IMG/VR virus record: IMGVR_UViG_2893967813_000002
Location: 1-64,000 of that record
From: a virus
Lineage: Duplodnaviria > Caudoviricetes
Length of the DNA: 64,000 nucleotides
Strand: one strand, 5' to 3'
This document shows positions 1-64,000 of the stretch, piece by piece. Numbering within the stretch: the first letter of the stretch is position 1; the number at the start of each line of letters is the position of its first letter. The translations under genes and the position numbers were made by a program. A model generated the notes under the pieces. It was not told the DNA's origin, searched no databases, and saw only the letters and a program-made list of their open reading frames with translations.

Positions 1-1217
1 AAAGTATATGTAAGACTCTGTCTAATATTTTTCCCTTATATGTAAGACTCTGTCTAATATTTTTCCCTTATATTTTAATTGATGAATATCAAGATACAAA
101 AGAATTGCAGTATGTGATTTTAGGTGCAATTTTAAAAACCGGAAAAGATAATAAAGCTTTTATTGTTGGTGATCCGAATCAATCTATATATGGTAATTTA
201 GGAGGTTTTCCAATGGATAAAGCTCAATTGGAAAATGTAACGGGATTATATTATGACGAATTATCATTAAGCTATAATTATAGATCATCATCTCTTCTTG
301 TATCATATTTTGATTATTTTAAAACTTATGCAAACAAAATAGAGGCTGTTGGAAAAACGAGGACTACCAAAGCGTTATTAGTTATAATAAGACTGTTTCA
401 GTTGAAGATTTAGAAAATGAAATAGTTCGTATAATTAAAACAAATATTGATGAATATCGTATTTCTCCGAATGAAATATGTATACTTGCACCCCAATGGA
501 TTCATTTATCAGGTTTAACTAGAAATTTAATGGCACGCTTACCTCAATATAGTTTTGATGGGCCCGGCATGGCACCATTTGCACGTGATATTGATAATTT
601 TTGGTATAAATTATCACGTATTATATTAACAGACTCTACTCCGGGTTTATATATCAGAAGATTACGTTGGGCAAGTGAAATAGTAACAAACCTTTTATCA
701 ATTGGAGTAACAAATATTGATTTATCTGCCAAACAAATATTATATATTTGTAATAGCATATCAATAAACGAACAAGATGGTTTGGAGTATCTAAAAAAAA
801 TTTTTCGATGCATTTCTTGAAAGAGTCAATATTGACATTAATCAGAATAAATATTTAAAAATGCATTATGATGCTTTTTTTGATAGCTCTGAAAAACGTA
901 TTGATAGTTTAAAAAAGAAAGGTGCAGAGTTTATAATGCACATTGATGCATTTAGAAAAGTCTTTCAACAAAAAAAAGGAATTACTATCTCAACAAACCA
1001 TGGGGTAAAAGGAGCAGAATTTGATACAGTAATAGCTTTTGGACTGTTAGATGGCTATGTTCCACATTTTAGTGAGTCAAATAAGGAAGAGAGTGCTAAA
1101 CGAATATTGTATGTTATTGCTTCAAGAGCAAGGAAAAACTTATATTTAATATCTGAGCAAGGTCGAAATAAAACTCCAACTCCCATACTTAGTAAATATG
1201 GATATAAATATAAGTAA
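1..1217 (+). CDS. UvrD/Rep SF1 helicase, GajB-like; 5' part outside window, broken by two homopolymer frameshifts (~357, ~800)
   Basis: Motifs DEYQDT (82-99), GDPNQSIYG, NYRS, TNHGVKGAEFD, LYVIASRARKNL across ORFs 105..413, 530..820 and 861..1217; one-base corrections in A runs restore one frame. Confidence 0.75.
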
Positions 1218-1282
1218 ATATTTGTGGTAGTCTAAATAATATAATGGGGTTCACCTTAAAATCTTAAAATTAAATAAAAAAA

Positions 1283-1305
1283 ATAGAGGGCTGTCACCCC
1301 TCTAT
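1283..1305 (-). terminator. Rho-independent terminator
   Basis: ATAGAGGG/CCCTCTAT stem followed by a T run on the minus strand. Confidence 0.65.
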
Positions 1306-1312
1306 GCGCTAT

Positions 1313-1432
1313 TTACCTTTTAGTAGGTAAACTTCTACAATGTTCTCTCACGTATTCCAGTTTGCCAAATCGGAACCTCTAGTAAGAACGAACATGTACA
1401 GGCTTGCCACATGAGCACTGGACTGTTATCAT
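1313..1432 (-). pseudogene. 39-codon Arg/His-rich small ORF with internal TAG at codon 18
   Basis: MITVQCSCGKPVHVRSY*RFRFGKLEYVREHCRSLPTKR, directly followed by a terminator. Confidence 0.45.
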
Positions 1433-1627
1433 TTTTTGAGACAGAGCCCAACCCTAACAGTTCAAAAAGTTGAGATGTCTTTTTATACTTTTATTCATAT
1501 ATTTAACCTTGTCATTTTTACATTGTATCTTGTTTGGCTTATACAATGGATGGCAAGGAAGACAAAGGTAATTATATATATTGAAATGGGAAAATGTATT
1601 GATGATTAATATTTTTAGTGTTTTTGA

Positions 1628-3193
1628 TTATCTTTTTATTGAACGTTCATCATCAACATTATCATAGTTACCTTTCTGACCAACTTCCCACTCACGTTTC
1701 TCACTATGACTGCCACCACCTGCATCACGCAGCTTGGCTTTGCCAGAGAAGCGTGAAGTAGGTTTTGTTGGTTGTTGGGGTTTATATCGTTCAATTTGCT
1801 TCATCCGCTGTTCCTTTAACCGTTGAAGATTAAAGTTCTCTTCAGTAAGGTTTATAATGATATGCTGCTTGAAGTTGATGGCATAAGTTGCATCCTCATC
1901 ATGACAGATAGTAAAACCTTCTTCATGCAGTTGCCTTCTGATAGAGGTTACTGTTTCATCATTGAATATCTCACGCAAACGGTTTACAGCATCAGTATGA
2001 TATTGTGTTCTTTCCGGAGATATATCTACTAAATCTGTCCGGGAAACCTTAAATATCTTACAAAGCAAATCCCGTTCAGCCTCAGTAGCCGGACTGAACA
2101 TTTCTACCATAGCTATACGGTTATTACGGTCAATTGCTTCTGCCATAAAAGGTTTCAACGGACGGCTTTGGTCATCAAAATAGATGATACCTTTCTTGAT
2201 ATAGGCACGCTGCTTCCTGATTTTACTGTATATTTCACCCTGGGTAATCTTCGGATTGAGTGTTAGTAACCGGTCAATATAGTCCTCAATCCGATTGAAC
2301 CGTTCTTCAGGAGTAGTAAAGTCCAGAAACTCCTCTACAGCCAGTACTCTTGCACCATGAATGACGGTCTTGTTTGCATGATCAACGAGCATATATCCGT
2401 ATGGAGCATCCTTCTTGCCGAAGAACACAATGTCAATACCGAACTTCGTTTTCAGTTCCTTCTGCAGTTCCTCCTTGTTGGAACTTACATCACGGTATTT
2501 CTTTAATATGCTTCTAAGCTGACGGCAACGTGTCCTTTCCCGATAACCGCTCTTGAAAAGACTTTCTATTTCAGTAAAAGGAATTTCCTTCTGAACCTTT
2601 CCACCATGCTTGACGAATACATTCCCTTCTTTCTGATAGACCTCATATCCCATGGAAACCATTATTGCCTTGAACTGGGCAAATGAAGAGAATGTGTACT
2701 GCTTGGACAAATTAATGTCATCTTCCGTTTTTTTCTTCCTGTCATTCCCAAGAATGCGGTCAATGACTTCCTGAGAACGTCTGCGCTCATGGCTGTGCTG
2801 AATCTTTCTTCCATCAGGTGCCACTCTCGAAGTGATGATATGAAGATGGGTATTCTCCGTGTCATAATGGGAGTAAACAAGCAACGGCTGACCGGATTCT
2901 CCGTATCCCATTTCCTTGAGATACTGGTGTGCAAAATCCAACAATTCTTCTTCCGACATGTCGTGACCCTTACATGATATGGCCACATGAAACTGCGGTT
3001 TCCTGATTCTGCTGTTCTGTGAACTGTACTTCTGGAGATAACCGACTAGCTCACTCGGGGTAGGTTTGTGAAATGTTCCGAGTGAACCGAAATTCTGAAT
3101 CTCGATAAGCCGTGCAACACCTTTCGAGACTTTATGTTCATTATATCCTACAGCATGGAAGTTAGAGCTTCCCGGTAATATGGTTGCTATCAT
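1628..3193 (-). CDS. Relaxase/mobilization nuclease (MOB_P-like)
   Basis: N-terminal AVGYN tyrosine motif, FHVAISC, HYDTENTHLHII 3-His motif; downstream of mobC. Confidence 0.9.
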   Translation of the reverse strand: MIATILPGSSNFHAVGYNEHKVSKGVARLIEIQNFGSLGTFHKPTPSELVGYLQKYSSQNSRIRKPQFHVAISCKGHDMSEEELLDFAHQYLKEMGYGESGQPLLVYSHYDTENTHLHIITSRVAPDGRKIQHSHERRRSQEVIDRILGNDRKKKTEDDINLSKQYTFSSFAQFKAIMVSMGYEVYQKEGNVFVKHGGKVQKEIPFTEIESLFKSGYRERTRCRQLRSILKKYRDVSSNKEELQKELKTKFGIDIVFFGKKDAPYGYMLVDHANKTVIHGARVLAVEEFLDFTTPEERFNRIEDYIDRLLTLNPKITQGEIYSKIRKQRAYIKKGIIYFDDQSRPLKPFMAEAIDRNNRIAMVEMFSPATEAERDLLCKIFKVSRTDLVDISPERTQYHTDAVNRLREIFNDETVTSIRRQLHEEGFTICHDEDATYAINFKQHIIINLTEENFNLQRLKEQRMKQIERYKPQQPTKPTSRFSGKAKLRDAGGGSHSEKREWEVGQKGNYDNVDDERSIKR

Positions 3194-3310
3194 ATTGAAT
3201 TCTAATAATCATGGTTTATGTGACTGAGTATCCGAAATACTTCAAGCTCATTAATCTATGGTTACACAATAATAATATCTGAAATGATTGAATACCGTGT
3301 AATCTGCAAT

Positions 3311-3697
3311 TCAGATTCTGACAGCTTTCTGTGTCAGAGAATCAAGGTCTTTCTTTATTCGGTTCAATGTTTCCTGAGTTTCAAGGATAACAGGTAACAG
3401 AACTTCCTGAATATAGCTGGGAGCGAGTAACCCGGCTACCGCAAGTTCATTGGCACGTTTAACTGACTGATTAAGGTTTCCTCCTGCCCAGGAAAGTTCA
3501 TTCTGATATTTTCGGTAAAACAACCCCAAATCATTCATCAGTTCGAGCTGCCTTTTGGTTCCGATATTTGAATACTCTGCCAGTGCAGAGCGTATATAAT
3601 GACTCACGGATGAATAGGAGGCAGATTTCTCCTTAAACTGTTGTACTTCCTCCGGTGTCATTCTGACCTTGATGTACTTGGTTCTCTGATTCTTCAT
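3311..3697 (-). CDS. mobC: MobC-like relaxosome accessory protein (ribbon-helix-helix)
   Basis: RTKYIKVRMTPEE...SVSHYIR and GGNLNQSVKRAN motifs; upstream of relaxase. Confidence 0.85.
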   Translation of the reverse strand: MKNQRTKYIKVRMTPEEVQQFKEKSASYSSVSHYIRSALAEYSNIGTKRQLELMNDLGLFYRKYQNELSWAGGNLNQSVKRANELAVAGLLAPSYIQEVLLPVILETQETLNRIKKDLDSLTQKAVRI

Positions 3698-3782
3698 ACT
3701 TGGATACATTGGTGGTTAGGTTTCCCGGACCTTCTTTCGCCATGCGAAACAGCGGCCAGCCGCTCCGATGCGCCAGCATTCG

Positions 3783-3839
3783 GCAAGTTACTTTTGTGAG
3801 TACGAAACGGAGTTTTGTGGCCACAAAAGTACAACTTGC
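3783..3839. promoter_or_regulatory. Candidate oriT
   Basis: Imperfect inverted repeat GCAAGTTACTTTTGTG / CACAAAAGTACAACTTGC upstream of mobC; each arm contains a YAWCYTG MOB_P-type nic consensus (CAACTTG on +, TAACTTG on -). Confidence 0.55.
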
Positions 3840-4570
3840 TTGGAAAACTCTGCACAGCAGAACGATGCCTTCCGGGAATGATTATTACACCCAAATTTAC
3901 CGGAGAAAGCCGTTGCAAACCGAAATCTGCAACACAATTCTTTGGAGGCATATTCCGGCTTACCATGTGCTGTAGCATCAGGTTGTCCTGGAATATCCAC
4001 ATAGCAGAATATTGTTGTATAGAATCCTAGAACCTATCAAGCCAATATCAGTGTGTTCTGAAATAGATGCTACAAGCATTATTCAATCATAGAACCATAC
4101 AAATCGCAGTAATCAGTAATCAATGCTTCGTTATTTATGGTTGGATAAACCAAAGTTTCAAAAACACTGAAGATGTAGTTATATGGGATAGATGGCTATT
4201 GTTCTCATAAAAACTATATCCAATATAATATGTAGTTCCGATACCATGATAGTATGGTAAAAGTAACCTGATTGTCTCAGTACCTGGAATTCCAATAAAG
4301 GGAAAATGAAATCTTGTAGCTGATTCAGCTGATGAAATGGCTATCGGGAAACCTTATTTTATCTGAACTATATTGCAAAAATATTCAGATGGAATAACCC
4401 TGTATTCAGAGTCTGGAGACACCTTATCACCATAGTGATATAACACTGATAATCAGTAGAAATCTACTCGAATAACAAGAAAATAGTGTTGCGTAAATTT
4501 CTGTATCTCATTGATTTTTAGTATATTTATATAATTAATAAGCTCTTATATTCATTAAATACTACACATT

Positions 4571-4783
4571 ATGTTTGAATTGCTGTTGATTATATATCTG
4601 TTGCCGGTACTTATTATCGGTATGTTGCTCCTGAAGCTGGTATTCTGGCTTTTGAAGATTGCCATACGTCTGGCAGTCTGGTTGGTAAAAAAGGCTTTCA
4701 TCCTTATATGGAAGCTTATCGTACTTGTCTTTGCCATACTTATAGGCTGTGATGTCATGCCCTGGAATCAACCGGACAAATAG
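4571..4783 (+). CDS. Small hydrophobic membrane protein
   Basis: 70 aa, almost entirely hydrophobic with spaced Lys residues. Confidence 0.55.
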   Translation: MFELLLIIYLLPVLIIGMLLLKLVFWLLKIAIRLAVWLVKKAFILIWKLIVLVFAILIGCDVMPWNQPDK

Positions 4784-4856
4784 AAAGGAACCGCACCAAT
4801 ATGAGAAATGGTACGGTTCTGAAACAAATGGGCTGATTTCCCCTATATGTTCAAAT

Positions 4857-6352
4857 TTAGAATCCCTTGCCTTTGCTTCTGACATATACTGCTTCTTTTT
4901 GAGAATCACAGTTTGTCAATCGGAACTGTACATTACATCCTATGGGGATGTCATTAGGAAGTTGATTGGCAAGTGCTGAAATGACATCATCAACGGTATC
5001 AAAACCTATGTCTGTAACTTCGGCAATAACTTCGCCTTTGAAATATGCTCTTCCATATATCATCATCTTTTTTGTAATACGAAACATTTTCTCTGCAGGT
5101 GATTCAAAGTTACGAACCAAACTCTGTTTACTGTTTTTATTACTGAAAAATATGAAGTCTATGATTTTTGCATTAAGTTCCCATGCTGGAGTAAAGTCTA
5201 TTTTTACATAGCCTCTTGTTATATTAAATCCATGGCTATGGTTCATACCAAATGCTACCTCATACATATTTGCTCCACAATCGTTTTGAGCAATGGTTGC
5301 CCAGGTATGACGAAACGTATAAAAGCAATAATATTCCTCCTTGGACATTCCCATATCTTGGCATATTCGCCTGATTCCCATATTTATATTGGCATTGAAA
5401 CTATCGGAATTACTATAACGACTATGAAAATTAAACAGATATTCATCTGTCTGGTCCGTAGATAGATATTTATTAAATGTATCCTGTATAAACGGTTCAA
5501 TACGAATCTCCATGTATGCTTCATCCCTACGACTATGTCTTGTTTTCGCTCTCTTATATCCTATAATACCATTTTTATAATCTTTCTTTTTCAGTTCGTA
5601 AAGGTCTATCGTGTTAATACCACCCATACACAATGAAAGCAGGGCTATATCTCTGCCGAGTTCAGGAAGGGGAGATACCATTTTACTTTGTGGCAGAGGA
5701 CGATTAAAGAATTCACGACAAGCTTCTGCACTGATTGCTCTTTTCAGTGTATTGTCTGATTTTGGGATTATAATTTTTAGCCATGGATTGTATTTTATAC
5801 GCAAAATACCACGTTCTTCGTCATTCAATTCTATGATTGCTTTCTTAAAAATCTGTCTGATGCAAGTGGGATACATTTCTTTTGCTCTGCTGGTCTTATA
5901 CAATGTGTCAATCCATTGTGTTAAAACAGAAGTCGTAAGAATGCTAAACATGATTTTGGTAGTACCTATATACCGTTCTAAATGATTGACTGCAAGTTTA
6001 TAGTTTTTAGCATTACGTTCATGCCCTTCAGATTCCATCTTCGAAATAAACTTTCTCGCATAATCACTGAAGCATGTCTCTTCATCATTTTTGTGAAGGA
6101 ATTCTATGACATCCTTAAGTTCCCAAAATGTAGCGTCAACACGATTCAGTTTGTCTGTATATTGGCGTATGATTATGGCACAATATTCATCACTACCGGA
6201 TCTGTTAACTCACCACTACTGGTTATATGAGCCGGATCAATAATCTTGTTAGTCTTGATGTAACTTGTTTTGCGCTGATGTGTGACTCTAATGTAAACTG
6301 TATAGAATCCATCTGATCTTGGCTTTTTTACCGTTGCTTTGAATGTTGTCAT
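4857..6352 (-). CDS. int: Tyrosine recombinase/integrase with N-terminal arm-binding domain; frameshift near 6195
   Basis: MTTFKATVKKPRSDG...YIRVTH arm-binding start at 6352; catalytic residues K(RAK), YTFRHTWAT, H(SH), Y(TRGY); one G restores the frame into ORF 4857..6038. Confidence 0.9.
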
Positions 6353-6380
6353 ACCTACTATATTTTAATGATAAAACAAT

Positions 6381-6443
6381 GGGGAAAACTTTGGGGTAAA
6401 CGGGGTAAACATGGCCATTTTTGGGGTAAACATAGAGTAAAAC
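6381..6443 (+). repeat. GGGGTAAAC direct repeats, candidate integrase arm-binding sites
   Basis: GGGGTAAAC at 6393, 6402 and 6423, plus variants GGGGAAAAC (6381) and GAGTAAAAC (6435), between integrase start and att remnant. Confidence 0.55.
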
Positions 6444-6500
6444 AAATACGTTTATTTGGCTCATTTTTTGCGGTCAAATGTACGAACCGTCTAAGCGCAA

Positions 6501-6542
6501 ATCAGGCTGTAACTACCGTAAAACGGTGAATTACAGCCTGAT
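6501..6542. terminator. 12-bp inverted repeat hairpin downstream of the ppdK remnant
   Basis: ATCAGGCTGTAA...TTACAGCCTGAT with inner ACCGT/ACGGT stem. Confidence 0.6.
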
Positions 6543-6565
6543 ATAAAAATAATATTTTTAAGAGA

Positions 6566-6598
6566 TTATTCCTCTATTGCAGCTTGCGCCGCCGCTAA
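6566..6598 (-). other. ppdK: Displaced 3' end of pyruvate phosphate dikinase gene; probable att core
   Basis: TTA GCG GCG GCG CAA GCT GCA ATA GAG GAA TAA encodes LAAAQAAIEE*, matching the conserved PPDK C-terminus (...RVPIARLAAAQAA); no start codon and a stop 3 codons upstream. Confidence 0.7.
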
Positions 6599-6658
6599 TA
6601 ACAGCTACTTCTGAGGTACTTGTGAATTGTCATACAACAATTTGACAACAGCGTCTTT

Positions 6659-7469
6659 TTACTTGATTATTTCATATTTTTCTATTGCAATTATGGTTTT
6701 TGTCCATTTATCAAAGAACTCATCGTCTGATGCCTGCATATATCGCCCATTAAGGGCAAAAAGAAAGGCCACAATCAACGCAAATACGAAAAACAATACT
6801 TTTATCGTCTAAGTGATTTGAGTGCGTGTAAATCGCTTAAAACACATAATGAGTATCATCGCATTTTAGGTCATTTGCTTCAATATCCATAATTGTTTTT
6901 GCCAAGACTGTTGTTCTTTCAGAAGGCCAGCCATCATTGATAGATATAGGCTTGGTAAATTCAATCGTGTAATACCACCACTCTATACCGAACGAAATAT
7001 TCGTAATAACCCCTTTAACGTATTTGTTGCTTTTGTCACGTATGAATATCTCTTTCCCTTTATGATAGAATGGTTTATATTCGCATTCCCGCGAAAGACA
7101 ATAAGTTTTCCATTCCTTTGGTGTTTGAACTGTAACATCGTAAAGCATTTCTCTAATATTTTCACTGCTCATCATTTCATCATATAGCAATAGGTCAAAT
7201 AAGGTCTTGAATTTACGATATTGAGCTACTGTCAGATGAAATCTCGAAGCTGCTTGCACATCGGGGGATTTCTTTGCCTTGATAACATTCGTGATAATCG
7301 ATAGAAAAAAGATTATTCCAACGAAGACCAATCCTCCAAGAATTGATTTCCAAGGTTGGTTTATTCCACTCAGCCAAGTTGTAGAAACAAAGTAAGTAGC
7401 GACTCCGGCGACAGCGTACCAAAATACTTGTGCCAAGATATTGAAAACTAAAATTGTTTTCTTCTCCAT
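6659..7469 (-). CDS. Accessory membrane protein (2 N-terminal TM helices); probably extends past 6837 after indel correction
   Basis: ORF 6837..7469; protein-like frame ...VDCGLSFALNGRYMQASDDEFFDKWTK...EIIK* continues to 6659. Confidence 0.55.
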
Positions 7470-7849
7470 TACTTACCCTCCATCATCTTTTCGTAAACCT
7501 TAATCAATCTCTCTTTCTCTGCGAGTAACTCCTCCAAATGCTTCACACGTTCTGCAAGAATAGCATCTGTACCTACAGATACATTGCCCATCATTGAAGC
7601 TGGGCTAAAATCTCCATTTGTTTCAACTGTATTATTTGATAGTTTTGATACATCGTCATCAAAAAATATTCGTATGTCTGCTTTCAATAAAAATGCAATC
7701 TTTTCTAAGTCGGCAGCTTGAATTTTGTTGTTCCTAATGCATCTATGCAAGTTTTGCTCGCTCATACCAACATCGGTAGCAAGTTTCTTTAGTCCACCAC
7801 CTCTGTTTTCGCTTAATTTTCTAATAACCTCCAAGTTCATGACTGACAA
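7469..7849 (-). CDS. XRE-family HTH phage repressor (cI-like)
   Basis: LKKLATDVGMSEQNLHRCIRNN HTH; divergent from the early operon. Confidence 0.8.
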   Translation of the reverse strand: MSVMNLEVIRKLSENRGGGLKKLATDVGMSEQNLHRCIRNNKIQAADLEKIAFLLKADIRIFFDDDVSKLSNNTVETNGDFSPASMMGNVSVGTDAILAERVKHLEELLAEKERLIKVYEKMMEGK

Positions 7850-7887
7850 GTATTTATGTTGTTTGACTAAAATTTAATTTCGCATAC

Positions 7888-7941
7888 ACTAAATTTTACG
7901 ACGAAAATATTTGTTCGTCACGAATAAATATATTAGCTTTG
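7888..7941 (+). promoter_or_regulatory. Canonical Bacteroides promoter for the early operon with overlapping operator-like inverted repeat
   Basis: TTTG (7910-13)-N20-TAGCTTTG (7934-41); GACGAA/TTCGTC inverted repeat 7900-7919 covers the -33 box. Confidence 0.65.
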
Positions 7942-7981
7942 CACCATAAAGTTAAACATTAAACTTCAAACGACCGAAGAT

Positions 7982-8170
7982 ATGGCTAAAAAAAAGACGA
8001 TTACAGGCGAATTAGAGCCTATGAAAATCGGAGAGAGCAAGGAGTTCCCTGCATCACTCTGTACAACTGCGAGAAGTATGGCGAGTATGCTTGGTTTCAA
8101 ATGGAACAGAGTGTACAAGACAGAAACCGACCGTGAAAGACGTGTTGTCATTGTCAAACGAATAAGTTAA
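7982..8170 (+). CDS. Small basic Cro-like/early protein
   Basis: 62 aa, first gene divergent from the repressor. Confidence 0.55.
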   Translation: MAKKKTITGELEPMKIGESKEFPASLCTTARSMASMLGFKWNRVYKTETDRERRVVIVKRIS

Positions 8171-8176
8171 TCAACC

Positions 8177-8342
8177 ATGTACACATTCATCGACAATTGG
8201 TGCGGCGACCATTACGAATTTCCCACCCTCCGTAAAGCGAAAAAAAGAAGCAAAGAATCACACTTGCGGATTCCCTGTTTACATCTACAAAGGTTCTCAA
8301 ATCGTGGCGATTGTACCACCGCAAGAAAATCCGTTACCATAA
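8177..8342 (+). CDS. Hypothetical phage protein (extra A near 8243)
   Basis: Removing one A gives ...KAKKEAKNHTCGFPVYIYKGSQIVAIVPPQENPLP*. Confidence 0.45.
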
Positions 8343-8361
8343 CCGTTAAAAACGAAATTAT

Positions 8362-8625
8362 ATGAAATCATCAGTAAAAAACAATCTCAAACATAGGATT
8401 GAACAGGCAGAAGATTATCTGGATGACCACTTGGAAAATATCACGAACATAACCCAGCTTGTGCTGACAGTCATCATGTTTTTATGTGTTATCGCAGGTG
8501 GAATCGCACATCTCGTAATGGGAAACCTTTCACTTATCGGCATTCTTGTCGTAGCACTTTTAGCCTATCTCGTTTGGCAGATGTACAAAATTGCGTGGAC
8601 TGAGTATCAACAGGATAAAAAGTAA
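8362..8625 (+). CDS. Hypothetical 2-TM membrane protein
   Basis: 87 aa with two hydrophobic segments, in operon. Confidence 0.55.
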   Translation: MKSSVKNNLKHRIEQAEDYLDDHLENITNITQLVLTVIMFLCVIAGGIAHLVMGNLSLIGILVVALLAYLVWQMYKIAWTEYQQDKK

Positions 8626-8630
8626 AAACT

Positions 8631-8900
8631 ATGACAACCCTCGATTTCTCCGACAAATCAGTAACCTATGACACCTTTGTCCACGATGTGGCAAGTTCGG
8701 TGGTTCGTATGCTTTCAGAGGCACACAACGACCCCGAAATAATCAGCCAACGACAAGCATATGAAATGTTCGGGCGTGGAAATGTTGACAGATGGCGCAG
8801 ACAGGGCAAGATTGAGCCTTACAAACGCCCCGGAAAGGTGGAATATCGGACAGCGGAGTTGAGAGCCTTGCAGAAACCCCGACAGGATTATTTCAAATAA
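8631..8900 (+). CDS. Excisionase-like winged-helix DNA-binding protein
   Basis: ISQRQAYEMFGRGNVDRWRRQGKIEPYK...VEYR resembles MerR/Xis-type wHTH. Confidence 0.55.
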   Translation: MTTLDFSDKSVTYDTFVHDVASSVVRMLSEAHNDPEIISQRQAYEMFGRGNVDRWRRQGKIEPYKRPGKVEYRTAELRALQKPRQDYFK

Positions 8901-8908
8901 CGAGATAA

Positions 8909-8995
8909 GGGAGTGTAGCTCAGCGGATAGAGCGGCGGTGTACACCCGAATGGCCAAGATGCAGCAGGTCGCAGGTTCAAATCCTGCCACTCCCT
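8909..8995 (+). tRNA. tRNA-like RNA with aberrant 31-nt anticodon arm; no assignable anticodon
   Basis: Acceptor GGGAGTG/CACTCCC, D-arm GCTC-AGCGGATA-GAGC, variable loop AGGTC, T-arm GCAGG-TTCAAAT-CCTGC; CCA not encoded. Confidence 0.7.
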
Positions 8996-9036
8996 CAACA
9001 TAACAAACTGTATTAATAACTTAAAGTATTATCATT

Positions 9037-9990
9037 ATGAGCAATGCAATTTCATTAGCGAAAGAATTGCAGTCAATGAAAGCCATTGATGTGATACGCA
9101 ACGAACGTGTGCGGAGTCAGTTCATCAGCGTGTACAACTCCATTTGGAAAGAAGGAGGCGAACAGGTGTATGAACGTGAAGCTATTTATTTTAATCAACA
9201 GTTGCGTGACAAACAGAACCTCCGTGAGTGTTCCGGCACATCCATCTTCTATGCCTTTATAGACCTTGCTGTTAAGGGGCTGACACTTGCAACGGGCGCA
9301 CAGGCTCTTTGCTACCTCATCCCTCGTTCTGTCAAGGTCGGCACAGACCAAAGCGGAAAGGATATATGGGAGAAAGTTTGCAACCTCACCATTTCAGGGT
9401 ATGGAGAGTTGGTACTTCGTAAGAATGCCGGGCAGATACGACATGCGGATAATCCGGTAATTGTGTACGAGGGTGACACCTTTCAATATGGCGAACAAAA
9501 TGGTCAAAAGATTGTGAACTACATGTCGGCTTTTCCTCGCAGGTCAAACAAGATTATCGCCTGTTTCCTGAAGATTACACGTGCTGACGGAACTATAGAC
9601 TATTCTGTGATGACGGAGCAGGATTGGATGCGTCTTAAAGGCTATTCCGACAAGCAGAACACCTACTACGATTCAAAAAAAGGTCAGTACGTAACTAAAT
9701 CCAATGAACTTTACAGTAAGGATGGACAGATTGATACGGGCTTCTTGATGGCAAAATGCGTAAAACACGCTTTCAAGACCTATCCGAAACTTAATATCGG
9801 ACGTGGTACTTCGCTTGAAACAGAAATTATCGAGCAACAAACTACCGATTTTGACCCATACGGAGGAGTGGAAGCCAATGGACAATCTGAACAACAAGAA
9901 CAGCACTTTGCACCGGCACCGGATATGTCTGCAGGAGTAACCATCGACCCTGCACAGCAATCAGATAACGATGGTGATGATACTTTCTAA
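9037..9990 (+). CDS. RecT-family ssDNA annealing protein
   Basis: CYLIPR, SGYGELVLR, IVYEGDTF and MAKCVKHAFK motifs; acidic tail. Confidence 0.7.
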   Translation: MSNAISLAKELQSMKAIDVIRNERVRSQFISVYNSIWKEGGEQVYEREAIYFNQQLRDKQNLRECSGTSIFYAFIDLAVKGLTLATGAQALCYLIPRSVKVGTDQSGKDIWEKVCNLTISGYGELVLRKNAGQIRHADNPVIVYEGDTFQYGEQNGQKIVNYMSAFPRRSNKIIACFLKITRADGTIDYSVMTEQDWMRLKGYSDKQNTYYDSKKGQYVTKSNELYSKDGQIDTGFLMAKCVKHAFKTYPKLNIGRGTSLETEIIEQQTTDFDPYGGVEANGQSEQQEQHFAPAPDMSAGVTIDPAQQSDNDGDDTF

Positions 9991-10002
9991 ACCTCTACCA
10001 CT

Positions 10003-11216
10003 ATGTCACAGGAAACAACATTCGGCGAAAGCAATTGGCAATCATAAAGCAGGAGAACATTCAGACCATCGTATCTGCTGCTCCCCAATCATATCAAGAC
10101 AACAAACTCTCTCGTGACAATTGTACGAGAGCGGGACAAGTCCTCCTTGAAACAATACAGGCACAGGGCATGACAGACGAACTCGACCAACAGGCGGCGG
10201 TTTTCATTGAGAAAGCACGTAAGACTGTCCGCAAGATGAACGAACGCCGTTCACCTGTAACCAAACTCTTTGACGATATACGCCGTGAGTTCACGGTAAT
10301 GGAGAATGCCATAGACCCGACTAAAGTCGATACGATTCCATTCAAGTTGCAGCAGCTCCGCAACCAGTATGCAGCAAAGAAACGTGCTGAAGAGGAAGAA
10401 CGCCGCCGCAAAGAATATGAACGCCAACAGGCGGAAGCGGCCCGTACCAAAATGAAGCAGGACATTGAGGATGATTTCAATGCGCAATTCACGGCATTCC
10501 TCAATCAGACAATCAACTGGCTCAGCCAGCAGGACAATAGCGTGACACTCAATAACTATCAGACAGTGTACGATTCGGTAAAGGACTATGCTACAGAATT
10601 ACCTGCGGATTGGCTGTTCAATCTTCACACACTTATCCGCATTCCAGCCGGAGTGTCGGTAGATGAGCTGCGCAAGGTGGAGATTGAAACGAAAGAACGT
10701 CTTGCCAAGAAATTCAAGGAAATGTATTCATGCGAAGTACAGGACAACAAGGATTTCATATTGGACCGCTTGCCGTCTAAAAAGGCAAATCTTGAGCGTA
10801 TCGCGCAATCTAATGCCGCCGAAGCTGCACGTATCAAGGCGGAAATGGAAGCTCGTCAGCGCAAGGAGGCAGAAGAAAAGGAAGCCGAACGCAAACGCAA
10901 GGAAGAGGAAGAAAAGCAAAAAACTGAAATGGCACGTCAGCAGTCCGAAATGGAAACACTGTTCGGTCAGCAATCCGTCATGCAGCAAGGCTATCAGCCC
11001 AAAGTTAAAGTTGCTCAAAAAATCAATCTTCTCAACTCTGAAGGCATTTTGCCGATACTCTCCATGTGGTGGAGCAAGGAGGGATGTCAACTTTCAGTGG
11101 ATGAACTCTCCAAGATGTTCAAGAAGCAGATTGCATTCTGTGAGAAACTTGCCAAAGAGGGCGTGTTCATCAGTGATGAGAGTGTAGAGTATGTAGAAGA
11201 TGTAAAAGCCAAGTAA
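10003..11216 (+). CDS. Coiled-coil hypothetical protein (frameshift near 10030)
   Basis: ATG at 10003 joins ORF 10035..11216 with one base added; long E/K/R-rich helices. Confidence 0.6.
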
Positions 11217-11218
11217 TC

Positions 11219-11539
11219 ATGTACGAAAGCGGATACTACCCACCCGGAGCAGAATATGACCCGCGTGCCCCGTGGAACGAGAAAGAACCTAATATGGTTA
11301 AGTGTGAAGCCTGTAACGGCAAAGGTTATCATTGGTATGCCTATAATATTGAAACAGACAAGGAAACAGAATGCACTGAAGAAGCGTGGCTTTGTCTGCC
11401 CGAAGCAGAAGAAGTGGCCGAAGCCAAGAGACAACACTATTGCCGGGGCGAAAAAGAAGCCTGTGAAGTGTGCGGTGGTATCGGTGAAATTGAATACGAA
11501 GAAGACTACGAACCCGATTACGATGACTATTATGAGTAA
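11219..11539 (+). CDS. Small acidic protein with two CxxCxGxG zinc-finger motifs
   Basis: CEACNGKG and CEVCGGIG. Confidence 0.6.
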   Translation: MYESGYYPPGAEYDPRAPWNEKEPNMVKCEACNGKGYHWYAYNIETDKETECTEEAWLCLPEAEEVAEAKRQHYCRGEKEACEVCGGIGEIEYEEDYEPDYDDYYE

Positions 11540-12188
11540 CCCGGATACATATTACAGCAGAAGTGAGGTCAGCAACTCTGACCTCACTGAACTGAAAAAC
11601 ATTCTGCACCCACGTATGCAATACGGAGATAAAGAGGCGGCATTTCGTTTTGGTTCTCTGGTTGATGCGATTATTACGGAACCGGCTCGGGTGGACTATT
11701 ATCACCTTACGGTAGATGATGTGCAATATACTGATGACGAGTTCCGCCATGCACTGGAAATGCAGAAATCCATCCGTATGGAGGCGCGTAAAGATGCATT
11801 TCTCGCCAAAGTTCTGGAATGTGCTGAAACGCAACGGTTCATGGTCAACAGGTCGCAACCATTCACATATTGCGATTTTCCGTTCTCGCTTGATACCCGA
11901 TGCAAATGGGATTGGTGGCTCGGTTCGTTTGGTGGAGACCTCAAAACCACATTTGCCTCTACAGAGCAGCAGTTCGTGGAAGCGGTTGATTTCTTCGATT
12001 GGGATAGAAGCCGTGCCTGGTATATGGACATCGCTCATTCCGACCATGATTTCATCTACGCCATCAGTAAGAAAAACTGCCGTGTGTTTAAGAAATTCAT
12101 CAACCGTGACGATGAGATTTACAGGCGTGGACGAGAGAAATATGAAGAACTGGCATTCCAGTTTTGGTGTCTAACCCCTCAAACTTAA
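11532..12188 (+). CDS. PD-(D/E)XK exonuclease-like protein (RecE-type partner of RecT)
   Basis: VSNSDL, FGSLVDA, RCKWDW, GDLKTT motifs; start MSNPDTYY overlaps the previous stop. Confidence 0.7.
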   Translation: MSNPDTYYSRSEVSNSDLTELKNILHPRMQYGDKEAAFRFGSLVDAIITEPARVDYYHLTVDDVQYTDDEFRHALEMQKSIRMEARKDAFLAKVLECAETQRFMVNRSQPFTYCDFPFSLDTRCKWDWWLGSFGGDLKTTFASTEQQFVEAVDFFDWDRSRAWYMDIAHSDHDFIYAISKKNCRVFKKFINRDDEIYRRGREKYEELAFQFWCLTPQT

Positions 12189-12192
12189 ACCT

Positions 12193-12630
12193 ATGGATAT
12201 ATTTTGCAAAGTAACCCCTTGCGGTCTTGTGCCGCTCCATGACAGCGACCTTGATTTGAAGAAACGGCTTCGTGTCGGTTCTGTTGTCAGGTGCAAAGTG
12301 AGTAATCCTCGCAACTACGAGCATCATAAAAAGTTCTTTGCGCTGGTCCGGCTCACGTTCGACAATCTTCCGCTCCCTTTGGTTGAAAAATGGAACATCC
12401 GCAACGAATACGATATGCTGCGCCGGTTCAAACGTGATTTGGGATATTTCACCAATACAATCAACGAATACGGAGAGCATGAGATAGAATACCTCTCAAT
12501 TTCTTTTGCCGCTATGGAGCAACACGAATTTGAACAGTTCTACAATCAGTGCATCGACCTCGTGCTGTTCAAGTACATAAAAGGAATAGACAAACAGGAT
12601 TTAATAACAGAGATAGAGAACTTTAAATAA
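12193..12630 (+). CDS. DUF1367/NinB-like phage protein
   Basis: PRNYEHHKKFFAL and SISFAAMEQHEFEQFY motifs. Confidence 0.55.
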   Translation: MDIFCKVTPCGLVPLHDSDLDLKKRLRVGSVVRCKVSNPRNYEHHKKFFALVRLTFDNLPLPLVEKWNIRNEYDMLRRFKRDLGYFTNTINEYGEHEIEYLSISFAAMEQHEFEQFYNQCIDLVLFKYIKGIDKQDLITEIENFK

Positions 12631-14066
12631 TGAGCAACATACTGAAACATAACCTCCGTGTCGAACCTTACGAGTATCAGCGTGAGGGAATCTGCTTCGG
12701 GTTGGAGCATAAGCGCATAATCATCGGCGATGAGCCGGGCTTGGGAAAGACATTGCAGTCTATTGGCATTGTCGATACTGCCAATGCTTATCCCTGCCTT
12801 GTCATTTGTCCGTCATCATTGAAAATCAATTGGCAGCGCGAGTTTGAAAAGTTCACGGACAAGTCAGCCATTGTGCTTGATAACAACGTGCGTACCACTT
12901 GGGGCTATCTTCTCTCAATGGGAGTTCATCAGGTCGCCATAGTCAATTATGAAAGCCTGCGTAAGTTCTTTGTATGGGACATCCGAGGAGGAAAGCAGTT
13001 TCGGTTGAAGGATGTTGTTTTCAATCCGCAGATACAGGCGTTCAAGTCCATAATCATAGATGAAAGCCATCGTGTCAAAGACCCGTCAGCACAACAGACA
13101 ATCTTCACAAAAGGGTTGTCCGTAGGTAAGGACTGGTGCATTCTCCTGTCAGGTACTCCTGTGGTTAACCGTCCCGAAGATTTAATCGCGCAGTTGTCCA
13201 TCATGAACCGTTTGGGCGAGTTTGGTGGGCGTGCCAAGTTCATTGCTGATTATTGTACCGACCCTAAAGACAAGACTGCCGAACCTGCTGTTCCTCTTTC
13301 CGAACTGTCAAGACAGTTATACGATACATGTATGATACGCAGAGAGAAAGCAAAAGTGCTTCCCCAATTGCCTGACAAGACAAGGGTTGATTTGTATGTA
13401 GATATTTCAAATGACAAGGAATATAATCTTGCAGCCGAAGACCTTGCCGCTTACTTGCAGGAATACACAGAATGTACAGATTGGGAGATACGCCGCAAAA
13501 TGCGCATGGAGGCTCTTGTCAAGTTTATGACTTTGCGCTCCTTGGCTACAAGGGGAAAGATAGCACAGGCGGTTGATTTTATCCGAACATTCCTTGACAG
13601 CGGAAAGAAACTCATTGTATTCTGTTCGCTTCACGAGATTGTGGATGAATTGCAAAAGGTATTCCCCCGTGCCGTCACGGTTACAGGGCGTGACAGCGCA
13701 GTAAGCAAACAGGCTTCGGTAGACGCTTTTCAGAACAACCCCAATGTGCAGCTCATCATCTGTTCCATCAAAGCTGCCGGTGTCGGACTTACGCTGACAG
13801 CAGCGTCCGATGTGGCGTTCATCGAACTGGCTTGGACGTATGCCGATTGCTGTCAATGCGAAGACCGTGCTCACCGTATCGGGCAGAAAGACAATGTAAC
13901 CTGTTACTATCTGCTTGGTCGTGGCACTATCGACCATACGATATACCGCCTCATCCATCGCAAAAAATCCATTGCCAACGAGATTATGAATGCTGACGAT
14001 GAAATACCAACCGATGAAATGTATTTCAATGAGTTGGTAAAATCATTCTTAAACACTTCGGGGTGA
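12630..14066 (+). CDS. SNF2-family (HARP-like) helicase
   Basis: GDEPGLGKT, IIDESH, LSGTPVVN, QCEDRAHRIGQ. Confidence 0.9.
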   Translation: MSNILKHNLRVEPYEYQREGICFGLEHKRIIIGDEPGLGKTLQSIGIVDTANAYPCLVICPSSLKINWQREFEKFTDKSAIVLDNNVRTTWGYLLSMGVHQVAIVNYESLRKFFVWDIRGGKQFRLKDVVFNPQIQAFKSIIIDESHRVKDPSAQQTIFTKGLSVGKDWCILLSGTPVVNRPEDLIAQLSIMNRLGEFGGRAKFIADYCTDPKDKTAEPAVPLSELSRQLYDTCMIRREKAKVLPQLPDKTRVDLYVDISNDKEYNLAAEDLAAYLQEYTECTDWEIRRKMRMEALVKFMTLRSLATRGKIAQAVDFIRTFLDSGKKLIVFCSLHEIVDELQKVFPRAVTVTGRDSAVSKQASVDAFQNNPNVQLIICSIKAAGVGLTLTAASDVAFIELAWTYADCCQCEDRAHRIGQKDNVTCYYLLGRGTIDHTIYRLIHRKKSIANEIMNADDEIPTDEMYFNELVKSFLNTSG

Positions 14067-14236
14067 TGGGGATTTGTAAAACAGATATGCAGAAGATTAT
14101 CAAGTATCTCGATGACGCTGCAAAGGTATATGACAGCCTGCCCGGACAACGAAATAACTGCCGAGCGTGGGTTATTAGACAAATGATAAAGAAGTTAGAA
14201 AAGAAATTATTCACCTTTAATCAAAAAGAAAAATGA
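14066..14236 (+). CDS. Hypothetical 56-aa protein (not in ORF track)
   Basis: Start overlaps the helicase stop (TGATG) and stop overlaps the HU start. Confidence 0.5.
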   Translation: MGICKTDMQKIIKYLDDAAKVYDSLPGQRNNCRAWVIRQMIKKLEKKLFTFNQKEK

Positions 14237-14511
14237 TAAAGACTGACATCGTTGATTACGTAATCAACAACACGACTTTAAGTCGTTCACAGGCAATTAA
14301 CGCTACCGACAGCGTGATAGAGGCTATAAGCCATTCGCTCATTAAGGGCGAAAGTGTGTTTATCCGTGGTTTTGCTACCATCAAGGCGGTTATTACAGCC
14401 CCTAAAAAGGCTCGTAATATCAACAAAGGAACGGCTGTTACTATTCCGGCACAACATTCCGCCAAACTTGTGTTAAGCAAAGAATTAAAAGAACGTATGA
14501 ATAAAAAATAA
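14233..14511 (+). CDS. HU/IHF-family DNA-binding protein
   Basis: VFIRGFATIK...KKARNINKG...IPAQ signature. Confidence 0.85.
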   Translation: MIKTDIVDYVINNTTLSRSQAINATDSVIEAISHSLIKGESVFIRGFATIKAVITAPKKARNINKGTAVTIPAQHSAKLVLSKELKERMNKK

Positions 14512-14519
14512 TTAGTAGT

Positions 14520-15366
14520 ATGGTAGAAACAAGAAAGAATGAAATACGCTACGTAACTTCCGACCCATCAAAAATGCTGAATAAATACCTTGCCAAACGA
14601 GTTATTAAGACATGGGAGGAGTCTTTTATTGACGAAGGCACTGGCGAAACAGTCAATATTGAACGGAATGAAGTATTGTTTGAGCGTGGCACACTCATAG
14701 ACCAGGATATTCTTGCGAAAATACGTTTCAGTATGGAAGCTGACGGTATCAAGGAAGTGGAGGTCAGCAATCAGAACAGATTGGCTTTTGAACTTGAAAA
14801 TAATTTTATGCATCCTTTTATATCTCAAGTTGAGATAGGAGACAAGAAACACAAATTCCTGTTATATGCAATATGTCTTTATAATGCACTTGATATATTA
14901 AAAGACTACATCGAATTGAATTACAAGAACGGATTCAGAATCATAATGGCAAAAGAATTTGATTCTTGTATTATCATTACTGATAACCTGAAAGAGTTTA
15001 CAGCCGATGATGCTTCCATTGCATATTTAAAAAATGAAATATCAATGGATGAATATGTTGAAAAAGTTGGTACTGAAGAGTGTGAGGAATCCAAGCCGGA
15101 AGACAATAAGTTCTACCAAATAGAAACGACCATCACTTTTGATGAAGAACAGCATGAACAAACATTCGTTGTACATACATTCAACGTTGATAGAGCTATG
15201 ATGCTTATTTCTCATTATCTCAAAGTTAAGGAGGATGAATGTGAAAAGAATGCTATCAAACGGGCATGTCTATAATAAAAGGGAAATCCATACAGCAATC
15301 GAAGCTGTAAAGGCTATTCCTGTGGGGCGTTTTATTCCACGTGAGTTTTCAATGGCATATATGTAA
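14520..15366 (+). CDS. Hypothetical acidic protein with RNA-polymerase-like TGETV..ERNEVL..RGT segment; frameshift near 15265
   Basis: ORF 14520..15275 continues as GHVYNKREIH...SMAYM* after a one-base correction. Confidence 0.55.
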
Positions 15367-15376
15367 AAATACAGCT

Positions 15377-15802
15377 ATGAAGAAAACAACTTTTGATGAA
15401 ATGATGTCCCGGATGAAAAAGGAATCCGGGCATCGTAAACGACCATCGGATGAAGAACATCGCATACAATGTACATGTGTACGGTGGTTTTCCCTCCAAT
15501 ATCCACAACTTGACGGCAGGCTGTTCGCTGTTCCCAACGGTGGCAGACGGGATGCCGTCACAGCTGCAAAACTCAGAGCAGAGGGTGTTGTGGCAGGGGT
15601 GGCAGACCTCATCCTGTTAAAGAGCAACCGTGATTACGGAGCATTGCTCATCGAAATGAAAACCATCAAAGGCAGACAGAGCGAGAGCCAAAAGAAATGG
15701 CAAAAAACTGTATGCTTCAATGAGGAATACAAATATGTGGTGTGTCGCTCCTTTGACGATTTCAAACGAGAGGTGGACGACTACTTAAAAAACGAATATT
15801 AA
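15377..15802 (+). CDS. VRR-NUC domain nuclease
   Basis: EHRIQ, AVPNGGRR, GVADL, IEMKTIKGRQSESQ. Confidence 0.85.
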   Translation: MKKTTFDEMMSRMKKESGHRKRPSDEEHRIQCTCVRWFSLQYPQLDGRLFAVPNGGRRDAVTAAKLRAEGVVAGVADLILLKSNRDYGALLIEMKTIKGRQSESQKKWQKTVCFNEEYKYVVCRSFDDFKREVDDYLKNEY

Positions 15803-15807
15803 TTGAT

Positions 15808-16610
15808 ATGTCGCCTATGGCACGGACTATAAAGAAAGGTCTTGACTATTTCCCGATGGACATAGATATATTCAACGACCTTAAAATAAGGAAACTAATC
15901 AAGTATCAAGGTGGAAAATCCATAACGGTATATGCTCTGCTGCTCTGTAATATCTACAAGAATGGGTATTATATGAAGTGGGATAAAGAGTTGCCTTTCA
16001 TTTGCTCGGAACTGACGGGATTTGAGGAGGCATATATATCGGAAGTAATCAAAACCTGCCTGACACTGGGGTTGTTTTCAAAAGGACTGTTCGATGCGGA
16101 TGGAGTGCTTACATCAAAAGGTATTCAAGAACGGTATAGTCGTATCTGTATTCAATGCCGCAGGGTATGCGACATTTCTGATTATTGTCTGCTTGAATCG
16201 AAAGTGAAAAAGACTCTAAGCAGCAAGGCAAAACAACAGAAACCGAAGAATACTGCTACTGCCCAACAAGACACACAGCCCCATTATGAACCTTATTCAC
16301 TCACGCTTGACCAGGAAATTGAAGAACTGAAAGGCGATGAATGTTGGCTTGACCAATTACAGGTCATTCATCGCATGGAAATTTCTTTGCTTCGCAACAG
16401 ATTGGATGATTTTCGGGTGCAATGTCTGGCGGACGGCAAAGAGAGAGGACACCAATCATTGCAAGATGCCAAACAGCATTTCAATTCATGGTTACGAATA
16501 GTGAATAAAAACAAGACGAAAGATGATAAAGATAGAAGCACAGGACGAAATCAGCGTAGAGGCAATGTTCTCTCGCTGATGAGCAGAAAACGTACGGCGA
16601 CTCGTTTTAG
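15808..16610 (+). CDS. DUF4373-type replication initiator (true stop inferred at 16610)
   Basis: KKGLDYFPMD...LLCNIYK.GYY...LTSKGIQERY; one base added near 16575 gives ...VLSADEQKTYGDSF*. Confidence 0.65.
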
Positions 16611-17256
16611 ACTGCCATATACCGCCAAACAGGTTTATGCAATGCTCTATGCAGCTTGTCAAGTGGAGGTTGTTAATAGGCATCGGGAGTTCGTTGTTAC
16701 TGACGAATACAAGAAACATCTTTGGGACATTTCCCAATGGCTGACATCAAAAGATTCAACATTCGGATTGTTCCTTTGCGGTGGAGCCGGTAATGGAAAG
16801 ACAACCATTCTCCGTGCCTTGCAAAATCTCACAAACTACTTGCGTAGCGATGAGTCATATACCAGTAGGCAGGATGATTATCCCACACGTGGCTATACCT
16901 TCATCACTGCGAAAGACCTTGTACTGCTTGCCAAGGCATACAACAATCCCACTCGTGAGAACGAGAGTGAGGTGTACCGGTACAAAAAATTACGCAGCAT
17001 TGAGATACTGGCGATTGACGACCTTGGTCAAGAACCCAAGGAGAGCATTCACTATGGCGACTTCGTTACGGCGGCCATGGATATTATCTCTTTTCGTTAT
17101 GAGGAACAATTCTGCACTTTGGTGTCATCCAATCTTTCTGCTACCGAGATTGCTACTTATTACGATGAACGTATTGCCGACCGCTTTCGTGAAATGATGC
17201 ATATCATCAATTTCAGTACGGAGCAATCATTCAGGAAATTAAAATCAAACAAATAG
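16523..17256 (+). CDS. DnaC/IstB-like AAA+ helicase loader
   Basis: Walker A GGAGNGKT, Walker B LAIDDLG, SSNL, YDERIADR. Confidence 0.8.
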
Positions 17257-17261
17257 GAACT

Positions 17262-17432
17262 ATGAACAAAGATTACAGTTACTGTTCGGGCGTTACCTGC
17301 CCCATCCGAAACGAGTGCAAAAGATATTTGCCCGACCCTCCTGATGTACCGCTATGGTGGATACCACCTGCCTACAAAGAGAATCTTAAACAGTGTCCTC
17401 ACTTTGAAAAGACTAATAGAAACAACAAATGA
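17262..17432 (+). CDS. Hypothetical 56-aa Cys-rich protein (not in ORF track)
   Basis: CSGVTCPIRNECKRY...QCPHF; stop overlaps the next start. Confidence 0.55.
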   Translation: MNKDYSYCSGVTCPIRNECKRYLPDPPDVPLWWIPPAYKENLKQCPHFEKTNRNNK

Positions 17433-17755
17433 AACGAGAAGATATAAAAAAAACGGCAACCAGTTATGCAAATGATGTTTGCAAAGGCTCGCGCTATAGA
17501 TGGGGTCTTGAACAGTATTGCATAGTTGATTTTATGGAGGGTGCGAAATGGCGCATCAGTAGCGTGTGGCATGATGGAGAAAAAAAGCCTAAACGTGGAG
17601 CGGAGGTCTTAATCATGTTGGATAATAATATAATCCTCAAAGCCAAATTCGAGGGATGGGGATATTCTTATTGCACAAACATAGAGTTTGACAACGTTCC
17701 TGAAATCACTCGCTGGGCATACGTAGAAGATTTACTACCTAATATGGAGGATTAA
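17429..17755 (+). CDS. Hypothetical phage protein
   Basis: In operon; ITRWAYVEDLLP ending. Confidence 0.6.
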   Translation: MKREDIKKTATSYANDVCKGSRYRWGLEQYCIVDFMEGAKWRISSVWHDGEKKPKRGAEVLIMLDNNIILKAKFEGWGYSYCTNIEFDNVPEITRWAYVEDLLPNMED

Positions 17756-17758
17756 ATC

Positions 17759-18064
17759 ATGAAACCAATATTAAATACTGAAGACATTAGGAAATTAAAG
17801 ATAGATGAACGCTTAATTGAATGTTCTTGTGGCAAAGTGAATTATTATAGATTCCTATGTTTCCATCCACGAAACACCAATTATGTAATTCTATTAAATC
17901 ATTGCGAAGAACCTGAAAGATTTTACGTTCAATGCCTTATAGACCGATTCTATATAGATTACACAACTCGTGATATAATTACTTATCGTAGAGATTATGC
18001 CCTTAAGAAACTCAAAGAGTTTGAACAAGCATTATCTGAATTAGGAGATAAAGCTGAGTTATGA
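17759..18064 (+). CDS. Hypothetical phage protein
   Basis: Tightly packed in operon. Confidence 0.6.
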   Translation: MKPILNTEDIRKLKIDERLIECSCGKVNYYRFLCFHPRNTNYVILLNHCEEPERFYVQCLIDRFYIDYTTRDIITYRRDYALKKLKEFEQALSELGDKAEL

Positions 18065-18067
18065 GAT

Positions 18068-18592
18068 ATGCACATAGAAATCAAGACAAGAACAATGGAA
18101 TTTAAATCACAGATATGTACCACACGTGAGCAGTCAAAAAGATTGCTCGCATTGGGACTAAAGCCGGGAACGGCAGATATGGTGTATCATTACACAAAGA
18201 GTAAAGTACCTGCATTGGAATGGGAGTTGAAAACTAATCCGCCTACATCAAGAGGTGAGTTTTGGACACCCCAAAGAATAGCAAAGTTAACATTTCCTTT
18301 TCATAAGCATCCAGATGGAACACCGATGACCGGTGAAGAGGTGTTTGATGAATTGTGGGGGAAGGATGTTCCTGCATGGAGTTTGTGTAGGCTGTTGGAG
18401 TTACTTCCGACCGAAATCAGAATAGGAACCAGTGAGAATGTTTTTAGCTTGCATCACGAAACAAGCGATGCTTGGTTACTCTCTTATCCCTATGTGAAAT
18501 CCTTTGAAACCGCATCACCTGTCGAATCTTGTGTATTGGCTATTGATTGGCTGATTGACAACGGACACTTTAATAAAGATTATTTATTATGA
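18068..18592 (+). CDS. Hypothetical phage protein
   Basis: QICTTREQSKRLLALG...PAWSL..LLELLP; stop overlaps the MTase start. Confidence 0.6.
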   Translation: MHIEIKTRTMEFKSQICTTREQSKRLLALGLKPGTADMVYHYTKSKVPALEWELKTNPPTSRGEFWTPQRIAKLTFPFHKHPDGTPMTGEEVFDELWGKDVPAWSLCRLLELLPTEIRIGTSENVFSLHHETSDAWLLSYPYVKSFETASPVESCVLAIDWLIDNGHFNKDYLL

Positions 18593-20193
18593 ACTTATTA
18601 TACATTGACTTGTTTTGTGGGGCAGGAGGAACATCTACGGGTGTCAATTCTGCACGAATATCTGGCGAACAATGTGCTACTGTTATTGCCTGTGTTAATC
18701 ACGACAAGAACGCTATTGCTTCACACGCCGCCAATCACCCCGAAGCGATGCACTTTACGGAGGATATTCGTACTCTCGAACTATCGCCACTTGTAAAGCA
18801 TCTGCAAAGCTGCCGCCGTCAGTATCCCGATGCATTGGTCGTTCTATGGGCATCGTTGGAGTGTACTAATTTCAGTAAGGCGAAGGGAGGTATGCCTCGT
18901 GATGCAGATAGTCGCACACTCGCAGAACACCTTTTCCGTTATATCGAGGCTATCAATCCCGATTACATTCAGATAGAGAATGTAGAGGAGTTTATGTCGT
19001 GGGGCGATGTGGACGAAAACGGCAAGCCTGTTTCAATGGATAAGGGCAAGAGTTACACACGTTGGGTACGCAATGTGAAGAAGTACGGTTATAACTTTGA
19101 TTTCCGCATACTCAATGCTGCCGATTATGGTGCGTACACCTCACGCAAACGCTTCTTTGGTATCTTTGCCAAGAAAGGTTTGCCTATCACGTTCCCCGAA
19201 GCCACCCACAGCAAGGAGGGTGCAACATCGCTATTTGGCTCGTTAGAAAAGTGGAGACCTGTACGTGAGTGCCTTGACTTTGATGATGAGGGAGATAGCA
19301 TCTTTGGACGTAAGAAACCGCTTGTTGAGGCTACATTGGAGCGTATATATGCTGGGTTGATAAAGTTTGTTGCAGGTGGCAAAGATGCGTTTCTTGTCAA
19401 GTACAATTCCGTTAATAAAAAGACAGGAAAGCATATACCTCCGTCCATTGATGAACCTTGCCCTACTGTTGCTACACAAAATCGCCTCGGATTGGCAAAG
19501 GTTACGTTCCTGTCAAAACAGTTCAGCGGCGACCCGATGAGCAAGAATGTGTCTGTTGATGCTCCTGCAGGAACAATTACCTGCAAAGACCACCACGCAT
19601 TTATATCAGCGTATTATGGTAATGGGCATAACCATTCTGTTGATGATGCTTCACCGACGCTAACAACAAAGGACCGCCTTTCGCTTATACAGACAGAACG
19701 GTTTATTGATATGCAGTACGGCAACGGCAAAGCCTCATCGTTGGAGGACCCTGCCAATACAGTAACTACAAATCCGAAGTTCAACCTTGTGTCTGTTAAG
19801 AGGCATTATCTTCTAAACCCACAATACAAGTCAGCAGGAGGCTCTGTCGATAAACCATGCTTCACGCTCATCGCTCGAATGGATAAAATGCCACCATATT
19901 TGATTGCTACGGAGAGTGGCGATGTAGATGTGATAGTGTATGACACCGACAGCCCAATGACGGCTAAAATAAAGGAATTTATGGCACTATACGGCATTAT
20001 AGACATAAAGATGCGTATGCTCAAAGTTCCCGAACTTAAAAAGATTATGGGATTCCCCGAAAATTATGTGTTGGTAGGGACACAAGCGGAGCAAAAGAAA
20101 TACATCGGCAATGCTGTTGAGGTTACTATCGCACGTCGTTGGTGTGAGTCCCTTTGTGCAAAGCTCAAAGAACATTTCAAAAAAGCCGCTTGA
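18589..20193 (+). CDS. DNA cytosine-5 methyltransferase
   Basis: Motif I DLFCGAGG, catalytic SLEC (variant of PC), motif VI ENV, TSRKR, motif X IGNAV. Confidence 0.9.
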   Translation: MNLLYIDLFCGAGGTSTGVNSARISGEQCATVIACVNHDKNAIASHAANHPEAMHFTEDIRTLELSPLVKHLQSCRRQYPDALVVLWASLECTNFSKAKGGMPRDADSRTLAEHLFRYIEAINPDYIQIENVEEFMSWGDVDENGKPVSMDKGKSYTRWVRNVKKYGYNFDFRILNAADYGAYTSRKRFFGIFAKKGLPITFPEATHSKEGATSLFGSLEKWRPVRECLDFDDEGDSIFGRKKPLVEATLERIYAGLIKFVAGGKDAFLVKYNSVNKKTGKHIPPSIDEPCPTVATQNRLGLAKVTFLSKQFSGDPMSKNVSVDAPAGTITCKDHHAFISAYYGNGHNHSVDDASPTLTTKDRLSLIQTERFIDMQYGNGKASSLEDPANTVTTNPKFNLVSVKRHYLLNPQYKSAGGSVDKPCFTLIARMDKMPPYLIATESGDVDVIVYDTDSPMTAKIKEFMALYGIIDIKMRMLKVPELKKIMGFPENYVLVGTQAEQKKYIGNAVEVTIARRWCESLCAKLKEHFKKAA

Positions 20194-20194
20194 T

Positions 20195-20386
20195 ATGGAC
20201 GCTAAAACATTCTTCACGAAGGTTGCCCTTATGCGTAAGGCTCAAAAGGAGTATTTCAAGACACGCAATCAAACAGCCCTACGGAATAGCAAGGCTCTCG
20301 AAGCCGAGATTGACAAAGAGATTGAGCGTGTGAATAACATTATTGGTATAAAACAGCCCAAGCAGACTAAATTATTCAATGATTAA
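20195..20386 (+). CDS. Hypothetical protein
   Basis: MDAKTFFTKVALMRKAQKEYFK; starts just after the MTase. Confidence 0.6.
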   Translation: MDAKTFFTKVALMRKAQKEYFKTRNQTALRNSKALEAEIDKEIERVNNIIGIKQPKQTKLFND

Positions 20387-20398
20387 AATCGAAACGTT

Positions 20399-20635
20399 AT
20401 GTATTCTACAGTATTAAAAGAAATTATGGCATTTTTACTCGGACGAAAGTATTATGCAAATATAATAGCAACAAGAGGTACAACGAAACAAGAAATTTGT
20501 TCCTACATCTTCGCTACAAAAGAAGCTGCTGAGCGGCATCGGGATGAAATTGAAACAACTCTGTCATTCCGGTATATCGAAACTATTTCGTTCCGTTCCC
20601 GAAAAGTCAGTTTGGAAGCGACAGTTAAAAGTTAA
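20399..20635 (+). CDS. Hypothetical protein
   Basis: 78 aa, in operon. Confidence 0.55.
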   Translation: MYSTVLKEIMAFLLGRKYYANIIATRGTTKQEICSYIFATKEAAERHRDEIETTLSFRYIETISFRSRKVSLEATVKS

Positions 20636-20668
20636 ACCATCCGTGCACCCGTTCACTATTTATCTTTG
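20624..20668 (+). promoter_or_regulatory. Putative phage late promoter P1
   Basis: GTTAAAAGTTAAAC 37 nt upstream of TATCTTTG. Confidence 0.5.
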
Positions 20669-20672
20669 AGCT

Positions 20673-21098
20673 ATGATTTTCAAGAAAGTAAAAAAATGGT
20701 GGCAGTCACTTCGGTACTACGTCATTGCCGACCCTGCCGACAACTCTGTAACACTCTCAAAAGCGTTGTTCAATCATATCAAGAACGAAGCCTTTGGGAG
20801 TGATGAGGCTCGCGTGTTTGTGTTTAAAATAACGGATTCAGGATGCTTCGGGTTCATGACAAACCCAAGCATCGAGCAACCTACGCAAATGTGCAATATT
20901 CAGTACAATGGGAAATACCGTTGTATCGGTTTTGAAACACTCTGTCCGTCTGTTGGGCAAATCTTATATACATACGGATTAAATGCTTCACAGTGTGTCA
21001 AATTATCCGTTTCCGTATGCCGTACAGGGCAGGGTAAAGTTTACTATCAAATAGAACGACCCCATGCAAAGCATATTAGGAAATACACGAAAGGCTGA
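20673..21098 (+). CDS. Hypothetical protein
   Basis: 141 aa, first gene after P1. Confidence 0.6.
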   Translation: MIFKKVKKWWQSLRYYVIADPADNSVTLSKALFNHIKNEAFGSDEARVFVFKITDSGCFGFMTNPSIEQPTQMCNIQYNGKYRCIGFETLCPSVGQILYTYGLNASQCVKLSVSVCRTGQGKVYYQIERPHAKHIRKYTKG

Positions 21099-21432
21099 TA
21101 TTACTTTCCACGACAATGGACGTATCAATATATCTTCCAGAGTGTCCAAGTTATTGGAATTGTCACATGGTGATGTGATTGATATAATGGACGGACAGGG
21201 TGAAATATATCTGTATGTCAAGCACCGTGTGCCGGTTGTCGGTAGGCACGAGGGGATGGTATTCCGTTCCAATAAGAACGGAAATCATTGTATAGCCTCA
21301 TCCGTGATACTCTGCCGTTACATAATTACAAGGTGCGGAGGAAGTGGAAAGGTACGGTTGTGTTGTGGGACTCCTGTAGAATTGCAACACTACGGGAAAG
21401 CATTGCCGATTATAATTAAATACATATTGTGA
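21064..21432 (+). CDS. Hypothetical protein
   Basis: 122 aa, overlaps previous gene. Confidence 0.6.
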   Translation: MQSILGNTRKADITFHDNGRINISSRVSKLLELSHGDVIDIMDGQGEIYLYVKHRVPVVGRHEGMVFRSNKNGNHCIASSVILCRYIITRCGGSGKVRLCCGTPVELQHYGKALPIIIKYIL

Positions 21433-21433
21433 T

Positions 21434-24130
21434 ATGATTAAAGAGATTAAATACAATGGTTATACCGCCAATCCGTCCGACTACGCATGTCCGGACGGAG
21501 ATTTGGCAACATCAATAGGCTTTATTCCCGAAGATGGTTCACTTAAATCTATATTGCCACCATCTGAGGTGTTCCGGCTTGAAAGTGGGGCATCTGTCAT
21601 GTATATCCATGAAACGGCAAACATAAAACATTACATCATCTTCAAAAACAATGCGATTAGTTGGTGGGACGGCACAGATGAGCATGAACAGGTATCTCTT
21701 CGTACATTCAAGGAGATATACCAAATAAATGCCATTGGAAACACACTTCTCGTTTTGTCGGAAGATGGTATGCATTATTTCCTATGGAAAGGAAATGACG
21801 ATGGGTATTTGTACCTCGGTACTAAAATTCCCGAATGCCCTTTGTCATTTGGTTTGCAAGGGGAAATGGTTCGCACGGATGAGTTCTCCATATCATTTGA
21901 TGCCATTAACGAAGGTAGTATTTGGAATGAATTTTCAGATAGTAATAAAACACGAATAACAGACCAAGTACTTGCACATGTAAACAAGTTTATTGCAGAG
22001 AGGTCAACCAATAAAGGAAAATTCCTTTTCCCGTTCTTTGTCCGATACGCCTATCGCCTATACGATGGAACTTTGACAATGCATTCTGCCCCTATTCTGA
22101 TGATTGCTTCATCTGACCTCGCACCGCAGGTTTTTTGGACGCACCTAACAGGAAAGGGGAAATATACGGATGCACAGCTGCGTGTATGCGGAATGCTACA
22201 CGACCTTGACTATGCAGTCATTCATAATTCACGGCTTGAAATGATTAAGAATTGGAGAGATATTGTTCGCTCGGTAGATGTTTTTGTTTCAAAACCGATT
22301 TATACATACGACCAAAACGGGAAATGCACACGGTTTGCTCAATCAGAAAGTTATAATTCTTATTGCGTATGCAAGCATACCAATCAGGCTGCATCAACTT
22401 CAAAATACCCTCTTCGTTATCAGCGTCATACATTCAATAAACTGTATGCTTTTACTTTTGACCCGAACGGATTGACATATCCTGCCGGACGTTTGATGAT
22501 TCCTCGTAGGAGCATTGATGATGTCAAAGAGGATATTCGCTCCACATCACAGTTCTATTTACTTGAGAGTATTCCTGTAGAGCAGCTTACAACGGCACGG
22601 ACAAAATTGGTTGTTGAGGAAGACTATTTGCAGTCACTTGTCACTCGTGAGGTTATGACGGACGATTATGATAGCCATGATAAATTGTTGCCTAATTATT
22701 CTTTTGTGTATAACTCAAGGCTCAATCTTGCCAATATCAGGAAAGAACTATATGACTTATATAATATTGGGGCAATGATACCATATACCAATGGTTATGT
22801 CGCACTCTGGAATGGAATGCCACCTACTCACATGGATGGAACGATGGGAGCGACCGTTTACTTTTATATAAAACAAGATGGCCGGGATATTGTGGTTAGT
22901 GGAGAATCCTATCAGGTTTCATTCTATAGTCCTCCATTCTTATTTTTGTTCTATCCCAATATAAACGCATATAAAGCAGTCATTGTAACTCACTATGGCA
23001 TTCCTATGTATTATGAAGTCACATTGGAACAACATAAATTCCTCAATGGGTCTTTCTATTTTGCCGGTTGGGAAAATCCGAAAGAAGGTAGTAGCAGCTA
23101 TCCTACTACAAGCCCATTGGTGGAAAGAATCATTGATTTGCCCAACAAAATATATACATCGGAAGTGAACAACCCGTTTCATTTTCCGGTACTCGGCATC
23201 AATACGGTTGGAACAGGAACTATTCTCGGCATTTGCGCTGCTGTGAAAGCATTGTCTGAAGGTCAGTTTGGACAGTTTCCTCTTTATGCCTTTACTACGG
23301 AAGGAGTATGGGCATTGGAAGTGTCTGCTACAGGAACATACTCTGCCAAACAACCGATTACTCGTGATGTGGTCATCAATCCCGACAGCATTACCCAGAT
23401 TGACACTGCCGTCCTGTTTGCTACCGATAGAGGTATTATGCACATCAGCGGCTCGTCCACACAATGTATATCCGACATCCTGAATACGGAGGATTTGTTC
23501 AGCATTGCCGACCTGCCTAAGTCTGATGCGTTGATAAACATCTTCAACGAAAAATCCGATGAAAGCGAAAAGATTACACTCGCAGACATCACGCTGTTGC
23601 CGTTCAACGAATTTCTACGAGGTTGCCGTATGGTGTATGACTATACCCACCAACACATCATCGTATATAACAGTGCAGTGCGTTATGCTTATGTTTTCTC
23701 TTTGAAGTCAAAATTGTGGGGTATGATGTATTCCGATATTGTGGCTAATGTCAATTCCTATCCCGAAGCATTTGCCATGGCAGAAGGTTCGAGATTGGTC
23801 GATTTCTCCAAGTCTAATGCTGAGAATATAACAGCTCTAATTATTACTCGTCCGTTCAAGATGGATGCACCCGATTCGTTCAAGACTATAAATACTATCA
23901 TACAGCGTGGTATGTTCCACTCGACCCATATCCGGCAGGTGCTGTATGGTTCAAACGACCTCATACATTGGCACGTTGTATGGAGCAGCGTGAATAACAT
24001 TATGCGAGGCTTCAGGGGTACACCCTATAAATCCTACCGCCTTGCTCTTGTCTGCCGTTTTGATAAAGCGGAAAGCATATATGGATGTACCGTGGTGTTC
24101 GAGCCGCGTTTGACAAACCAAGTACGATAG
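21434..24130 (+). CDS. Probable tail tubular/stabilisation (nozzle) protein of a short tail
   Basis: 898 aa; C-terminal FGQFPLYAFTTEGVWALEV...QIDTAVLFATDRG beta-rich pattern as seen in P22 gp10/T7 gp12-like proteins. Confidence 0.5.
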   Translation: MIKEIKYNGYTANPSDYACPDGDLATSIGFIPEDGSLKSILPPSEVFRLESGASVMYIHETANIKHYIIFKNNAISWWDGTDEHEQVSLRTFKEIYQINAIGNTLLVLSEDGMHYFLWKGNDDGYLYLGTKIPECPLSFGLQGEMVRTDEFSISFDAINEGSIWNEFSDSNKTRITDQVLAHVNKFIAERSTNKGKFLFPFFVRYAYRLYDGTLTMHSAPILMIASSDLAPQVFWTHLTGKGKYTDAQLRVCGMLHDLDYAVIHNSRLEMIKNWRDIVRSVDVFVSKPIYTYDQNGKCTRFAQSESYNSYCVCKHTNQAASTSKYPLRYQRHTFNKLYAFTFDPNGLTYPAGRLMIPRRSIDDVKEDIRSTSQFYLLESIPVEQLTTARTKLVVEEDYLQSLVTREVMTDDYDSHDKLLPNYSFVYNSRLNLANIRKELYDLYNIGAMIPYTNGYVALWNGMPPTHMDGTMGATVYFYIKQDGRDIVVSGESYQVSFYSPPFLFLFYPNINAYKAVIVTHYGIPMYYEVTLEQHKFLNGSFYFAGWENPKEGSSSYPTTSPLVERIIDLPNKIYTSEVNNPFHFPVLGINTVGTGTILGICAAVKALSEGQFGQFPLYAFTTEGVWALEVSATGTYSAKQPITRDVVINPDSITQIDTAVLFATDRGIMHISGSSTQCISDILNTEDLFSIADLPKSDALINIFNEKSDESEKITLADITLLPFNEFLRGCRMVYDYTHQHIIVYNSAVRYAYVFSLKSKLWGMMYSDIVANVNSYPEAFAMAEGSRLVDFSKSNAENITALIITRPFKMDAPDSFKTINTIIQRGMFHSTHIRQVLYGSNDLIHWHVVWSSVNNIMRGFRGTPYKSYRLALVCRFDKAESIYGCTVVFEPRLTNQVR

Positions 24131-24163
24131 TTTTCAGGTAAAACAGATTGTTTATAAAGAAGA

Positions 24164-24196
24164 AAGAGCCGGAATGCGTGATGCACCTCGGCTCTT
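24164..24196. terminator. Terminator between convergent late genes
   Basis: AAGAGCCG/CGGCTCTT stem. Confidence 0.6.
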
Positions 24197-24201
24197 GTCA
24201 T

Positions 24202-24732
24202 TTAAAACGGCTTGCATTTCCGTCTTATCTTGCCTTTTCTTGATACAAGCGATGTCTGTATCTTTCTTTTCAGTTCCTTGAATTTCCCCTCCCAATTCGC
24301 TTGACTACCTGGATTGGTGATGCTCATCCAATCGGCAAGAACCCTGCATACAAGATACTCGTGTATCAGATGCTTCAGCAGCTTCACCGTAGTCATTGAA
24401 AAGCCAACCGGCAAATTCAGTACAATATCGTATGCTTCAGGAGCAGTCAGTACATTATCGAAATTTTCTTGCGTCTCGCCTATTTCCGTTTTTGTATAGG
24501 GAAAAAGCATTTCCACACATTCGGCATGGGCAAGATTCAGTACCCTTGTTACCCGGTCAATATTTCCTTTCTGACCGATGTCGAATACCTGATGCCGGGC
24601 GTGTACATCGTCTGTTTTCATGATGTCGCCCTCAACAAACGAATAGTTCTCGGCATCATATATCAGTTCCGACCGTTTGAATGTCAGTGTTACAGATTTA
24701 GTCTGTAGCTGATTATCATTACAGCAATACAT
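24202..24732 (-). CDS. Putative head-tail adaptor/ring protein (paralogue 3)
   Basis: VTLTFKRSELIYDAEN...HEYLVCRVLADW; similar to the two upstream genes. Confidence 0.5.
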   Translation of the reverse strand: MYCCNDNQLQTKSVTLTFKRSELIYDAENYSFVEGDIMKTDDVHARHQVFDIGQKGNIDRVTRVLNLAHAECVEMLFPYTKTEIGETQENFDNVLTAPEAYDIVLNLPVGFSMTTVKLLKHLIHEYLVCRVLADWMSITNPGSQANWEGKFKELKRKIQTSLVSRKGKIRRKCKPF

Positions 24733-25250
24733 TATTTATTGTATGTCGGTCGTTCCGGGCGACTGCGTTTATACAAAGCACGCTTCACATTCTCCAACGA
24801 CACTCCCGAATGGGAAATATAGGTTTCTGCATCCTCCTTGTTGGTAATGGCGAACCAATCTCCAAGTGCCATGTCCACAAGGTAAGAATGTATGCCGTTT
24901 CCCAATGCGTCTGCCGATGAGTTATTGTAGTTGCTTGGCAACTCAAACGAAAGTTCAAGCACTCCGTCATTGTCAATCTGTTCGGCAATAAGGTTGTCGC
25001 TCGTGGTTTTGTCTTCCGACAGATATTCTCCGAGCAGGCTTTTTAGAGCCGAGAAAGCGTTGGCCAAGGAACGGCGGATTTGGTAGCTGTTCTCATCGTC
25101 ATCACTTGCTTGCATGTTAGAGGCGGCTTCGTATGTCTTTTTGCCTTCTGCCTCTCGTGCCTGCCCGGTCAGGTATGCCTTGTTCTGAATGTCATAGATA
25201 AGTTCTTTGACTTGTTGCGTGACGGTCAATGTCTTTTTGTTCTCTGCCAT
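24732..25250 (-). CDS. Putative head-tail adaptor/ring protein (paralogue 2)
   Basis: LTVTQQVKELIYDIQN...HSYLVDMALGDW...RPERPTY. Confidence 0.5.
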   Translation of the reverse strand: MAENKKTLTVTQQVKELIYDIQNKAYLTGQAREAEGKKTYEAASNMQASDDDENSYQIRRSLANAFSALKSLLGEYLSEDKTTSDNLIAEQIDNDGVLELSFELPSNYNNSSADALGNGIHSYLVDMALGDWFAITNKEDAETYISHSGVSLENVKRALYKRSRPERPTYNK

Positions 25251-25261
25251 AATACATTTAT

Positions 25262-25720
25262 TTAATTGTTACTCGTATCGTATGTAGGGCGCATTGGCTT
25301 TTTCTTGAAAAACGCTTTGCGCATGATGTCCTCCAAATAGGTAGCGGCTTCCGAAGCATATCCGGTTGCTTCATTCTTGTTGGTAAATGTGTACCACTTG
25401 GCCGTGATGTTCATCACGAAGAATGAAAATAGGCTGCGTTGCATACTGGCAGTCAGACTGTCATCGAATGCTGTTGATAAACCTAATGTCAAAGAATACT
25501 CACCGTCCGTTTCTTTCTCCGATATAAGTACTTTTTTCAAACTATTGCAAACCATATTCTTACACTCGTTCCAAAAGCGTTCAAGGATGGATTTATCCTC
25601 TTCGGTGGTCGAAATGGTTTCGTAGGCATGTTCATCATCCATCTTTGCCCCAGTGTATTCCGTTGTCTTTGCTACTTCCTCATACACGGTTTCTTTATTG
25701 ATTTTCAATACTATCTCCAT
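25262..25720 (-). CDS. Putative head-tail adaptor/ring protein (paralogue 1)
   Basis: IVLKINKETVYEEVAK...FSFFVMNITAKW...KPMRPTY. Confidence 0.5.
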   Translation of the reverse strand: MEIVLKINKETVYEEVAKTTEYTGAKMDDEHAYETISTTEEDKSILERFWNECKNMVCNSLKKVLISEKETDGEYSLTLGLSTAFDDSLTASMQRSLFSFFVMNITAKWYTFTNKNEATGYASEAATYLEDIMRKAFFKKKPMRPTYDTSNN

Positions 25721-25722
25721 AT

Positions 25723-26289
25723 TTAAAAACTAAATAGGTTATACGATATGCCCACTCCGAGGTAAGGGGCGAACTGTGGAGTTCCTCTCAATGTCATCCC
25801 ATAGCCGACCTGTATGCCGATGCTCCATCTCTTGGGCTTTGGGCGTTTGGTTATGGTCATGGTTTCATGCGGCATACGCAATATCAGGCTGTCAAGGCTT
25901 GTATTGTATCCGCTCACGTATGCTGTATAGGTGCTATCCTCATACACTTTCTGCGTAATCGGTATAAACACGTCCGCACTATCTGGAACGCTTTTGTCGA
26001 AATTCCCTAAACTATCCTGCGTATTGGGTACAAAATCGGGCGTTTTTGGGGGCGTTTCGGGTAATTTGGGAACGCTTACCGGCAATTTTGCGATTATATT
26101 TCCCAATGGCAAGGCCGCTTTGGGAACAGGCTTATAGTAAGGAATCGTGTCATACACCGTCACCCTGACCGTGTCCGGCACCGCTGATTTCTCCTTGTGT
26201 CCGTTCAACCCCTTACCCCCATTCCACAGAACAGAGCCGATAAGCAGCATCAACAGCACGCACAACAATATGTTTTTAGTCCTTTCCAT
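25723..26289 (-). CDS. Membrane-anchored lysis-cassette protein (DUF6808/spanin-like)
   Basis: N-terminal TM segment, Pro-rich linker, KRWSIGIQVGYG C-terminus; follows the endolysin. Confidence 0.55.
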   Translation of the reverse strand: MERTKNILLCVLLMLLIGSVLWNGGKGLNGHKEKSAVPDTVRVTVYDTIPYYKPVPKAALPLGNIIAKLPVSVPKLPETPPKTPDFVPNTQDSLGNFDKSVPDSADVFIPITQKVYEDSTYTAYVSGYNTSLDSLILRMPHETMTITKRPKPKRWSIGIQVGYGMTLRGTPQFAPYLGVGISYNLFSF

Positions 26290-26873
26290 ACTTGTAATCC
26301 CAATCCGTCAATGCTGTAACATGAGTTCGCACAATGGCATCACGCCCTTTATCTGAAGTAAGGTAAGCTACATCCTGCTCATTGTCCATGAAAAAGTTTT
26401 CCGTAAGGACTGCAGGGCATTTTGTTTTGCGCAGGATATAGAAAGCTTCTTCCCAGTCAGGGTCACCGTCCGATAAACCTTACGGATTGTAAGTCCGGCA
26501 AAATTCTTTTCCGCTTCGGCATACAGCATGGTGGCAAGTTCATCGCTCTTGGTTTTGCCTTTGCTTGTATAGGCACTCCAACCACGGGCCTTGCCCCATT
26601 CACCGTTTTTCGATGCGTTGCAATGAATGGAAACAAGTACCACATTCTCAGCACCAAAACGCCCACAAATCTCATTCACACGTCTTACTCGTTCTTCAAG
26701 GGGTATGTCTTCGCTTTCGGTTACAATGCGCTCCGCATCAATGCCCAAAAATTTCAACTCTCCCTCGATGCTTTTTGCTATTTCTCGTGCGTAGCTGTAT
26801 TCTCTGAACTTACCGTCAGGCTACGTTTTCCCGGAGTATTCTCGCCATGTCCGTTGTCAATCAATATTTTCAT
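26276..26873 (-). CDS. N-acetylmuramoyl-L-alanine amidase endolysin (Amidase_3); several frameshifts
   Basis: MKILIDNGHGENTPGKRS, FREY, VSIHCNA, ARGWSAYTSKG, LTENFFMDN across frames. Confidence 0.85.
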
Positions 26874-26891
26874 GCTTGGTAATTTATTGGG

Positions 26892-27251
26892 TTAGTATTC
26901 GCTTGGCGGAATTCGGTCTGCACAACCGTGTTTGTTACATTTTCGGAATTCCAGTGCCTGATTTTGAACGGCAAGTTCGCTGTTCTTTTCACTTAGTTCG
27001 CGGATAGTGTCGCGATATTGGGTTATCTCAGTATAAAGGTGGTCAATCTTTGCGTCCAGTTCGGCAACCCGCTTTTCTTTCTTCTCGTACAATTCTTTCC
27101 ACTCCGCAGCATAAGCTGTGATGTTGTCCGCCTCAGCTTTCTCAGCCTCGGAATCTGCTTTTTTTGTCTTGCTTTTAATCAATAGTAAGGGTAATATCAC
27201 CAATGTGATGAGAGAACCGATAACTTGGATAATCGTGCTTAATTGCTCCAT
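26892..27251 (-). CDS. Holin-like protein (1 TM + coiled coil)
   Basis: N-terminal TM then coiled coil, directly upstream of the endolysin. Confidence 0.5.
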   Translation of the reverse strand: MEQLSTIIQVIGSLITLVILPLLLIKSKTKKADSEAEKAEADNITAYAAEWKELYEKKEKRVAELDAKIDHLYTEITQYRDTIRELSEKNSELAVQNQALEFRKCNKHGCADRIPPSEY

Positions 27252-27484
27252 ATCAAAGTTCCTCCAATTAAACATCCCAAACAAACTCCGGCTATCGTTA
27301 AACCGAAATCAATCCAATCCCATTTGCCGCCATGCGCCTTGTCCTTATATTCCAATGCACCTGCCGTCAATACTCCGGCATACACCCCGGTAAACCAACC
27401 GAGTGCAAAAATGCCGATAATCAGTCCTCCAATGAGGTGTTTCCACCTGTTGCTCATTCCGAGCCAATCAATAAACTTTTTCAT
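27239..27484 (-). CDS. Small membrane protein in the lysis cassette
   Basis: 2-3 Gly-rich TM segments, KDKAHGGKWDWIDFGLT. Confidence 0.55.
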   Translation of the reverse strand: MKKFIDWLGMSNRWKHLIGGLIIGIFALGWFTGVYAGVLTAGALEYKDKAHGGKWDWIDFGLTIAGVCLGCLIGGTLIWSN

Positions 27485-27492
27485 TGTCATCG

Positions 27493-27975
27493 CTATTTTA
27501 AATTAAACATAGTCCAATCCACACTGTCTTTTTCCCTCCATCCGTCCTGAACGGTCTTTATCACATAGGCACACACCGATTGGGAGAACGCAATAAAATC
27601 ATCTGCATTCTCGAAAGTATGATAGATGGGCGTACCATCTTCCTGTTCGTTGATTTTTAGGGTAAGCGGATAAGGGATGTTTTCACTTCGCTCTATGGCG
27701 GAAAAGTTCAGTTGGTTCTCGGTAGAAAGGTATATCTGCTTCTTGTTCCAGACAAAACCGTTTATAATCTTCTCCTCCGTTGTCTTGTTTATAGCGGACA
27801 CGACAATCTCTTTGACCTCGGAAAGTGTAGGCTTGCGGTTGAATGTATGCCTGTATTCCCAACCGCTTTCACTCTTTTCATCGTCTTTCCAAAAGCCAAA
27901 AAACAATATCCACTTGGAGCGTCCTGTACGCACAAGACAATCCTGCCGCTGCTTTGTGCCGTAAATCTTTTCCAT
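27493..27975 (-). CDS. DUF4376-like tail-fibre-associated protein
   Basis: INGFVWNKKQIYLSTENQLN...GWREKDSVDW pattern. Confidence 0.5.
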   Translation of the reverse strand: MEKIYGTKQRQDCLVRTGRSKWILFFGFWKDDEKSESGWEYRHTFNRKPTLSEVKEIVVSAINKTTEEKIINGFVWNKKQIYLSTENQLNFSAIERSENIPYPLTLKINEQEDGTPIYHTFENADDFIAFSQSVCAYVIKTVQDGWREKDSVDWTMFNLK

Positions 27976-27997
27976 TTTTGTGAGTTTTGATTTCAGG

Positions 27998-28041
27998 CAA
28001 AAATAGCGGAATCCAAGTGGATTAATATGTTATCCTTTTAC
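27998..28041 (-). promoter_or_regulatory. Putative phage late promoter P2 (lysis/tail operon)
   Basis: GTAAAAGGATAACA 36 nt upstream of TATTTTTG. Confidence 0.55.
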
Positions 28042-28043
28042 CA

Positions 28044-29531
28044 TCAGGTAAAATTGTATTTTCTCTTTCCTCCGTCAAATACCTCGCATTTGAGAACCGT
28101 TTCAAATGGGAAACCATCTTCAATGTCGCTGATTTGGTCAAGAATGCCTTTCATCTCAACAGAAGCTGTAAAGAACTTTCCCCATTCTTGGGTTGTAGGA
28201 TTGCGGAAAGATACAAGATAACGGTCTTCTCCTTCTTTGGTATCTATACCCGTTTCAAAATCATGTATCTCAATTGGTATATTTACGATGTCACTCAATC
28301 TCATTACTTTTCCGGGAAAGCGTTTCTTTCCGTCAGCAGGAGTATATGTAACTCCCATTTCTGAAAATTTCTTCATTTTCTTGTTTGTAAGTATGTAAAA
28401 CAAATGTTTGCAATCAGCATGGCAAGCCATTCCTTTGAATGAACCTATGATTTCCTGCCTTCTTTTGCGTGATTTGACTTTGGCAAGATTTCTGGCTGCA
28501 TTCTGTTTCGTCCGTTTCCTTAGCAAGGAATACTCCCCGAAATTCACATAACCCAAAGCATCCATGCCGGATGAAATGGGGGCGACTTTCTCGCTGGGCT
28601 TGATGGTCAGTCCAAGTTTGGCACTTTCTTCATGTAGGCAATTCCTTAGTCTCCACAACTCCTTTTTGCTTTCGCCGAGGATAAAGGTGTCATCACAAAA
28701 ACGGAAATAATATGACGCACCGTGCTGTTCTATCATCGCATGGTCAAGGTCATTTAGATACAGGTTGCCGAAAAACTGGGAGGAACGAAGTCCCTTGCTG
28801 ATACCGGCATCCGCATCGGGATATAACACTTTGACAAAATTCTCCAATATCGGCAGCAAAATCGGGTCGGCGATGTATTTCCTGATTTTGTCTATCAATA
28901 TGCTATGAACGATATGGTCATAGTAGCCTTGATAGTCTGATTGATAGAAGTATTTCAGGTTTGGATTTGCTTTCATTGCGGCTTGAATGGCATGAAACAA
29001 ACCTTGCGGCCCTCTTCCCTTGATGGAAGCTGCAGTTGTCTCTATCAGAATGGGAGTAAGTTTTTCCTCTATGATTTCCATAATGGCATTACTGCCCATC
29101 CTTTCAAAGACAGCAGGGGCTTGGACTGTCCGTATTTTAGGACCGTCTTTCGTTTCAAAGGATTTTAGCGTGTTGACTCGGAAAATTCCATTTCCTATCT
29201 GTTCTTTCATTTTTGCAAGTATGGTATCTCGATTGAGTACATATCGTACTTGGCGTGCTGTGTACTTCTTTCCATCAATTAAGACAGAGTTCCTTTTTTC
29301 TGCTTCGGTAGAGGATTGGCTGAGGTTTGACAGCACACGCTTGAATGACGACAATAGGTTTTCTTCCGTTATTATTTCGGGGATGAGGTTGTATAAAGGA
29401 TAACTGACCGAAGGTGTTCCCCCGGTCAGTCCTATAAAATTGTCCGTATCATCATAGACCGCCTTCCGGTCCCGTGAGGAGGATATGAAACCCTCCTCAC
29501 TTGTGGTTAAAGATATGTTCCGGCTTTCCAT
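28044..29531 (-). CDS. DGR reverse transcriptase with C-terminal extension (true start may be downstream of 29531)
   Basis: KIRTVQAP..FERM, AASIKGRG, QSDYQGYYDHI, GLRSSQFFGNLYL (DGR-type SQ), YFRFCDD catalytic motif, DALGY. Confidence 0.93.
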   Translation of the reverse strand: MESRNISLTTSEEGFISSSRDRKAVYDDTDNFIGLTGGTPSVSYPLYNLIPEIITEENLLSSFKRVLSNLSQSSTEAEKRNSVLIDGKKYTARQVRYVLNRDTILAKMKEQIGNGIFRVNTLKSFETKDGPKIRTVQAPAVFERMGSNAIMEIIEEKLTPILIETTAASIKGRGPQGLFHAIQAAMKANPNLKYFYQSDYQGYYDHIVHSILIDKIRKYIADPILLPILENFVKVLYPDADAGISKGLRSSQFFGNLYLNDLDHAMIEQHGASYYFRFCDDTFILGESKKELWRLRNCLHEESAKLGLTIKPSEKVAPISSGMDALGYVNFGEYSLLRKRTKQNAARNLAKVKSRKRRQEIIGSFKGMACHADCKHLFYILTNKKMKKFSEMGVTYTPADGKKRFPGKVMRLSDIVNIPIEIHDFETGIDTKEGEDRYLVSFRNPTTQEWGKFFTASVEMKGILDQISDIEDGFPFETVLKCEVFDGGKRKYNFT

Positions 29532-29636
29532 AAATAATATATTATAATGCTTTTGCCGAGGCGCGAACCCCTCGGAGAATATAATTGCCCAACTCGTAGG
29601 CGTATAGGGTCTCCGATTAGTTAACCATCAGAATTT
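29457..29636 (-). ncRNA. Structured spacer of the DGR template RNA (between TR and RT)
   Basis: Hairpins CCGAGG/CCTCGG (29556-75), GTGAGGAGG/CCTCCTCAC (29474-500), GACCG/CGGTC (29457-71). Confidence 0.5.
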
Positions 29637-29746
29637 GAGCCGACCACCGTAGTTCGTGTTCGAGTTCGAAGATGCGTTGTTCGCGTTCGCATAAGCGAGA
29701 CCGGAGTTCGCATTCGAGTTGTTGCCAGACCGAAGAACACAGCGGC
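29637..29746 (-). repeat. DGR template repeat (TR)
   Basis: 110-bp non-coding copy of VR; 10 AAC/AAT codons in the target frame (RCVLRSGNNSNANSGLAYANANNASSNSNTNYGGRL). Confidence 0.96.
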
Positions 29747-29771
29747 GCGCGGGGTTGTCTGCCTTTATGTA

Positions 29772-30074
29772 TCAAATGGCGAATTTTCCTAAACCTACTA
29801 TTTCAAGGTTGATACTCATTCCCATTGCACGAAATACTTTTCTGATTGTCTGTATGGTAAGATTGCTTCCTTTCTCAATGCGAGAAATCTGCGCTTTCTT
29901 AACTCCAATCATTTCGCCAAGCTGTTCCTGAGTGATGTTTCTTGATTCACGGGCTTGTTTGATTGCCTCACCAATCAAGAACGCATCAACCTTTGCTTCA
30001 TATTCGTCACGTCTTGGAGTTCCTTTAACCCCAATTACGCTGTCCAGCATTTCTTCGTGAGTGTAAAGTTTCAT
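29772..30074 (-). CDS. HigA-like XRE HTH antitoxin
   Basis: IKQARESRNITQEQLGEMIGVKKAQISRIEKGSNLT; overlaps the toxin stop. Confidence 0.85.
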   Translation of the reverse strand: MKLYTHEEMLDSVIGVKGTPRRDEYEAKVDAFLIGEAIKQARESRNITQEQLGEMIGVKKAQISRIEKGSNLTIQTIRKVFRAMGMSINLEIVGLGKFAI

Positions 30075-30415
30075 ATCTTCTGCTTTTTATCGTTAAAATA
30101 CTGTTTTCTAATATTCTCTGCCTTATCAATTTCTTTTGATGGGGTCTTCTGCGTTTTCTTTATAAAGCCGTGAGTGGCAATTACCAAAGTGTCCTCTTCT
30201 GTATCCCAAAATGCCAAAAGCCGATAACAGATGCCATTGTAAAGCGTTCTGAACTCCCAAATATCCGTACCTTCCAATTTCTTAAAAAGTTCTTTGTCTA
30301 TGACAACTCTACTTTTGAAGATATTATAAGCGATTTTATCTTGTACCTTCTCCGGCAAAGAATGGATAAATTCATAAGCTTCTTCTGTATAAACTATTTT
30401 GAATCTCGTTTCCAT
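30071..30415 (-). CDS. RelE/HigB (Gp49-like) type II toxin
   Basis: FKKLEGTDIWEFR...YRLLAF...THGFIKKTQKTP..EI; toxin-first order. Confidence 0.85.
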   Translation of the reverse strand: METRFKIVYTEEAYEFIHSLPEKVQDKIAYNIFKSRVVIDKELFKKLEGTDIWEFRTLYNGICYRLLAFWDTEEDTLVIATHGFIKKTQKTPSKEIDKAENIRKQYFNDKKQKI

Positions 30416-30436
30416 TATTAACTTGATTTCCTTTTG

Positions 30437-30468
30437 CAAAGGTAATAAACAGTTTACATATAAAGAAA
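30437..30468 (-). promoter_or_regulatory. TA promoter with palindromic candidate operator
   Basis: TACCTTTG -7 box (30437-44); TAAAC-A-GTTTA palindrome at 30446-56. Confidence 0.5.
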
Positions 30469-30506
30469 CTTTTCGCTGTCTTTTTACATGAATGATTTAT
30501 AATCGA

Positions 30507-30583
30507 CTCGCTTCGCGAGAATAAAGAAAGAGGGAGCAGCCTTACGGCTCTCCCTCTGACGTTTTTTACGAACTCACGAGTTC
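30507..30583 (-). other. Hairpin cluster downstream of VR (DGR target-recognition hairpin and/or terminator)
   Basis: GAACTC/GAGTTC (30570-83); GAGGGAG-AGCC/GGCT-CTCCCTC with GTAA loop on the minus strand (30530-56); CTCGC/GCGAG (30507-19). Confidence 0.6.
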
Positions 30584-30587
30584 CGCT

Positions 30588-33500
30588 CTATTCTATAATA
30601 ACGAATTTTCCGCGGAAGGCGAGCCGACCACCGTAGTACGTGCTCGAGTACGAAGATGCGTAGTTCGCGCTCGCATAAGCGAGACCGGAGCTCGCATTCG
30701 AGTTGTAGCCAGACCGAAGAACACAGCGGCCTCTACTACCACTCATCCAGAAACCGGCAGCATAATGGGTCACATACATGCTTGTGTCTGTCTTGTGAAC
30801 TCGACTCGGAAGGACATCACATTTCGCTCCATGTACGATACGCACAACACAATTCCCGTTGGATGATTCAACCGTTTTGACTGTGCGCTCCGTTTTTGTA
30901 ACAGGGTCGTAAATATGAGCGGTGTAATCAATCGGATATGAACTGTCATTCTCCGTACATTTGGCTTTATAAAAATCTTCATAAGTCGGGACATTGAACG
31001 CAATGTAGTCCATCCATTCGGAATCACAGCCTACATAGTGCTTTAATCCCAAAATGGAGTTAAGGTTGTTCCCTACATTATAGGAATCTCCCATACCAAC
31101 GTTATCCTGTTTGTTCAGGATAGCGTCATGCACACCGTTGCCGACTACCGACTGTTCATTGGTCGTTCCGTTCAACGCCCACCACAAGTTACTGACTTCT
31201 TTGTGCTGCTCGTAGTCCTGCAACTGGTAGCCCGGTCCTCTCATGCGGCAGATATTCTGAAAGTCCTTGGCAGTGTAGTTCAATGTGCCGATTGGCATTT
31301 CAAGCGGATTGCCCTCACTGTCATATTTCCATTCATTTGAGGTTACGGATGTTCCGTTACCTTTCTTTGAACGTACATCGCCGGATAGGCTTCTCGGCAT
31401 CTTCAAGCCGTCTATGGTGATTGGATAGACACCGATAAGGCTGTCATTGTCGCCTACGGTATGCTCTGTCCATTCAGGTTCTATGGCTTCGATGTTGTCA
31501 CTGTCCACAGTCAGACACTCAATGTCCCCGATGTCACGGAAAGAGGTGAAGTAAAACCACTTTGCACCGCTTGGCACATCGCAGAAGATGTAATCTCCAA
31601 TGGAGAAGTCAAAATAAGTGTGGCTGACAGACATGATGAATATGCTTATCGCTCGGTTGTTCTCGTCCGTGAAGACACCTCCGAGGCGCGCATGATTCAA
31701 TCCCGGCCATCTTACCTGCTTCATGCCTTTCACATCCATCCTGTAACTGTTGGTGTTGGATGCGGTGGCTATCACATCCTCGCTCAGAATTTCACCGATA
31801 ACGGCATCATTCGCATAAACACCGGTATTTTCCCGGTATAGCAGCTCTGACAGCTTCGCCTTTTTGCTATGCAACGCAGTTGAAAGCGGTTCGGATTCAG
31901 TAACGGACGGAATGTAATATTTCGCCTGGTTCTTGTAGTCATTCACTCCCTTGTACCAATGATGAGGGGCGTGCCAAAATATGTCAAAGCCCTCTCCTGC
32001 AGAATCGGACACATCAAAACTGCTTCCATCTTTCAGGTAGTTGAAATCCGTATCGCTTACCTGTACGCCTTCCATTTGGTTCTTCTTGGTGTTGTAAGAA
32101 CATTTATAGGCATGGCATCCTTTCTGTATGGCAAGCATATGTCCGCTCGGAATGTAGGTATTCCCATAATCCGCCCCGGTCTTGTTTTCCGGATTGCTGT
32201 ACCTTTCACAAGAATCACTCTCCACAACATCGCTGATTTTTACGATGGAAAATTGAGAGTTGTGAAGTTCAAGTTGGGGAAAATAGGCAGCAAACGCATT
32301 TATTTCGTCTGTTTCCACAAGTTCGCTCAATATCCAACGGCCGGTAATACCGCTACACTGTTCCTTTTCATCATAAGCATTTCCGTTTGCGTCAAGCCCG
32401 ATTGCGCCGCTTTCCTTAATGGAACGCAACAGTCCGACACTGGCGGTTGCATTCACATTGGGAATCCGGACGGTCTTTAGCGCACTCGCATTGACTATCT
32501 GTTCCAATAGCGTCATGGCATCTACATACGGACACTCATTGACAAATATCTTTGTTATCTTGGCTACACCACCGAGCGTCAGTCCGCCGGGATAGGTAAG
32601 GTTGGGCAGGTTGTTCAGCACGAGTTCCGTTATTGTTTCCGGAAGCGTAAGTTTGTCTATCGGCGATGTTTCAGCCAGTGTGATGGCAGAAAGTCCAGTA
32701 TTGTCGGCATATACGGAAACCAGACGAGGACACTTCGATGCGTTGACGGTCTGCACTTCTGTGTTGCGCACATCAAGAATGCGCAAGAACGGCATATCAC
32801 CCAAATCAAGGTTGGTCATATAGCCTGTGTTACCGGGCGACATCGTCCAGTTACCATGCGATTCTCCGCCCACATACAATTCCTGCAACAACGACATCTT
32901 GGGCAATGTGTTTCCAAATTGGGGGTCGATACTGATTTCACTCAAATCAAGCATACTCATGCGGTCTGCCTGATAGATGTATAGCATAATGTTTTCTCCG
33001 TGTTGAAAGTTTGTGAAAACACCTTCTTCTCCGGCTTTCAGGTAAATGCCTTCCGTGATATTTCCGCTGTCATTACCAATGCCAAAATATCCGCTCTTTG
33101 CTGCCTTGAAACGGATGACGGCACCTTCTTTTGCACCGATACGTCCACCGATATAACCACTCTCCGCCTTGAAGTCGCCGCAGCGGTAGTAGCCGTCACG
33201 GATGCGCCAACGTTGTTCAATAAATGCCGGTAGTGAGGTTAGACCCAAGCCTTGCAGGGCATAGAAATAAAGGTCGCTGTACCCTGTATATTTAATATAC
33301 TTGCGTTCTCCGTCATAGCTTGATACCACTTTCTGCCATTTCTTCAAGCGTTCTGTCACGAAATAGTGCATAGCCCCTTTAGGTGAGAAAGGACCCGCGC
33401 CTATACCGAGCGTGTCAGGCAGGGAGCGCATGGTGTCGGCTATGGCCGACAAGGTAATGGTATTGCCGTTTTGGTCAACTTCCATAGTCTGCTGTCCTCT

Positions 33501-36500
33501 TATATCGTTCCACAGCACAGAACCTCGTCCTGCGTATGCACTGTTTGTCAAATCGCCGGGGTCAACTTCCGGGTCAATGGTCTGCCCTCCGTCATTGTCC
33601 TTTCCGTTGCAGGTGTCGCAGTCATATACCTTGTTGCAGTACATCCGTCTTGCCTCCATACCGTTTACACCGCTATATATACCGTCTTTCACGCTGCATC
33701 CGTCCTCCAAGAAGAACATGGGCTGCATATTCTTCGCCTGTTGGTCAACGGCGGCAAGGTAGTCGGTAAACAGGTAGTACGATACCAACGAATAAGGACT
33801 GATGTATTTCCACATCTTCGTCTTCCATATCTCCTGCCATTTTCCTGCAAGTTCTTCCTTGGCATAGTCGCAGCTGTCGCAGAATTTCAGCACCTGATAC
33901 AGGTCGAACGGCACTTTCCGTCCCATGGCCAGGTCTATCTGCAACTGCTCATCGTCAATCATACACTCGAAGTAACGTGTCCACATCGGGTAGGTTTCCT
34001 GTCCAAGTTTCAGTTTGGTAACCCAAGAGGCCTCGGCGGTGGTCGGCTCCATCATGTCGGCAACACTTCCCACTCCCTGCCACCAGTTCATGGCATCATA
34101 GGTCAGAAGTTCGTAACCGCTCACGGGGTTAAGTACTTTCCCGGTAATCTGCCATTTGCCACCAACCTGTTTCATTTCTCCGGTTTGTGCAGTCCATTCA
34201 CCTCTCTCATATGCCATAAAGCGATAATCCTGTCCGCAATACAATGATAAAAGATATAGTTTATCCTTATTTGTTGTTCCATCATTCTTGAAACGAGTTT
34301 CTATCTGGTCAAGATTCTCTCCTTCTTTACCGAAGTATTCTACAAAGTCTCCATAATTGATGCAACCTTTATTGTATCCGGGAGTATCTTTAAAACCAAG
34401 CGCAACCTGTTCTCCTTTGTCTTCTTTCCAGTTTCCTTTGGCGTGAAACCATGCATCGGTAAGGCTTTCTTGTGTCGCACGGAATGCGGCAATGGGATGA
34501 TTGGCTGTCGAATGGTTCATCTGCAATCCTTTCAACGAGACATCGCTTTTGGTCCAAGTGCCGTCAAATGCACGCTGTGCCGGAGTAAGGTAATCACTGC
34601 CAAGAGCACGGAAAGTGGCATTCATCAGGTCGCATACACCGCAGTCGTTTGCCCCGGAACTGTCAGAATAGTCCACCTTTACTGTGATAATCTTCACAGG
34701 AATAGTATTTTCTCCTACACGCACATAGCCTATTTTCATAAGTTCGTATGAAATTCGGGCATCTTCGTTGTCATAGTCCGGGTAGATAGGTGTAACTTCC
34801 CAACCTTCATTTTTCTGAAGATAGAAGCGGTCGTTCTTGATAGGTCGCTTTGCCGATGTTGTTCCCTGTCTTCTCCATTGTACATTGATTGCCTTGAAAC
34901 TTCTCCATGGTCGTTTCGGGTCGTAGTAGAATAGTGTACATTTGAATTTCTTGCTCGTATCTATGTCACCGTCAAATGTGTCAAAGGTCTGCTGGTCTGC
35001 CACCACCACATAATAAGGCATTCCCTTGGCAGAAAGGGCTTCTATGGTGGGGCGGTTTTGCGTGTCAAGCACGTTCTCTTTCTCGTATTCCACAACCATG
35101 GCAGTGGTGTCTGTCAGTTTGCACAAGTAGTTTTGGAACGCCTGTGCCCATTCATAATGACTCTCGTAGGCAAGCATATAGTACAGGTATAGGTCTCCTT
35201 CCGTACCGTTGAACGTAACGGTTCTGTTGTTAAGGATTGCACCACTGTCACTGATATAACCGATACAGCCCACTTCTTCTCCGTTCAAATACAACTTCAT
35301 GCAGGAGTAATTGCTTCCACCCCGTGATACATAAATGGTGGACGGTTCGACAACTACTGCCATCGTGATTTTCTCGCCAGAGCGAAAGCTGCGCTCAACT
35401 AAGGCAGGCTGTCCTGTTTTACAGTAGATAGCAGCTTTGTTGCCGCATACATAGAAACCTGCACCGCTATCAGGGTCATAACACTCTATGAGTTTTGAAT
35501 CTGCTTCCTTGATGTTCTTGGTGGCAAATGCGAATTGGACGGCACAACCTGTAGTCCGTTCGGTGGCAGAGTTCCCGAAAGGGTAGTAATCCAATATCTC
35601 CGCTTTCACATTCTCTGCTATGCGAAGGCATCGTTCGCCCAAGTAGTCCACGAATCCGTTGCTTGACCAGTTTGCGCCCCTTACATCCATAGTTATGCCG
35701 TTGTTTTCTATGGTATGGTCGCTCTCGCTGTTGCTGCGCGCGGAAAAATCATATCCGAACAAAGCTCCGTCCTTGATGGCCATGTCAATGGCACTCCCTT
35801 TTACAATTACCTTGATTTCATTGGTGGACACATTTCCGCTCTTGGCATGTACGGTAATGCTCTGGCTTCCGTCCGTGCTGTATCCGCTTATCTGCTTGTT
35901 CACGGTAAGCGTTTCGGCAATCATGGCTTCCACGGATGTCACTTTCTCATCGTCATAGAAGACATCCACGTGCGTTTCCGTTTTACCCGATGTGTATGCT
36001 GCGACCTCTATGGTAAGGTTATCATACAGGCGGAGCGTACCGTTGTTGGTGTCGTTGAACCGGATTGCCACGATAGGAGTGGTGTCCTCGGCATCAATAC
36101 ACATGATAGCAGAGTAAATGGTATTGCCCCTTACTCCTGATTTGTTTTCCGTTCCGTAAATGCGTACCGGGTATGCCCCATGTGTCATCCGTTCGCCGCC
36201 GCCGAATACATTACTCGGATTGATGGATATGCTCTTGGTGTAACTGTCATTGACTGTTGCCTCTCCCAGTTTCTTCCATTCCCCGTTGTAGAGCATTTCC
36301 ACTGTGGCACGTATGGATGAGGTGTTGTTTGGGAATTTGTAGAACTGTCCTATATTTTTTGCTGTGCCTCCTACGGTCAATGCGGTGCTGCTTGTGTAGT
36401 TGAGCGGCATAGGCTGTTCAACTGTAATATCCACAGCAACAATGGTAATGGCTTTCTTCTTGGTGTTCCCGTCCGCATCGGTAGCCTGAACAAAGAAACT

Positions 36501-38528
36501 CTTGGATGCGGCACTGCTGAAGTACTCAGTAAAGTCAAGTTCAAACTTGTAGTCCGTTGCACTTGCTGAGCCGGTTTCGTTCATTGCCTCGCTATACAGG
36601 GTAAGTCCTGTGCTTGCATCAATGATTGAAACATTACGGATAACGCCAAGCACTTCGTTACCGTCCGGGTAACTGACACTACGCAAAGCTACATTAATTT
36701 TTATCTCGGAACCGAACGCCACAATGGGGGCGGCTTCCTCAAAGTAGATGGACAGGGTGCTGTCCTCGCTCGAACCTCCGCCTCCTCCATTTTTCGGAAT
36801 CTTAAGTACTACATCTTCTATCTGTCCCCCGTTCAGGTTCACGGCTTTGTAGTAGATATATTCCTCATCGCTTTCTTCGTCAAATCCTCCGATTGATTTT
36901 TCCTGCATGGCGTATGCGCCTCCTGTGGAAAGGGCATCTTTCCCTCCTTCTTCCGGTTTATCGGATGTTTCCACGTTGCTTCCTCCGCCACCGAATGCTA
37001 CCCATGGTTTCAAGTCCTCCGGTGTTATGTCGCTCGCTTCACGTGTAAATTGGTAGGTGAGCCACACGGGTGCACCGTTCTTGTCGCTTTCTGCAGTCTT
37101 GAACGTAAGGATGATACCGCTTTTAAGATAAACTTCCCCATTCTCCTTTTCAAAGTCTGACACGGCTTTGATGGCTGTTGACAAAGTGTATTCCACATTT
37201 CCGCACAGAGCATTTACATTGATTATATCGCCTATGCCCTTGCCACCACCTGCTCCGAAATCGCTCCAGTTGTTTTCTTTAAACCAGTCCGATGTATCAG
37301 TCCATTGTTTGGAAACCCATCCGGATTCCGTCAGGAAGGTCAATACAACACCTGGTATTTTCAATACCGGGGAATATTCGGGGGCGGAACACCGGTCAAG
37401 GGCAACGGAGAATGTTATCTCCCTGTCCGCAAGGTCAAACAGTTGGTTGACATTCACAATGCTACGCGCCACGATTTGCTTGTTTTGCGAAAGTATGGTT
37501 TTCCTGTTTTCTTCCACCTGCTTGATGTCTTCCTGTAACTTCGCACCTTCATCGCCGGGAAATGCCGTTGAACTTGTATGTCCGAGAGCGAGGTCTGAAC
37601 CGATGACGGTCAGTTGCGTGCCGCTCCAACGGTAACTCTTTCCATCCTCTTTGCAGAGGAAAACTTTTCCTGAATAAGGAATCCGCCCATTCATGCTTAC
37701 CGAACCGAAATTGTCGGCATCCAGCCAGTTGTTGTAATAGGTGGGGGCAGAAACGGTTTCCCCTGTATTGGGAGCATACGAGATGACAAAGCAACCGTTG
37801 GTCTTGTCATAAACGACATTGCATCCCTCATCGGTGGAACTCTTGTCAAGGCTTGCCGTTTGGGTGGTAATACCGGTAACGATTTCCTGAAACTCAACCG
37901 CATCATCCACGTATGCGGGCAGGTGTCGGCTCGGTATCTTGCCCAGTTCGTCCAAAGGGGCAAGCCCGCCGTTTTCCCCCTTTGAGTTCTTGAATGTATT
38001 CAGCTGACCGCTGACTTCATTGGCTTTGTCACTTGCTTTTTTTGCTGTGTCTTTGACAGTATTGACTTGTCCTTGCAGTGAGTTGACGCTGTTTCCGAGA
38101 GTGGTCAGTTGTGTATCCTGTGCCTTGTCTTTTCCCTCAATGTCGGTCACATCGTCTTGCAACTTGGTAATATCCTCCTGCAATTTTTCAATGGCTTCGT
38201 TATACTCTCCGCTGTCAATGGTCGGATTGCCGCCGCTATGCCCGGTCGGCACCCATTCTCCGCCGTCGGCGACATATATCGGTGCAGGAAGAGAAGTTCC
38301 GACAAGTGCCCACCAGCCGTCATGCGGAAAAGGATAAGCTGCTTTTAACTTTTCAATGGTAGTGTACAGACCTTTTCCTGCTCCTTTGATATTTTTGGCT
38401 TCAAGCCAACCATCTACGACAACATTTCCTTTCAGATGGGTTTTCCCTTGGACAGTGGCATCGCCTCCTATTGCCGTATTGCGACCTACTGATACATCAC
38501 CATCTATATGCTTTGATTCGTAACTCAT
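30588..38528 (-). CDS. 2,646-aa DGR target: tail fibre/receptor-binding protein (LamG-like, CotH-like, LRR-like, C-terminal CLec/FGE fold)
   Basis: VR in the last ~45 codons with the typical R.G...A..G......N..S......GGRLAF end; located in the structural module. Confidence 0.85.
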   Translation of the reverse strand: MSYESKHIDGDVSVGRNTAIGGDATVQGKTHLKGNVVVDGWLEAKNIKGAGKGLYTTIEKLKAAYPFPHDGWWALVGTSLPAPIYVADGGEWVPTGHSGGNPTIDSGEYNEAIEKLQEDITKLQDDVTDIEGKDKAQDTQLTTLGNSVNSLQGQVNTVKDTAKKASDKANEVSGQLNTFKNSKGENGGLAPLDELGKIPSRHLPAYVDDAVEFQEIVTGITTQTASLDKSSTDEGCNVVYDKTNGCFVISYAPNTGETVSAPTYYNNWLDADNFGSVSMNGRIPYSGKVFLCKEDGKSYRWSGTQLTVIGSDLALGHTSSTAFPGDEGAKLQEDIKQVEENRKTILSQNKQIVARSIVNVNQLFDLADREITFSVALDRCSAPEYSPVLKIPGVVLTFLTESGWVSKQWTDTSDWFKENNWSDFGAGGGKGIGDIINVNALCGNVEYTLSTAIKAVSDFEKENGEVYLKSGIILTFKTAESDKNGAPVWLTYQFTREASDITPEDLKPWVAFGGGGSNVETSDKPEEGGKDALSTGGAYAMQEKSIGGFDEESDEEYIYYKAVNLNGGQIEDVVLKIPKNGGGGGSSEDSTLSIYFEEAAPIVAFGSEIKINVALRSVSYPDGNEVLGVIRNVSIIDASTGLTLYSEAMNETGSASATDYKFELDFTEYFSSAASKSFFVQATDADGNTKKKAITIVAVDITVEQPMPLNYTSSTALTVGGTAKNIGQFYKFPNNTSSIRATVEMLYNGEWKKLGEATVNDSYTKSISINPSNVFGGGERMTHGAYPVRIYGTENKSGVRGNTIYSAIMCIDAEDTTPIVAIRFNDTNNGTLRLYDNLTIEVAAYTSGKTETHVDVFYDDEKVTSVEAMIAETLTVNKQISGYSTDGSQSITVHAKSGNVSTNEIKVIVKGSAIDMAIKDGALFGYDFSARSNSESDHTIENNGITMDVRGANWSSNGFVDYLGERCLRIAENVKAEILDYYPFGNSATERTTGCAVQFAFATKNIKEADSKLIECYDPDSGAGFYVCGNKAAIYCKTGQPALVERSFRSGEKITMAVVVEPSTIYVSRGGSNYSCMKLYLNGEEVGCIGYISDSGAILNNRTVTFNGTEGDLYLYYMLAYESHYEWAQAFQNYLCKLTDTTAMVVEYEKENVLDTQNRPTIEALSAKGMPYYVVVADQQTFDTFDGDIDTSKKFKCTLFYYDPKRPWRSFKAINVQWRRQGTTSAKRPIKNDRFYLQKNEGWEVTPIYPDYDNEDARISYELMKIGYVRVGENTIPVKIITVKVDYSDSSGANDCGVCDLMNATFRALGSDYLTPAQRAFDGTWTKSDVSLKGLQMNHSTANHPIAAFRATQESLTDAWFHAKGNWKEDKGEQVALGFKDTPGYNKGCINYGDFVEYFGKEGENLDQIETRFKNDGTTNKDKLYLLSLYCGQDYRFMAYERGEWTAQTGEMKQVGGKWQITGKVLNPVSGYELLTYDAMNWWQGVGSVADMMEPTTAEASWVTKLKLGQETYPMWTRYFECMIDDEQLQIDLAMGRKVPFDLYQVLKFCDSCDYAKEELAGKWQEIWKTKMWKYISPYSLVSYYLFTDYLAAVDQQAKNMQPMFFLEDGCSVKDGIYSGVNGMEARRMYCNKVYDCDTCNGKDNDGGQTIDPEVDPGDLTNSAYAGRGSVLWNDIRGQQTMEVDQNGNTITLSAIADTMRSLPDTLGIGAGPFSPKGAMHYFVTERLKKWQKVVSSYDGERKYIKYTGYSDLYFYALQGLGLTSLPAFIEQRWRIRDGYYRCGDFKAESGYIGGRIGAKEGAVIRFKAAKSGYFGIGNDSGNITEGIYLKAGEEGVFTNFQHGENIMLYIYQADRMSMLDLSEISIDPQFGNTLPKMSLLQELYVGGESHGNWTMSPGNTGYMTNLDLGDMPFLRILDVRNTEVQTVNASKCPRLVSVYADNTGLSAITLAETSPIDKLTLPETITELVLNNLPNLTYPGGLTLGGVAKITKIFVNECPYVDAMTLLEQIVNASALKTVRIPNVNATASVGLLRSIKESGAIGLDANGNAYDEKEQCSGITGRWILSELVETDEINAFAAYFPQLELHNSQFSIVKISDVVESDSCERYSNPENKTGADYGNTYIPSGHMLAIQKGCHAYKCSYNTKKNQMEGVQVSDTDFNYLKDGSSFDVSDSAGEGFDIFWHAPHHWYKGVNDYKNQAKYYIPSVTESEPLSTALHSKKAKLSELLYRENTGVYANDAVIGEILSEDVIATASNTNSYRMDVKGMKQVRWPGLNHARLGGVFTDENNRAISIFIMSVSHTYFDFSIGDYIFCDVPSGAKWFYFTSFRDIGDIECLTVDSDNIEAIEPEWTEHTVGDNDSLIGVYPITIDGLKMPRSLSGDVRSKKGNGTSVTSNEWKYDSEGNPLEMPIGTLNYTAKDFQNICRMRGPGYQLQDYEQHKEVSNLWWALNGTTNEQSVVGNGVHDAILNKQDNVGMGDSYNVGNNLNSILGLKHYVGCDSEWMDYIAFNVPTYEDFYKAKCTENDSSYPIDYTAHIYDPVTKTERTVKTVESSNGNCVVRIVHGAKCDVLPSRVHKTDTSMYVTHYAAGFWMSGSRGRCVLRSGYNSNASSGLAYASANYASSYSSTYYGGRLAFRGKFVIIE
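30621..30730 (-). repeat. DGR variable repeat (VR)
   Basis: 103/110 identical to TR; 4 A>T and 3 A>G changes, all at TR adenines; encodes the C-terminus of the target. Confidence 0.96.
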
Positions 38529-39163
38529 ATTAATACAGATTTTGCCAATTCGTTCAATGCGGAACTTTTCTCCGCATCACCGAATGTCGTTAATACTAAT
38601 GCAGCTATGGTATATACCACAGCGTTGTAACATCGTCCGCAAATTTCTATCGCACCGTATTTGTCAATCTTCGGATAAGGTAGATATACGGCACGGCTTA
38701 CTTTTGCTTCTGTTGTTTTGCATGAATAAAATTCCATCACTCTTCCTTCCGGGCGTATGGATATGGCACAGACAGGGCGTTGGTACGTTCCCCTGATACC
38801 TTTGAATCGGGAAGATTGTCTTGCATATTCCGGGTCATCGGTATTTATGGGATAAAATACTGCACGTTTCCAGTCATCCATTTGGAAAACGACAAAACGC
38901 ATGAAATCCTCCGGAAGCAGTATCCATCCGCTTTCATGCTCTTTCCAAAATATAGCATCACCGAAGTTGTGTCCGCCGTCAAGCAGATAGGGAGGTGCGG
39001 AACTGTGTACACGCTTCACGGCTTCCACAATCTTGGACTTGATGATGTCGTTGAGTGCAAGCGTGTCCACATCACCGATTGCTGCCAATGTGTCACTTAC
39101 CATGTTTTGGTCAAGTGCGATACGGACATCTTTCGCTATGTCGTCAAGTTGATAGACTGTCAT
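38525..39163 (-). CDS. Putative structural/head-tail protein
   Basis: 212 aa between capsid region and tail fibre; translationally coupled. Confidence 0.5.
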   Translation of the reverse strand: MTVYQLDDIAKDVRIALDQNMVSDTLAAIGDVDTLALNDIIKSKIVEAVKRVHSSAPPYLLDGGHNFGDAIFWKEHESGWILLPEDFMRFVVFQMDDWKRAVFYPINTDDPEYARQSSRFKGIRGTYQRPVCAISIRPEGRVMEFYSCKTTEAKVSRAVYLPYPKIDKYGAIEICGRCYNAVVYTIAALVLTTFGDAEKSSALNELAKSVLI

Positions 39164-39177
39164 ACTCTTTTATCCGG

Positions 39178-39645
39178 TTATGACAATCCCTCAAACTCAA
39201 TTCCGTTTGCGGCTGCCTGTTCAGTAATTGCTTTCATGCTGCGCATGGCTGTTCGGCTGATGCCGAATGTATCGGCAAGATAATCTTTTGCTGCGGACAG
39301 GTCGCTCACTTTCACTTTTTTCAGGGTTGGGTCATTTCCATCTGTGGTTTCTCCGTCCTGACTGTCTTCTCCTGTTACTTGGTTATCGACAGTTGGAATT
39401 TCTTTATCTTGCAGATTTTCTTCTGTTTTTGCATTTATCTTTTCACTTTCATCCTGCATACTGTGTAGCCGGAACAACTTTCCAAAATTGTAATGTTTTT
39501 CGATGGCACGCATTATGTCCTCGTTGTCTGTTGTAAACAGGCTGCTACCGTTAGACAGAGGTGTGAACGAAATATGCAGGTTCTTCTTACTTGGAAGCAC
39601 TACGTTGATACTCACGTTGGTGTTCGCTTTATAGGTTTTAATCAT
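39178..39645 (-). CDS. Hypothetical protein downstream of the capsid gene
   Basis: Start MIKTYKAN after the terminator; C-terminal helical nucleic-acid-binding-like segment. Confidence 0.55.
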   Translation of the reverse strand: MIKTYKANTNVSINVVLPSKKNLHISFTPLSNGSSLFTTDNEDIMRAIEKHYNFGKLFRLHSMQDESEKINAKTEENLQDKEIPTVDNQVTGEDSQDGETTDGNDPTLKKVKVSDLSAAKDYLADTFGISRTAMRSMKAITEQAAANGIEFEGLS

Positions 39646-39663
39646 ATACTTGTAAATTAAAAA

Positions 39664-39688
39664 GGGATGGGACTCCTTATCCCATCCC
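39664..39688 (-). terminator. Terminator after the major capsid gene
   Basis: GGGATGGGA/TCCCATCCC stem plus T run. Confidence 0.7.
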
Positions 39689-39715
39689 CGGTTATTGATT
39701 TCTTTTTGTGGATTA

Positions 39716-41149
39716 TTAAGGCTCTTCAACAGGAGCTTTGGCAAGACGCATTCTTGCATGTGCTTTTGCATAGCGCAAGTACAAGCAGCTTACTTCTTGG
39801 ATTACTACCGCATCGGTACGGCGGATACCGGCTTTCTGCAAGTCAAGTACGTTTCTTGCCCAAGAGATATGTGTTTTCTTCGACAGGTATTCCGGGTCCA
39901 TTGCAAAGCCGCAGTCGCTCATGCCATTCACGTCAAATAGTTCGTGATGAATGGTCAGTACCTCTCCGAAATCGGTATCCCAAGATTTGAATTTCAAATT
40001 CCAAACCTCAACAGTGTCTTTCAGGCGGAACTTCTCACTCTTGATTTTCGAGAATGCAGACAGCATATCGCTACCGCAGAAAAGGATTTTGCGTTTGTTG
40101 CCGATACCTGTACCCACAAAGAGGTCTTTGGTAATATCCACAAGGTTTTCATCGGTAATGACGGCGCACTGCTTGTCCGCATTCCATTCGCCCACTTCGA
40201 TGTCTTTGCCAGCCATCCACCATATGCCGCCTGTAAACCAAGTGTTCATACCGTCCTTGGCAATATGCTTGATGACATTCTTGACACCGAACAGATAGGT
40301 ATTCTCCATGGCGAGGCGCATATCATATACACCGTCCTCCTCAATGTCCGAGAAATTCCAGTTCACTTCCTTGGCGGCAATCTTGTCAAAGGTGGACTGC
40401 TCTACCTGAATCATGAAGTTCTGACAATACTGGGTTTCAGGCATCGGGATATTGTTGAAGCGTCCTGTCTGTACATCCAACTCACCACAAGCCTTACCCA
40501 TACGAACAAGTGTTGTTCCTGAAGGAATCTCCGGTACAAGGATTGGTTGTTTACTCGAACTGTCCATGTCACCGTTAACAGCATACACGGTTGGTAAGTT
40601 TGTTGAGCTATCTTTACCGCATACACATAATACAAGGTCGGGAACATTGCTGTCTTCCAGCCCATATTTTGTTCCATCCGGCTTCGTAATGGCTTTCACA
40701 CCTACTACTCGAATGGTATCATCCAGAGTAAACATGTTCAGGTCATCTACCGGAAGGGAGGTGCTGGCTCCGTTCAGCATCTTTTCTACTTTCTTGTTGG
40801 TACTGCACTTGATTTCTCTTGTGCCTACGCTGTAATACTTAACTTCGAAAGAGCTTGTACTACTTGATTTTGCATAACGGCTGATTTGGTCGATAGGAGT
40901 TGCCATCGGACGTATCTTCACGATACGTTTGTCCACATCGCTCAAATAAAAATTTGAGTCACCATCCGTTCTGCCTGCGGTTTCCGTTGCGATACCGTCT
41001 GTTCCGCCCGTACCGTCAGCTCCGGCTGTTGTTTTACCTGCATCAGGGAGTTCGGAGGCGTTGGCCATGAACACACCGCTTGATGCGCCTGTCACAAATG
41101 CCAATACCATCAGCATGATGCGACACAGAAAACTTGTTGCTTTCTTCAT
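39716..41149 (-). CDS. Major capsid protein (DUF5309/SU10-like HK97 fold) with hydrophobic N-terminal leader
   Basis: Follows scaffold; IRPMATPIDQI, NYCQNFMIQV-type, DMRLAME..YLFG, WFTGGI, TDFGEV motifs; strong downstream terminator. Confidence 0.75.
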   Translation of the reverse strand: MKKATSFLCRIMLMVLAFVTGASSGVFMANASELPDAGKTTAGADGTGGTDGIATETAGRTDGDSNFYLSDVDKRIVKIRPMATPIDQISRYAKSSSTSSFEVKYYSVGTREIKCSTNKKVEKMLNGASTSLPVDDLNMFTLDDTIRVVGVKAITKPDGTKYGLEDSNVPDLVLCVCGKDSSTNLPTVYAVNGDMDSSSKQPILVPEIPSGTTLVRMGKACGELDVQTGRFNNIPMPETQYCQNFMIQVEQSTFDKIAAKEVNWNFSDIEEDGVYDMRLAMENTYLFGVKNVIKHIAKDGMNTWFTGGIWWMAGKDIEVGEWNADKQCAVITDENLVDITKDLFVGTGIGNKRKILFCGSDMLSAFSKIKSEKFRLKDTVEVWNLKFKSWDTDFGEVLTIHHELFDVNGMSDCGFAMDPEYLSKKTHISWARNVLDLQKAGIRRTDAVVIQEVSCLYLRYAKAHARMRLAKAPVEEP

Positions 41150-41190
41150 TGCTCTTTTAATTTTTGAAAAGTGAATAAATAGAATTGATT

Positions 41191-41979
41191 TTACTTGTTT
41201 GTCCTGCGTTTTTCTCCGCCACGTTCCCAAATGTTCTGAGTTCCGTAGTTTTGGTCAATGACACCCAAATCTGGCATTTCTCGTGAGCCGCCTTTGCCTC
41301 CGCCGTTCTTGCTGCCGAGGTTGGCTGTACCGTCATTCTTGCTGCCCTTGCGCAACTTTTCTTCAATCTTGGTGTTGCGGCCTCTTACTTCGCCTTCTCG
41401 GTCTGCCTGTTCCACATCGCTGTCATGCCGGATGGCTTTGAGTGCCATTGCCACGCTCTCACGTGTGAACTTGCCCATGATTCCGTCACGCACAATGCCG
41501 ACAAGGAAATCCATTGCACTGTCAATGTCCTCATCAGATAGTCCTTCATCTTGCTGCATGGTTTCAAGGGTGGTCAAAGTCTCGTTGAGGTTCTTCTGAT
41601 ACTCTCCCTCGTACTCTTTCTCTTGGGCGATGCGTTCTGCAAACTCCTTATTGGCGGCTGCAAGTGCCTCCTGCTTTTCGGGGTCTTCAAGTGCGGCCTT
41701 GAAATCATCCCCGAATTTACGCACCATACCGATGATAGGGTCTTCGCCCTTTCTCCAGTCGGTAAGAAAAGCGGCACTGCGCGGGTTGCTTGCAAATAAG
41801 TCCGAGAGAGCTTTTTCTCGCTCACGGTATCCAGACAATTCGTTGTCGTAACTGTCGTAATCGTCATTGGTTTGACCAAATAACGCTTCATCATCGGCAA
41901 ACTCCTTGTCGGGATACTTTGTTTTCAACCGTTCCATGTATCTGTCCCGGTTGCTTTTAACTTCCGTATTCTTAGGCAT
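41191..41979 (-). CDS. Capsid scaffolding protein (putative)
   Basis: Acidic coiled-coil protein immediately upstream of the MCP. Confidence 0.55.
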   Translation of the reverse strand: MPKNTEVKSNRDRYMERLKTKYPDKEFADDEALFGQTNDDYDSYDNELSGYREREKALSDLFASNPRSAAFLTDWRKGEDPIIGMVRKFGDDFKAALEDPEKQEALAAANKEFAERIAQEKEYEGEYQKNLNETLTTLETMQQDEGLSDEDIDSAMDFLVGIVRDGIMGKFTRESVAMALKAIRHDSDVEQADREGEVRGRNTKIEEKLRKGSKNDGTANLGSKNGGGKGGSREMPDLGVIDQNYGTQNIWERGGEKRRTNK

Positions 41980-42016
41980 ATACTGTAAATAATTAATGTT
42001 GTCTGAAACTTTGAAG

Positions 42017-42060
42017 CAAAAATAAGCTAAGATACACGCATTCTATGTTTATCTTTTTAC
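42017..42060 (-). promoter_or_regulatory. Putative phage late promoter P3 (scaffold-capsid-tail operon)
   Basis: GTAAAAAGATAAAC 36 nt upstream of TATTTTTG. Confidence 0.55.
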
Positions 42061-42111
42061 GCTCCAATAGGTAACTTTGGTACACGGTTAAAGCTGTAAT
42101 TTGTTGTAGGA

Positions 42112-42546
42112 ATGAAACATAAAGGGGCATTGATGGAGTACTTTCAAGAACGTTCAGACGACTTGATGAGGGCGTACGATGAATATATTGAATCGTGCGA
42201 CTACATCCGTATGCCTGATGTGTACAACAACATTGTCAATATGCCTTCACGCCGTTTTTGGGTAAGCGATATTCGGGCAGCTCTTGTGGTATCAGCGATG
42301 ATGAAGGGCAAGGCGCATTTGGAGAAGATGTGTCCGTCCAAACGTGAAATGTACGAAGAAATCTATAGCCGTGTCATGGTAATGTACACCGATTATCCCG
42401 ATAAGACTATTTCTGAACTATGTTCTATGGTTGTCATGCAGCCCGCCCCTAAATTCTACCTCACGCCTGGTAGTGCAAAGATTATGGTTTGTAAAGCAAG
42501 GAAAGAATGGGTAAGACGAAAACAACAAAGGCTGTTTCGCTTTTAA
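42112..42546 (+). CDS. Hypothetical protein (candidate terminase small subunit or regulator)
   Basis: First gene of the terminase operon; TAACTTTG promoter box at 42072-79. Confidence 0.55.
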   Translation: MKHKGALMEYFQERSDDLMRAYDEYIESCDYIRMPDVYNNIVNMPSRRFWVSDIRAALVVSAMMKGKAHLEKMCPSKREMYEEIYSRVMVMYTDYPDKTISELCSMVVMQPAPKFYLTPGSAKIMVCKARKEWVRRKQQRLFRF

Positions 42547-42998
42547 TTTCAATCATTGTATGCTGCTTGGCTTTGCAGGATATTCAAGATTGGTCAGAAG
42601 TCGGTATCTTCAAAGATTGCGGACCGGGGTGTCGTATGTCATATCCATTTTATCATGTGAATATAATTCACGCCGCACTTAATGCGTGGTGTCTGCTTTC
42701 GGTCGTATTCATATACAATGTGTCATTATGGCGCTTGGTATTCGCATACATTTCCGCCGTATCTGTTCCAGTACTCTGTCTATCCAATATTCCTACGGTT
42801 GGACTTTCAGGGTTAGTATTTGTACTGTTCGGTTCCGTTTCTTTCGAGGTAGAAAGAAAGGTCTATTATCAATTATGGATGGTTGTCTATCTCGTCATCG
42901 GTTTTCTTTTTCCCGGCACCAATGCGTGGGTACACTTGTACTGCTATCTCGTAGGGTGTTTGGCGGCATTGTTGAACAAACCTGTAAAAATCGGTTAA
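42507..42998 (+). CDS. Rhomboid-like intramembrane serine protease
   Basis: RMSYPFYH...HAALN, PTVGLSG (catalytic Ser), WVHLYCYLVG (catalytic His); about 6 hydrophobic segments. Confidence 0.7.
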   Translation: MGKTKTTKAVSLLISIIVCCLALQDIQDWSEVGIFKDCGPGCRMSYPFYHVNIIHAALNAWCLLSVVFIYNVSLWRLVFAYISAVSVPVLCLSNIPTVGLSGLVFVLFGSVSFEVERKVYYQLWMVVYLVIGFLFPGTNAWVHLYCYLVGCLAALLNKPVKIG

Positions 42999-42999
42999 T

Positions 43000-45089
43000 A
43001 TGCAGGAGGAAATCAGACTTATCATCGAAGAAAACAACCGCCGAAACGCAGAGGTGTATGCACGCTTTGACCCAATTGGCGGTTTCGGTTCGGTTGGGGA
43101 ACGTGTAAAGGTCTGTATAGAGGACTTCCCGATACGCACCCAATACCTGCCTGTCGAAATGATGGATGTACCGCTTGTTCGGCAACTTGTCGAATGTGGC
43201 TCTGTCAAGGCATTCTTGCAGGAACTTGGAAATGCTAAAGAGGAAGATTATGAAAGCGACCGGCTCAAAGTAATAAGCCAGTTTGTGCGCATACGTAACA
43301 AATATGACTTCCCATTTTGGGCGGCAACATTCGTCTATATCAAGAACAAGGGGGGCGGCGAAGATGTGTTATTTCGCCTTACTCGACCGCAACGCCGTTT
43401 CGTTGAAAGGTTGGAACGATTGCGAAAAGCAGGTAAGCCTATACGCCTTGTCTTGCTGAAAGCACGGCAATGGGGAGGTTCTACCACCTCGCAAATATAT
43501 ATGGCATGGTTACAGTTGGTTCATAAAGTAGGACTGAACTCACTTATCATCGCCCATCAAGGTGCTGGTTCGGATGAAATCAAGGATATGTTCGACCGTA
43601 TGATAAAGAACTATCCGGTGGATATGCTGCACAAACTGGGTGAAACATACAGCGAGAATGAGCCTAAAATGGTCGGGGTCGGTAAGTCGGGCAGTATTCA
43701 TCGTGTACCGCAACGCAACTGTAAGATTAAGATTGGTACTGCCGAACGACCTGACTCCTGCCGTGGTGGAGACTACAACCTTGTGCATCTGTCCGAGGTC
43801 GGACTATGGAAAGCGACAGATGGGAAGAAGCCCGAAGACATTGTGCGCTCTGCCTGTTCGGGAGTGCTGCTGCGTCCATATACAATGATTGTATATGAAA
43901 GTACAGCTAATGGTACAGGTAATTTCTTTCAAAAAGAGTATGACGATGCTAAGAACGGAAAATCCCAGTTCGAGGCAATGTTCGTGTCGTGGTTTGACAT
44001 AGAACAGTATTCGTTGCCTCTTGACGATGTGGAAGCTTTTGCACAAATGCTGTATGCAAACCGTGAGAATGACGGCATACCTTCATCCCGTGAGGAAAAC
44101 GGCAAATATCTGTGGTGGCTGTGGGAGAAGGGCGCAACGCTTGAAGCTATCAATTGGTACATACAGGAACGTGCCAAATATACCGAACACGGATTGATGG
44201 CGGCAGAGTTCCTTCCGATGATGTTGAGGCGTTCGTTCATTCCGGCGCACGTGTGTTCGACAAATACAAGGTCGAGAAACTTAAAGCATCATGCAAGCCT
44301 CCACGATATGTAGGAGAAGTATATGCCGATGGTGATGAGGGGAAGAAAGCATTGCAAAACCTCCGTTTTGTTGGTGACAGCCAAGGCTTGCTACATATTT
44401 GGGAAATGCCTGAGATTTACGATGACGAAGTGGTAACCGACAGATATTTGACGGTGGTCGATGTCGGTGGGCGTTCCAATAAGGCTGACTGGTCTGTCAT
44501 TGTCGTGTTCGACCGTCTCTTCATGACTGACGGAGGAAAACCCACCGTTGTGGCGCAATGGTACGGACATATAGATATTGACCTTTTGGCGTGGAAAGCG
44601 GCACAGATAGCGGCTTTCTATGACAATTCCATGCTTGTGATTGAGAGCAACACACTTGAAACACATGACAAGGAAAGGCAGGTGGACGGAGACCAATCCC
44701 AATTCATTCTCAATCAGATTAAGGATGTTTATCCCAACCTGTACGCACGCAAGCAGTCGGAGGAGGCTATTCGGGAGGGATTGCCAGTGAACTACGGTTT
44801 CCACACCAATATAGCCACAAAGCCGATGGTAATCTCAACCCTTGTGAAAGTCATCCGTGAGAGCCTGTATGTTGAGCGTGATGCCCGTTGTCTGGACGAA
44901 TATCTGTGTTATGAGAAGAAACCGAACGGGGCGTTCGGGGCGATTATCGGTAAACACGATGACTTGTTGATGACCCGTGCCATTGGTCTGCACATCTGTT
45001 TCTTTGAAATGGATATGCCTAAATTCGTACCTCGTGTGGGAAGATATATCAGCAGGAAGAAAAAAGCGGTATCTGCCGCAACAATATAG
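43000..45089 (+). CDS. Terminase large subunit (frameshift near 44213)
   Basis: LLKARQWGGST, VHLSEVG, YESTANG, VDVGG and HDDLLM motifs; adding one C gives EFPSDDVEAF. Confidence 0.9.
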
Positions 45090-45113
45090 TTTAACAATTT
45101 AACAATAGGAAAG

Positions 45114-45467
45114 ATGAACATCTTTAAGAAAATCCGTGCTTCACTCCGTTTGCGTGAGGCAGTAAGACAAGCCGACAAGGCACATCGTGAGAATGGACAA
45201 CGCTACTATGTAATGCCGACAAGTGGCGTGAGTGGACAACTTGTAATTATGGATAGGAACAATTTCCGTAAACTCAAGCAGAAGCACTATATCAACCATA
45301 ATACATTCGTCAGAGACCTCGAATTTGAGTGTTTCTATTGCACTCCGTACAATAACGGTGCAGGTAAATTATCTTCGGCTGTAATGGCGAAAAAACGTAA
45401 TCAGTATTACTCATGGTTGGAAGCAATCGGCAAATCAAGAAAAAATGGGAAAGTACGGAAATATTGA
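45114..45467 (+). CDS. Hypothetical basic protein
   Basis: 117 aa after terminase. Confidence 0.55.
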   Translation: MNIFKKIRASLRLREAVRQADKAHRENGQRYYVMPTSGVSGQLVIMDRNNFRKLKQKHYINHNTFVRDLEFECFYCTPYNNGAGKLSSAVMAKKRNQYYSWLEAIGKSRKNGKVRKY

Positions 45468-45669
45468 CGGTATAGCAACACTTACCAACGACCCGCTCGC
45501 ACTTGACAATATCAATAAGTTTAAAGTCGGGGACCGGGTGATGTGCAACGATAATGGTGTCATTGGTACGGTCAAGGAATTGGATATTCCGAACGAAGCC
45601 TGTATTGTTGATTTCGACAATGGAGAGGAAGATGTCTGGATAGAGAAATTCCAACTGTCCAAAGAATAA
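45445..45669 (+). CDS. Small SH3/KOW-like beta protein
   Basis: FKVGDRV...GVIGTV...CIVDFD. Confidence 0.5.
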   Translation: MGKYGNIDGIATLTNDPLALDNINKFKVGDRVMCNDNGVIGTVKELDIPNEACIVDFDNGEEDVWIEKFQLSKE

Positions 45670-45678
45670 TAAATAGAC

Positions 45679-45719
45679 ATGAGGGTGTATCAAATTGAAT
45701 ATATTTGGTACACCCTCAT
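45679..45719. terminator. Terminator between convergent operons
   Basis: ATGAGGGTGTA/TACACCCTCAT 11-bp stem. Confidence 0.65.
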
Positions 45720-45729
45720 TCTTTATCCG

Positions 45730-46194
45730 CTAAGCATGGGCTAATTTGATTCTTTTCTCGTTGCCTCTTGACCAAATGTCATCTTCGCTTTGTCCATATG
45801 TCGCAAGCTGTTCTATTTCTTTCTTTTGTTGTTCCTGCCAAGGCTCAAACTCTATAATATCTCTCATAAGCCATGAATCCCACCGTCCTCTGAAACAGAT
45901 ACCCCGGTCATCAAGGTACACATCGGCTATGATTTTTCCGCTTGTATGTTCCGGTTGATTCGGGTTTTCGTTTATATGGTCGTATGAAATATTGTTTTCT
46001 GCCAACCACTTTTCCAATTTTTCAGTTTTCTTGCGTGTCGTGAAGATGATGATAGTCCATCCGTTTTTCTTTAGGGTGGCTGTACCTGTATCTGCGTTCG
46101 GTATCATCTGCCCAAACACATCCTCGCCTTGCCAACCTTTACTGTAGTCATGAATGACACCGTCAAAGTCTATACAAATAGTTTTCTGTTCCAT
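45730..46194 (-). CDS. HAD-superfamily phosphatase
   Basis: IDFDGVIH (motif I), FTTR (II), K (III), YLDDR (IV). Confidence 0.75.
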   Translation of the reverse strand: MEQKTICIDFDGVIHDYSKGWQGEDVFGQMIPNADTGTATLKKNGWTIIIFTTRKKTEKLEKWLAENNISYDHINENPNQPEHTSGKIIADVYLDDRGICFRGRWDSWLMRDIIEFEPWQEQQKKEIEQLATYGQSEDDIWSRGNEKRIKLAHA

Positions 46195-46212
46195 GATGTC
46201 GTTAAATTAAAA

Positions 46213-48189
46213 TTATTGCCTTATTGCATTATTCAGTTTGTTCACGGCCTGCATGTTCGCACCTTGTTGCGCTTGCGCCATCAGTTCGGGAGAAAGACCG
46301 TCAGGCATTTTACCCTGTTCCAATTGCTCTTTCTGCGACTTGATGCTCTGTAATAGTTCATCGGCAAACGGGAAGTCGCCATGTTCAAGTAGTTGTTCCA
46401 CGCTGATAGCTTGTGCTTGCCACAACTGCATGAGTATGTCGTTGGCAAGATGCCTGTATGCAGGGGTAGTTGTACTTTCTGTGATGCTCAAGTCAAACTC
46501 CACGTCTCGTATCTTTTTCGGGTCGTATTCAATTTGCGCACCGCTCCGTCCGGCAATGTTGAACACGCGCTTACTGTCATAGAACTGCTGTATATTTTTT
46601 ACATCCTTGTATGCACCATCTACCACAAAACCGCTGAAACATTCCAACAGGTCAAGCAAAGTGGTAGTGGCATTCTGCGTCTGTTGTTGGAAATGGGCGG
46701 CACTTTCACCCGAAAACCCAGGCTTGCCTTGTAATGCTCCTGTTACACCTGAAATGTCTTCAAAGAACTTCAATTGAATATTCAGCAGTTCAGCAATGCC
46801 GATGTTGGTCGAATTGTTGGCCACTTGTTCCGGCACACGTCCGCTCTTGCTCGGTCTATAGACAATCACACCGTTGAACTCAGCCCAGCTTTCCGCAATG
46901 TCGTCAATGCTCACTCCGTCCGGCAGACAATCATCGGGCATCATCAGTACCCCTTTGGCACTCGCACGCATTATCCAGTCATAGAGGGTTATCAGTCGGT
47001 TGGTATATCGTTGTTGGTCGATGACATCGGCCACGAACGAATGGATTTCACCGTCAATGAACGGATAAGCCTTGAATACGTATGGGTGGCTGTCATGTTC
47101 GTATGGCGTTTCTCCCTCTTTCAGAATATCTCCGAATGGCGACAGATAGTAGAAATACCAATAGTCGTCAATAAACCACGTGGCTTTAACGAGCGGTACT
47201 TCTTCTTCGGGCATACCGACTGACTTTGCCATTTCGATGCGTTCATCATTGACGGCGACCACACACTTTTGGTAATCCTCCACGTCAATCTTGAAGATGT
47301 CCCCGTTTTGGTAGTCATGGCACCGGTATCTTGGCTTTTGCTCCTTGCGCCACACCTCGATAACTCTGCATCGTCCCGGCTCACTCGTAAACAGAAAATC
47401 GTAGTTTTCCAAACGACTGTAGCCGAAACGCTCTGCATACGAGGCGATGTATTCTTTCTTTGCCGCCCACTTGTAGATGTCCCTAAGTCTGCGGTAATCT
47501 TCGGGTGAAGAGGCAAACTGTTCGCAAAGCTGTCCGAATGAAATGTCGTGTATCTCGCCAAGAACCGACACATCCCACCCTCGAAAATCTCTCATATTAT
47601 TATCTATGAAGAAATTGTTTGGCTGTACATAGTCCGTCCAACAATCTTCTTTTCCGTTACGCCAACCGTATGATTTGCGATGTACAATGAATCCGCTGAT
47701 AAGAAACTCCTCCATTGTCCGGGCATATACCTCCGTCATCCGGTTCAGTTGCATATTGCATTGCAGAATTGTACTCATCGTTTCGCCCAATTTCTGCTCG
47801 TCTCGGTCACGTGCTGTACAGGTCGGTTCTTTGCTCTGGCTTCGATACACGCCGAGTACGCTTTTTACCAATCTGCGGATAAGGTTGTTCTTCAATGGCA
47901 CATTGCCCTGCCTTTTGATATACTCTTCTTCCGTCATGGTCTCACCGTCCACACATATTTTGTCATCCCACTGAAAACCGTAGGTATATCGCTTGTTGCG
48001 CTCTCTGTCCTTTCGGAAATCCTCCATCTGATTCCAATAGTGCTGTGCCTCCATCAATATATCAAACGCCCTGCGGTCGCCCGACTGCCGTGAAGACATT
48101 ACTACGGTATCCATTTCCTCCGTATCACGTTTGGGTGCGACACGGCTCATGAACAGCAGTCTTTTATTTCCATTTTTTGTATTATGCAT
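46213..48189 (-). CDS. Portal protein (P22-like)
   Basis: 658 aa; NLIRRLV..V.G, DQQRYTNRL, EDISGVTGALQG..., Gln-rich tail. Confidence 0.8.
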   Translation of the reverse strand: MHNTKNGNKRLLFMSRVAPKRDTEEMDTVVMSSRQSGDRRAFDILMEAQHYWNQMEDFRKDRERNKRYTYGFQWDDKICVDGETMTEEEYIKRQGNVPLKNNLIRRLVKSVLGVYRSQSKEPTCTARDRDEQKLGETMSTILQCNMQLNRMTEVYARTMEEFLISGFIVHRKSYGWRNGKEDCWTDYVQPNNFFIDNNMRDFRGWDVSVLGEIHDISFGQLCEQFASSPEDYRRLRDIYKWAAKKEYIASYAERFGYSRLENYDFLFTSEPGRCRVIEVWRKEQKPRYRCHDYQNGDIFKIDVEDYQKCVVAVNDERIEMAKSVGMPEEEVPLVKATWFIDDYWYFYYLSPFGDILKEGETPYEHDSHPYVFKAYPFIDGEIHSFVADVIDQQRYTNRLITLYDWIMRASAKGVLMMPDDCLPDGVSIDDIAESWAEFNGVIVYRPSKSGRVPEQVANNSTNIGIAELLNIQLKFFEDISGVTGALQGKPGFSGESAAHFQQQTQNATTTLLDLLECFSGFVVDGAYKDVKNIQQFYDSKRVFNIAGRSGAQIEYDPKKIRDVEFDLSITESTTTPAYRHLANDILMQLWQAQAISVEQLLEHGDFPFADELLQSIKSQKEQLEQGKMPDGLSPELMAQAQQGANMQAVNKLNNAIRQ

Positions 48190-48225
48190 AATCGTTAAAT
48201 ATTATCAGAATGCTTAGGATAGACA

Positions 48226-48269
48226 CAAAGGTACTATCCAAAGCATTCCTTTCAAGTATAACTATTTAC
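48226..48269 (-). promoter_or_regulatory. Putative phage late promoter P4 (portal)
   Basis: GTAAATAGTTATAC 36 nt upstream of TACCTTTG. Confidence 0.5.
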
Positions 48270-51200
48270 GTTTACGGGTGAGGTTTATTTCATCTATCAT
48301 TTCTTTTTTGACTTCGTTCAACTCGGCTTCGATGTCCTTGCGTTCCTCGTCACTGATTGCTTCTTTCAATTCATTGTAGAGGTCGTCAATGTCTTCACGA
48401 TAATCCTCGAAAATTTCGTAACGCTCGTATTCGGGTGAGTTGTAGAGGAAATCAATTTTTTCCGCATAGTCAAATATGCCGTTGTCGGTATCTTCCTCAT
48501 AGTGCTTCAACCGGGATTTCAATCGGTCATGTTCCTCTTTCAACCGGAAATACTCATTGTTCACAGCCCTGTATTCGGTTCGTTCGTCCCCGGCTTTCAC
48601 AAGTCGGTTTACCAACAGGATGCTGCGAGGGTCATACTCTCGGTCTCCTGCAATGGTTTCTGCAGTCTTGCTCAACTTGTCGATTGTTCCGAACACACCT
48701 CCGAAATAACCGTTCAACATATATTCTATCTTTGCCGGGTTAAGGTCGATTGCTCCTTTTGTGTATGGGTCTCCGCCTGTTGCTTCGTTCATTACATTTG
48801 CAAGCCCAACAATGTATTTGTTGGCACTCTTGTATGCTTTTGTCCATTCGGGCATATCCTTATTCCAAGGTGTGTTCTTATACAAAGGCATACCTGTCCA
48901 ACTCTTTTCCGCTACGTAGGCTTCCCACAAAGGTTTGTAGGCACTCGGCACAAAGGCGTTCAGTCCTCCACCGCCCTCCAAGAAATCAATCGGCAATATC
49001 TGTGTCGCCTGTCCTGCAATGGATTCTGCTATTTCTCCGCCTGTAAGATGTTCCTTCCCGTTAAGCAGAAATCATCAGTTCTCCCATACCGTAAACAGCC
49101 CTGTATTCTACCGGAAGAGGAATGGATACCCAACTATTTCCTGCCCTGAAAAGAATATTGCTGCGCCTTACATATTCGGGAAGATTGTAGTATGCGTTCT
49201 TGTCATCATCGTCATCATCATCGCCACCTAAGTAGGCCACAATGGCACCAAGAAGGAATATCGCTGCAATACCTGTAAAAGCTTTGGCAGGGTGGCGTTT
49301 CATCTGCCGTCCGAAGTTTGCCGTACCTTGAATGGCGGCATTCCAAAAGACATAGCCGCTACGACCAAGTCCCGATACCAATGCACTGGCATTACCAGTC
49401 TTTGTCTGCCCTGTACTGTCATAGAATTTTGCTCCGCTGCCTTTCTTGTTGAAGTTTACGCTTATCTCCTTTGCATCATAGATGGCTCTGTCTATGCTTC
49501 TGCCCATTTCACGTGATGTCATGAAAGCGGCAAAACGGGCGCTGTTCTCGACTGCCCGGTTGTATTCATCAAAGCGTTCACCCAACAAGTCCCATGCTTT
49601 TTTTACAGGAATCTTGCCGTTCGATTTTTTCAGTTCCCTGCGTATGTCGTTTTTATGCTGTTCAATGTCCCGGATATTGGCATAGCCTGTTTCTCCTCCG
49701 TTCATCATGAACTGATGAAACATCGCTTCCGTCTTGTTACCCATGTCAAGTGTCCCTTTTCGGTGCTTTGCCAAAAGTTGCTTTATCCTTACAGGGTTGG
49801 CATACATATAATTTCGATGAAAACGCAGTGCGTAGTTCGGGCTTTCCCTTATCCAAGTCATGGTGTTGGTGTATAGCATATCTCGCATGAAGTTCGATAC
49901 GATGAAGTCCGGGTTGCGTGTGGTATAGAACGCACTCAACTGTCGGTTGATGTTTTCTCCGGCACGGAGAATAGCCCCGATTGCTCCCGACATATCGTTA
50001 TCGGGATTTGTCTGTCCGTTCAATGCCTGTGCCGCACGAGGATTGCCGTTTATGGTAATCACATAATCCCTGCCGCCACGTTTCACTACAATTTGGTGCT
50101 GCCTCATATCCCGGCTTTCCACAATACGATAAGGAATATTCACGGTATCCTTGCCGTGCTTGTACCGGTCAGGATATTGCTGCGCCAATGACTCCATTTT
50201 AGTTTCAAAGTCCAGCATCTTCCGGTCCACCACTTCGGGAGTATCTGTACTGTCTATGTTGTCAGGAAACACTGGCTTCCATTCGTTGGCCACCGCATCG
50301 TATTCTACCCAAATGTCGCTCACACTGGCAAGGTCGCTCGGATGGTTGAGGGCGAAATTAAGGAAACGCTGTTTTACCAATTTGTTTCGGTTGCCCTGCA
50401 TGATAGCACCTTCAGCCATTGATTGCAGATTGGCAAACGGGTCATCAGCTTTCGACCTACGTCCTTCCGCTTTCTTGATAGGAGCATTGAATGCACTTTG
50501 CTTGTGCGTCAGATATGCGTATGCTTCAGAGCTGGTCTTTTCGTCAAAACCTCGTAACGGAATGTAAAAATCATACATACCTGAAATCTTGTCAAATGTC
50601 GATTTGCTCATCATGCCACATTCGTATGACTTTGAAAGTATTGCTTTGCTCACTGCATTGACTTTTTCCCAAAGGTCGGCAGTGTCGTGTGCCTGTTCGT
50701 AATCATCAATCATCAGCTGCGCTTCCGCTTCTGCATCAGCGACATTATCCATACCTGTAAGGGCTGTAAGTCCGGCATAGTCGGTTTGGTCTGCATTGGT
50801 TGCCCCATTATTGATTGCTTCATTACGCATATATGTATTGCGTTCAAGTCCGTGTTTCGCCATCATGTAATCGGTCAATTCCTCACGCTCTGCCTCAGTC
50901 CGGGCGAGTTTGGCAACTTCATCAAGCATTGGCTTGAACAGGGTGTGGGCAAAGGCATCTGCTTCGGCTTTGTTCACACTTGACAGACGGTTTTCTCCCA
51001 AGTATGCGTTTTCAAATCCGTCCACATCCTCAATGTTTGTTTCCTTGCCAAGGATTGCAGTCATGGCTTCTTTCAAGCCGAGCATACTGTCCTGTAATGC
51101 TTCCTGTGATTGGAACATGCCGCTTTTCACACGCCTTTCATAACGGTCACGGGCCAACTCCCTTTCATGTCTTTCCGGGTCGCCGTCACGGTACAGGGCA

Positions 51201-54200
51201 TCATCGTTTTCGGCAACTGTCTGACGATGTGGGTCGGCAACCGCATAATTGCCTACTTTCAGTTCATACTGCTTTGCCACATCGGAGGCTTCTCCCAATA
51301 TGCTTCTATATCTGCCCGGCTCTGCAAGGTTCTCGTAGCTTCGCCACAAGATGTAGCGAAGTTCGTTATCCGATAGAGTAACCCCTCTGAAATCTTCAAA
51401 GCCTATCTTATGGAGCATATTCAGGAAGAAATCCTTTATCTGCCGCCACCAACCTGCATTGATATTTTCAAATTCGGTATCTTCGGCAAGCGAAGCCAGA
51501 TATTCTTCGGTAGCCTTACGGAAATCCCAACCGTTTTTTGCAGCCATATCTACAATGCGTCTGCGAATGCTTTCTTCTGCATTGTTGAATACATTATCGA
51601 GGAATGTATCAAAATGTTCGCCGAACAACTGGCGCAAACCATAATGCGCCACAGCCTCATGCAGCAGTGTCTGTTCTACATCAAACGTACTTGTATGGTT
51701 GGGAATGACAATGGTTATCTTCCCTGTACTCTTCGAGTAGAAGCCTTTTGCACGCTGTTTCTTGCCCTCCAAAGTGCTTGCATCAGTAACGACCTCAACA
51801 TTGTCAAGATGCAGCTTCTTTGCAAATTTCTCGACACGTTCAGCCATTCTCCTACGCTCACGCTCGGCAAACTCTCTGCGCTGTTTTCTCGTTCCTCTCG
51901 GTTTGCCAAGAGCCTTTGAAACAGGGTCGCTCTCCATTGCCAACTCATCATCAGTATATGTTCCTACACCATCACGATAGTCGTTGGCAATCTCTGCATT
52001 GAGAGCGTTAATCTGCTCGTCTGTAATAGCACCGTCCTGTCTGCGTTGAGGCTCACGACCTGCTGCCTTTACCAATTTGTCCACTTCCGTAGGAGTGAGC
52101 AGACGGTTTACACGCATTGCGCCTGTGATTATCCACGGGTCTGTCTCGGGGTTTGGATTGGTACGATAGGTATATGCACCATTTTCCGGCACTCTCGCAA
52201 ACCTGCATAGCTATGTTGGAACTTGCCATTCTGATTGTAGCCATAACTCATAGCCTCCTCTTGGTAGTCCACATCGTTAGCATATTCTACCTCTGCCCAT
52301 ACAAAGTTTGCAGGGAACAATGTGCGCTCGCCGTTCTCATCATTGCGGTTGAACTGCAAAGCGTATGGAATTTCACCCAAGTGCCAACCGGGGCGATAGG
52401 CAAGTTTGCCACTTCCGCCCTGTGTACCTTTGCCGCCGGCCTTAACCTGTGAACGTCCTGTCTTGCTCTGTCCTGCAATAGGAGCTGCATCTGCATCAAG
52501 CCATACGCCAACAGGTGTAGCCTCGCCATTAGGGTTGGCTACCATTGGTGGATAAAGTTCGCCGTTCTTCAACACGAATACCTTGTAACCGATACCTGTG
52601 TTGATTGGTGCTGCTTCCTCACGGATACGATACATAGTATCATCACTGCGATACAAAGTGTCGTCATCCTCATCGGTCTTTTCAAGATTATCAGCAGCCT
52701 CAACAGAAGCATCCATTTCTGCGTACTTGGCTTCTTTTTCCTCCAACTCTTTCTTCATCTTCTCGGCATAGTCATCGTATTGCTCACGAGCCTGTGCCAA
52801 TTCTGCCTCATACTCAAAAGGCTTGCCCTCTCTTGACAACAACTGCTCCAACTCTGCTTCGTTGTGTTTCTTGTTGCGGTGTGCCGCCTCTAAACGCTCA
52901 GCAAAGTCTCTGCCTGTAATCACGTTCTTGGTAATATCCTCAATCGCATTACGAAGCAGGTTTTGACGTACAGGAATATCCTCTATGCCAAGTTCCGGGC
53001 AAGAGTAGTGCATTTTGCGCTCTACATCATTGAACAGGGTCGCACCGTCACGAACAGTCTGCCTTGTCAATTTGGTGGTAACAACAAATGAGAAGTCGCC
53101 AATCTTTATAGTCAGCTCTCGTTTCTGCTCGCCTGCAATCTCGCCGTCTTTCATCTGCTTCATTTCGGCAAGGACACTCTTGTTGTGTTCCTTGAAGAAA
53201 TCTTCCATTGCCTCAACAGAAGCAAAACGATGTTTGCCAATGATGATTTCGGTAAACTTGCCATCGGGGAATGCTGATTGTACGGCTTCCAAATATCGGC
53301 TATTATCCTCTATTCGTTTCTCGGCATCCTTGATAAAGGCTTTAATCCTCGGCTTCGCATTGTGGATATAGGTTTGGTCTGCCTCCCATTGCTTTTTACG
53401 GCTTGCATACTTGCGGACATTCTTTTCTGCATTGTTTTTCAACATTGCATACTCGCTGCCGGAGAGCTGCGCCACGGTATCGCCGAACACATCTTCTTCC
53501 TCCTCAAGCACACGATTTGTCATACTGTTCGCCATCATCTGCTTGCCGTTCATAATGCTGTCAGCAATAGCACCCTTTGTTTTCAGTCGTTGGTATGCTG
53601 TAACGTCCAAGCTATCCTCAACACCGAAACGCAACACACGAACAGGCTTGCCCATTGCTTTATGCAGGTTGCCCTGTCGCAAGATACGTCCATTGCGCTG
53701 TGTGTAGTCCATTGGGCGGTTAGGTGCGTCCAAGTGTATCAATGTGTGCAGACGCTCCTGTATGTTCACACCTGTACCAAGAGTAAAGGTAGAGCCAAGT
53801 ATCACACGAACTTCACCACGGTTTACCTTCTCGAAGATTTCAAGTTTCTTCTTGACGGTCATTCCCGACTTCATTACAACAATCTCATCGGCAGGAACAC
53901 CCTCGGCAATCAGTTTGGCACGAATATCCTCATACAGATTGAAACCACTCTCTTTGTTCTGATAGTTATCAGCAAAGATGGCAACTGTTCCCTTGTAGTC
54001 GGCAGTTTCTTTCAGTGAACGCAGTGTTTGCCTTACCGCCTCATTGGTCTTGCTGTGTGCATCGTCCTCTGCATCGGATTGTACCAAGCGAGCATCAACG
54101 GCTGCGGCTTTGGCAATACCATACATAGTGAGTGGAATATGGCTGTTCTCTTTCTTCTCCTTGCCGCTCATCTTGTCGTATTCTTCAAGTTGAGCCTTGA

Positions 54201-57200
54201 CGAACTTCATAATGCTACGCAAAGCACGTGTCTGTGGCAGGTAGAGGTCTTGCGCCTTGCTTTCTTCCATCTCGGGTATCTTATCGCTTACGCCTCCTGC
54301 TTCCCTTGTGAGAACGGTATCAGATACGCCCGACCATATACGCACCAACTCGGGGAGGTTTACATAACCTGCAAAGCGGTTGTTCTCCTTGAACTTTCCG
54401 CTTGTGGTGAACTCCAACATCTGCTGAATGTTTCCGAAGTTGCGTACAAAATCATCGAAATAGTAGATACCGTATTCCTCCATAGTGTCGGCAGGCATCA
54501 GATAGCGCATAAACGTCCATATCTCGGCTGCTGTGTTGCTTATAGGTGTACCTGTGGCGAAGATTACGTTTCGTCCGTTGTTCTTCTCCAATACAGCCTG
54601 TGTCTTCAAGTACACGCCTTGCGACTTCTTGCTGTATGACGGGTCCACACCCTTAACACCACGCTGCATAGCGGTGGCAAATCCGAGGTGCTTGTATTCG
54701 TGTGCCTCATCAATGAGCAGGGCATCAATACCCATATCATCGAAGTTCTCGACATCATCAGTCCTGCGGTCGAGCATTTCCATTGCCTTGACTTCTGCGT
54801 TCTGCAATGCAACAGCACGTTTCTTCTCATCTGCGGCAGTACGTTTCTTTGCACTCTCATCACTCAACCCTGCAAGTTGTTCCTCCAACAGTTCGATTTC
54901 TCTTTCAGCCTGTCGGGTAATCATACTCTTGCCGTTAGGGTCTGCCTCTTTCATCTTCTCAAGCACAAGCATTTTCTCCTCAATCTTCGACTGAACGAAT
55001 GCCATTTGTCGCTCCTCGCTGTCTGGGATAAACTCAAATGTAGATTGAGGCACTACAATCATATCCCAATCATTGTAGCGTATCTTGGCATAGAAGTTCT
55101 TTCTTCCCTCTGCGCTGCGGTCTGCTTCTTCGAGGGTCAAAATCTTTGCATTGGGGTAGAGTTCCTTTGCACTTGCAACAAACTGTCCTACGGTGGCATT
55201 CTGCACCACAATCATAGGTTTGCGTGCAGTACCCAAGCGGCGCATCTCCATTGCAGTTGATATAAGAGTGAATGTCTTACCTGTACCAACCTCGTGAGCA
55301 AGCAACAACGGCTGCATCGTTCCCCTTACAATGGCTCTGCCTTGATGTGGGCGCATCTTGAACTTGTGCGATGCACCGCCGAAGTATTCCGGCACAAAGT
55401 CATCGGGTATGCTCATAGGCACATAGTTGTTGAACGTGTCGTTATAGATACGCTCCATACGCTCGCTCATTTCCGCATCACTCTGCATCTTCTGCCTTGC
55501 CCACTCCTTGAAGTCCTGACGTATCTCGTCAATCTTGGCAGCACAAGCCTGTGTCGCCTCCTTGTCGGTAATGGTCTCGGTAGAACCGTCCCAATTCTTC
55601 TTAACGGTAGAAACGGTGATGCTTCTGTTCTGAATGGCTGCTTCAATAAGGGTGTGTCCCATAACGGTACGACCGAGCATTTCGCTTGTAACGCCCATAG
55701 CACGGTTCTTCTCGTAGTTGGTAAAATATGGTTCATTCATAAACCAAGTACCGCCTACGGCTGTGAATTGCACGCCTACCTCGGTGCGCTCTTTCACATA
55801 TTCCTCGTACATCTTCGGCTCTATCCAAGAACTACCCAGAGTGAAGTCAATCAAGTGGGCAGGAATATCCATAGGAACAACCTCCTGCAATGCCTTGATA
55901 TTGCTGTCATACTCGCCGTTCTCGTTGTTCTCCTGTGCTTGGCGCAGTTTCTCACGCACATTGCCGCTCAAATACTGATAAGAAACCTCTATCTGTCGGG
56001 TAGTAGGGTCTTCAAATCCGTAACCGCTCTCGATGATTTCTTTCTTAACGGCTTCCTCGCTCTGTCCGAGCTGCTCTGCAATGTATGGAACATCAACACG
56101 ACCGAACTTGAAGATACTTGCGATGATACCGTCCTTTACATTGGTTGGGGTCGGCTCTTTCTCTTTCTCGACAACACGTTTGCTGAATACATCGGTCTTG
56201 CCGAACTTCTGTACCTTGTTGCCCTTTGCATCGGCTGTTTCTTCAAACTTTTCAAGAGCAAACACGTTGGCATAGTCCACATCGTTGCGGAGGAACGCAA
56301 TAGCGGTGTTCTTGTTGAAATGTCCGTAAGTGGCTACAAAATCATCATAAGCCTTGTTGAGTTTGGCAAGCAAAGGCTTCAAACCCTTGTCATCATCATT
56401 GTTGGTTTGGTAATCGAGAACTTCTGCAAGTGCTTCCTTGATGGCGGTGTATGCCTCAAAGCATTCAACCTTTGTGTGTCCCTTTACCTTGTTGGCATTC
56501 ACTTCGAGGGGCTGTGCAGCACCGATGGCGTTGATATACAACTTTCCGTCACTAATGAACACCTCACCAATCTTCTTGCCGGGTATTGCATCAATAACCT
56601 CAATCTCATCAGTAGCCTTGTCGCCAAATTCCTCTGCGGTGAACGACTGAACGAACTCTGCCAACATCTGCTCCTGCTTCTTATCCTGTTTAGGATACAA
56701 GCCCTTGCTTGTCGGACGGAATGTGTCGCCCTTTTCAAAGGCGAAGTGCATTTCACCTGCCATATTCTCGGGGTGTTCAATGAAATACTGATTGTAGTCC
56801 ATTGAAAGCTGCTTCACAACAGGAACAATTTGCCCATTTTTCTTGCGTGTTTCGCCTGTGTTGTACTCTGCCATACGCTCACCCGAAACGTTGCTTACAT
56901 CAATAGCGTGGGCAGACTTCTTGCCGTTCACACGCTTGCGAATGACAATGATGTCCGAGGTTACACCTGTACCGCCGAAAGTCTTGTTGTGCATACGGAA
57001 CGCACCAACAAAGTCTGCGCCTCCCTCATTCACAATCCAATCACGTAGTTTCTTGCTACTGTCAAGCGTACCATTGGACGTGATGAAGATACCCAAACCA
57101 CCCTCACGCAGTTTGCGCACATTCTTCGCTATACAGAAATCGTGTATGTTGTGGAATTTCTTTGACAGGTCTTTGTCGCCTGTGGTATCGTTCACACGCA

Positions 57201-60200
57201 AACCTGTTACAAACGGAACATTGGTAATAGCCAAGTCCACGCTACCATTGGCAATGCGTGTCTGCTCAAAACCCTGTATCTCCACCTTTGCATCGGGATA
57301 CAAGAGAGAGAGAATGCCGCCCGATGTACCGTCAATCTCAATGGCGTGAATATCGCTTTGCTCGCTGATGTGAGTAGGCATCTGTCCCAAGATGTTACCG
57401 ATACCTGCCGAGCCTTCAAGAATGTTGCCGCCCTTGAAGCCCATTTGCTCTGCAATATCCCAAAGAGTATCTACAACGTATGCAGGGGTGTAATATGCAC
57501 TATTGGCACTCATCACCGCCTCCTGGTATGCAGCCTCTCCAAGCAATTCACGAAGTCGCTTTGCGATATTGTTGGGGGCGTAGTATGTTCCCTCGCTGAA
57601 AACCTTACCTAAACCGCCCCAACCGCTGAACTTGCGGAGGGTCTGCATCTGCTTCTTGGTAGCCTGTTCGCCGCTCTCAATGAGTTGCTGCGCCAACTCG
57701 ATAGCCTTTATATTAGCTTCGATACGTGCATCTACGGAAGTAGGGGCGTGGTCTTTGCCTCGCTCTGAATGGTTGTTGCGAGTGTTCTTTGGCTCGGTTA
57801 CGGTGTCTGAAAGTCGAGGTCGCACAGTCCTATCGACTGCATCGCCTGTTCTTTTTCCTCCGAGGTCAGTTCCTCGACTGTCTTGTTGATTGTTTTCGCT
57901 ACTTGTTTCAGTGCCTCTTGATAATCCTTGCTCGTGTCGATTACCGTTGGCTGACACTCCTTCGGAGCGTTCTGCATCAGTTCTCTGTAATCCATTTTCG
58001 TTGTTCGTTTCGTTATCAAATAAGCTGTCAAACAAACCCAACTCGCTTGACTGCTGTGAATTTACTGCTTTTTTCTCGTTCTTTTTACGTGCAGGGCGGC
58101 TTTTTTTGATGCGTTCCTGTGCAATCTCTGCCTCTTGTTCCACCTCCGCCTCTCTCGTTACGGTTTCGGCAGTGGCAAGTGCATCAATGCTTGTCTTGCC
58201 GAAATTCGCCACGTCAAACTTCTGTACCTCATCGTATGGAGTCATGTCGGCATCCAGTCCGTTTTCTGCCACCTCCGGCAAATCCCTCGCACCATTATAG
58301 AACGCTTTGAGGTATGGGCGTATGGCATCGCCCAAGTCTGCAATCATGGCTGTTGCATACTCGGCAAATTTGCGTGTGCCTTTCTCGATATGATAGACAG
58401 CCATTTCCGTACCGATGGCAAGTGTTTCCGGGTCTATTCCCATATTCATTTGACCGAGCAACTTCTTGCGCATACGCTCACGGAGTTCTGCATAACGTTC
58501 ATCGGTAACAAGACGATTGCCACTCGGATTATTTTCCGACTTAGATTCTTGCTCTGTGGCTTCCGCTTTTTCTGTACGTACAATCTCCCTAATCTTAACC
58601 TTGTTTCAAGAATGGTTTCAACAGCGTCACGCAGTTCCTGATTAAAATTCTTGGGATTACGTACAATCTCCAACATTTCTTCAGGACTGTTTGCAGTATA
58701 ATTGAAACGTCCATCCCCGATAGGGATAGGTCCGCTCACATCATCACGCTTCAATGTGGTTAATCCCGTTTTCTTATCAACAGAAACAGAATATTGCCAT
58801 ACAGGGGTGTATTCCTGTCTTTCTTCCGGCTTTGATGTTTCCGAAAGTTGAGGTTCTGCAAACTGCACATTACCGTCATTGACAGCCTGCATATCAGACA
58901 TTGAGACAGGCGGTTGTGATTGTGCATCAGTTGCATATTCTGCCAAGCGTTCAGCATCTTCCTTGCTCCGCATCATGAAGCCTTGCTTTTCCTTATCCCA
59001 CCAGCCTTTCAGTTGTTTGGCAAACATTGTGGTGTGCTTCCGAACAGTATCTCTTAATTCATCATTAAACTTCACAAGGTGCATATCCAACACCTTACCT
59101 CTTTTGGTGGTGTATTGTGCCTGAGTAATGGTGTATGCAGCATCAGTCGGTGTTGTCGTTTCTTCATTGAAATTGTTTTGTTCCAATTTCCGCTGTTCAG
59201 TAAAGAGGTCGTTTATTTCGGAAATAATGCGGGCTTCCTCAAATATATCACTCTGACCATGTGCGGCTTCTTGTTCCTTGTGCAGTTCTTCAATGCGTGA
59301 TTTGATTTCAGAAAGTCTGTTGACTTGTGTACTTGAACTCTGTTCCTCAACACTTTTAACTGATTTGTATTCAGCAAACGCTTTAGTCTTACGGTGGCTA
59401 CTATCTATCCACTTCTCGAAATCCTCTAAGTTGACACCGGTCACCACTGTCTTGTGTTTCTTCGCCCAGTCGTTGTCATAATTCGCAAAGTAAGCTGCTT
59501 CGGCATCGTCAGTCTCATTGAAACCAAGCATTACCTTATGCTCATCAAAGCTGCCGTCCTCATTATACTGGTCCACCACGAACACCCTGCGTCCGTTCCA
59601 AGCGTCAATATCATCAGAGAGGAACACGTCTATGTGGTCTCCATCCACGCCCTCCGTGCCACGAATGTAGCCGTAGGTGTTCTGCATGGTTGTTTCCCAC
59701 TTATTGCCGTTGGCATCCACACCGCTGCGCACACTGCCTTTAGGTTGCTCGATAGTAATATCGAACACCCCGACCTGCACATGACCTTTCTTATAATTTC
59801 CGGCTTCTTTCTGCGCTTCGGTCGGATTTACATCAACTTCCGCTTCTGCCGCTGCAATTTTTTCTCCTAACTCACTGCTTTTAACAGAATTATTTGTACC
59901 TTTGCTATCAGAAAGCATAGTGGTTTGAGGCGCATCCGTGCCCTCGGTAGCGAGGTCAGACACATTCCCTTGCGGCGAGTATAAGCCTTGTTCCATGTCT
60001 GAGGCATCAGAAACATTATCGGCGTGTTTCCAAACCATTTTTCCTTTAGTAAGGAGGTTCGCAATGGCGTTCCTCCTTTTTTCTTGGTTGGAAACAACTA
60101 CCTCTTTACCGTCTTTGCTGACTGTGATTGAAGTGAAATAATAATACCGAGAACCGTCAGCTTTTTTAAATGAACGTATGAATACATAGGAAGATGGACG

Positions 60201-63200
60201 TTCTGTAGTATCTCCCTCTTTGGCTTCACTAACATCTTCTATGATAGCATGAGGATGTTCAAGTGTAGGTTTAATCATACCCAATTTACCATTTCTGCCT
60301 TGTCGCATCAATTTTGTAAATTGGTTTTCACCCATTTTTACATTGCCTATCGGTGTTGTGACGATACCATCTTCACCGAATAGGGCATCCCAGTTTTCAA
60401 TAGTGAGGTCTATTTCAGGAGCAATTTCAGCACTCAATTCCATATCTGCAATGAAGTCTTGTGCTTCATCCGCAGTCATGGAACGGCCAATTACTTCCGT
60501 TGCATCATTTTCCTCTTCTTTATTTCCTCTATCTTCGCTCTCAACTCCGCTTCTTCCACCATCTCTTTCAATTCTTCCTCCACTGTCGGCTGTCCCATTT
60601 CCGTCCTCAACTCGTTCTCCTGCCGGAGCATCTCCCCAGCTTCCTTGCTGCCCTCGTTGGCCTGTTGCAGTATCGCCAACCAATACATTGCTTCGCTGTT
60701 GTCCATCGTAGATAATGTTTAATGTTTCGTAAATAGCCTGTGCAAGCGTCCGGGGAGTGTTGTCCGGCTGCTCGAACAGGGTTGCTTCCTGTGTGCCTTG
60801 AATAAGGTCATAGATTCTGTTAAATGTATTTTGGATAATGCCTTGGGTTTCTCCCTTGTACATCGTTGCCAAAAGCAATGCGAAGTTACTGAAATTATCG
60901 GCAGGGAGATAACTTTCGCCCGTTGCATCATCAATCTGGTATTGGTGTTTCCAACTTTCAACGGCTATCCGTGCCTCTTTGAAATTTTTCGCATCGGTAA
61001 ATTGTTTGTCCTGCGACAAGGCATAATAAGCCCGGATTGAGTTCTGTATCTCCTCAACCATACGCTCTGCATTCGGACTGTCATAATCCCGGAATGCCGT
61101 TGCGAGAATAGCCTTTTGAGCCTTTACAGGCAACGCGTTGAACATTTCTTCAAGACGGACACTGCCACCCTTGAAAATGCTCTGATACATGATTCCACGC
61201 AAATCATTCTTGGCTTCGGCGGTCAGGTTACCCTTGCTGTCAAATGCGCTGCTGTATTGGGTCGGTGTGATGTAGCCTTTCTGCATCATCCATTTCAATA
61301 CATTTGTACCGTTGGCATCCACGAGTCCTGCAAATGAAGTCTCCTCATCGCTCGAAGCAAGCAATAGGTTGGCGAACGAACGCATATCATTGCCCATCTT
61401 CTGCATGATGTTCTTGGGCTTTATACGTTCTATACCTCCGCTTTCTGTGTCCTGTGCGACAAACTGACCGAGATTGATAGCCTCGGTATCGTCCACTTCA
61501 AGCATATTAACGAGGACAGGACGTTCCACAGAATCAATATCCTCGGCACGCAATCCAAATTCGTCTGCGTGGTCTTTCAGATACTGCTTGTACTGCTCTG
61601 CCTGGTCTTTGTGACCATACCACATCTGACGGAGTGCGTCACTTCGGTTGTTGCCCTGTATGACTTCCCCTCGTGCATTTATGGTAGGTGCGCCTGTATA
61701 TGCAGTGACAGAAGATGTGATTTCTTCAGGACGAATGTTTCCGGCAATCTTTCGGGCAGACAATACGCTTGCTTCATCATTACGCTCCTTTGGCTGTGCC
61801 TCATCAATGAAGTGAAGCGGATTTCGCACACCTTGAACGTGACTCGGTTGCAACAAGTTTGCATCAATCACGGATATACGACCGCCTACAATAGCATCAT
61901 CACTGAATTTTACGGATACCTCCTTTCCCATCAATGCCTGTACAGGCTCTTGTCTGTCTATCTTATGACCGTTCATGCGTCTGTAACCTCTTGCCCGTGC
62001 ATCCTGCGGCTTGTCGTCCACCATGTCCGGCACTCCGTTTAGGGCTTCACGCTCGATGCGTTCTACCTCCTCACGTTCGGCACGCAACTTTTCTTCTTCC
62101 GCCTTTCTCAATGCGGCTGCTTCATCGGCAATGCGTCTGCGTTCAGCATCCGCTTCCATTTTTCTGCGATTGGCGGTACCGGCTATCTTCTGCCAAACGA
62201 GCAATTCCTGTTTGGCCGCATCAATCGCCGCCTTGCGTTCTTTCTCGGAAGCAATTTTTTCGGCAATAGAATTACCGCCTTTCGATTTGGCTTTCTCCTG
62301 TTTCTTCAAGGCTTCTTCCTTGTCGGCAACCATTCCATCGGCTACAGTCTGTGCCATAGCCTCATCACCCTCGGTCTGTTCCACAATGGCATCCCAAGCT
62401 GTGTCGCTGTCGGCCTGCTCATATAATGGATTTCCCTGCTCATCCTTTGGTATTCTCTGCATTGCAGGAATATTTTGATGGGCATTGTTATCATTTTCGG
62501 GAATATTTTCCGCACCATTGTTGCTCTCATTTTCGGCAGGATGTTCAAATGTCACTCCGTTATGCTCCAACAGCATATTGTCAAGTTCATCACGAGTGAA
62601 CAGGTTCACACGCTTGCCGTTGATAGGAGCTTCGGTAAATACCTCATACTTGCCGTCCGCATCGGCATCTGCTGTGATATTGCCACGGACGGTAACACCG
62701 TTCTCATCGGTAAGCGAAACAATGTCATTGAGGGCGTATTGTGGTCTTTCAGCCTCTTGCATTTCCTGTTTCCGTTCGGTATTCTCAATGGTTCTCTGCT
62801 GCTCGAACTGCGCCACACGTGCCAAATTTGCCGCATCAGCCTGTTGCTGTATGGTTTCTTTTGCCAACGGGAAGATATTCACGCCGTCACTCACGTTAAC
62901 TGTGCCGTCCCCATTATCCACAATACCGTCTTCGTTGGCTACAATCTGAACCTGTATCTGTGCGTCATCTCCTGTAATGGTGTATGTATCGCCGGGGTTG
63001 AATGTAACCACACCGTCAATCTTGTCGGATGCTTCTTGTGCGAACTGTTGAATGATAGCCTCCTCCGCTGTCATTTTCTCATCGGATGGGTTCAACGGTT
63101 CATCAATGTTCAATACGGCATCGGGCGACACCTGTTCGAGTGCGCCTGTTTCCGCATCACGGACAATGATGCTACCGTCCGAAGCCTGATTGTCAATGCT

Positions 63201-64000
63201 GCTGCCGTCTGCATATGGCACAAGGTTTCCACTCACGACATACACGCGGCGGTCGTCCTGTTTCATCGTTGCCCCCTGTATCATGCCATTGGTGCGGTTG
63301 GTACGTGCATCGACCATTGCATTGCTTTGCTCCACACGTGCATCTATGTCATCACGCACACGTTGAATCATACCGTCATATACCTGCTTGGCATTTAGGT
63401 AGTCCAATATGATGTCTGCACGCTCATGTCCTTGTTCGTTGCCGCTGCTCGATGCGTTCCGTGCCTCGTTCAGCCAGTCCACAGCATCATTCACAAGGGC
63501 TTCATCGTTCACTCCCAGCTCGCGTTTCATCCTCTCCCTCTGGTACTCGTACATATTCTTGGCATCGGTCATTTCCTGTGGGTCTGCGATATTGTAACCA
63601 TCAATGTAGCTTTCATCCATTGACTGCACATCCTCGTCCTGTTCGCCGCCCCGTTTCTGTACGAGAGTACCGAGGTTAAAGCCCCTCATCATCAACGAAC
63701 GCTCCATGTAGGTAAGGATTGCGGCTCTCTCATCGTCAGAGAAATTCTTGTCGTTTACAATTCCATCTGCCACGCTGCCAATGTCATCATTGGTCGTAAG
63801 GTCGATAGTCGTCCTTAACGGTTCCCATATTTCTTTGCCAAGCAATTCTGTTGCACGGGCATCAGCCTTGTTTACTCCGTGCTTCATTGAAGCATACTGC
63901 GCTCCTGACAATGTAGCCTTACCTGCGCCCATCAATCCCATAGAAAGAGCCATGCCGCCCCAAATGTCGCCGTGGAATTGTCCTGTTGCAAGCAAGTTGG
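48262..64000 (-). CDS. Giant DarB-like polyvalent protein (>5,200 aa), split into 4 ORFs by three single-base indels; 5' end outside window
   Basis: ParB-like (~62050-61200), RelE/PBECR-like (~60450-60000), pyrophosphatase-like (~59830-59400), N6-MTase (ILEGSAGIG, NVPF), SNF2 (HEVGTGKT, DEAH, QRNGRILRQGN), HExxH (HEAVAH, ~51650) and LPD38-like C-terminus; frames join at ~58605, ~52190 and ~49068. Confidence 0.8.

What the first reader, a model, noticed from the sequence alone, without database searches (positions are those of the whole stretch)
28044..30730. Complete DGR diversifying the tip of a giant tail protein
Seen: RT with DGR-type SQ and FCDD motifs; 110-bp TR (29637-29746) and VR (30621-30730) with 7 mismatches, all at TR adenines. 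The match extends 6 bp further with AAA>GCC. TR has 24 adenines, 20 of them in 10 AAY codons, which cannot mutate to stops. Hairpins lie just downstream of VR. Knowledge: this is mutagenic retrohoming as in Bordetella BPP-1. Inference: it drives receptor (tropism) switching in a Bacteroidales phage, and VR divergence shows past activity.
Basis: partly seen in the sequence, partly recalled or inferred. Interest (0 to 1): 0.85.

Follow-up and report, generated by a model that had tools for sequence, protein, structure and literature searches.

The report
Active Avd-less DGR in Bacteroides phage
This is a real diversity-generating retroelement that rewrites the last ~35 codons of a 2646-residue phage virion protein; the kind is already known and a near relative is published, but this lineage lacks the usual helper protein and has a toxin-antitoxin pair inside its template transcript.

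Summary
TR (29637-29746) and VR (30621-30730), both read on the minus strand, differ at 7 of 110 positions, all at TR adenines (P about 1e-5). Twenty of the 24 TR adenines lie in 10 in-frame AAY codons.

In 15 VR copies from related IMG/VR phage contigs, 130 of 133 differences from the TR fall on adenines. The TR is identical in 11 of 14 copies. The element has therefore been active recently in this lineage.

It is a new member of a known kind. The sister phage BS-TP4 has the same cassette, and its DGR was reported in 2025 (PMC12694917). This scan also noted similar DGRs on other genomes.

Corrections and additions:
- No Avd is encoded anywhere in the 76.6-kb record.
- The RT carries a conserved OB-like C-terminal domain, which is a separate gene in a distant DGR.
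- A HigB/HigA-like pair lies between the promoter box and the TR.
- A covarying hairpin follows the VR.
- AAA>GCC is a fixed IMH/IMH* difference, not mutagenesis.
- VR x TR recombination has collapsed the cassette at least five times in relatives.

"Tail protein" and tropism switching remain inference.

The parts
30588..38528 (-). Target gene, 2646 aa. It follows the SU10-type major capsid gene and two small genes. The VR encodes residues about 2600-2636, near the C-terminus.
   Evidence: ORF; phrog_14959 over the full length, and the C-terminus matches phrog_5302 'tail protein' at E 2.4e-12. No Pfam or PDB sequence match.
30621..30730 (-). Variable repeat (VR), 110-nt core.
   Evidence: 7 mismatches to the TR, all at TR adenines. 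Related contigs show 130 of 133 changes at A sites.
30610..30632 (-). IMH-like 3' end of the VR. An A-free GC-rich 12-mer shared with the TR (30621-30632) is followed by GCCTTCCGCGG, which is fixed in all VRs; the TR has AAATTCTGATGG at that place.
30530..30556 (-). Conserved hairpin about 55 nt 3' of the VR: 12 bp with a bulged G and a GTAA loop, followed by a T-rich run. Candidate target-recognition hairpin and/or terminator of the target gene.
   Evidence: Folded. 100% paired across 16 distinct sequences, 4 pairs with compensatory changes, 0 of 500 shuffles reach this.
30437..30444 (-). Bacteroides-type -7 promoter box (TACCTTTG), 22 nt upstream of the higB-like ATG.
   Evidence: In 30 of 30 distinct TA-bearing cassettes the only boxes lie here. 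In 16 of 16 short-gap cassettes the box lies 26-47 nt upstream of the TR.
30071..30415 (-). HigB/RelE-like toxin gene (Gp49 family), 114 aa from the ATG.
   Evidence: PF05973, 63.1 bits against a cut-off of 23.9.
29772..30074 (-). HigA-like XRE/HTH antitoxin gene, 100 aa. It overlaps the toxin gene by 4 nt and ends 25 nt before the TR.
   Evidence: PF01381 HTH_3, 55.7 bits; antitoxin-type NCBIfam matches, all below their cut-offs.
29637..29746 (-). Template repeat (TR). Homology extends to 29628. In the target's reading frame the TR ends in TGA.
   Evidence: Identical in 11 of 14 related contigs.
29402..29636 (-). Structured RNA 3' of the TR. It comprises the 105-nt spacer (including the hairpin at 29556-29575) and three hairpins inside the first ~130 nt of the RT ORF (29474-29500, 29457-29471, 29402-29432).
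   Evidence: Consensus fold of 6 sequences: 57 pairs, 12 with compensatory changes. Coordinates. The N-terminal 40 aa of the RT model have pLDDT below 50.
28044..29531 (-). DGR reverse transcriptase, 495 aa. The RT core is about aa 45-383.
   Evidence: RVT_1; best PDB match is bRT 8ub7 at E 1.3e-18, with the SQ and xCDD motifs aligned; these motifs are invariant in 16 relatives.
28047..28382 (-). C-terminal domain of the RT (aa 384-495). It is a small beta-barrel with OB-like topology and is the most conserved part of the protein.
27493..27975 (-). 160-aa gene directly 3' of the RT. Candidate accessory gene (CH1-like?) or tail-fibre chaperone.
   Evidence: Syntenic with the RT in 153 of 154 loci that have room, down to about 38% RT identity. 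phrog_19239; no Pfam match; pI 5.8.

Best explanation
This is a functional DGR of an Avd-less, Bacteroides-associated lineage, carried by a 76.6-kb phage.

Shown:
- An intact DGR-type RT.
- A TR 105 nt upstream of the RT.
- A VR forming the 3' end of a 2646-aa gene in the structural module.
- Strictly adenine-specific TR-to-VR differences, both here and across the population.
- An A-free GC-rich segment followed by a fixed IMH/IMH* difference.
- A covarying hairpin after the VR.
- Covarying RNA structure 3' of the TR.

Inferred mechanism:
1. A transcript starts at the TAnnTTTG box upstream of the HigB/HigA-like pair and runs through both genes into TR, spacer and RT.
2. The RT copies the TR into cDNA and misincorporates opposite adenines. 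Its fused OB-like domain, and perhaps the 160-aa neighbour, would stand in for Avd.
3. The cDNA replaces the VR, with direction set by the IMH-like end and the hairpin.

The 10 AAY codons plus 3 other codons with a replaceable adenine allow about 3.7e13 peptide variants and no stop codons.

Inferred function: the varied C-terminal surface binds a host-surface ligand, so the phage population can follow changes in Bacteroides surfaces.
For: - TR/VR statistics.
- Only one VR and one RT in the whole record.
- Population: 130 of 133 substitutions at A, all 24 A sites hit, TR invariant in 11 of 14 copies.
- A-only mismatches recur in most of the 80 loci of the RT family.
- RT motifs and bRT as best solved relative.
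- Hairpin covariation.
- RNA structure 3' of the TR.
- Promoter-box placement, 16 of 16 against 30 of 30.
- Phage context (portal, TerL-like, SU10-type capsid).
- Bacteroides isolates with the same cassette.
- A published DGR call for BS-TP4 gp14 (PMC12694917).
- Avd-less Bacteroides DGR lineages and RT C-terminal extensions are documented (PMC5758913).
Against: - No reads or experiments were available, so activity in this particular genome is inferred from close relatives.
- The C-type-lectin fold of the VR domain could not be shown. There was no Pfam hit, no FGE-sulfatase hit and no PDB sequence hit. The only pointer is an Atlas lead.
- The tail or receptor-binding role rests on gene position and one PHROG match.
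- Co-transcription of the TA pair with the TR rests on a short promoter motif that occurs about 3 times by chance in 3.6 kb. Its placement across relatives is nevertheless perfectly consistent.
Confidence: 0.85

Rival explanations
1. The target is not a receptor-binding tail protein. The DGR diversifies a virion or non-virion protein with another ligand, for example mucin or glycan adherence or counter-defence, so VR variation does not change host range.
For: - No tail tube, sheath, tape-measure or baseplate gene was recognised near the target.
- The target has no Pfam domain.
- Non-structural DGR targets are known in Bacteroides phages of the Quimby group (PMC8008677).
Against: - The gene lies directly after the capsid genes and before the lysis genes.
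- Its C-terminus matches phrog_5302 'tail protein'.
- The authors of the BS-TP4 paper judged the homologue tail-related from predicted structures.
Confidence: 0.25
2. The cassette in this genome is a recent relic. The VR differences were made in ancestors, and the element no longer retrohomes.
For: - Collapsed, dead forms arise often in relatives: BKO1-TP3, L028, L059, L101, L085.
- Some TRs have lost adenines.
Against: - All parts are intact here.
- Contigs with 98-100% identical RT and identical TR each carry a different VR. Turnover is therefore faster than the divergence of the rest of the cassette.
Confidence: 0.07
3. The repeat is an ordinary duplication that diverged by random mutation, and the RT is an unrelated defence or group-II-type enzyme.
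For: PADLOC's best match for the RT is RT_UG4 (94.6 bits). NCBIfam gives sub-threshold group II and Drt3a matches.
Against: - 7 of 7 mismatches here, and 130 of 133 across relatives, fall on adenines.
- PADLOC returned only DRT-, generic RT- and CRISPR-associated RT models, none labelled DGR, so its ranking is not informative.
- bRT is the best solved relative.
- None of the NCBIfam matches reaches its curated cut-off.
Confidence: 0.01

Closest known systems
DGR of Bacteroides phage BS-TP4 (PQ571277; target gp14), reported in Gut Microbes 2025 (PMC12694917)
   Same: Same gene order: giant target, RelE-type toxin, XRE regulator, TR, 496-aa RT, 160-aa-type gene. The TR/VR pair is 110 nt and 1012 nt apart. 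The matched DNA segments are 79-82% identical.
   Different: A different phage: 76.6 kb against 64.3 kb, with different VR content. In the passages I read, the paper reports the DGR and a roughly 2000-aa tail-related target. Those passages do not discuss the TA pair in the leader, the lack of Avd, the OB-like domain or the collapsed forms.
Bordetella phage BPP-1 DGR (mtd-avd-TR-brt)
   Same: Order of target-VR, TR, RT on one strand. Adenine-specific mutagenesis. AAY-rich TR. GC-rich end followed by an IMH/IMH* difference. Hairpin after the VR. RT with SQ and xxDD motifs, and bRT is the best solved relative.
   Different: No Avd anywhere. The RT is 495 aa against 328 aa, with an extra OB-like domain. 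A toxin-antitoxin-like pair sits where avd lies. The target is 2646 aa and no C-type-lectin match could be demonstrated.
Avd-less Bacteroides DGRs: Lineage 3/3a, Architectures A and E1 with the CH1 accessory gene (Wu et al. 2018, PMC5758913)
   Same: No avd. Bacteroides association. An RT C-terminal extension of about 110 aa without a known motif. A conserved flanking gene of 160 aa, which is the CH1 size range (160-169 aa).
   Different: Membership could not be tested because no CH1 or Lineage-3 sequences were on hand. The pI of the 160-aa protein is 5.8, against 4.7 +/- 0.2 reported for CH1.
Hankyphage and Quimbyvirus DGRs (Bacteroides temperate phages; PMC6199706, PMC8008677)
   Same: DGRs of widespread Bacteroides gut phages.
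   Different: No DNA or protein similarity to them appeared in the phage-collection searches. The Quimbyvirus RT is split over three frames and has two targets.

Membership tests
Diversity-generating retroelement (DGR) | TR/VR pair whose differences are confined to TR adenines | tested here: met
   7 of 7 in the window (P 1.1e-5); 130 of 133 across 15 related VRs.
Diversity-generating retroelement (DGR) | RT of the DGR type: SQ in motif 4 and an intact xxDD catalytic motif | tested here: met
   GLRSSQ and FCDD align to TSQ and YMDD of bRT 8ub7, E 1.3e-18. They are invariant in 16 relatives.
Diversity-generating retroelement (DGR) | TR adjacent to the RT, and VR at the 3' end of a protein-coding target on the same strand | tested here: met
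   The TR ends 105 nt before the RT start. The VR ends 33 nt before the target's stop codon.
Diversity-generating retroelement (DGR) | GC-rich end and IMH (VR) versus IMH* (TR) difference that sets direction | tested here: met
   A shared A-free 12-mer is followed by GCCTTCCGCGG (VR, fixed in all relatives) against AAATTCTGATGG (TR). Its function was not tested.
Diversity-generating retroelement (DGR) | Hairpin/cruciform 3' of the VR | tested here: met
   12-bp stem at 30530-30556, with covariation in 4 pairs and 100% pairing in 16 sequences.
Diversity-generating retroelement (DGR) | Avd accessory protein (present in about two thirds of DGRs, not universal) | tested here: not met
   PF05635 has no match at E <= 1 in six frames of the whole 76,652-bp record. 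In relatives the VR-TR gap is 231-286 nt with no gene.
Diversity-generating retroelement (DGR) | VR displayed on a C-type-lectin (or Ig-like) fold | tested here: inconclusive
   No Pfam, FGE-sulfatase or PDB sequence match. As an Atlas lead, 7 of 30 neighbouring hits belong to the cluster set in which FGE-sulfatase occurs (17% of members in the best such cluster).
Diversity-generating retroelement (DGR) | RT-dependent mutagenic retrohoming observed | not testable with these tools
   Needs reads or an experiment.
Avd-less Bacteroides DGR lineage with CH1 (Wu et al. 2018, Architecture E1) | Flanking CH1 gene: 160-169 aa, acidic (pI about 4.7), no avd, HRDC or MSL | tested here: inconclusive
   A 160-aa gene is syntenic in 153 of 154 loci and there is no avd. 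However, its pI is 5.8 and no CH1 sequence was available to compare.
HigBA-type type II toxin-antitoxin pair | RelE/ParE-superfamily toxin (Gp49/HigB-like) encoded first, overlapping an HTH-XRE antitoxin gene | tested here: met
   PF05973 at 63.1 bits and PF01381 at 55.7 bits, both over their cut-offs. Toxin-first order with a 4-nt overlap.
HigBA-type type II toxin-antitoxin pair | Toxicity of the first product, and its neutralisation and autoregulation by the second | not testable with these tools
OB-fold single-strand nucleic-acid-binding domain | Five-stranded barrel with a helix between strands 3 and 4, and a clear structural match to known OB proteins | tested here: inconclusive

The most novel reading that the evidence does not exclude
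In this Avd-less lineage two things may be new.

(1) The OB-like module, fused to the RT here and a separate overlapping gene in a Paludibacter DGR, may be the functional replacement for Avd.

(2) The HigBA-like pair inserted between the DGR promoter and the TR may be more than a passenger.
- It may place TR-RT expression under antitoxin autoregulation.
- Because it lies between the two direct repeats, it may penalise the VR x TR recombination that repeatedly destroys these cassettes. It would then act as an addiction module guarding a hypermutation device.
Probability: 0.2. Interest if true: 0.6.

Novelty: new member of a known kind. Interest (0 to 1): 0.4.

Why it matters
DGRs are the main known way for gut phages to vary binding proteins quickly, and Bacteroides phages are a focus of gut-virome work. 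This instance adds little as a bare DGR call. Its family of over 80 related cassettes does give a clean natural data set in four respects:
- an invariant TR set against many VRs;
- a conserved target hairpin;
- three cassette layouts that differ only by a toxin-antitoxin insert in the TR leader;
- repeated collapse by VR x TR recombination.

It also offers a candidate Avd substitute for a lineage in which Avd-independent retrohoming has been suspected since 2018 but not explained. A simpler, self-contained RT of this type could be of use for engineered targeted mutagenesis.

Tried and rejected
- Avd: PF05635 found nothing in the whole record.
- Additional VRs: an A-tolerant scan of the genome found only the one.
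- Target fold: Pfam on the whole protein and on five segments up to E 1, a PDB search with the sequence and with a 14-sequence profile, FGE-sulfatase in six frames, and Pfam on all alignment members all gave nothing usable. These Pfam scans also listed no CotH-like or LRR family, which other first-reader notes had proposed.
- CH1 comparison: the paper's supplements are not held.
- Context of 'standalone' C-domain proteins:
  - The P0013 family turned out to be fused in 78 of 78 loci.
  - P0051 gave no viral locus.
  - P0087 finally gave a genuinely split case.
- The sigma-70 promoter scan is not suited to Bacteroides and was not used.
- The single-sequence fold of the TR-spacer RNA was not better than shuffles (z -0.8). 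Only the comparative fold was informative.
- PADLOC ranked the RT under RT_UG4, but none of the listed matches was a DGR model, so this was disregarded.
- Both structure-prediction jobs went to the RT, so none was left for the target's C-terminus.


Full report
**1. The observation**

The window holds two 110-nt direct repeats, 29637-29746 and 30621-30730, which are 984 nt apart and 94% identical. All genes in this region run on the minus strand.
- On that strand the 7 mismatches are all A in the copy next to the RT (the TR) and G or T in the copy inside the large ORF (the VR).
- The TR has 24 A among 110 bases, so 7 of 7 on A has probability 1.1e-5.
- In the target's frame, 20 of the 24 A lie in 10 AAY codons. 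The remaining four lie in TAT, GCA, ACG and TAC, so no substitution at A can create a stop.
- An A-tolerant scan of the whole 76,652-bp record found no further VR.
- The record has a single RT.

**2. The RT**

ORF 28044-29531 (-) encodes 495 aa with an RVT_1 domain.
- Its best solved relative is the Bordetella phage BPP-1 RT (8ub7, E 1.3e-18).
- GLRSSQ aligns to the DGR-typical TSQ, and FCDD aligns to YMDD.
- Both motifs are invariant in 16 relatives.
- NCBIfam matches to group II and Drt3a models are far below their cut-offs.
- PADLOC ranks the protein under RT_UG4. None of the matches it returned is labelled a DGR RT model, so this ranking says little.

**3. Context**

The record is an IMG/VR virus that CheckV rates as complete.
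- The surrounding genes include a portal, a TerL-like protein, an SU10-type major capsid protein, DarB-like giant proteins and replication genes.
- The nearest isolates are Bacteroides phages BS-TP4 and BKO1-TP3.
- BS-TP4 has the same cassette, including the toxin-antitoxin-like pair and a 110-nt TR/VR pair.
- Its DGR, with the roughly 2000-aa-class target gp14, was reported in Gut Microbes 2025 (PMC12694917).

The kind of element, and even this cassette, are therefore already described. Other windows of this scan noted similar DGRs on other genomes.

**4. Activity**

A 21-nt A-free word from the 5' end of the repeat retrieved 19 IMG/VR loci. In their 15 VR copies:
- 130 differences from the canonical TR fall on A and 3 elsewhere;
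- all 24 A positions are hit;
- the spectrum is 68 A>T, 49 A>G and 13 A>C.

The TR is letter-identical in 11 of 14 copies. Contigs whose RT is 98-100% identical each carry a different VR. This is strong evidence that the element has been working recently in this lineage, though not proof for this genome.

The 3' triplet difference AAA (TR) against GCC (VR) is fixed in every VR. It therefore belongs to the IMH/IMH* difference and is not a product of mutagenesis.

**5.

(a) No Avd.
- PF05635 has no match in six frames of the whole record.
- In 80 loci of the RT family (51-100% identity), the simplest cassettes have only 231-286 nt and no gene between VR and TR.
- Avd-less DGRs, an Avd-less Bacteroides lineage, and unexplained RT C-terminal extensions of up to about 150 aa were described by Wu et al. 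(PMC5758913).

(b) RT C-terminal domain (aa 384-495).
- It is the most conserved part of the protein.
- It models with pLDDT 95.2 as a b1-b2-b3-helix-b4-b5 barrel.
- The family has 182 clusters at 50% identity.
- It was fused to the RT in 78 of 78 further viral loci.
- In a Paludibacter MAG it is a separate 105-aa gene. That gene overlaps the end of a 343-aa RT, which has its own TR and two A-mutated VRs.
- A module that is either fused or adjacent behaves like a working partner of the RT.

(c) The 160-aa gene directly after the RT (27493-27975).
- It is syntenic in 153 of 154 loci, down to about 38% RT identity.
- It may be the 'CH1' accessory gene of Wu et al., or simply a chaperone of the target protein. 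I could not test either reading.

(d) The toxin-antitoxin-like pair.
- A Gp49/HigB-like gene (30071-30415) and an XRE/HigA-like gene (29772-30074) lie between VR and TR.
- Three diverged versions of such a pair occupy the same place in relatives, giving VR-TR gaps of 844, about 874 and about 900 nt.
- In 16 of 16 distinct short-gap cassettes, a Bacteroides-type TAnnTTTG box lies 26-47 nt upstream of the TR.
- In 30 of 30 distinct cassettes with the pair, there is no box within 110 nt of the TR. The only boxes lie just upstream of the toxin gene.
- The pair therefore sits inside the leader of the TR-RT transcript. Co-transcription is inferred, not shown.

(e) The hairpin after the VR (30530-30556).
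- It is conserved in sequence and structure across the family.
- It has 12 pairs and a bulged G, and all 192 pair positions checked (12 pairs x 16 sequences) are paired.
- Four pairs show compensatory changes, and 0 of 500 shuffles are as good.
- A T-rich run follows, so it may also terminate the target gene.

(f) RNA 3' of the TR.
- The spacer and the first ~130 nt of the RT ORF fold into conserved stems.
- In a 6-sequence comparison, 12 of 57 pairs show compensatory change.
- The corresponding N-terminal 40 aa are poorly conserved and model with low confidence.

**6. Failure modes seen in relatives**

Collapsed cassettes.
- BKO1-TP3, an isolate, has the target's 5' flank joined to an unmutated TR-like sequence and the TR's 3' flank, directly ahead of the RT.
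- L028, L059, L101 and L085 show the same collapse.
- L101 and L085 are hybrids, VR-like in the 5' part and TR-like in the 3' part. This marks a crossover inside the repeat.
- The TR frame ends in TGA, so the fused gene stays open.

Eroded TRs.
- Three contigs carry TRs that have lost adenines.
- In one of them (L018) the VR differs from that altered TR only at the remaining A's.

Some of these are metagenome assemblies and could be chimeric. The isolate is not.

**7. The target**

The 2646-aa protein follows the capsid genes.
- It has no Pfam domain.
- Its last ~250 aa match phrog_5302 'tail protein' (E 2.4e-12).
- The Atlas places it near clusters that sometimes carry FGE-sulfatase, a C-type-lectin-fold family.
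- Motifs around the VR (a ...EWMD motif, then ...RSG, the VR, and ...RLAFRG) are conserved.

'Tail protein' and 'tropism switching' remain reasonable inferences only.

**8. Verdict**

This is a genuine DGR that has been active recently in its lineage, and a new member of a known kind. The features of some interest to specialists are the Avd-less design with an OB-like module, the toxin-antitoxin pair in the TR leader, and the recurrent VR x TR collapse.

Noticed in passing
window 1628-3709 (-): A MobA/VirD2-type relaxase (521 aa, PF03432, 71.9 bits) and a NikA-like mobilisation protein (132 aa) lie in the low-GC left end of a record classed as a complete phage. This could be a mobilisable insert or a phage-plasmid. 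BS-TP4 is about 12 kb shorter.
   Followed up: no
L002 (BKO1-TP3) 14090-14420; L028, L059, L101, L085, the ~330 nt before each RT: Collapsed cassettes in which VR and TR have recombined into one repeat. The VR 3' end and any TA pair are deleted, and the target ends in ...RLKF. L101 and L085 are VR/TR hybrids.
   Followed up: partly
L013, L016, L018 (TR copies): TRs that have lost 9-13 adenines. The L013 TR equals its own VR. L016 and L018 share one altered TR, and the L018 VR differs from it only at the remaining A's. This suggests VR-to-TR conversion or mis-homing, unless it is an assembly artefact.
   Followed up: partly
L186 1171-3857 (Paludibacter MAG): A distant DGR with a 343-aa RT, a TR at 1851-1931, two VRs in tandem small genes (159 and 181 aa), and the OB-like module as a separate 105-aa gene that overlaps the RT stop by 17 nt.
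   Followed up: partly
window 52129-58473 and 58446-63995 (-): Two very large ORFs (2114 aa and more than 1849 aa, overlapping by 28 nt); the first, which was the one scanned, matches DarB-like antirestriction, helicase and methyltransferase families. BS-TP4 annotates a single 5391-aa gene at this place, so the window may hold a frameshift or a real split.
   Followed up: no
window 24202-25720 (-): Three adjacent paralogous genes of 152-176 aa (phrog_19255 and phrog_35482, function unknown) lie after the lysis region.
   Followed up: no
window 42507-42998 (+): A 163-aa rhomboid-like membrane protein, just at Pfam's cut-off (22.8 against 22.6 bits), ends directly before the TerL-like gene.
   Followed up: no
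window 8909-8996 (+): tRNA-Val (anticodon TAC) at the boundary between the low-GC left arm and the replication genes.
   Followed up: no
L185 (BS-TP4) 20340-22436: The gene annotated as 'tail spike protein' in BS-TP4 corresponds to the TerL-like gene of the window. Its own note cites a terminase structure match. The label looks wrong.
   Followed up: no

What the first reader, a model, noticed from the sequence alone, without database searches (positions are those of the whole stretch)
29637..30468. Toxin-antitoxin operon inside the DGR, reading straight into the template repeat
Seen: order on the minus strand is VR, hairpins, promoter with TAAACAGTTTA palindrome, RelE/HigB toxin, HTH antitoxin, then TR only 25 nt after the antitoxin stop, then RT. 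No terminator is evident before TR. The TA pair occupies the slot normally held by avd. Knowledge: HigA-type antitoxins autorepress their operon and are derepressed under stress. Inference: TR-RNA and RT may be under TA control, coupling tail-fibre hypermutation to stress. Alternatively the TA stabilises the cassette, provides abortive defence, or its RNase processes the TR RNA.
Basis: partly seen in the sequence, partly recalled or inferred. Interest (0 to 1): 0.8.

Follow-up and report, generated by a model that had tools for sequence, protein, structure and literature searches.

The report
Toxin-antitoxin cassette supplies DGR template promoter
In this gut Bacteroides phage, a toxin-antitoxin gene pair with its own self-repressed promoter sits where related phages keep the promoter for their tail-protein mutating machinery (a DGR), so the two are probably transcribed together, although the pair is optional and was acquired several separate times.

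Summary
On the minus strand the order is VR (30730-30621), two hairpins, a Bacteroides-type -7 box (30444-30437), a HigB-like toxin (30415-30071), an Xre-HTH antitoxin (30074-29772), 25 nt, TR (29746-29637) and RT (29531-28044).

Across about 100 related DGR loci, every complete locus has a TAnnTTTG box in the VR-to-RT interval (one, or two adjacent in one clade).
- In 25 loci without the pair, the box lies 18-39 nt before TR.
- In loci with the pair, it lies 4-21 nt before the toxin ATG, with none between the antitoxin and TR.

The cassette therefore replaced the native TR promoter, and toxin-antitoxin-TR-RT co-transcription is the best reading. This is inferred; no usable RNA data exist.

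The pair is not needed for mutagenesis. Siblings without it, with near-identical RTs, still show adenine-only VR changes, and this lineage has no Avd.

The pairs in four DGR lineages fall in at least 3 separate places among free-standing Bacteroidales pairs, so capture or exchange was recurrent.

Stress-coupled hypermutation remains speculative. This scan already reached the same reading on another genome (e1-5932233).

The parts
30621..30730 (-). Variable repeat (VR) at the 3' end of the 2646-aa target ORF (38528..30588)
   Evidence: 110-nt repeat with TR. All 7 of 7 mismatches fall on TR adenines. Twelve near-identical phage contigs carry 12 distinct VRs, and all 24 TR adenines vary.
30529..30557 (-). 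Hairpin 1: G+C-rich stem with a GUAA loop and a U-rich tail, just after the target stop. It looks like a terminator and like the DGR target-site hairpin.
   Evidence: Centroid structure (z -2.8). It is conserved in all lineages, with a compensatory change in L067.
30507..30519 (-). Hairpin 2 (CTCGC-GAA-GCGAG) followed by TCGAT. It is a general feature of this DGR family and is not part of the cassette.
   Evidence: Present both in loci with the pair and in loci without it.
30451..30470 (-). Probable HigA operator: inverted repeat AGTTTC-N8-GTAAACT, overlapping the -33 region.
   Evidence: A homologous GTTyC-N6-7-GrAAC repeat lies just upstream of the -7 box in free-standing relatives L085, L087, L088, L089, L094, L100, L103 and in DGR locus L021. 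The exact motif occurs only once in the window.
30437..30444 (-). Bacteroides-type -7 promoter box, TACCTTTG
   Evidence: It is the only minus-strand TAnnTTTG between 27998 and 36684. An equivalent box is conserved in every complete related locus.
30071..30415 (-). HigB-like toxin, 114 aa (RelE/ParE superfamily, Pfam Gp49/DUF891)
   Evidence: Sequence and fold matches. All family-invariant residues are retained (E54, R56, R65, G83, K86, K87, P92, A99).
29772..30074 (-). HigA-like Xre-HTH antitoxin, 100 aa; its start overlaps the toxin stop by 4 nt
   Evidence: the overlap is read.
29747..29771 (-). 25-nt leader between the antitoxin stop and TR. Its 3' part is shared with siblings that lack the pair.
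   Evidence: the conserved GGCAGAnAAyCCC...GCGC stretch precedes TR both in loci with the pair and in loci without it.
29637..29746 (-). Template repeat (TR), 24 adenines
29532..29636 (-). TR-to-RT spacer RNA region with a conserved CTCCGAGG...CCTCGGCAA hairpin. It holds no promoter box and no terminator.
28044..29531 (-). DGR reverse transcriptase, 495 aa, with a C-terminal extension
   Evidence: RVT_1 match. The GxxxSQ motif is read. 91 relatives were found.

Best explanation
A mobile HigBA-type type II toxin-antitoxin cassette has replaced the short promoter-plus-leader segment that, in relatives lacking the pair, sits directly 5' of the template repeat of this Avd-less phage DGR. The cassette consists of its own Bacteroides-type promoter, an operator-like inverted repeat, a HigB-like toxin and an Xre-HTH antitoxin.

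TR and RT therefore have no recognisable promoter of their own. They are most likely made as the 3' part of one toxin-antitoxin-TR-RT transcript that starts at the cassette promoter. By analogy with other HigBA systems, that promoter is repressed by the antitoxin or the toxin-antitoxin complex.

The pair is an optional accessory. It is not part of the mutagenic retrohoming machinery. It has nevertheless been captured or exchanged at exactly this position several times.

Shown: the anatomy, the family assignments, the promoter positions across about 100 loci, dispensability, and polyphyly of the pairs. Inferred: co-transcription, autorepression, and any physiological coupling.
For: 1. Promoter position. 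Every complete locus has a sense-strand TAnnTTTG box in the VR-end to RT-start interval: one box, or two adjacent boxes in the 74% clade.
- In 25 loci without the pair, it lies 18-39 nt upstream of TR.
- In lineages with the pair (window, L021/L001/L189, L042, L177), it lies 4-21 nt upstream of the toxin ATG and 655-712 nt upstream of TR, with none after the antitoxin.
- In the window it is the only minus-strand match between 27998 and 36684.

2. The promoter and operator arrived with the cassette. The same inverted repeat sits just upstream of the -7 box in free-standing chromosomal relatives.

3. No terminator-like site or stable structure lies between the antitoxin and TR or RT. A strong terminator-like hairpin follows the target gene.

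4. The toxin and antitoxin are bona fide.

5. The DGR is active with the pair present: 12 of 12 distinct VRs, and all 24 TR adenines vary.

6. Capture was recurrent.
- The DGR-linked pairs need at least 3 changes on the toxin-antitoxin tree.
- None of 80 free-standing relatives lies next to an RT of this family.
- L177 has an RT only 57% identical to L021, but its toxin and antitoxin are 78% and 81% identical.

7. In Bacteroides, DGR activity tracks avd-TR-rt transcript levels (bioRxiv 10.1101/2024.11.15.621889).
Against: - There is no transcript evidence. The RNA-labelled runs cover the whole phage evenly as long contigs, which is most simply DNA carry-over.
- TAnnTTTG is not enriched in the window as a whole (59 matches against 50 expected).
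- Bacteroides promoters can deviate from the consensus, so a weak internal promoter in the antitoxin gene is not excluded. A 7/8 match, TAGGTTTA, lies about 40 nt before TR (read).
- Read-through from the target gene is not excluded.
- Only 10 of 59 free-standing relatives have a simple terminator, so its absence here is not discriminating.
- Siblings without the pair mutate their VR equally well, so any coupling is not essential.
Confidence: 0.6

Rival explanations
1. Pure passenger. The pair is an ordinary phage 'moron', an addiction or abortive-infection module that landed in one of the few non-coding gaps of the tail module. TR and RT are transcribed independently, from an unrecognised promoter inside the antitoxin gene or by read-through from the target gene, with no functional link.
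For: - The pair is optional within a clade whose RTs are near-identical.
- The same family is very common as free-standing pairs in Bacteroidales: 410 relatives in the species-representative genomes.
- Wu et al. 2017 (PMC5758913) regard ORFs nested between DGR parts as non-functional passengers.
- The consensus promoter scan is weak evidence on its own.
Against: - The native TR promoter seen in all 25 loci without the pair is missing, and nothing recognisable replaces it after the antitoxin.
- Every occupied slot, in four DGR lineages carrying at least three distinct pair lineages, holds this one kind of cassette. No other cargo was ever seen there.
- A terminator-like hairpin follows the target gene.
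Confidence: 0.22
2. Guard against collapse. The pair lies inside the interval that VR-TR homologous recombination deletes. Lysogens that lose the spacer, and with it a working DGR, would lose the antitoxin gene and be killed or arrested by the longer-lived toxin. This would keep the cassette intact. It may act alongside transcriptional coupling.
For: - Collapsed VR/TR recombinants are real and recurrent: L002 (BKO1-TP3), L007, L038, L064, L080, L191.
- L007 shows that the collapse removes the pair.
- Collapsed forms are about 1 of 58 contigs in clades with the pair, against 3 of 28 in clades without it.
Against: - The difference is not robust. Fisher p ranges from 0.015 to 0.37 depending on how L002 and L038 are assigned. 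The contigs are also not independent.
- Post-segregational killing cannot act during lytic replication.
- Lineages without the pair persist with intact DGRs.
Confidence: 0.1
3. Machinery role. The pair substitutes for Avd, or the toxin RNase trims the long transcript to release a functional TR RNA.
For: It occupies the same position as avd in BPP-1. HigB-type toxins are RNases (fold matches).
Against: - Siblings and all outgroup lineages work with an empty spacer and no Avd.
- Neither protein resembles Avd.
- From established knowledge, HigB/RelE toxins cut mRNA in the ribosomal A site, not free non-coding RNA.
Confidence: 0.03

Closest known systems
Bordetella phage BPP-1 DGR (mtd-VR, avd, TR, brt)
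   Same: The target gene has its VR at the 3' end, followed by a hairpin, then an intervening gene slot, TR and RT. Mutagenesis is adenine-specific.
   Different: There is no Avd anywhere in the record. The slot holds a HigBA pair that is optional. The RT is 495 aa with a C-terminal extension.
Architecture A1 and 'A1-X' DGRs of Wu et al. 2017 (PMC5758913): TR-RT core without accessory genes, sometimes with unrelated ORFs nested between the target and the core
   Same: An Avd-less TR-RT core, with ORFs nested between the target and TR.
   Different: Here the nested ORFs are one defined kind of cassette, captured at least 3 times at the same point. They displace the TR promoter. The paper treats nested ORFs as unconserved passengers and does not mention toxin-antitoxin pairs or promoters in its main text.
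HigBA type II toxin-antitoxin systems (S. pneumoniae HigBA, 6af3/6af4; V. cholerae HigBA2 with operator DNA, 8a0x; M. tuberculosis HigB1 on the ribosome, 7nbu)
   Same: - RelE-fold toxin encoded first, followed by an Xre-HTH antitoxin, with overlapping genes.
- An inverted repeat at the promoter.
   Different: Sequence identity to the solved toxins is only about 22%. Toxicity, neutralisation and DNA binding are untested. The operon runs on into a retroelement template and RT instead of ending.
Bacteroides phage BS-TP4 (PQ571277; Gut Microbes 2025, PMC12694917)
   Same: - Same phage group and same order: target, RelE-like toxin, XRE regulator, TR, RT.
- The genes are annotated as such in GenBank.
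- The RT is 74% identical.
   Different: Its pair is a different lineage (63% and 55% identity). The paper reports the DGR but does not mention a toxin (0 occurrences).
Earlier finding of this scan, e1-5932233 (another genome)
   Same: It reached the same conclusion on a related gut Bacteroides phage: the cassette replaces the DGR promoter, co-transcription is probable, and the pair is optional.
   Different: This report adds independent tests: promoter-box positions in about 100 loci, polyphyly of the pairs, operator homology with free-standing relatives, and the collapsed recombinants.

Membership tests
Type II toxin-antitoxin system, HigBA type | Toxin with the RelE/ParE-superfamily fold | tested here: met
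   - Pfam PF05973 at 63 bits against a cut-off of 23.9.
- Model pLDDT 88.
- Foldseek top hits are HigB 6af4 (TM 0.67) and HigB1 7nbu (TM 0.70), then RelE and YoeB.
Type II toxin-antitoxin system, HigBA type | Adjacent antitoxin with an Xre-type HTH, encoded downstream of the toxin | tested here: met
   HTH_3 at E 5e-15. Hit to HigA 6af3_B. The toxin comes first, with a 4-nt ATGA overlap.
Type II toxin-antitoxin system, HigBA type | Conserved toxin residues of the family retained | tested here: met
   All 8 invariant and 17 near-invariant columns of a 32-sequence alignment are kept, including the THGFIKKTQKTP motif.
Type II toxin-antitoxin system, HigBA type | Autoregulatory operator (inverted repeat) at the promoter | tested here: inconclusive
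An inverted repeat homologous to those of free-standing relatives lies next to the -7 box and is unique in the window.
Type II toxin-antitoxin system, HigBA type | The toxin arrests growth and the antitoxin neutralises it; ribosome-dependent mRNA cleavage | not testable with these tools
   Needs expression assays.
Diversity-generating retroelement | TR/VR pair whose differences fall on TR adenines, with VR at the 3' end of an ORF | tested here: met
   7 of 7 mismatches in the window. Across 12 contigs, 24 of 27 variable columns are TR adenines and all 24 adenines vary.
Diversity-generating retroelement | RT of DGR type next to TR | tested here: met
   RVT_1 match. The GxxxSQ motif (G-L-R-S-S-Q) is read. 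The RT starts 105 nt after TR.
Diversity-generating retroelement | Avd accessory protein (typical but not universal; absent from Architecture A) | tested here: not met
   No PF05635 match in the 76.6-kb record, although the control genome does match. Relatives have no ORF in the slot.
Diversity-generating retroelement | Hairpin downstream of VR | tested here: met
   The hairpin at 30529-30557 has z -2.8. It is conserved with a compensatory change.

The most novel reading that the evidence does not exclude
The self-repressed HigBA promoter makes DGR mutagenesis conditional. TR RNA and RT would be made at a low, repressed level in the steady state. They would rise when the antitoxin is degraded, for example under stress, protease activation or prophage induction. 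Tail-protein diversification would then be switched on just when new hosts are needed. On this reading, the repeated capture of this one kind of cassette at the TR promoter position, in four DGR lineages, reflects selection for such a switch. A secondary benefit may be guarding the VR-TR interval against recombinational collapse.
Probability: 0.2. Interest if true: 0.85.

Novelty: new variant of a known kind. Interest (0 to 1): 0.55.

Why it matters
How DGR mutagenesis is switched on and off is largely unknown. In Bacteroides, activity tracks the level of the avd-TR-rt transcript.

Here a natural series of near-isogenic phages differs only in whether TR-RT sits behind a plain promoter or behind a self-repressed toxin-antitoxin operon. 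A cultured lysogen (P. massiliensis DSM 17679, L189) and isolated phages (BS-TP4) carry the arrangement with the pair. That makes regulated versus constitutive hypermutation directly testable.

The finding also documents two further things:
- repeated lateral capture of one type of toxin-antitoxin pair at a single point of a retroelement;
- VR-TR recombination as a recurrent route by which DGRs decay.

If the coupling proves irrelevant, this is a well-documented passenger insertion.

Tried and rejected
- RNA evidence. One run search and one lay gave only Logan contigs. These cover 26000-33000 evenly, including contigs of 9-15 kb, so DNA carry-over is likely. They give no start, strand or level information and are uninformative.
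- Terminator comparison. Only 10 of 59 free-standing relatives have a simple terminator after the antitoxin. Its absence in the 4 DGR-embedded cassettes therefore says little.
- Extra operator copies elsewhere in the phage: none found.
- Avd elsewhere in the record: none found.
- Rarer collapse in clades with the pair: suggestive but not robust.
- Literature. Searches for DGR together with toxin-antitoxin, HigB, RelE or addiction module found no paper describing this. The supplement of Wu et al. is not held.
- NCBIfam gives no name for the toxin.
- Homology between the promoter spacers of loci without and with the pair: none. Each spacer is lineage-specific.

Full report
**Source and anatomy**

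The window is part of a 76.6-kb IMG/VR virus record. It is related to the isolated temperate Bacteroides phages BS-TP4 and BKO1-TP3 (PMC12694917). On the minus strand the order is as follows:
- a 2646-aa target ORF (38528..30588) ending in VR (30730-30621);
- a G+C-rich hairpin with a U-rich tail (30557-30529);
- a second small hairpin (30519-30507);
- an A/T-rich stretch with a Bacteroides-type -7 box, TACCTTTG (30444-30437);
- the toxin ORF (30415..30071);
- the antitoxin ORF (30074..29772, with a 4-nt ATGA overlap);
- 25 nt of leader, then TR (29746-29637);
- 105 nt of spacer, then the RT (29531..28044).

VR and TR differ at 7 positions, all on TR adenines.

**Identity of the pair**

- The toxin matches Pfam Gp49/DUF891 (E 2e-17), and the antitoxin matches HTH_3 (E 5e-15).
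- The two proteins hit the two chains of the same solved HigBA complex, 6af3.
- A confident model of the toxin (pLDDT 88) has the RelE/HigB fold. Its best matches are S. pneumoniae HigB, M. tuberculosis HigB1 on the ribosome, and V. cholerae HigB2.
- The toxin keeps every invariant residue of a 32-member alignment.
- Toxicity and neutralisation cannot be tested here.

**Survey of relatives**

RT relatives from IMG/VR (80 loci), GTDB genomes (11 loci) and the two isolated phages were analysed with one script.
- Three RT clades carry a toxin-antitoxin pair in the same slot. Their RTs are about 99%, 74% and 68% identical to the window's. The spacer is 844-903 nt.
- The outgroup clades (RT 50-56% identical) have a 160-275 nt spacer with no ORF.
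- Within the 68% clade, forms with and without the pair are intermixed, and their RTs are almost identical (tree).
- The forms without the pair (L044, L047, L052, L057, L061, L066) show 10-17 VR/TR mismatches, all on adenines.

The pair is therefore not needed for mutagenic retrohoming. No Avd exists in the record, so this is an Avd-less lineage (Architecture A of Wu et al. 2017). The pair is not an Avd substitute.

The lineage with the pair is active. Twelve near-identical contigs have 12 different VRs, and all 24 TR adenines vary.

**Promoter argument**

Between the end of VR and the start of the RT, every complete locus has a sense-strand match to the Bacteroides -7 consensus TAnnTTTG. There is one match, or two adjacent matches in the 74% clade.
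- In the 25 loci without the pair, it lies 18-39 nt before TR. One apparent 94-nt case is a truncated repeat call.
- In the lineages with the pair, it lies 4-21 nt before the toxin ATG and 655-712 nt before TR, with none after the antitoxin.

The consensus is from my own knowledge of Bayley et al. 2000. The 17 nt just before TR are shared between siblings with and without the pair. The cassette therefore occupies exactly the promoter-to-leader position.

The promoter came with the cassette. Free-standing chromosomal relatives carry the same inverted repeat (GTTyC-N6-7-GrAAC) just upstream of their -7 box. The window's version is AGTTTC-N8-GTAAACT at 30470-30451.

No terminator or stable structure separates the antitoxin from TR or RT. 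The target gene is followed by a terminator-like hairpin. Co-transcription of toxin, antitoxin, TR and RT from a self-repressed promoter is therefore the best-supported model. It remains an inference. The RNA-labelled public runs only gave contigs that cover the whole phage evenly.

**Origin of the pairs**

- The window toxin has 410 relatives in species-representative genomes. Of the 80 best (35-79% identical), none lies next to an RT of this family.
- On a toxin-plus-antitoxin tree, the DGR-linked pairs fall in at least 3 separate, well-supported places. The window pair groups with L083, L084 and L086. The pair of the 74% clade groups with Prevotella pairs. The pair of the 68% clade sits on a distant branch.
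- A fourth DGR, L177, has an RT closest to outgroup lineages that lack the pair (67% identical). It is only 57% identical to the RT of the 74% clade. Yet its toxin and antitoxin are 78% and 81% identical to that clade's.

So the cassette has been captured or exchanged repeatedly at this one point. No other kind of cargo was seen there. That argues against a one-off accident, but it does not show what is being selected.

**Decay route**

Six loci have a single hybrid repeat in which the target gene runs straight into TR-type sequence and the TR 3' flank. They are L002 (BKO1-TP3), L007, L038, L064, L080 and L191. VR-TR recombination has deleted the spacer in each. L007 shows that this removes the pair. 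The pair could in principle penalise such a collapse in lysogens. The observed difference in collapse frequency is not robust.

**What is known already**

- I found no paper describing a toxin-antitoxin operon driving a DGR.
- Wu et al. note unconserved nested ORFs.
- The GenBank record of BS-TP4 annotates the two genes, but the paper does not discuss them.
- This scan has already reported the same reading on another genome (e1-5932233), and toxin-antitoxin pairs nested in unrelated DGRs (e1-1564628, e1-1564629).

**Verdict**

Transcriptional coupling is likely. Essentiality and the Avd-substitute idea are refuted. Stress coupling is untested.
- I class it as a new variant of a known kind.

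Noticed in passing
L002:6288-6420 (BKO1-TP3); L007, L038, L064, L080, L191 just upstream of the RT: Six related phages or prophages carry a collapsed DGR. VR-TR homologous recombination has deleted the whole spacer, leaving one hybrid repeat fused to the target gene and no separate template.
   Followed up: yes
L004, L008, L009 (TR at 5786-5895): In three contigs of the 99% clade, the TR itself differs from the clade's TR at 9-13 positions. In L004 the TR equals the VR. This is either VR-to-TR conversion, which erodes the template adenines, or a chimeric metagenome assembly of the two repeats.
   Followed up: no
L040:5462-6001: A deletion appears to run from the 3' end of the antitoxin gene through TR into about codon 41 of the RT. 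The toxin is kept, but the antitoxin is truncated.
   Followed up: partly
window 28044-28400 (RT C-terminus): The RT is 495 aa, about 110-130 aa longer than typical DGR RTs, and no Avd gene exists in the record. The extension may take over an accessory role. Another reader of this scan also noted it (e1-5887980).
   Followed up: no
window 30529-30557 and homologues in all loci: The hairpin after the target stop is conserved in sequence across RT clades only 50% identical. L067 shows a compensatory G-C to U-A change. This fits the DGR target-site hairpin doubling as a terminator.
   Followed up: partly
window 30611-30736, run X2: One metatranscriptome/virome run assembles two alternative 126-nt VR contigs, with 11 and 12 differences from the window. 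VR is therefore heterogeneous within a single sample.
   Followed up: no
L189 (Phocaeicola massiliensis DSM 17679, NZ_KB905472.1 1293521-1303008): A cultured type strain carries a prophage with the DGR that includes the pair. Its toxin and antitoxin are identical to the 74% clade's, and 11 of 11 VR/TR mismatches fall on adenines. It is a ready experimental system.
   Followed up: partly
L177:3696-3816 vs 4689-4782: In this fourth DGR with a pair, TR is about 27 nt shorter than VR and aligns to it in two blocks. This is an internal deletion in the template.
   Followed up: no
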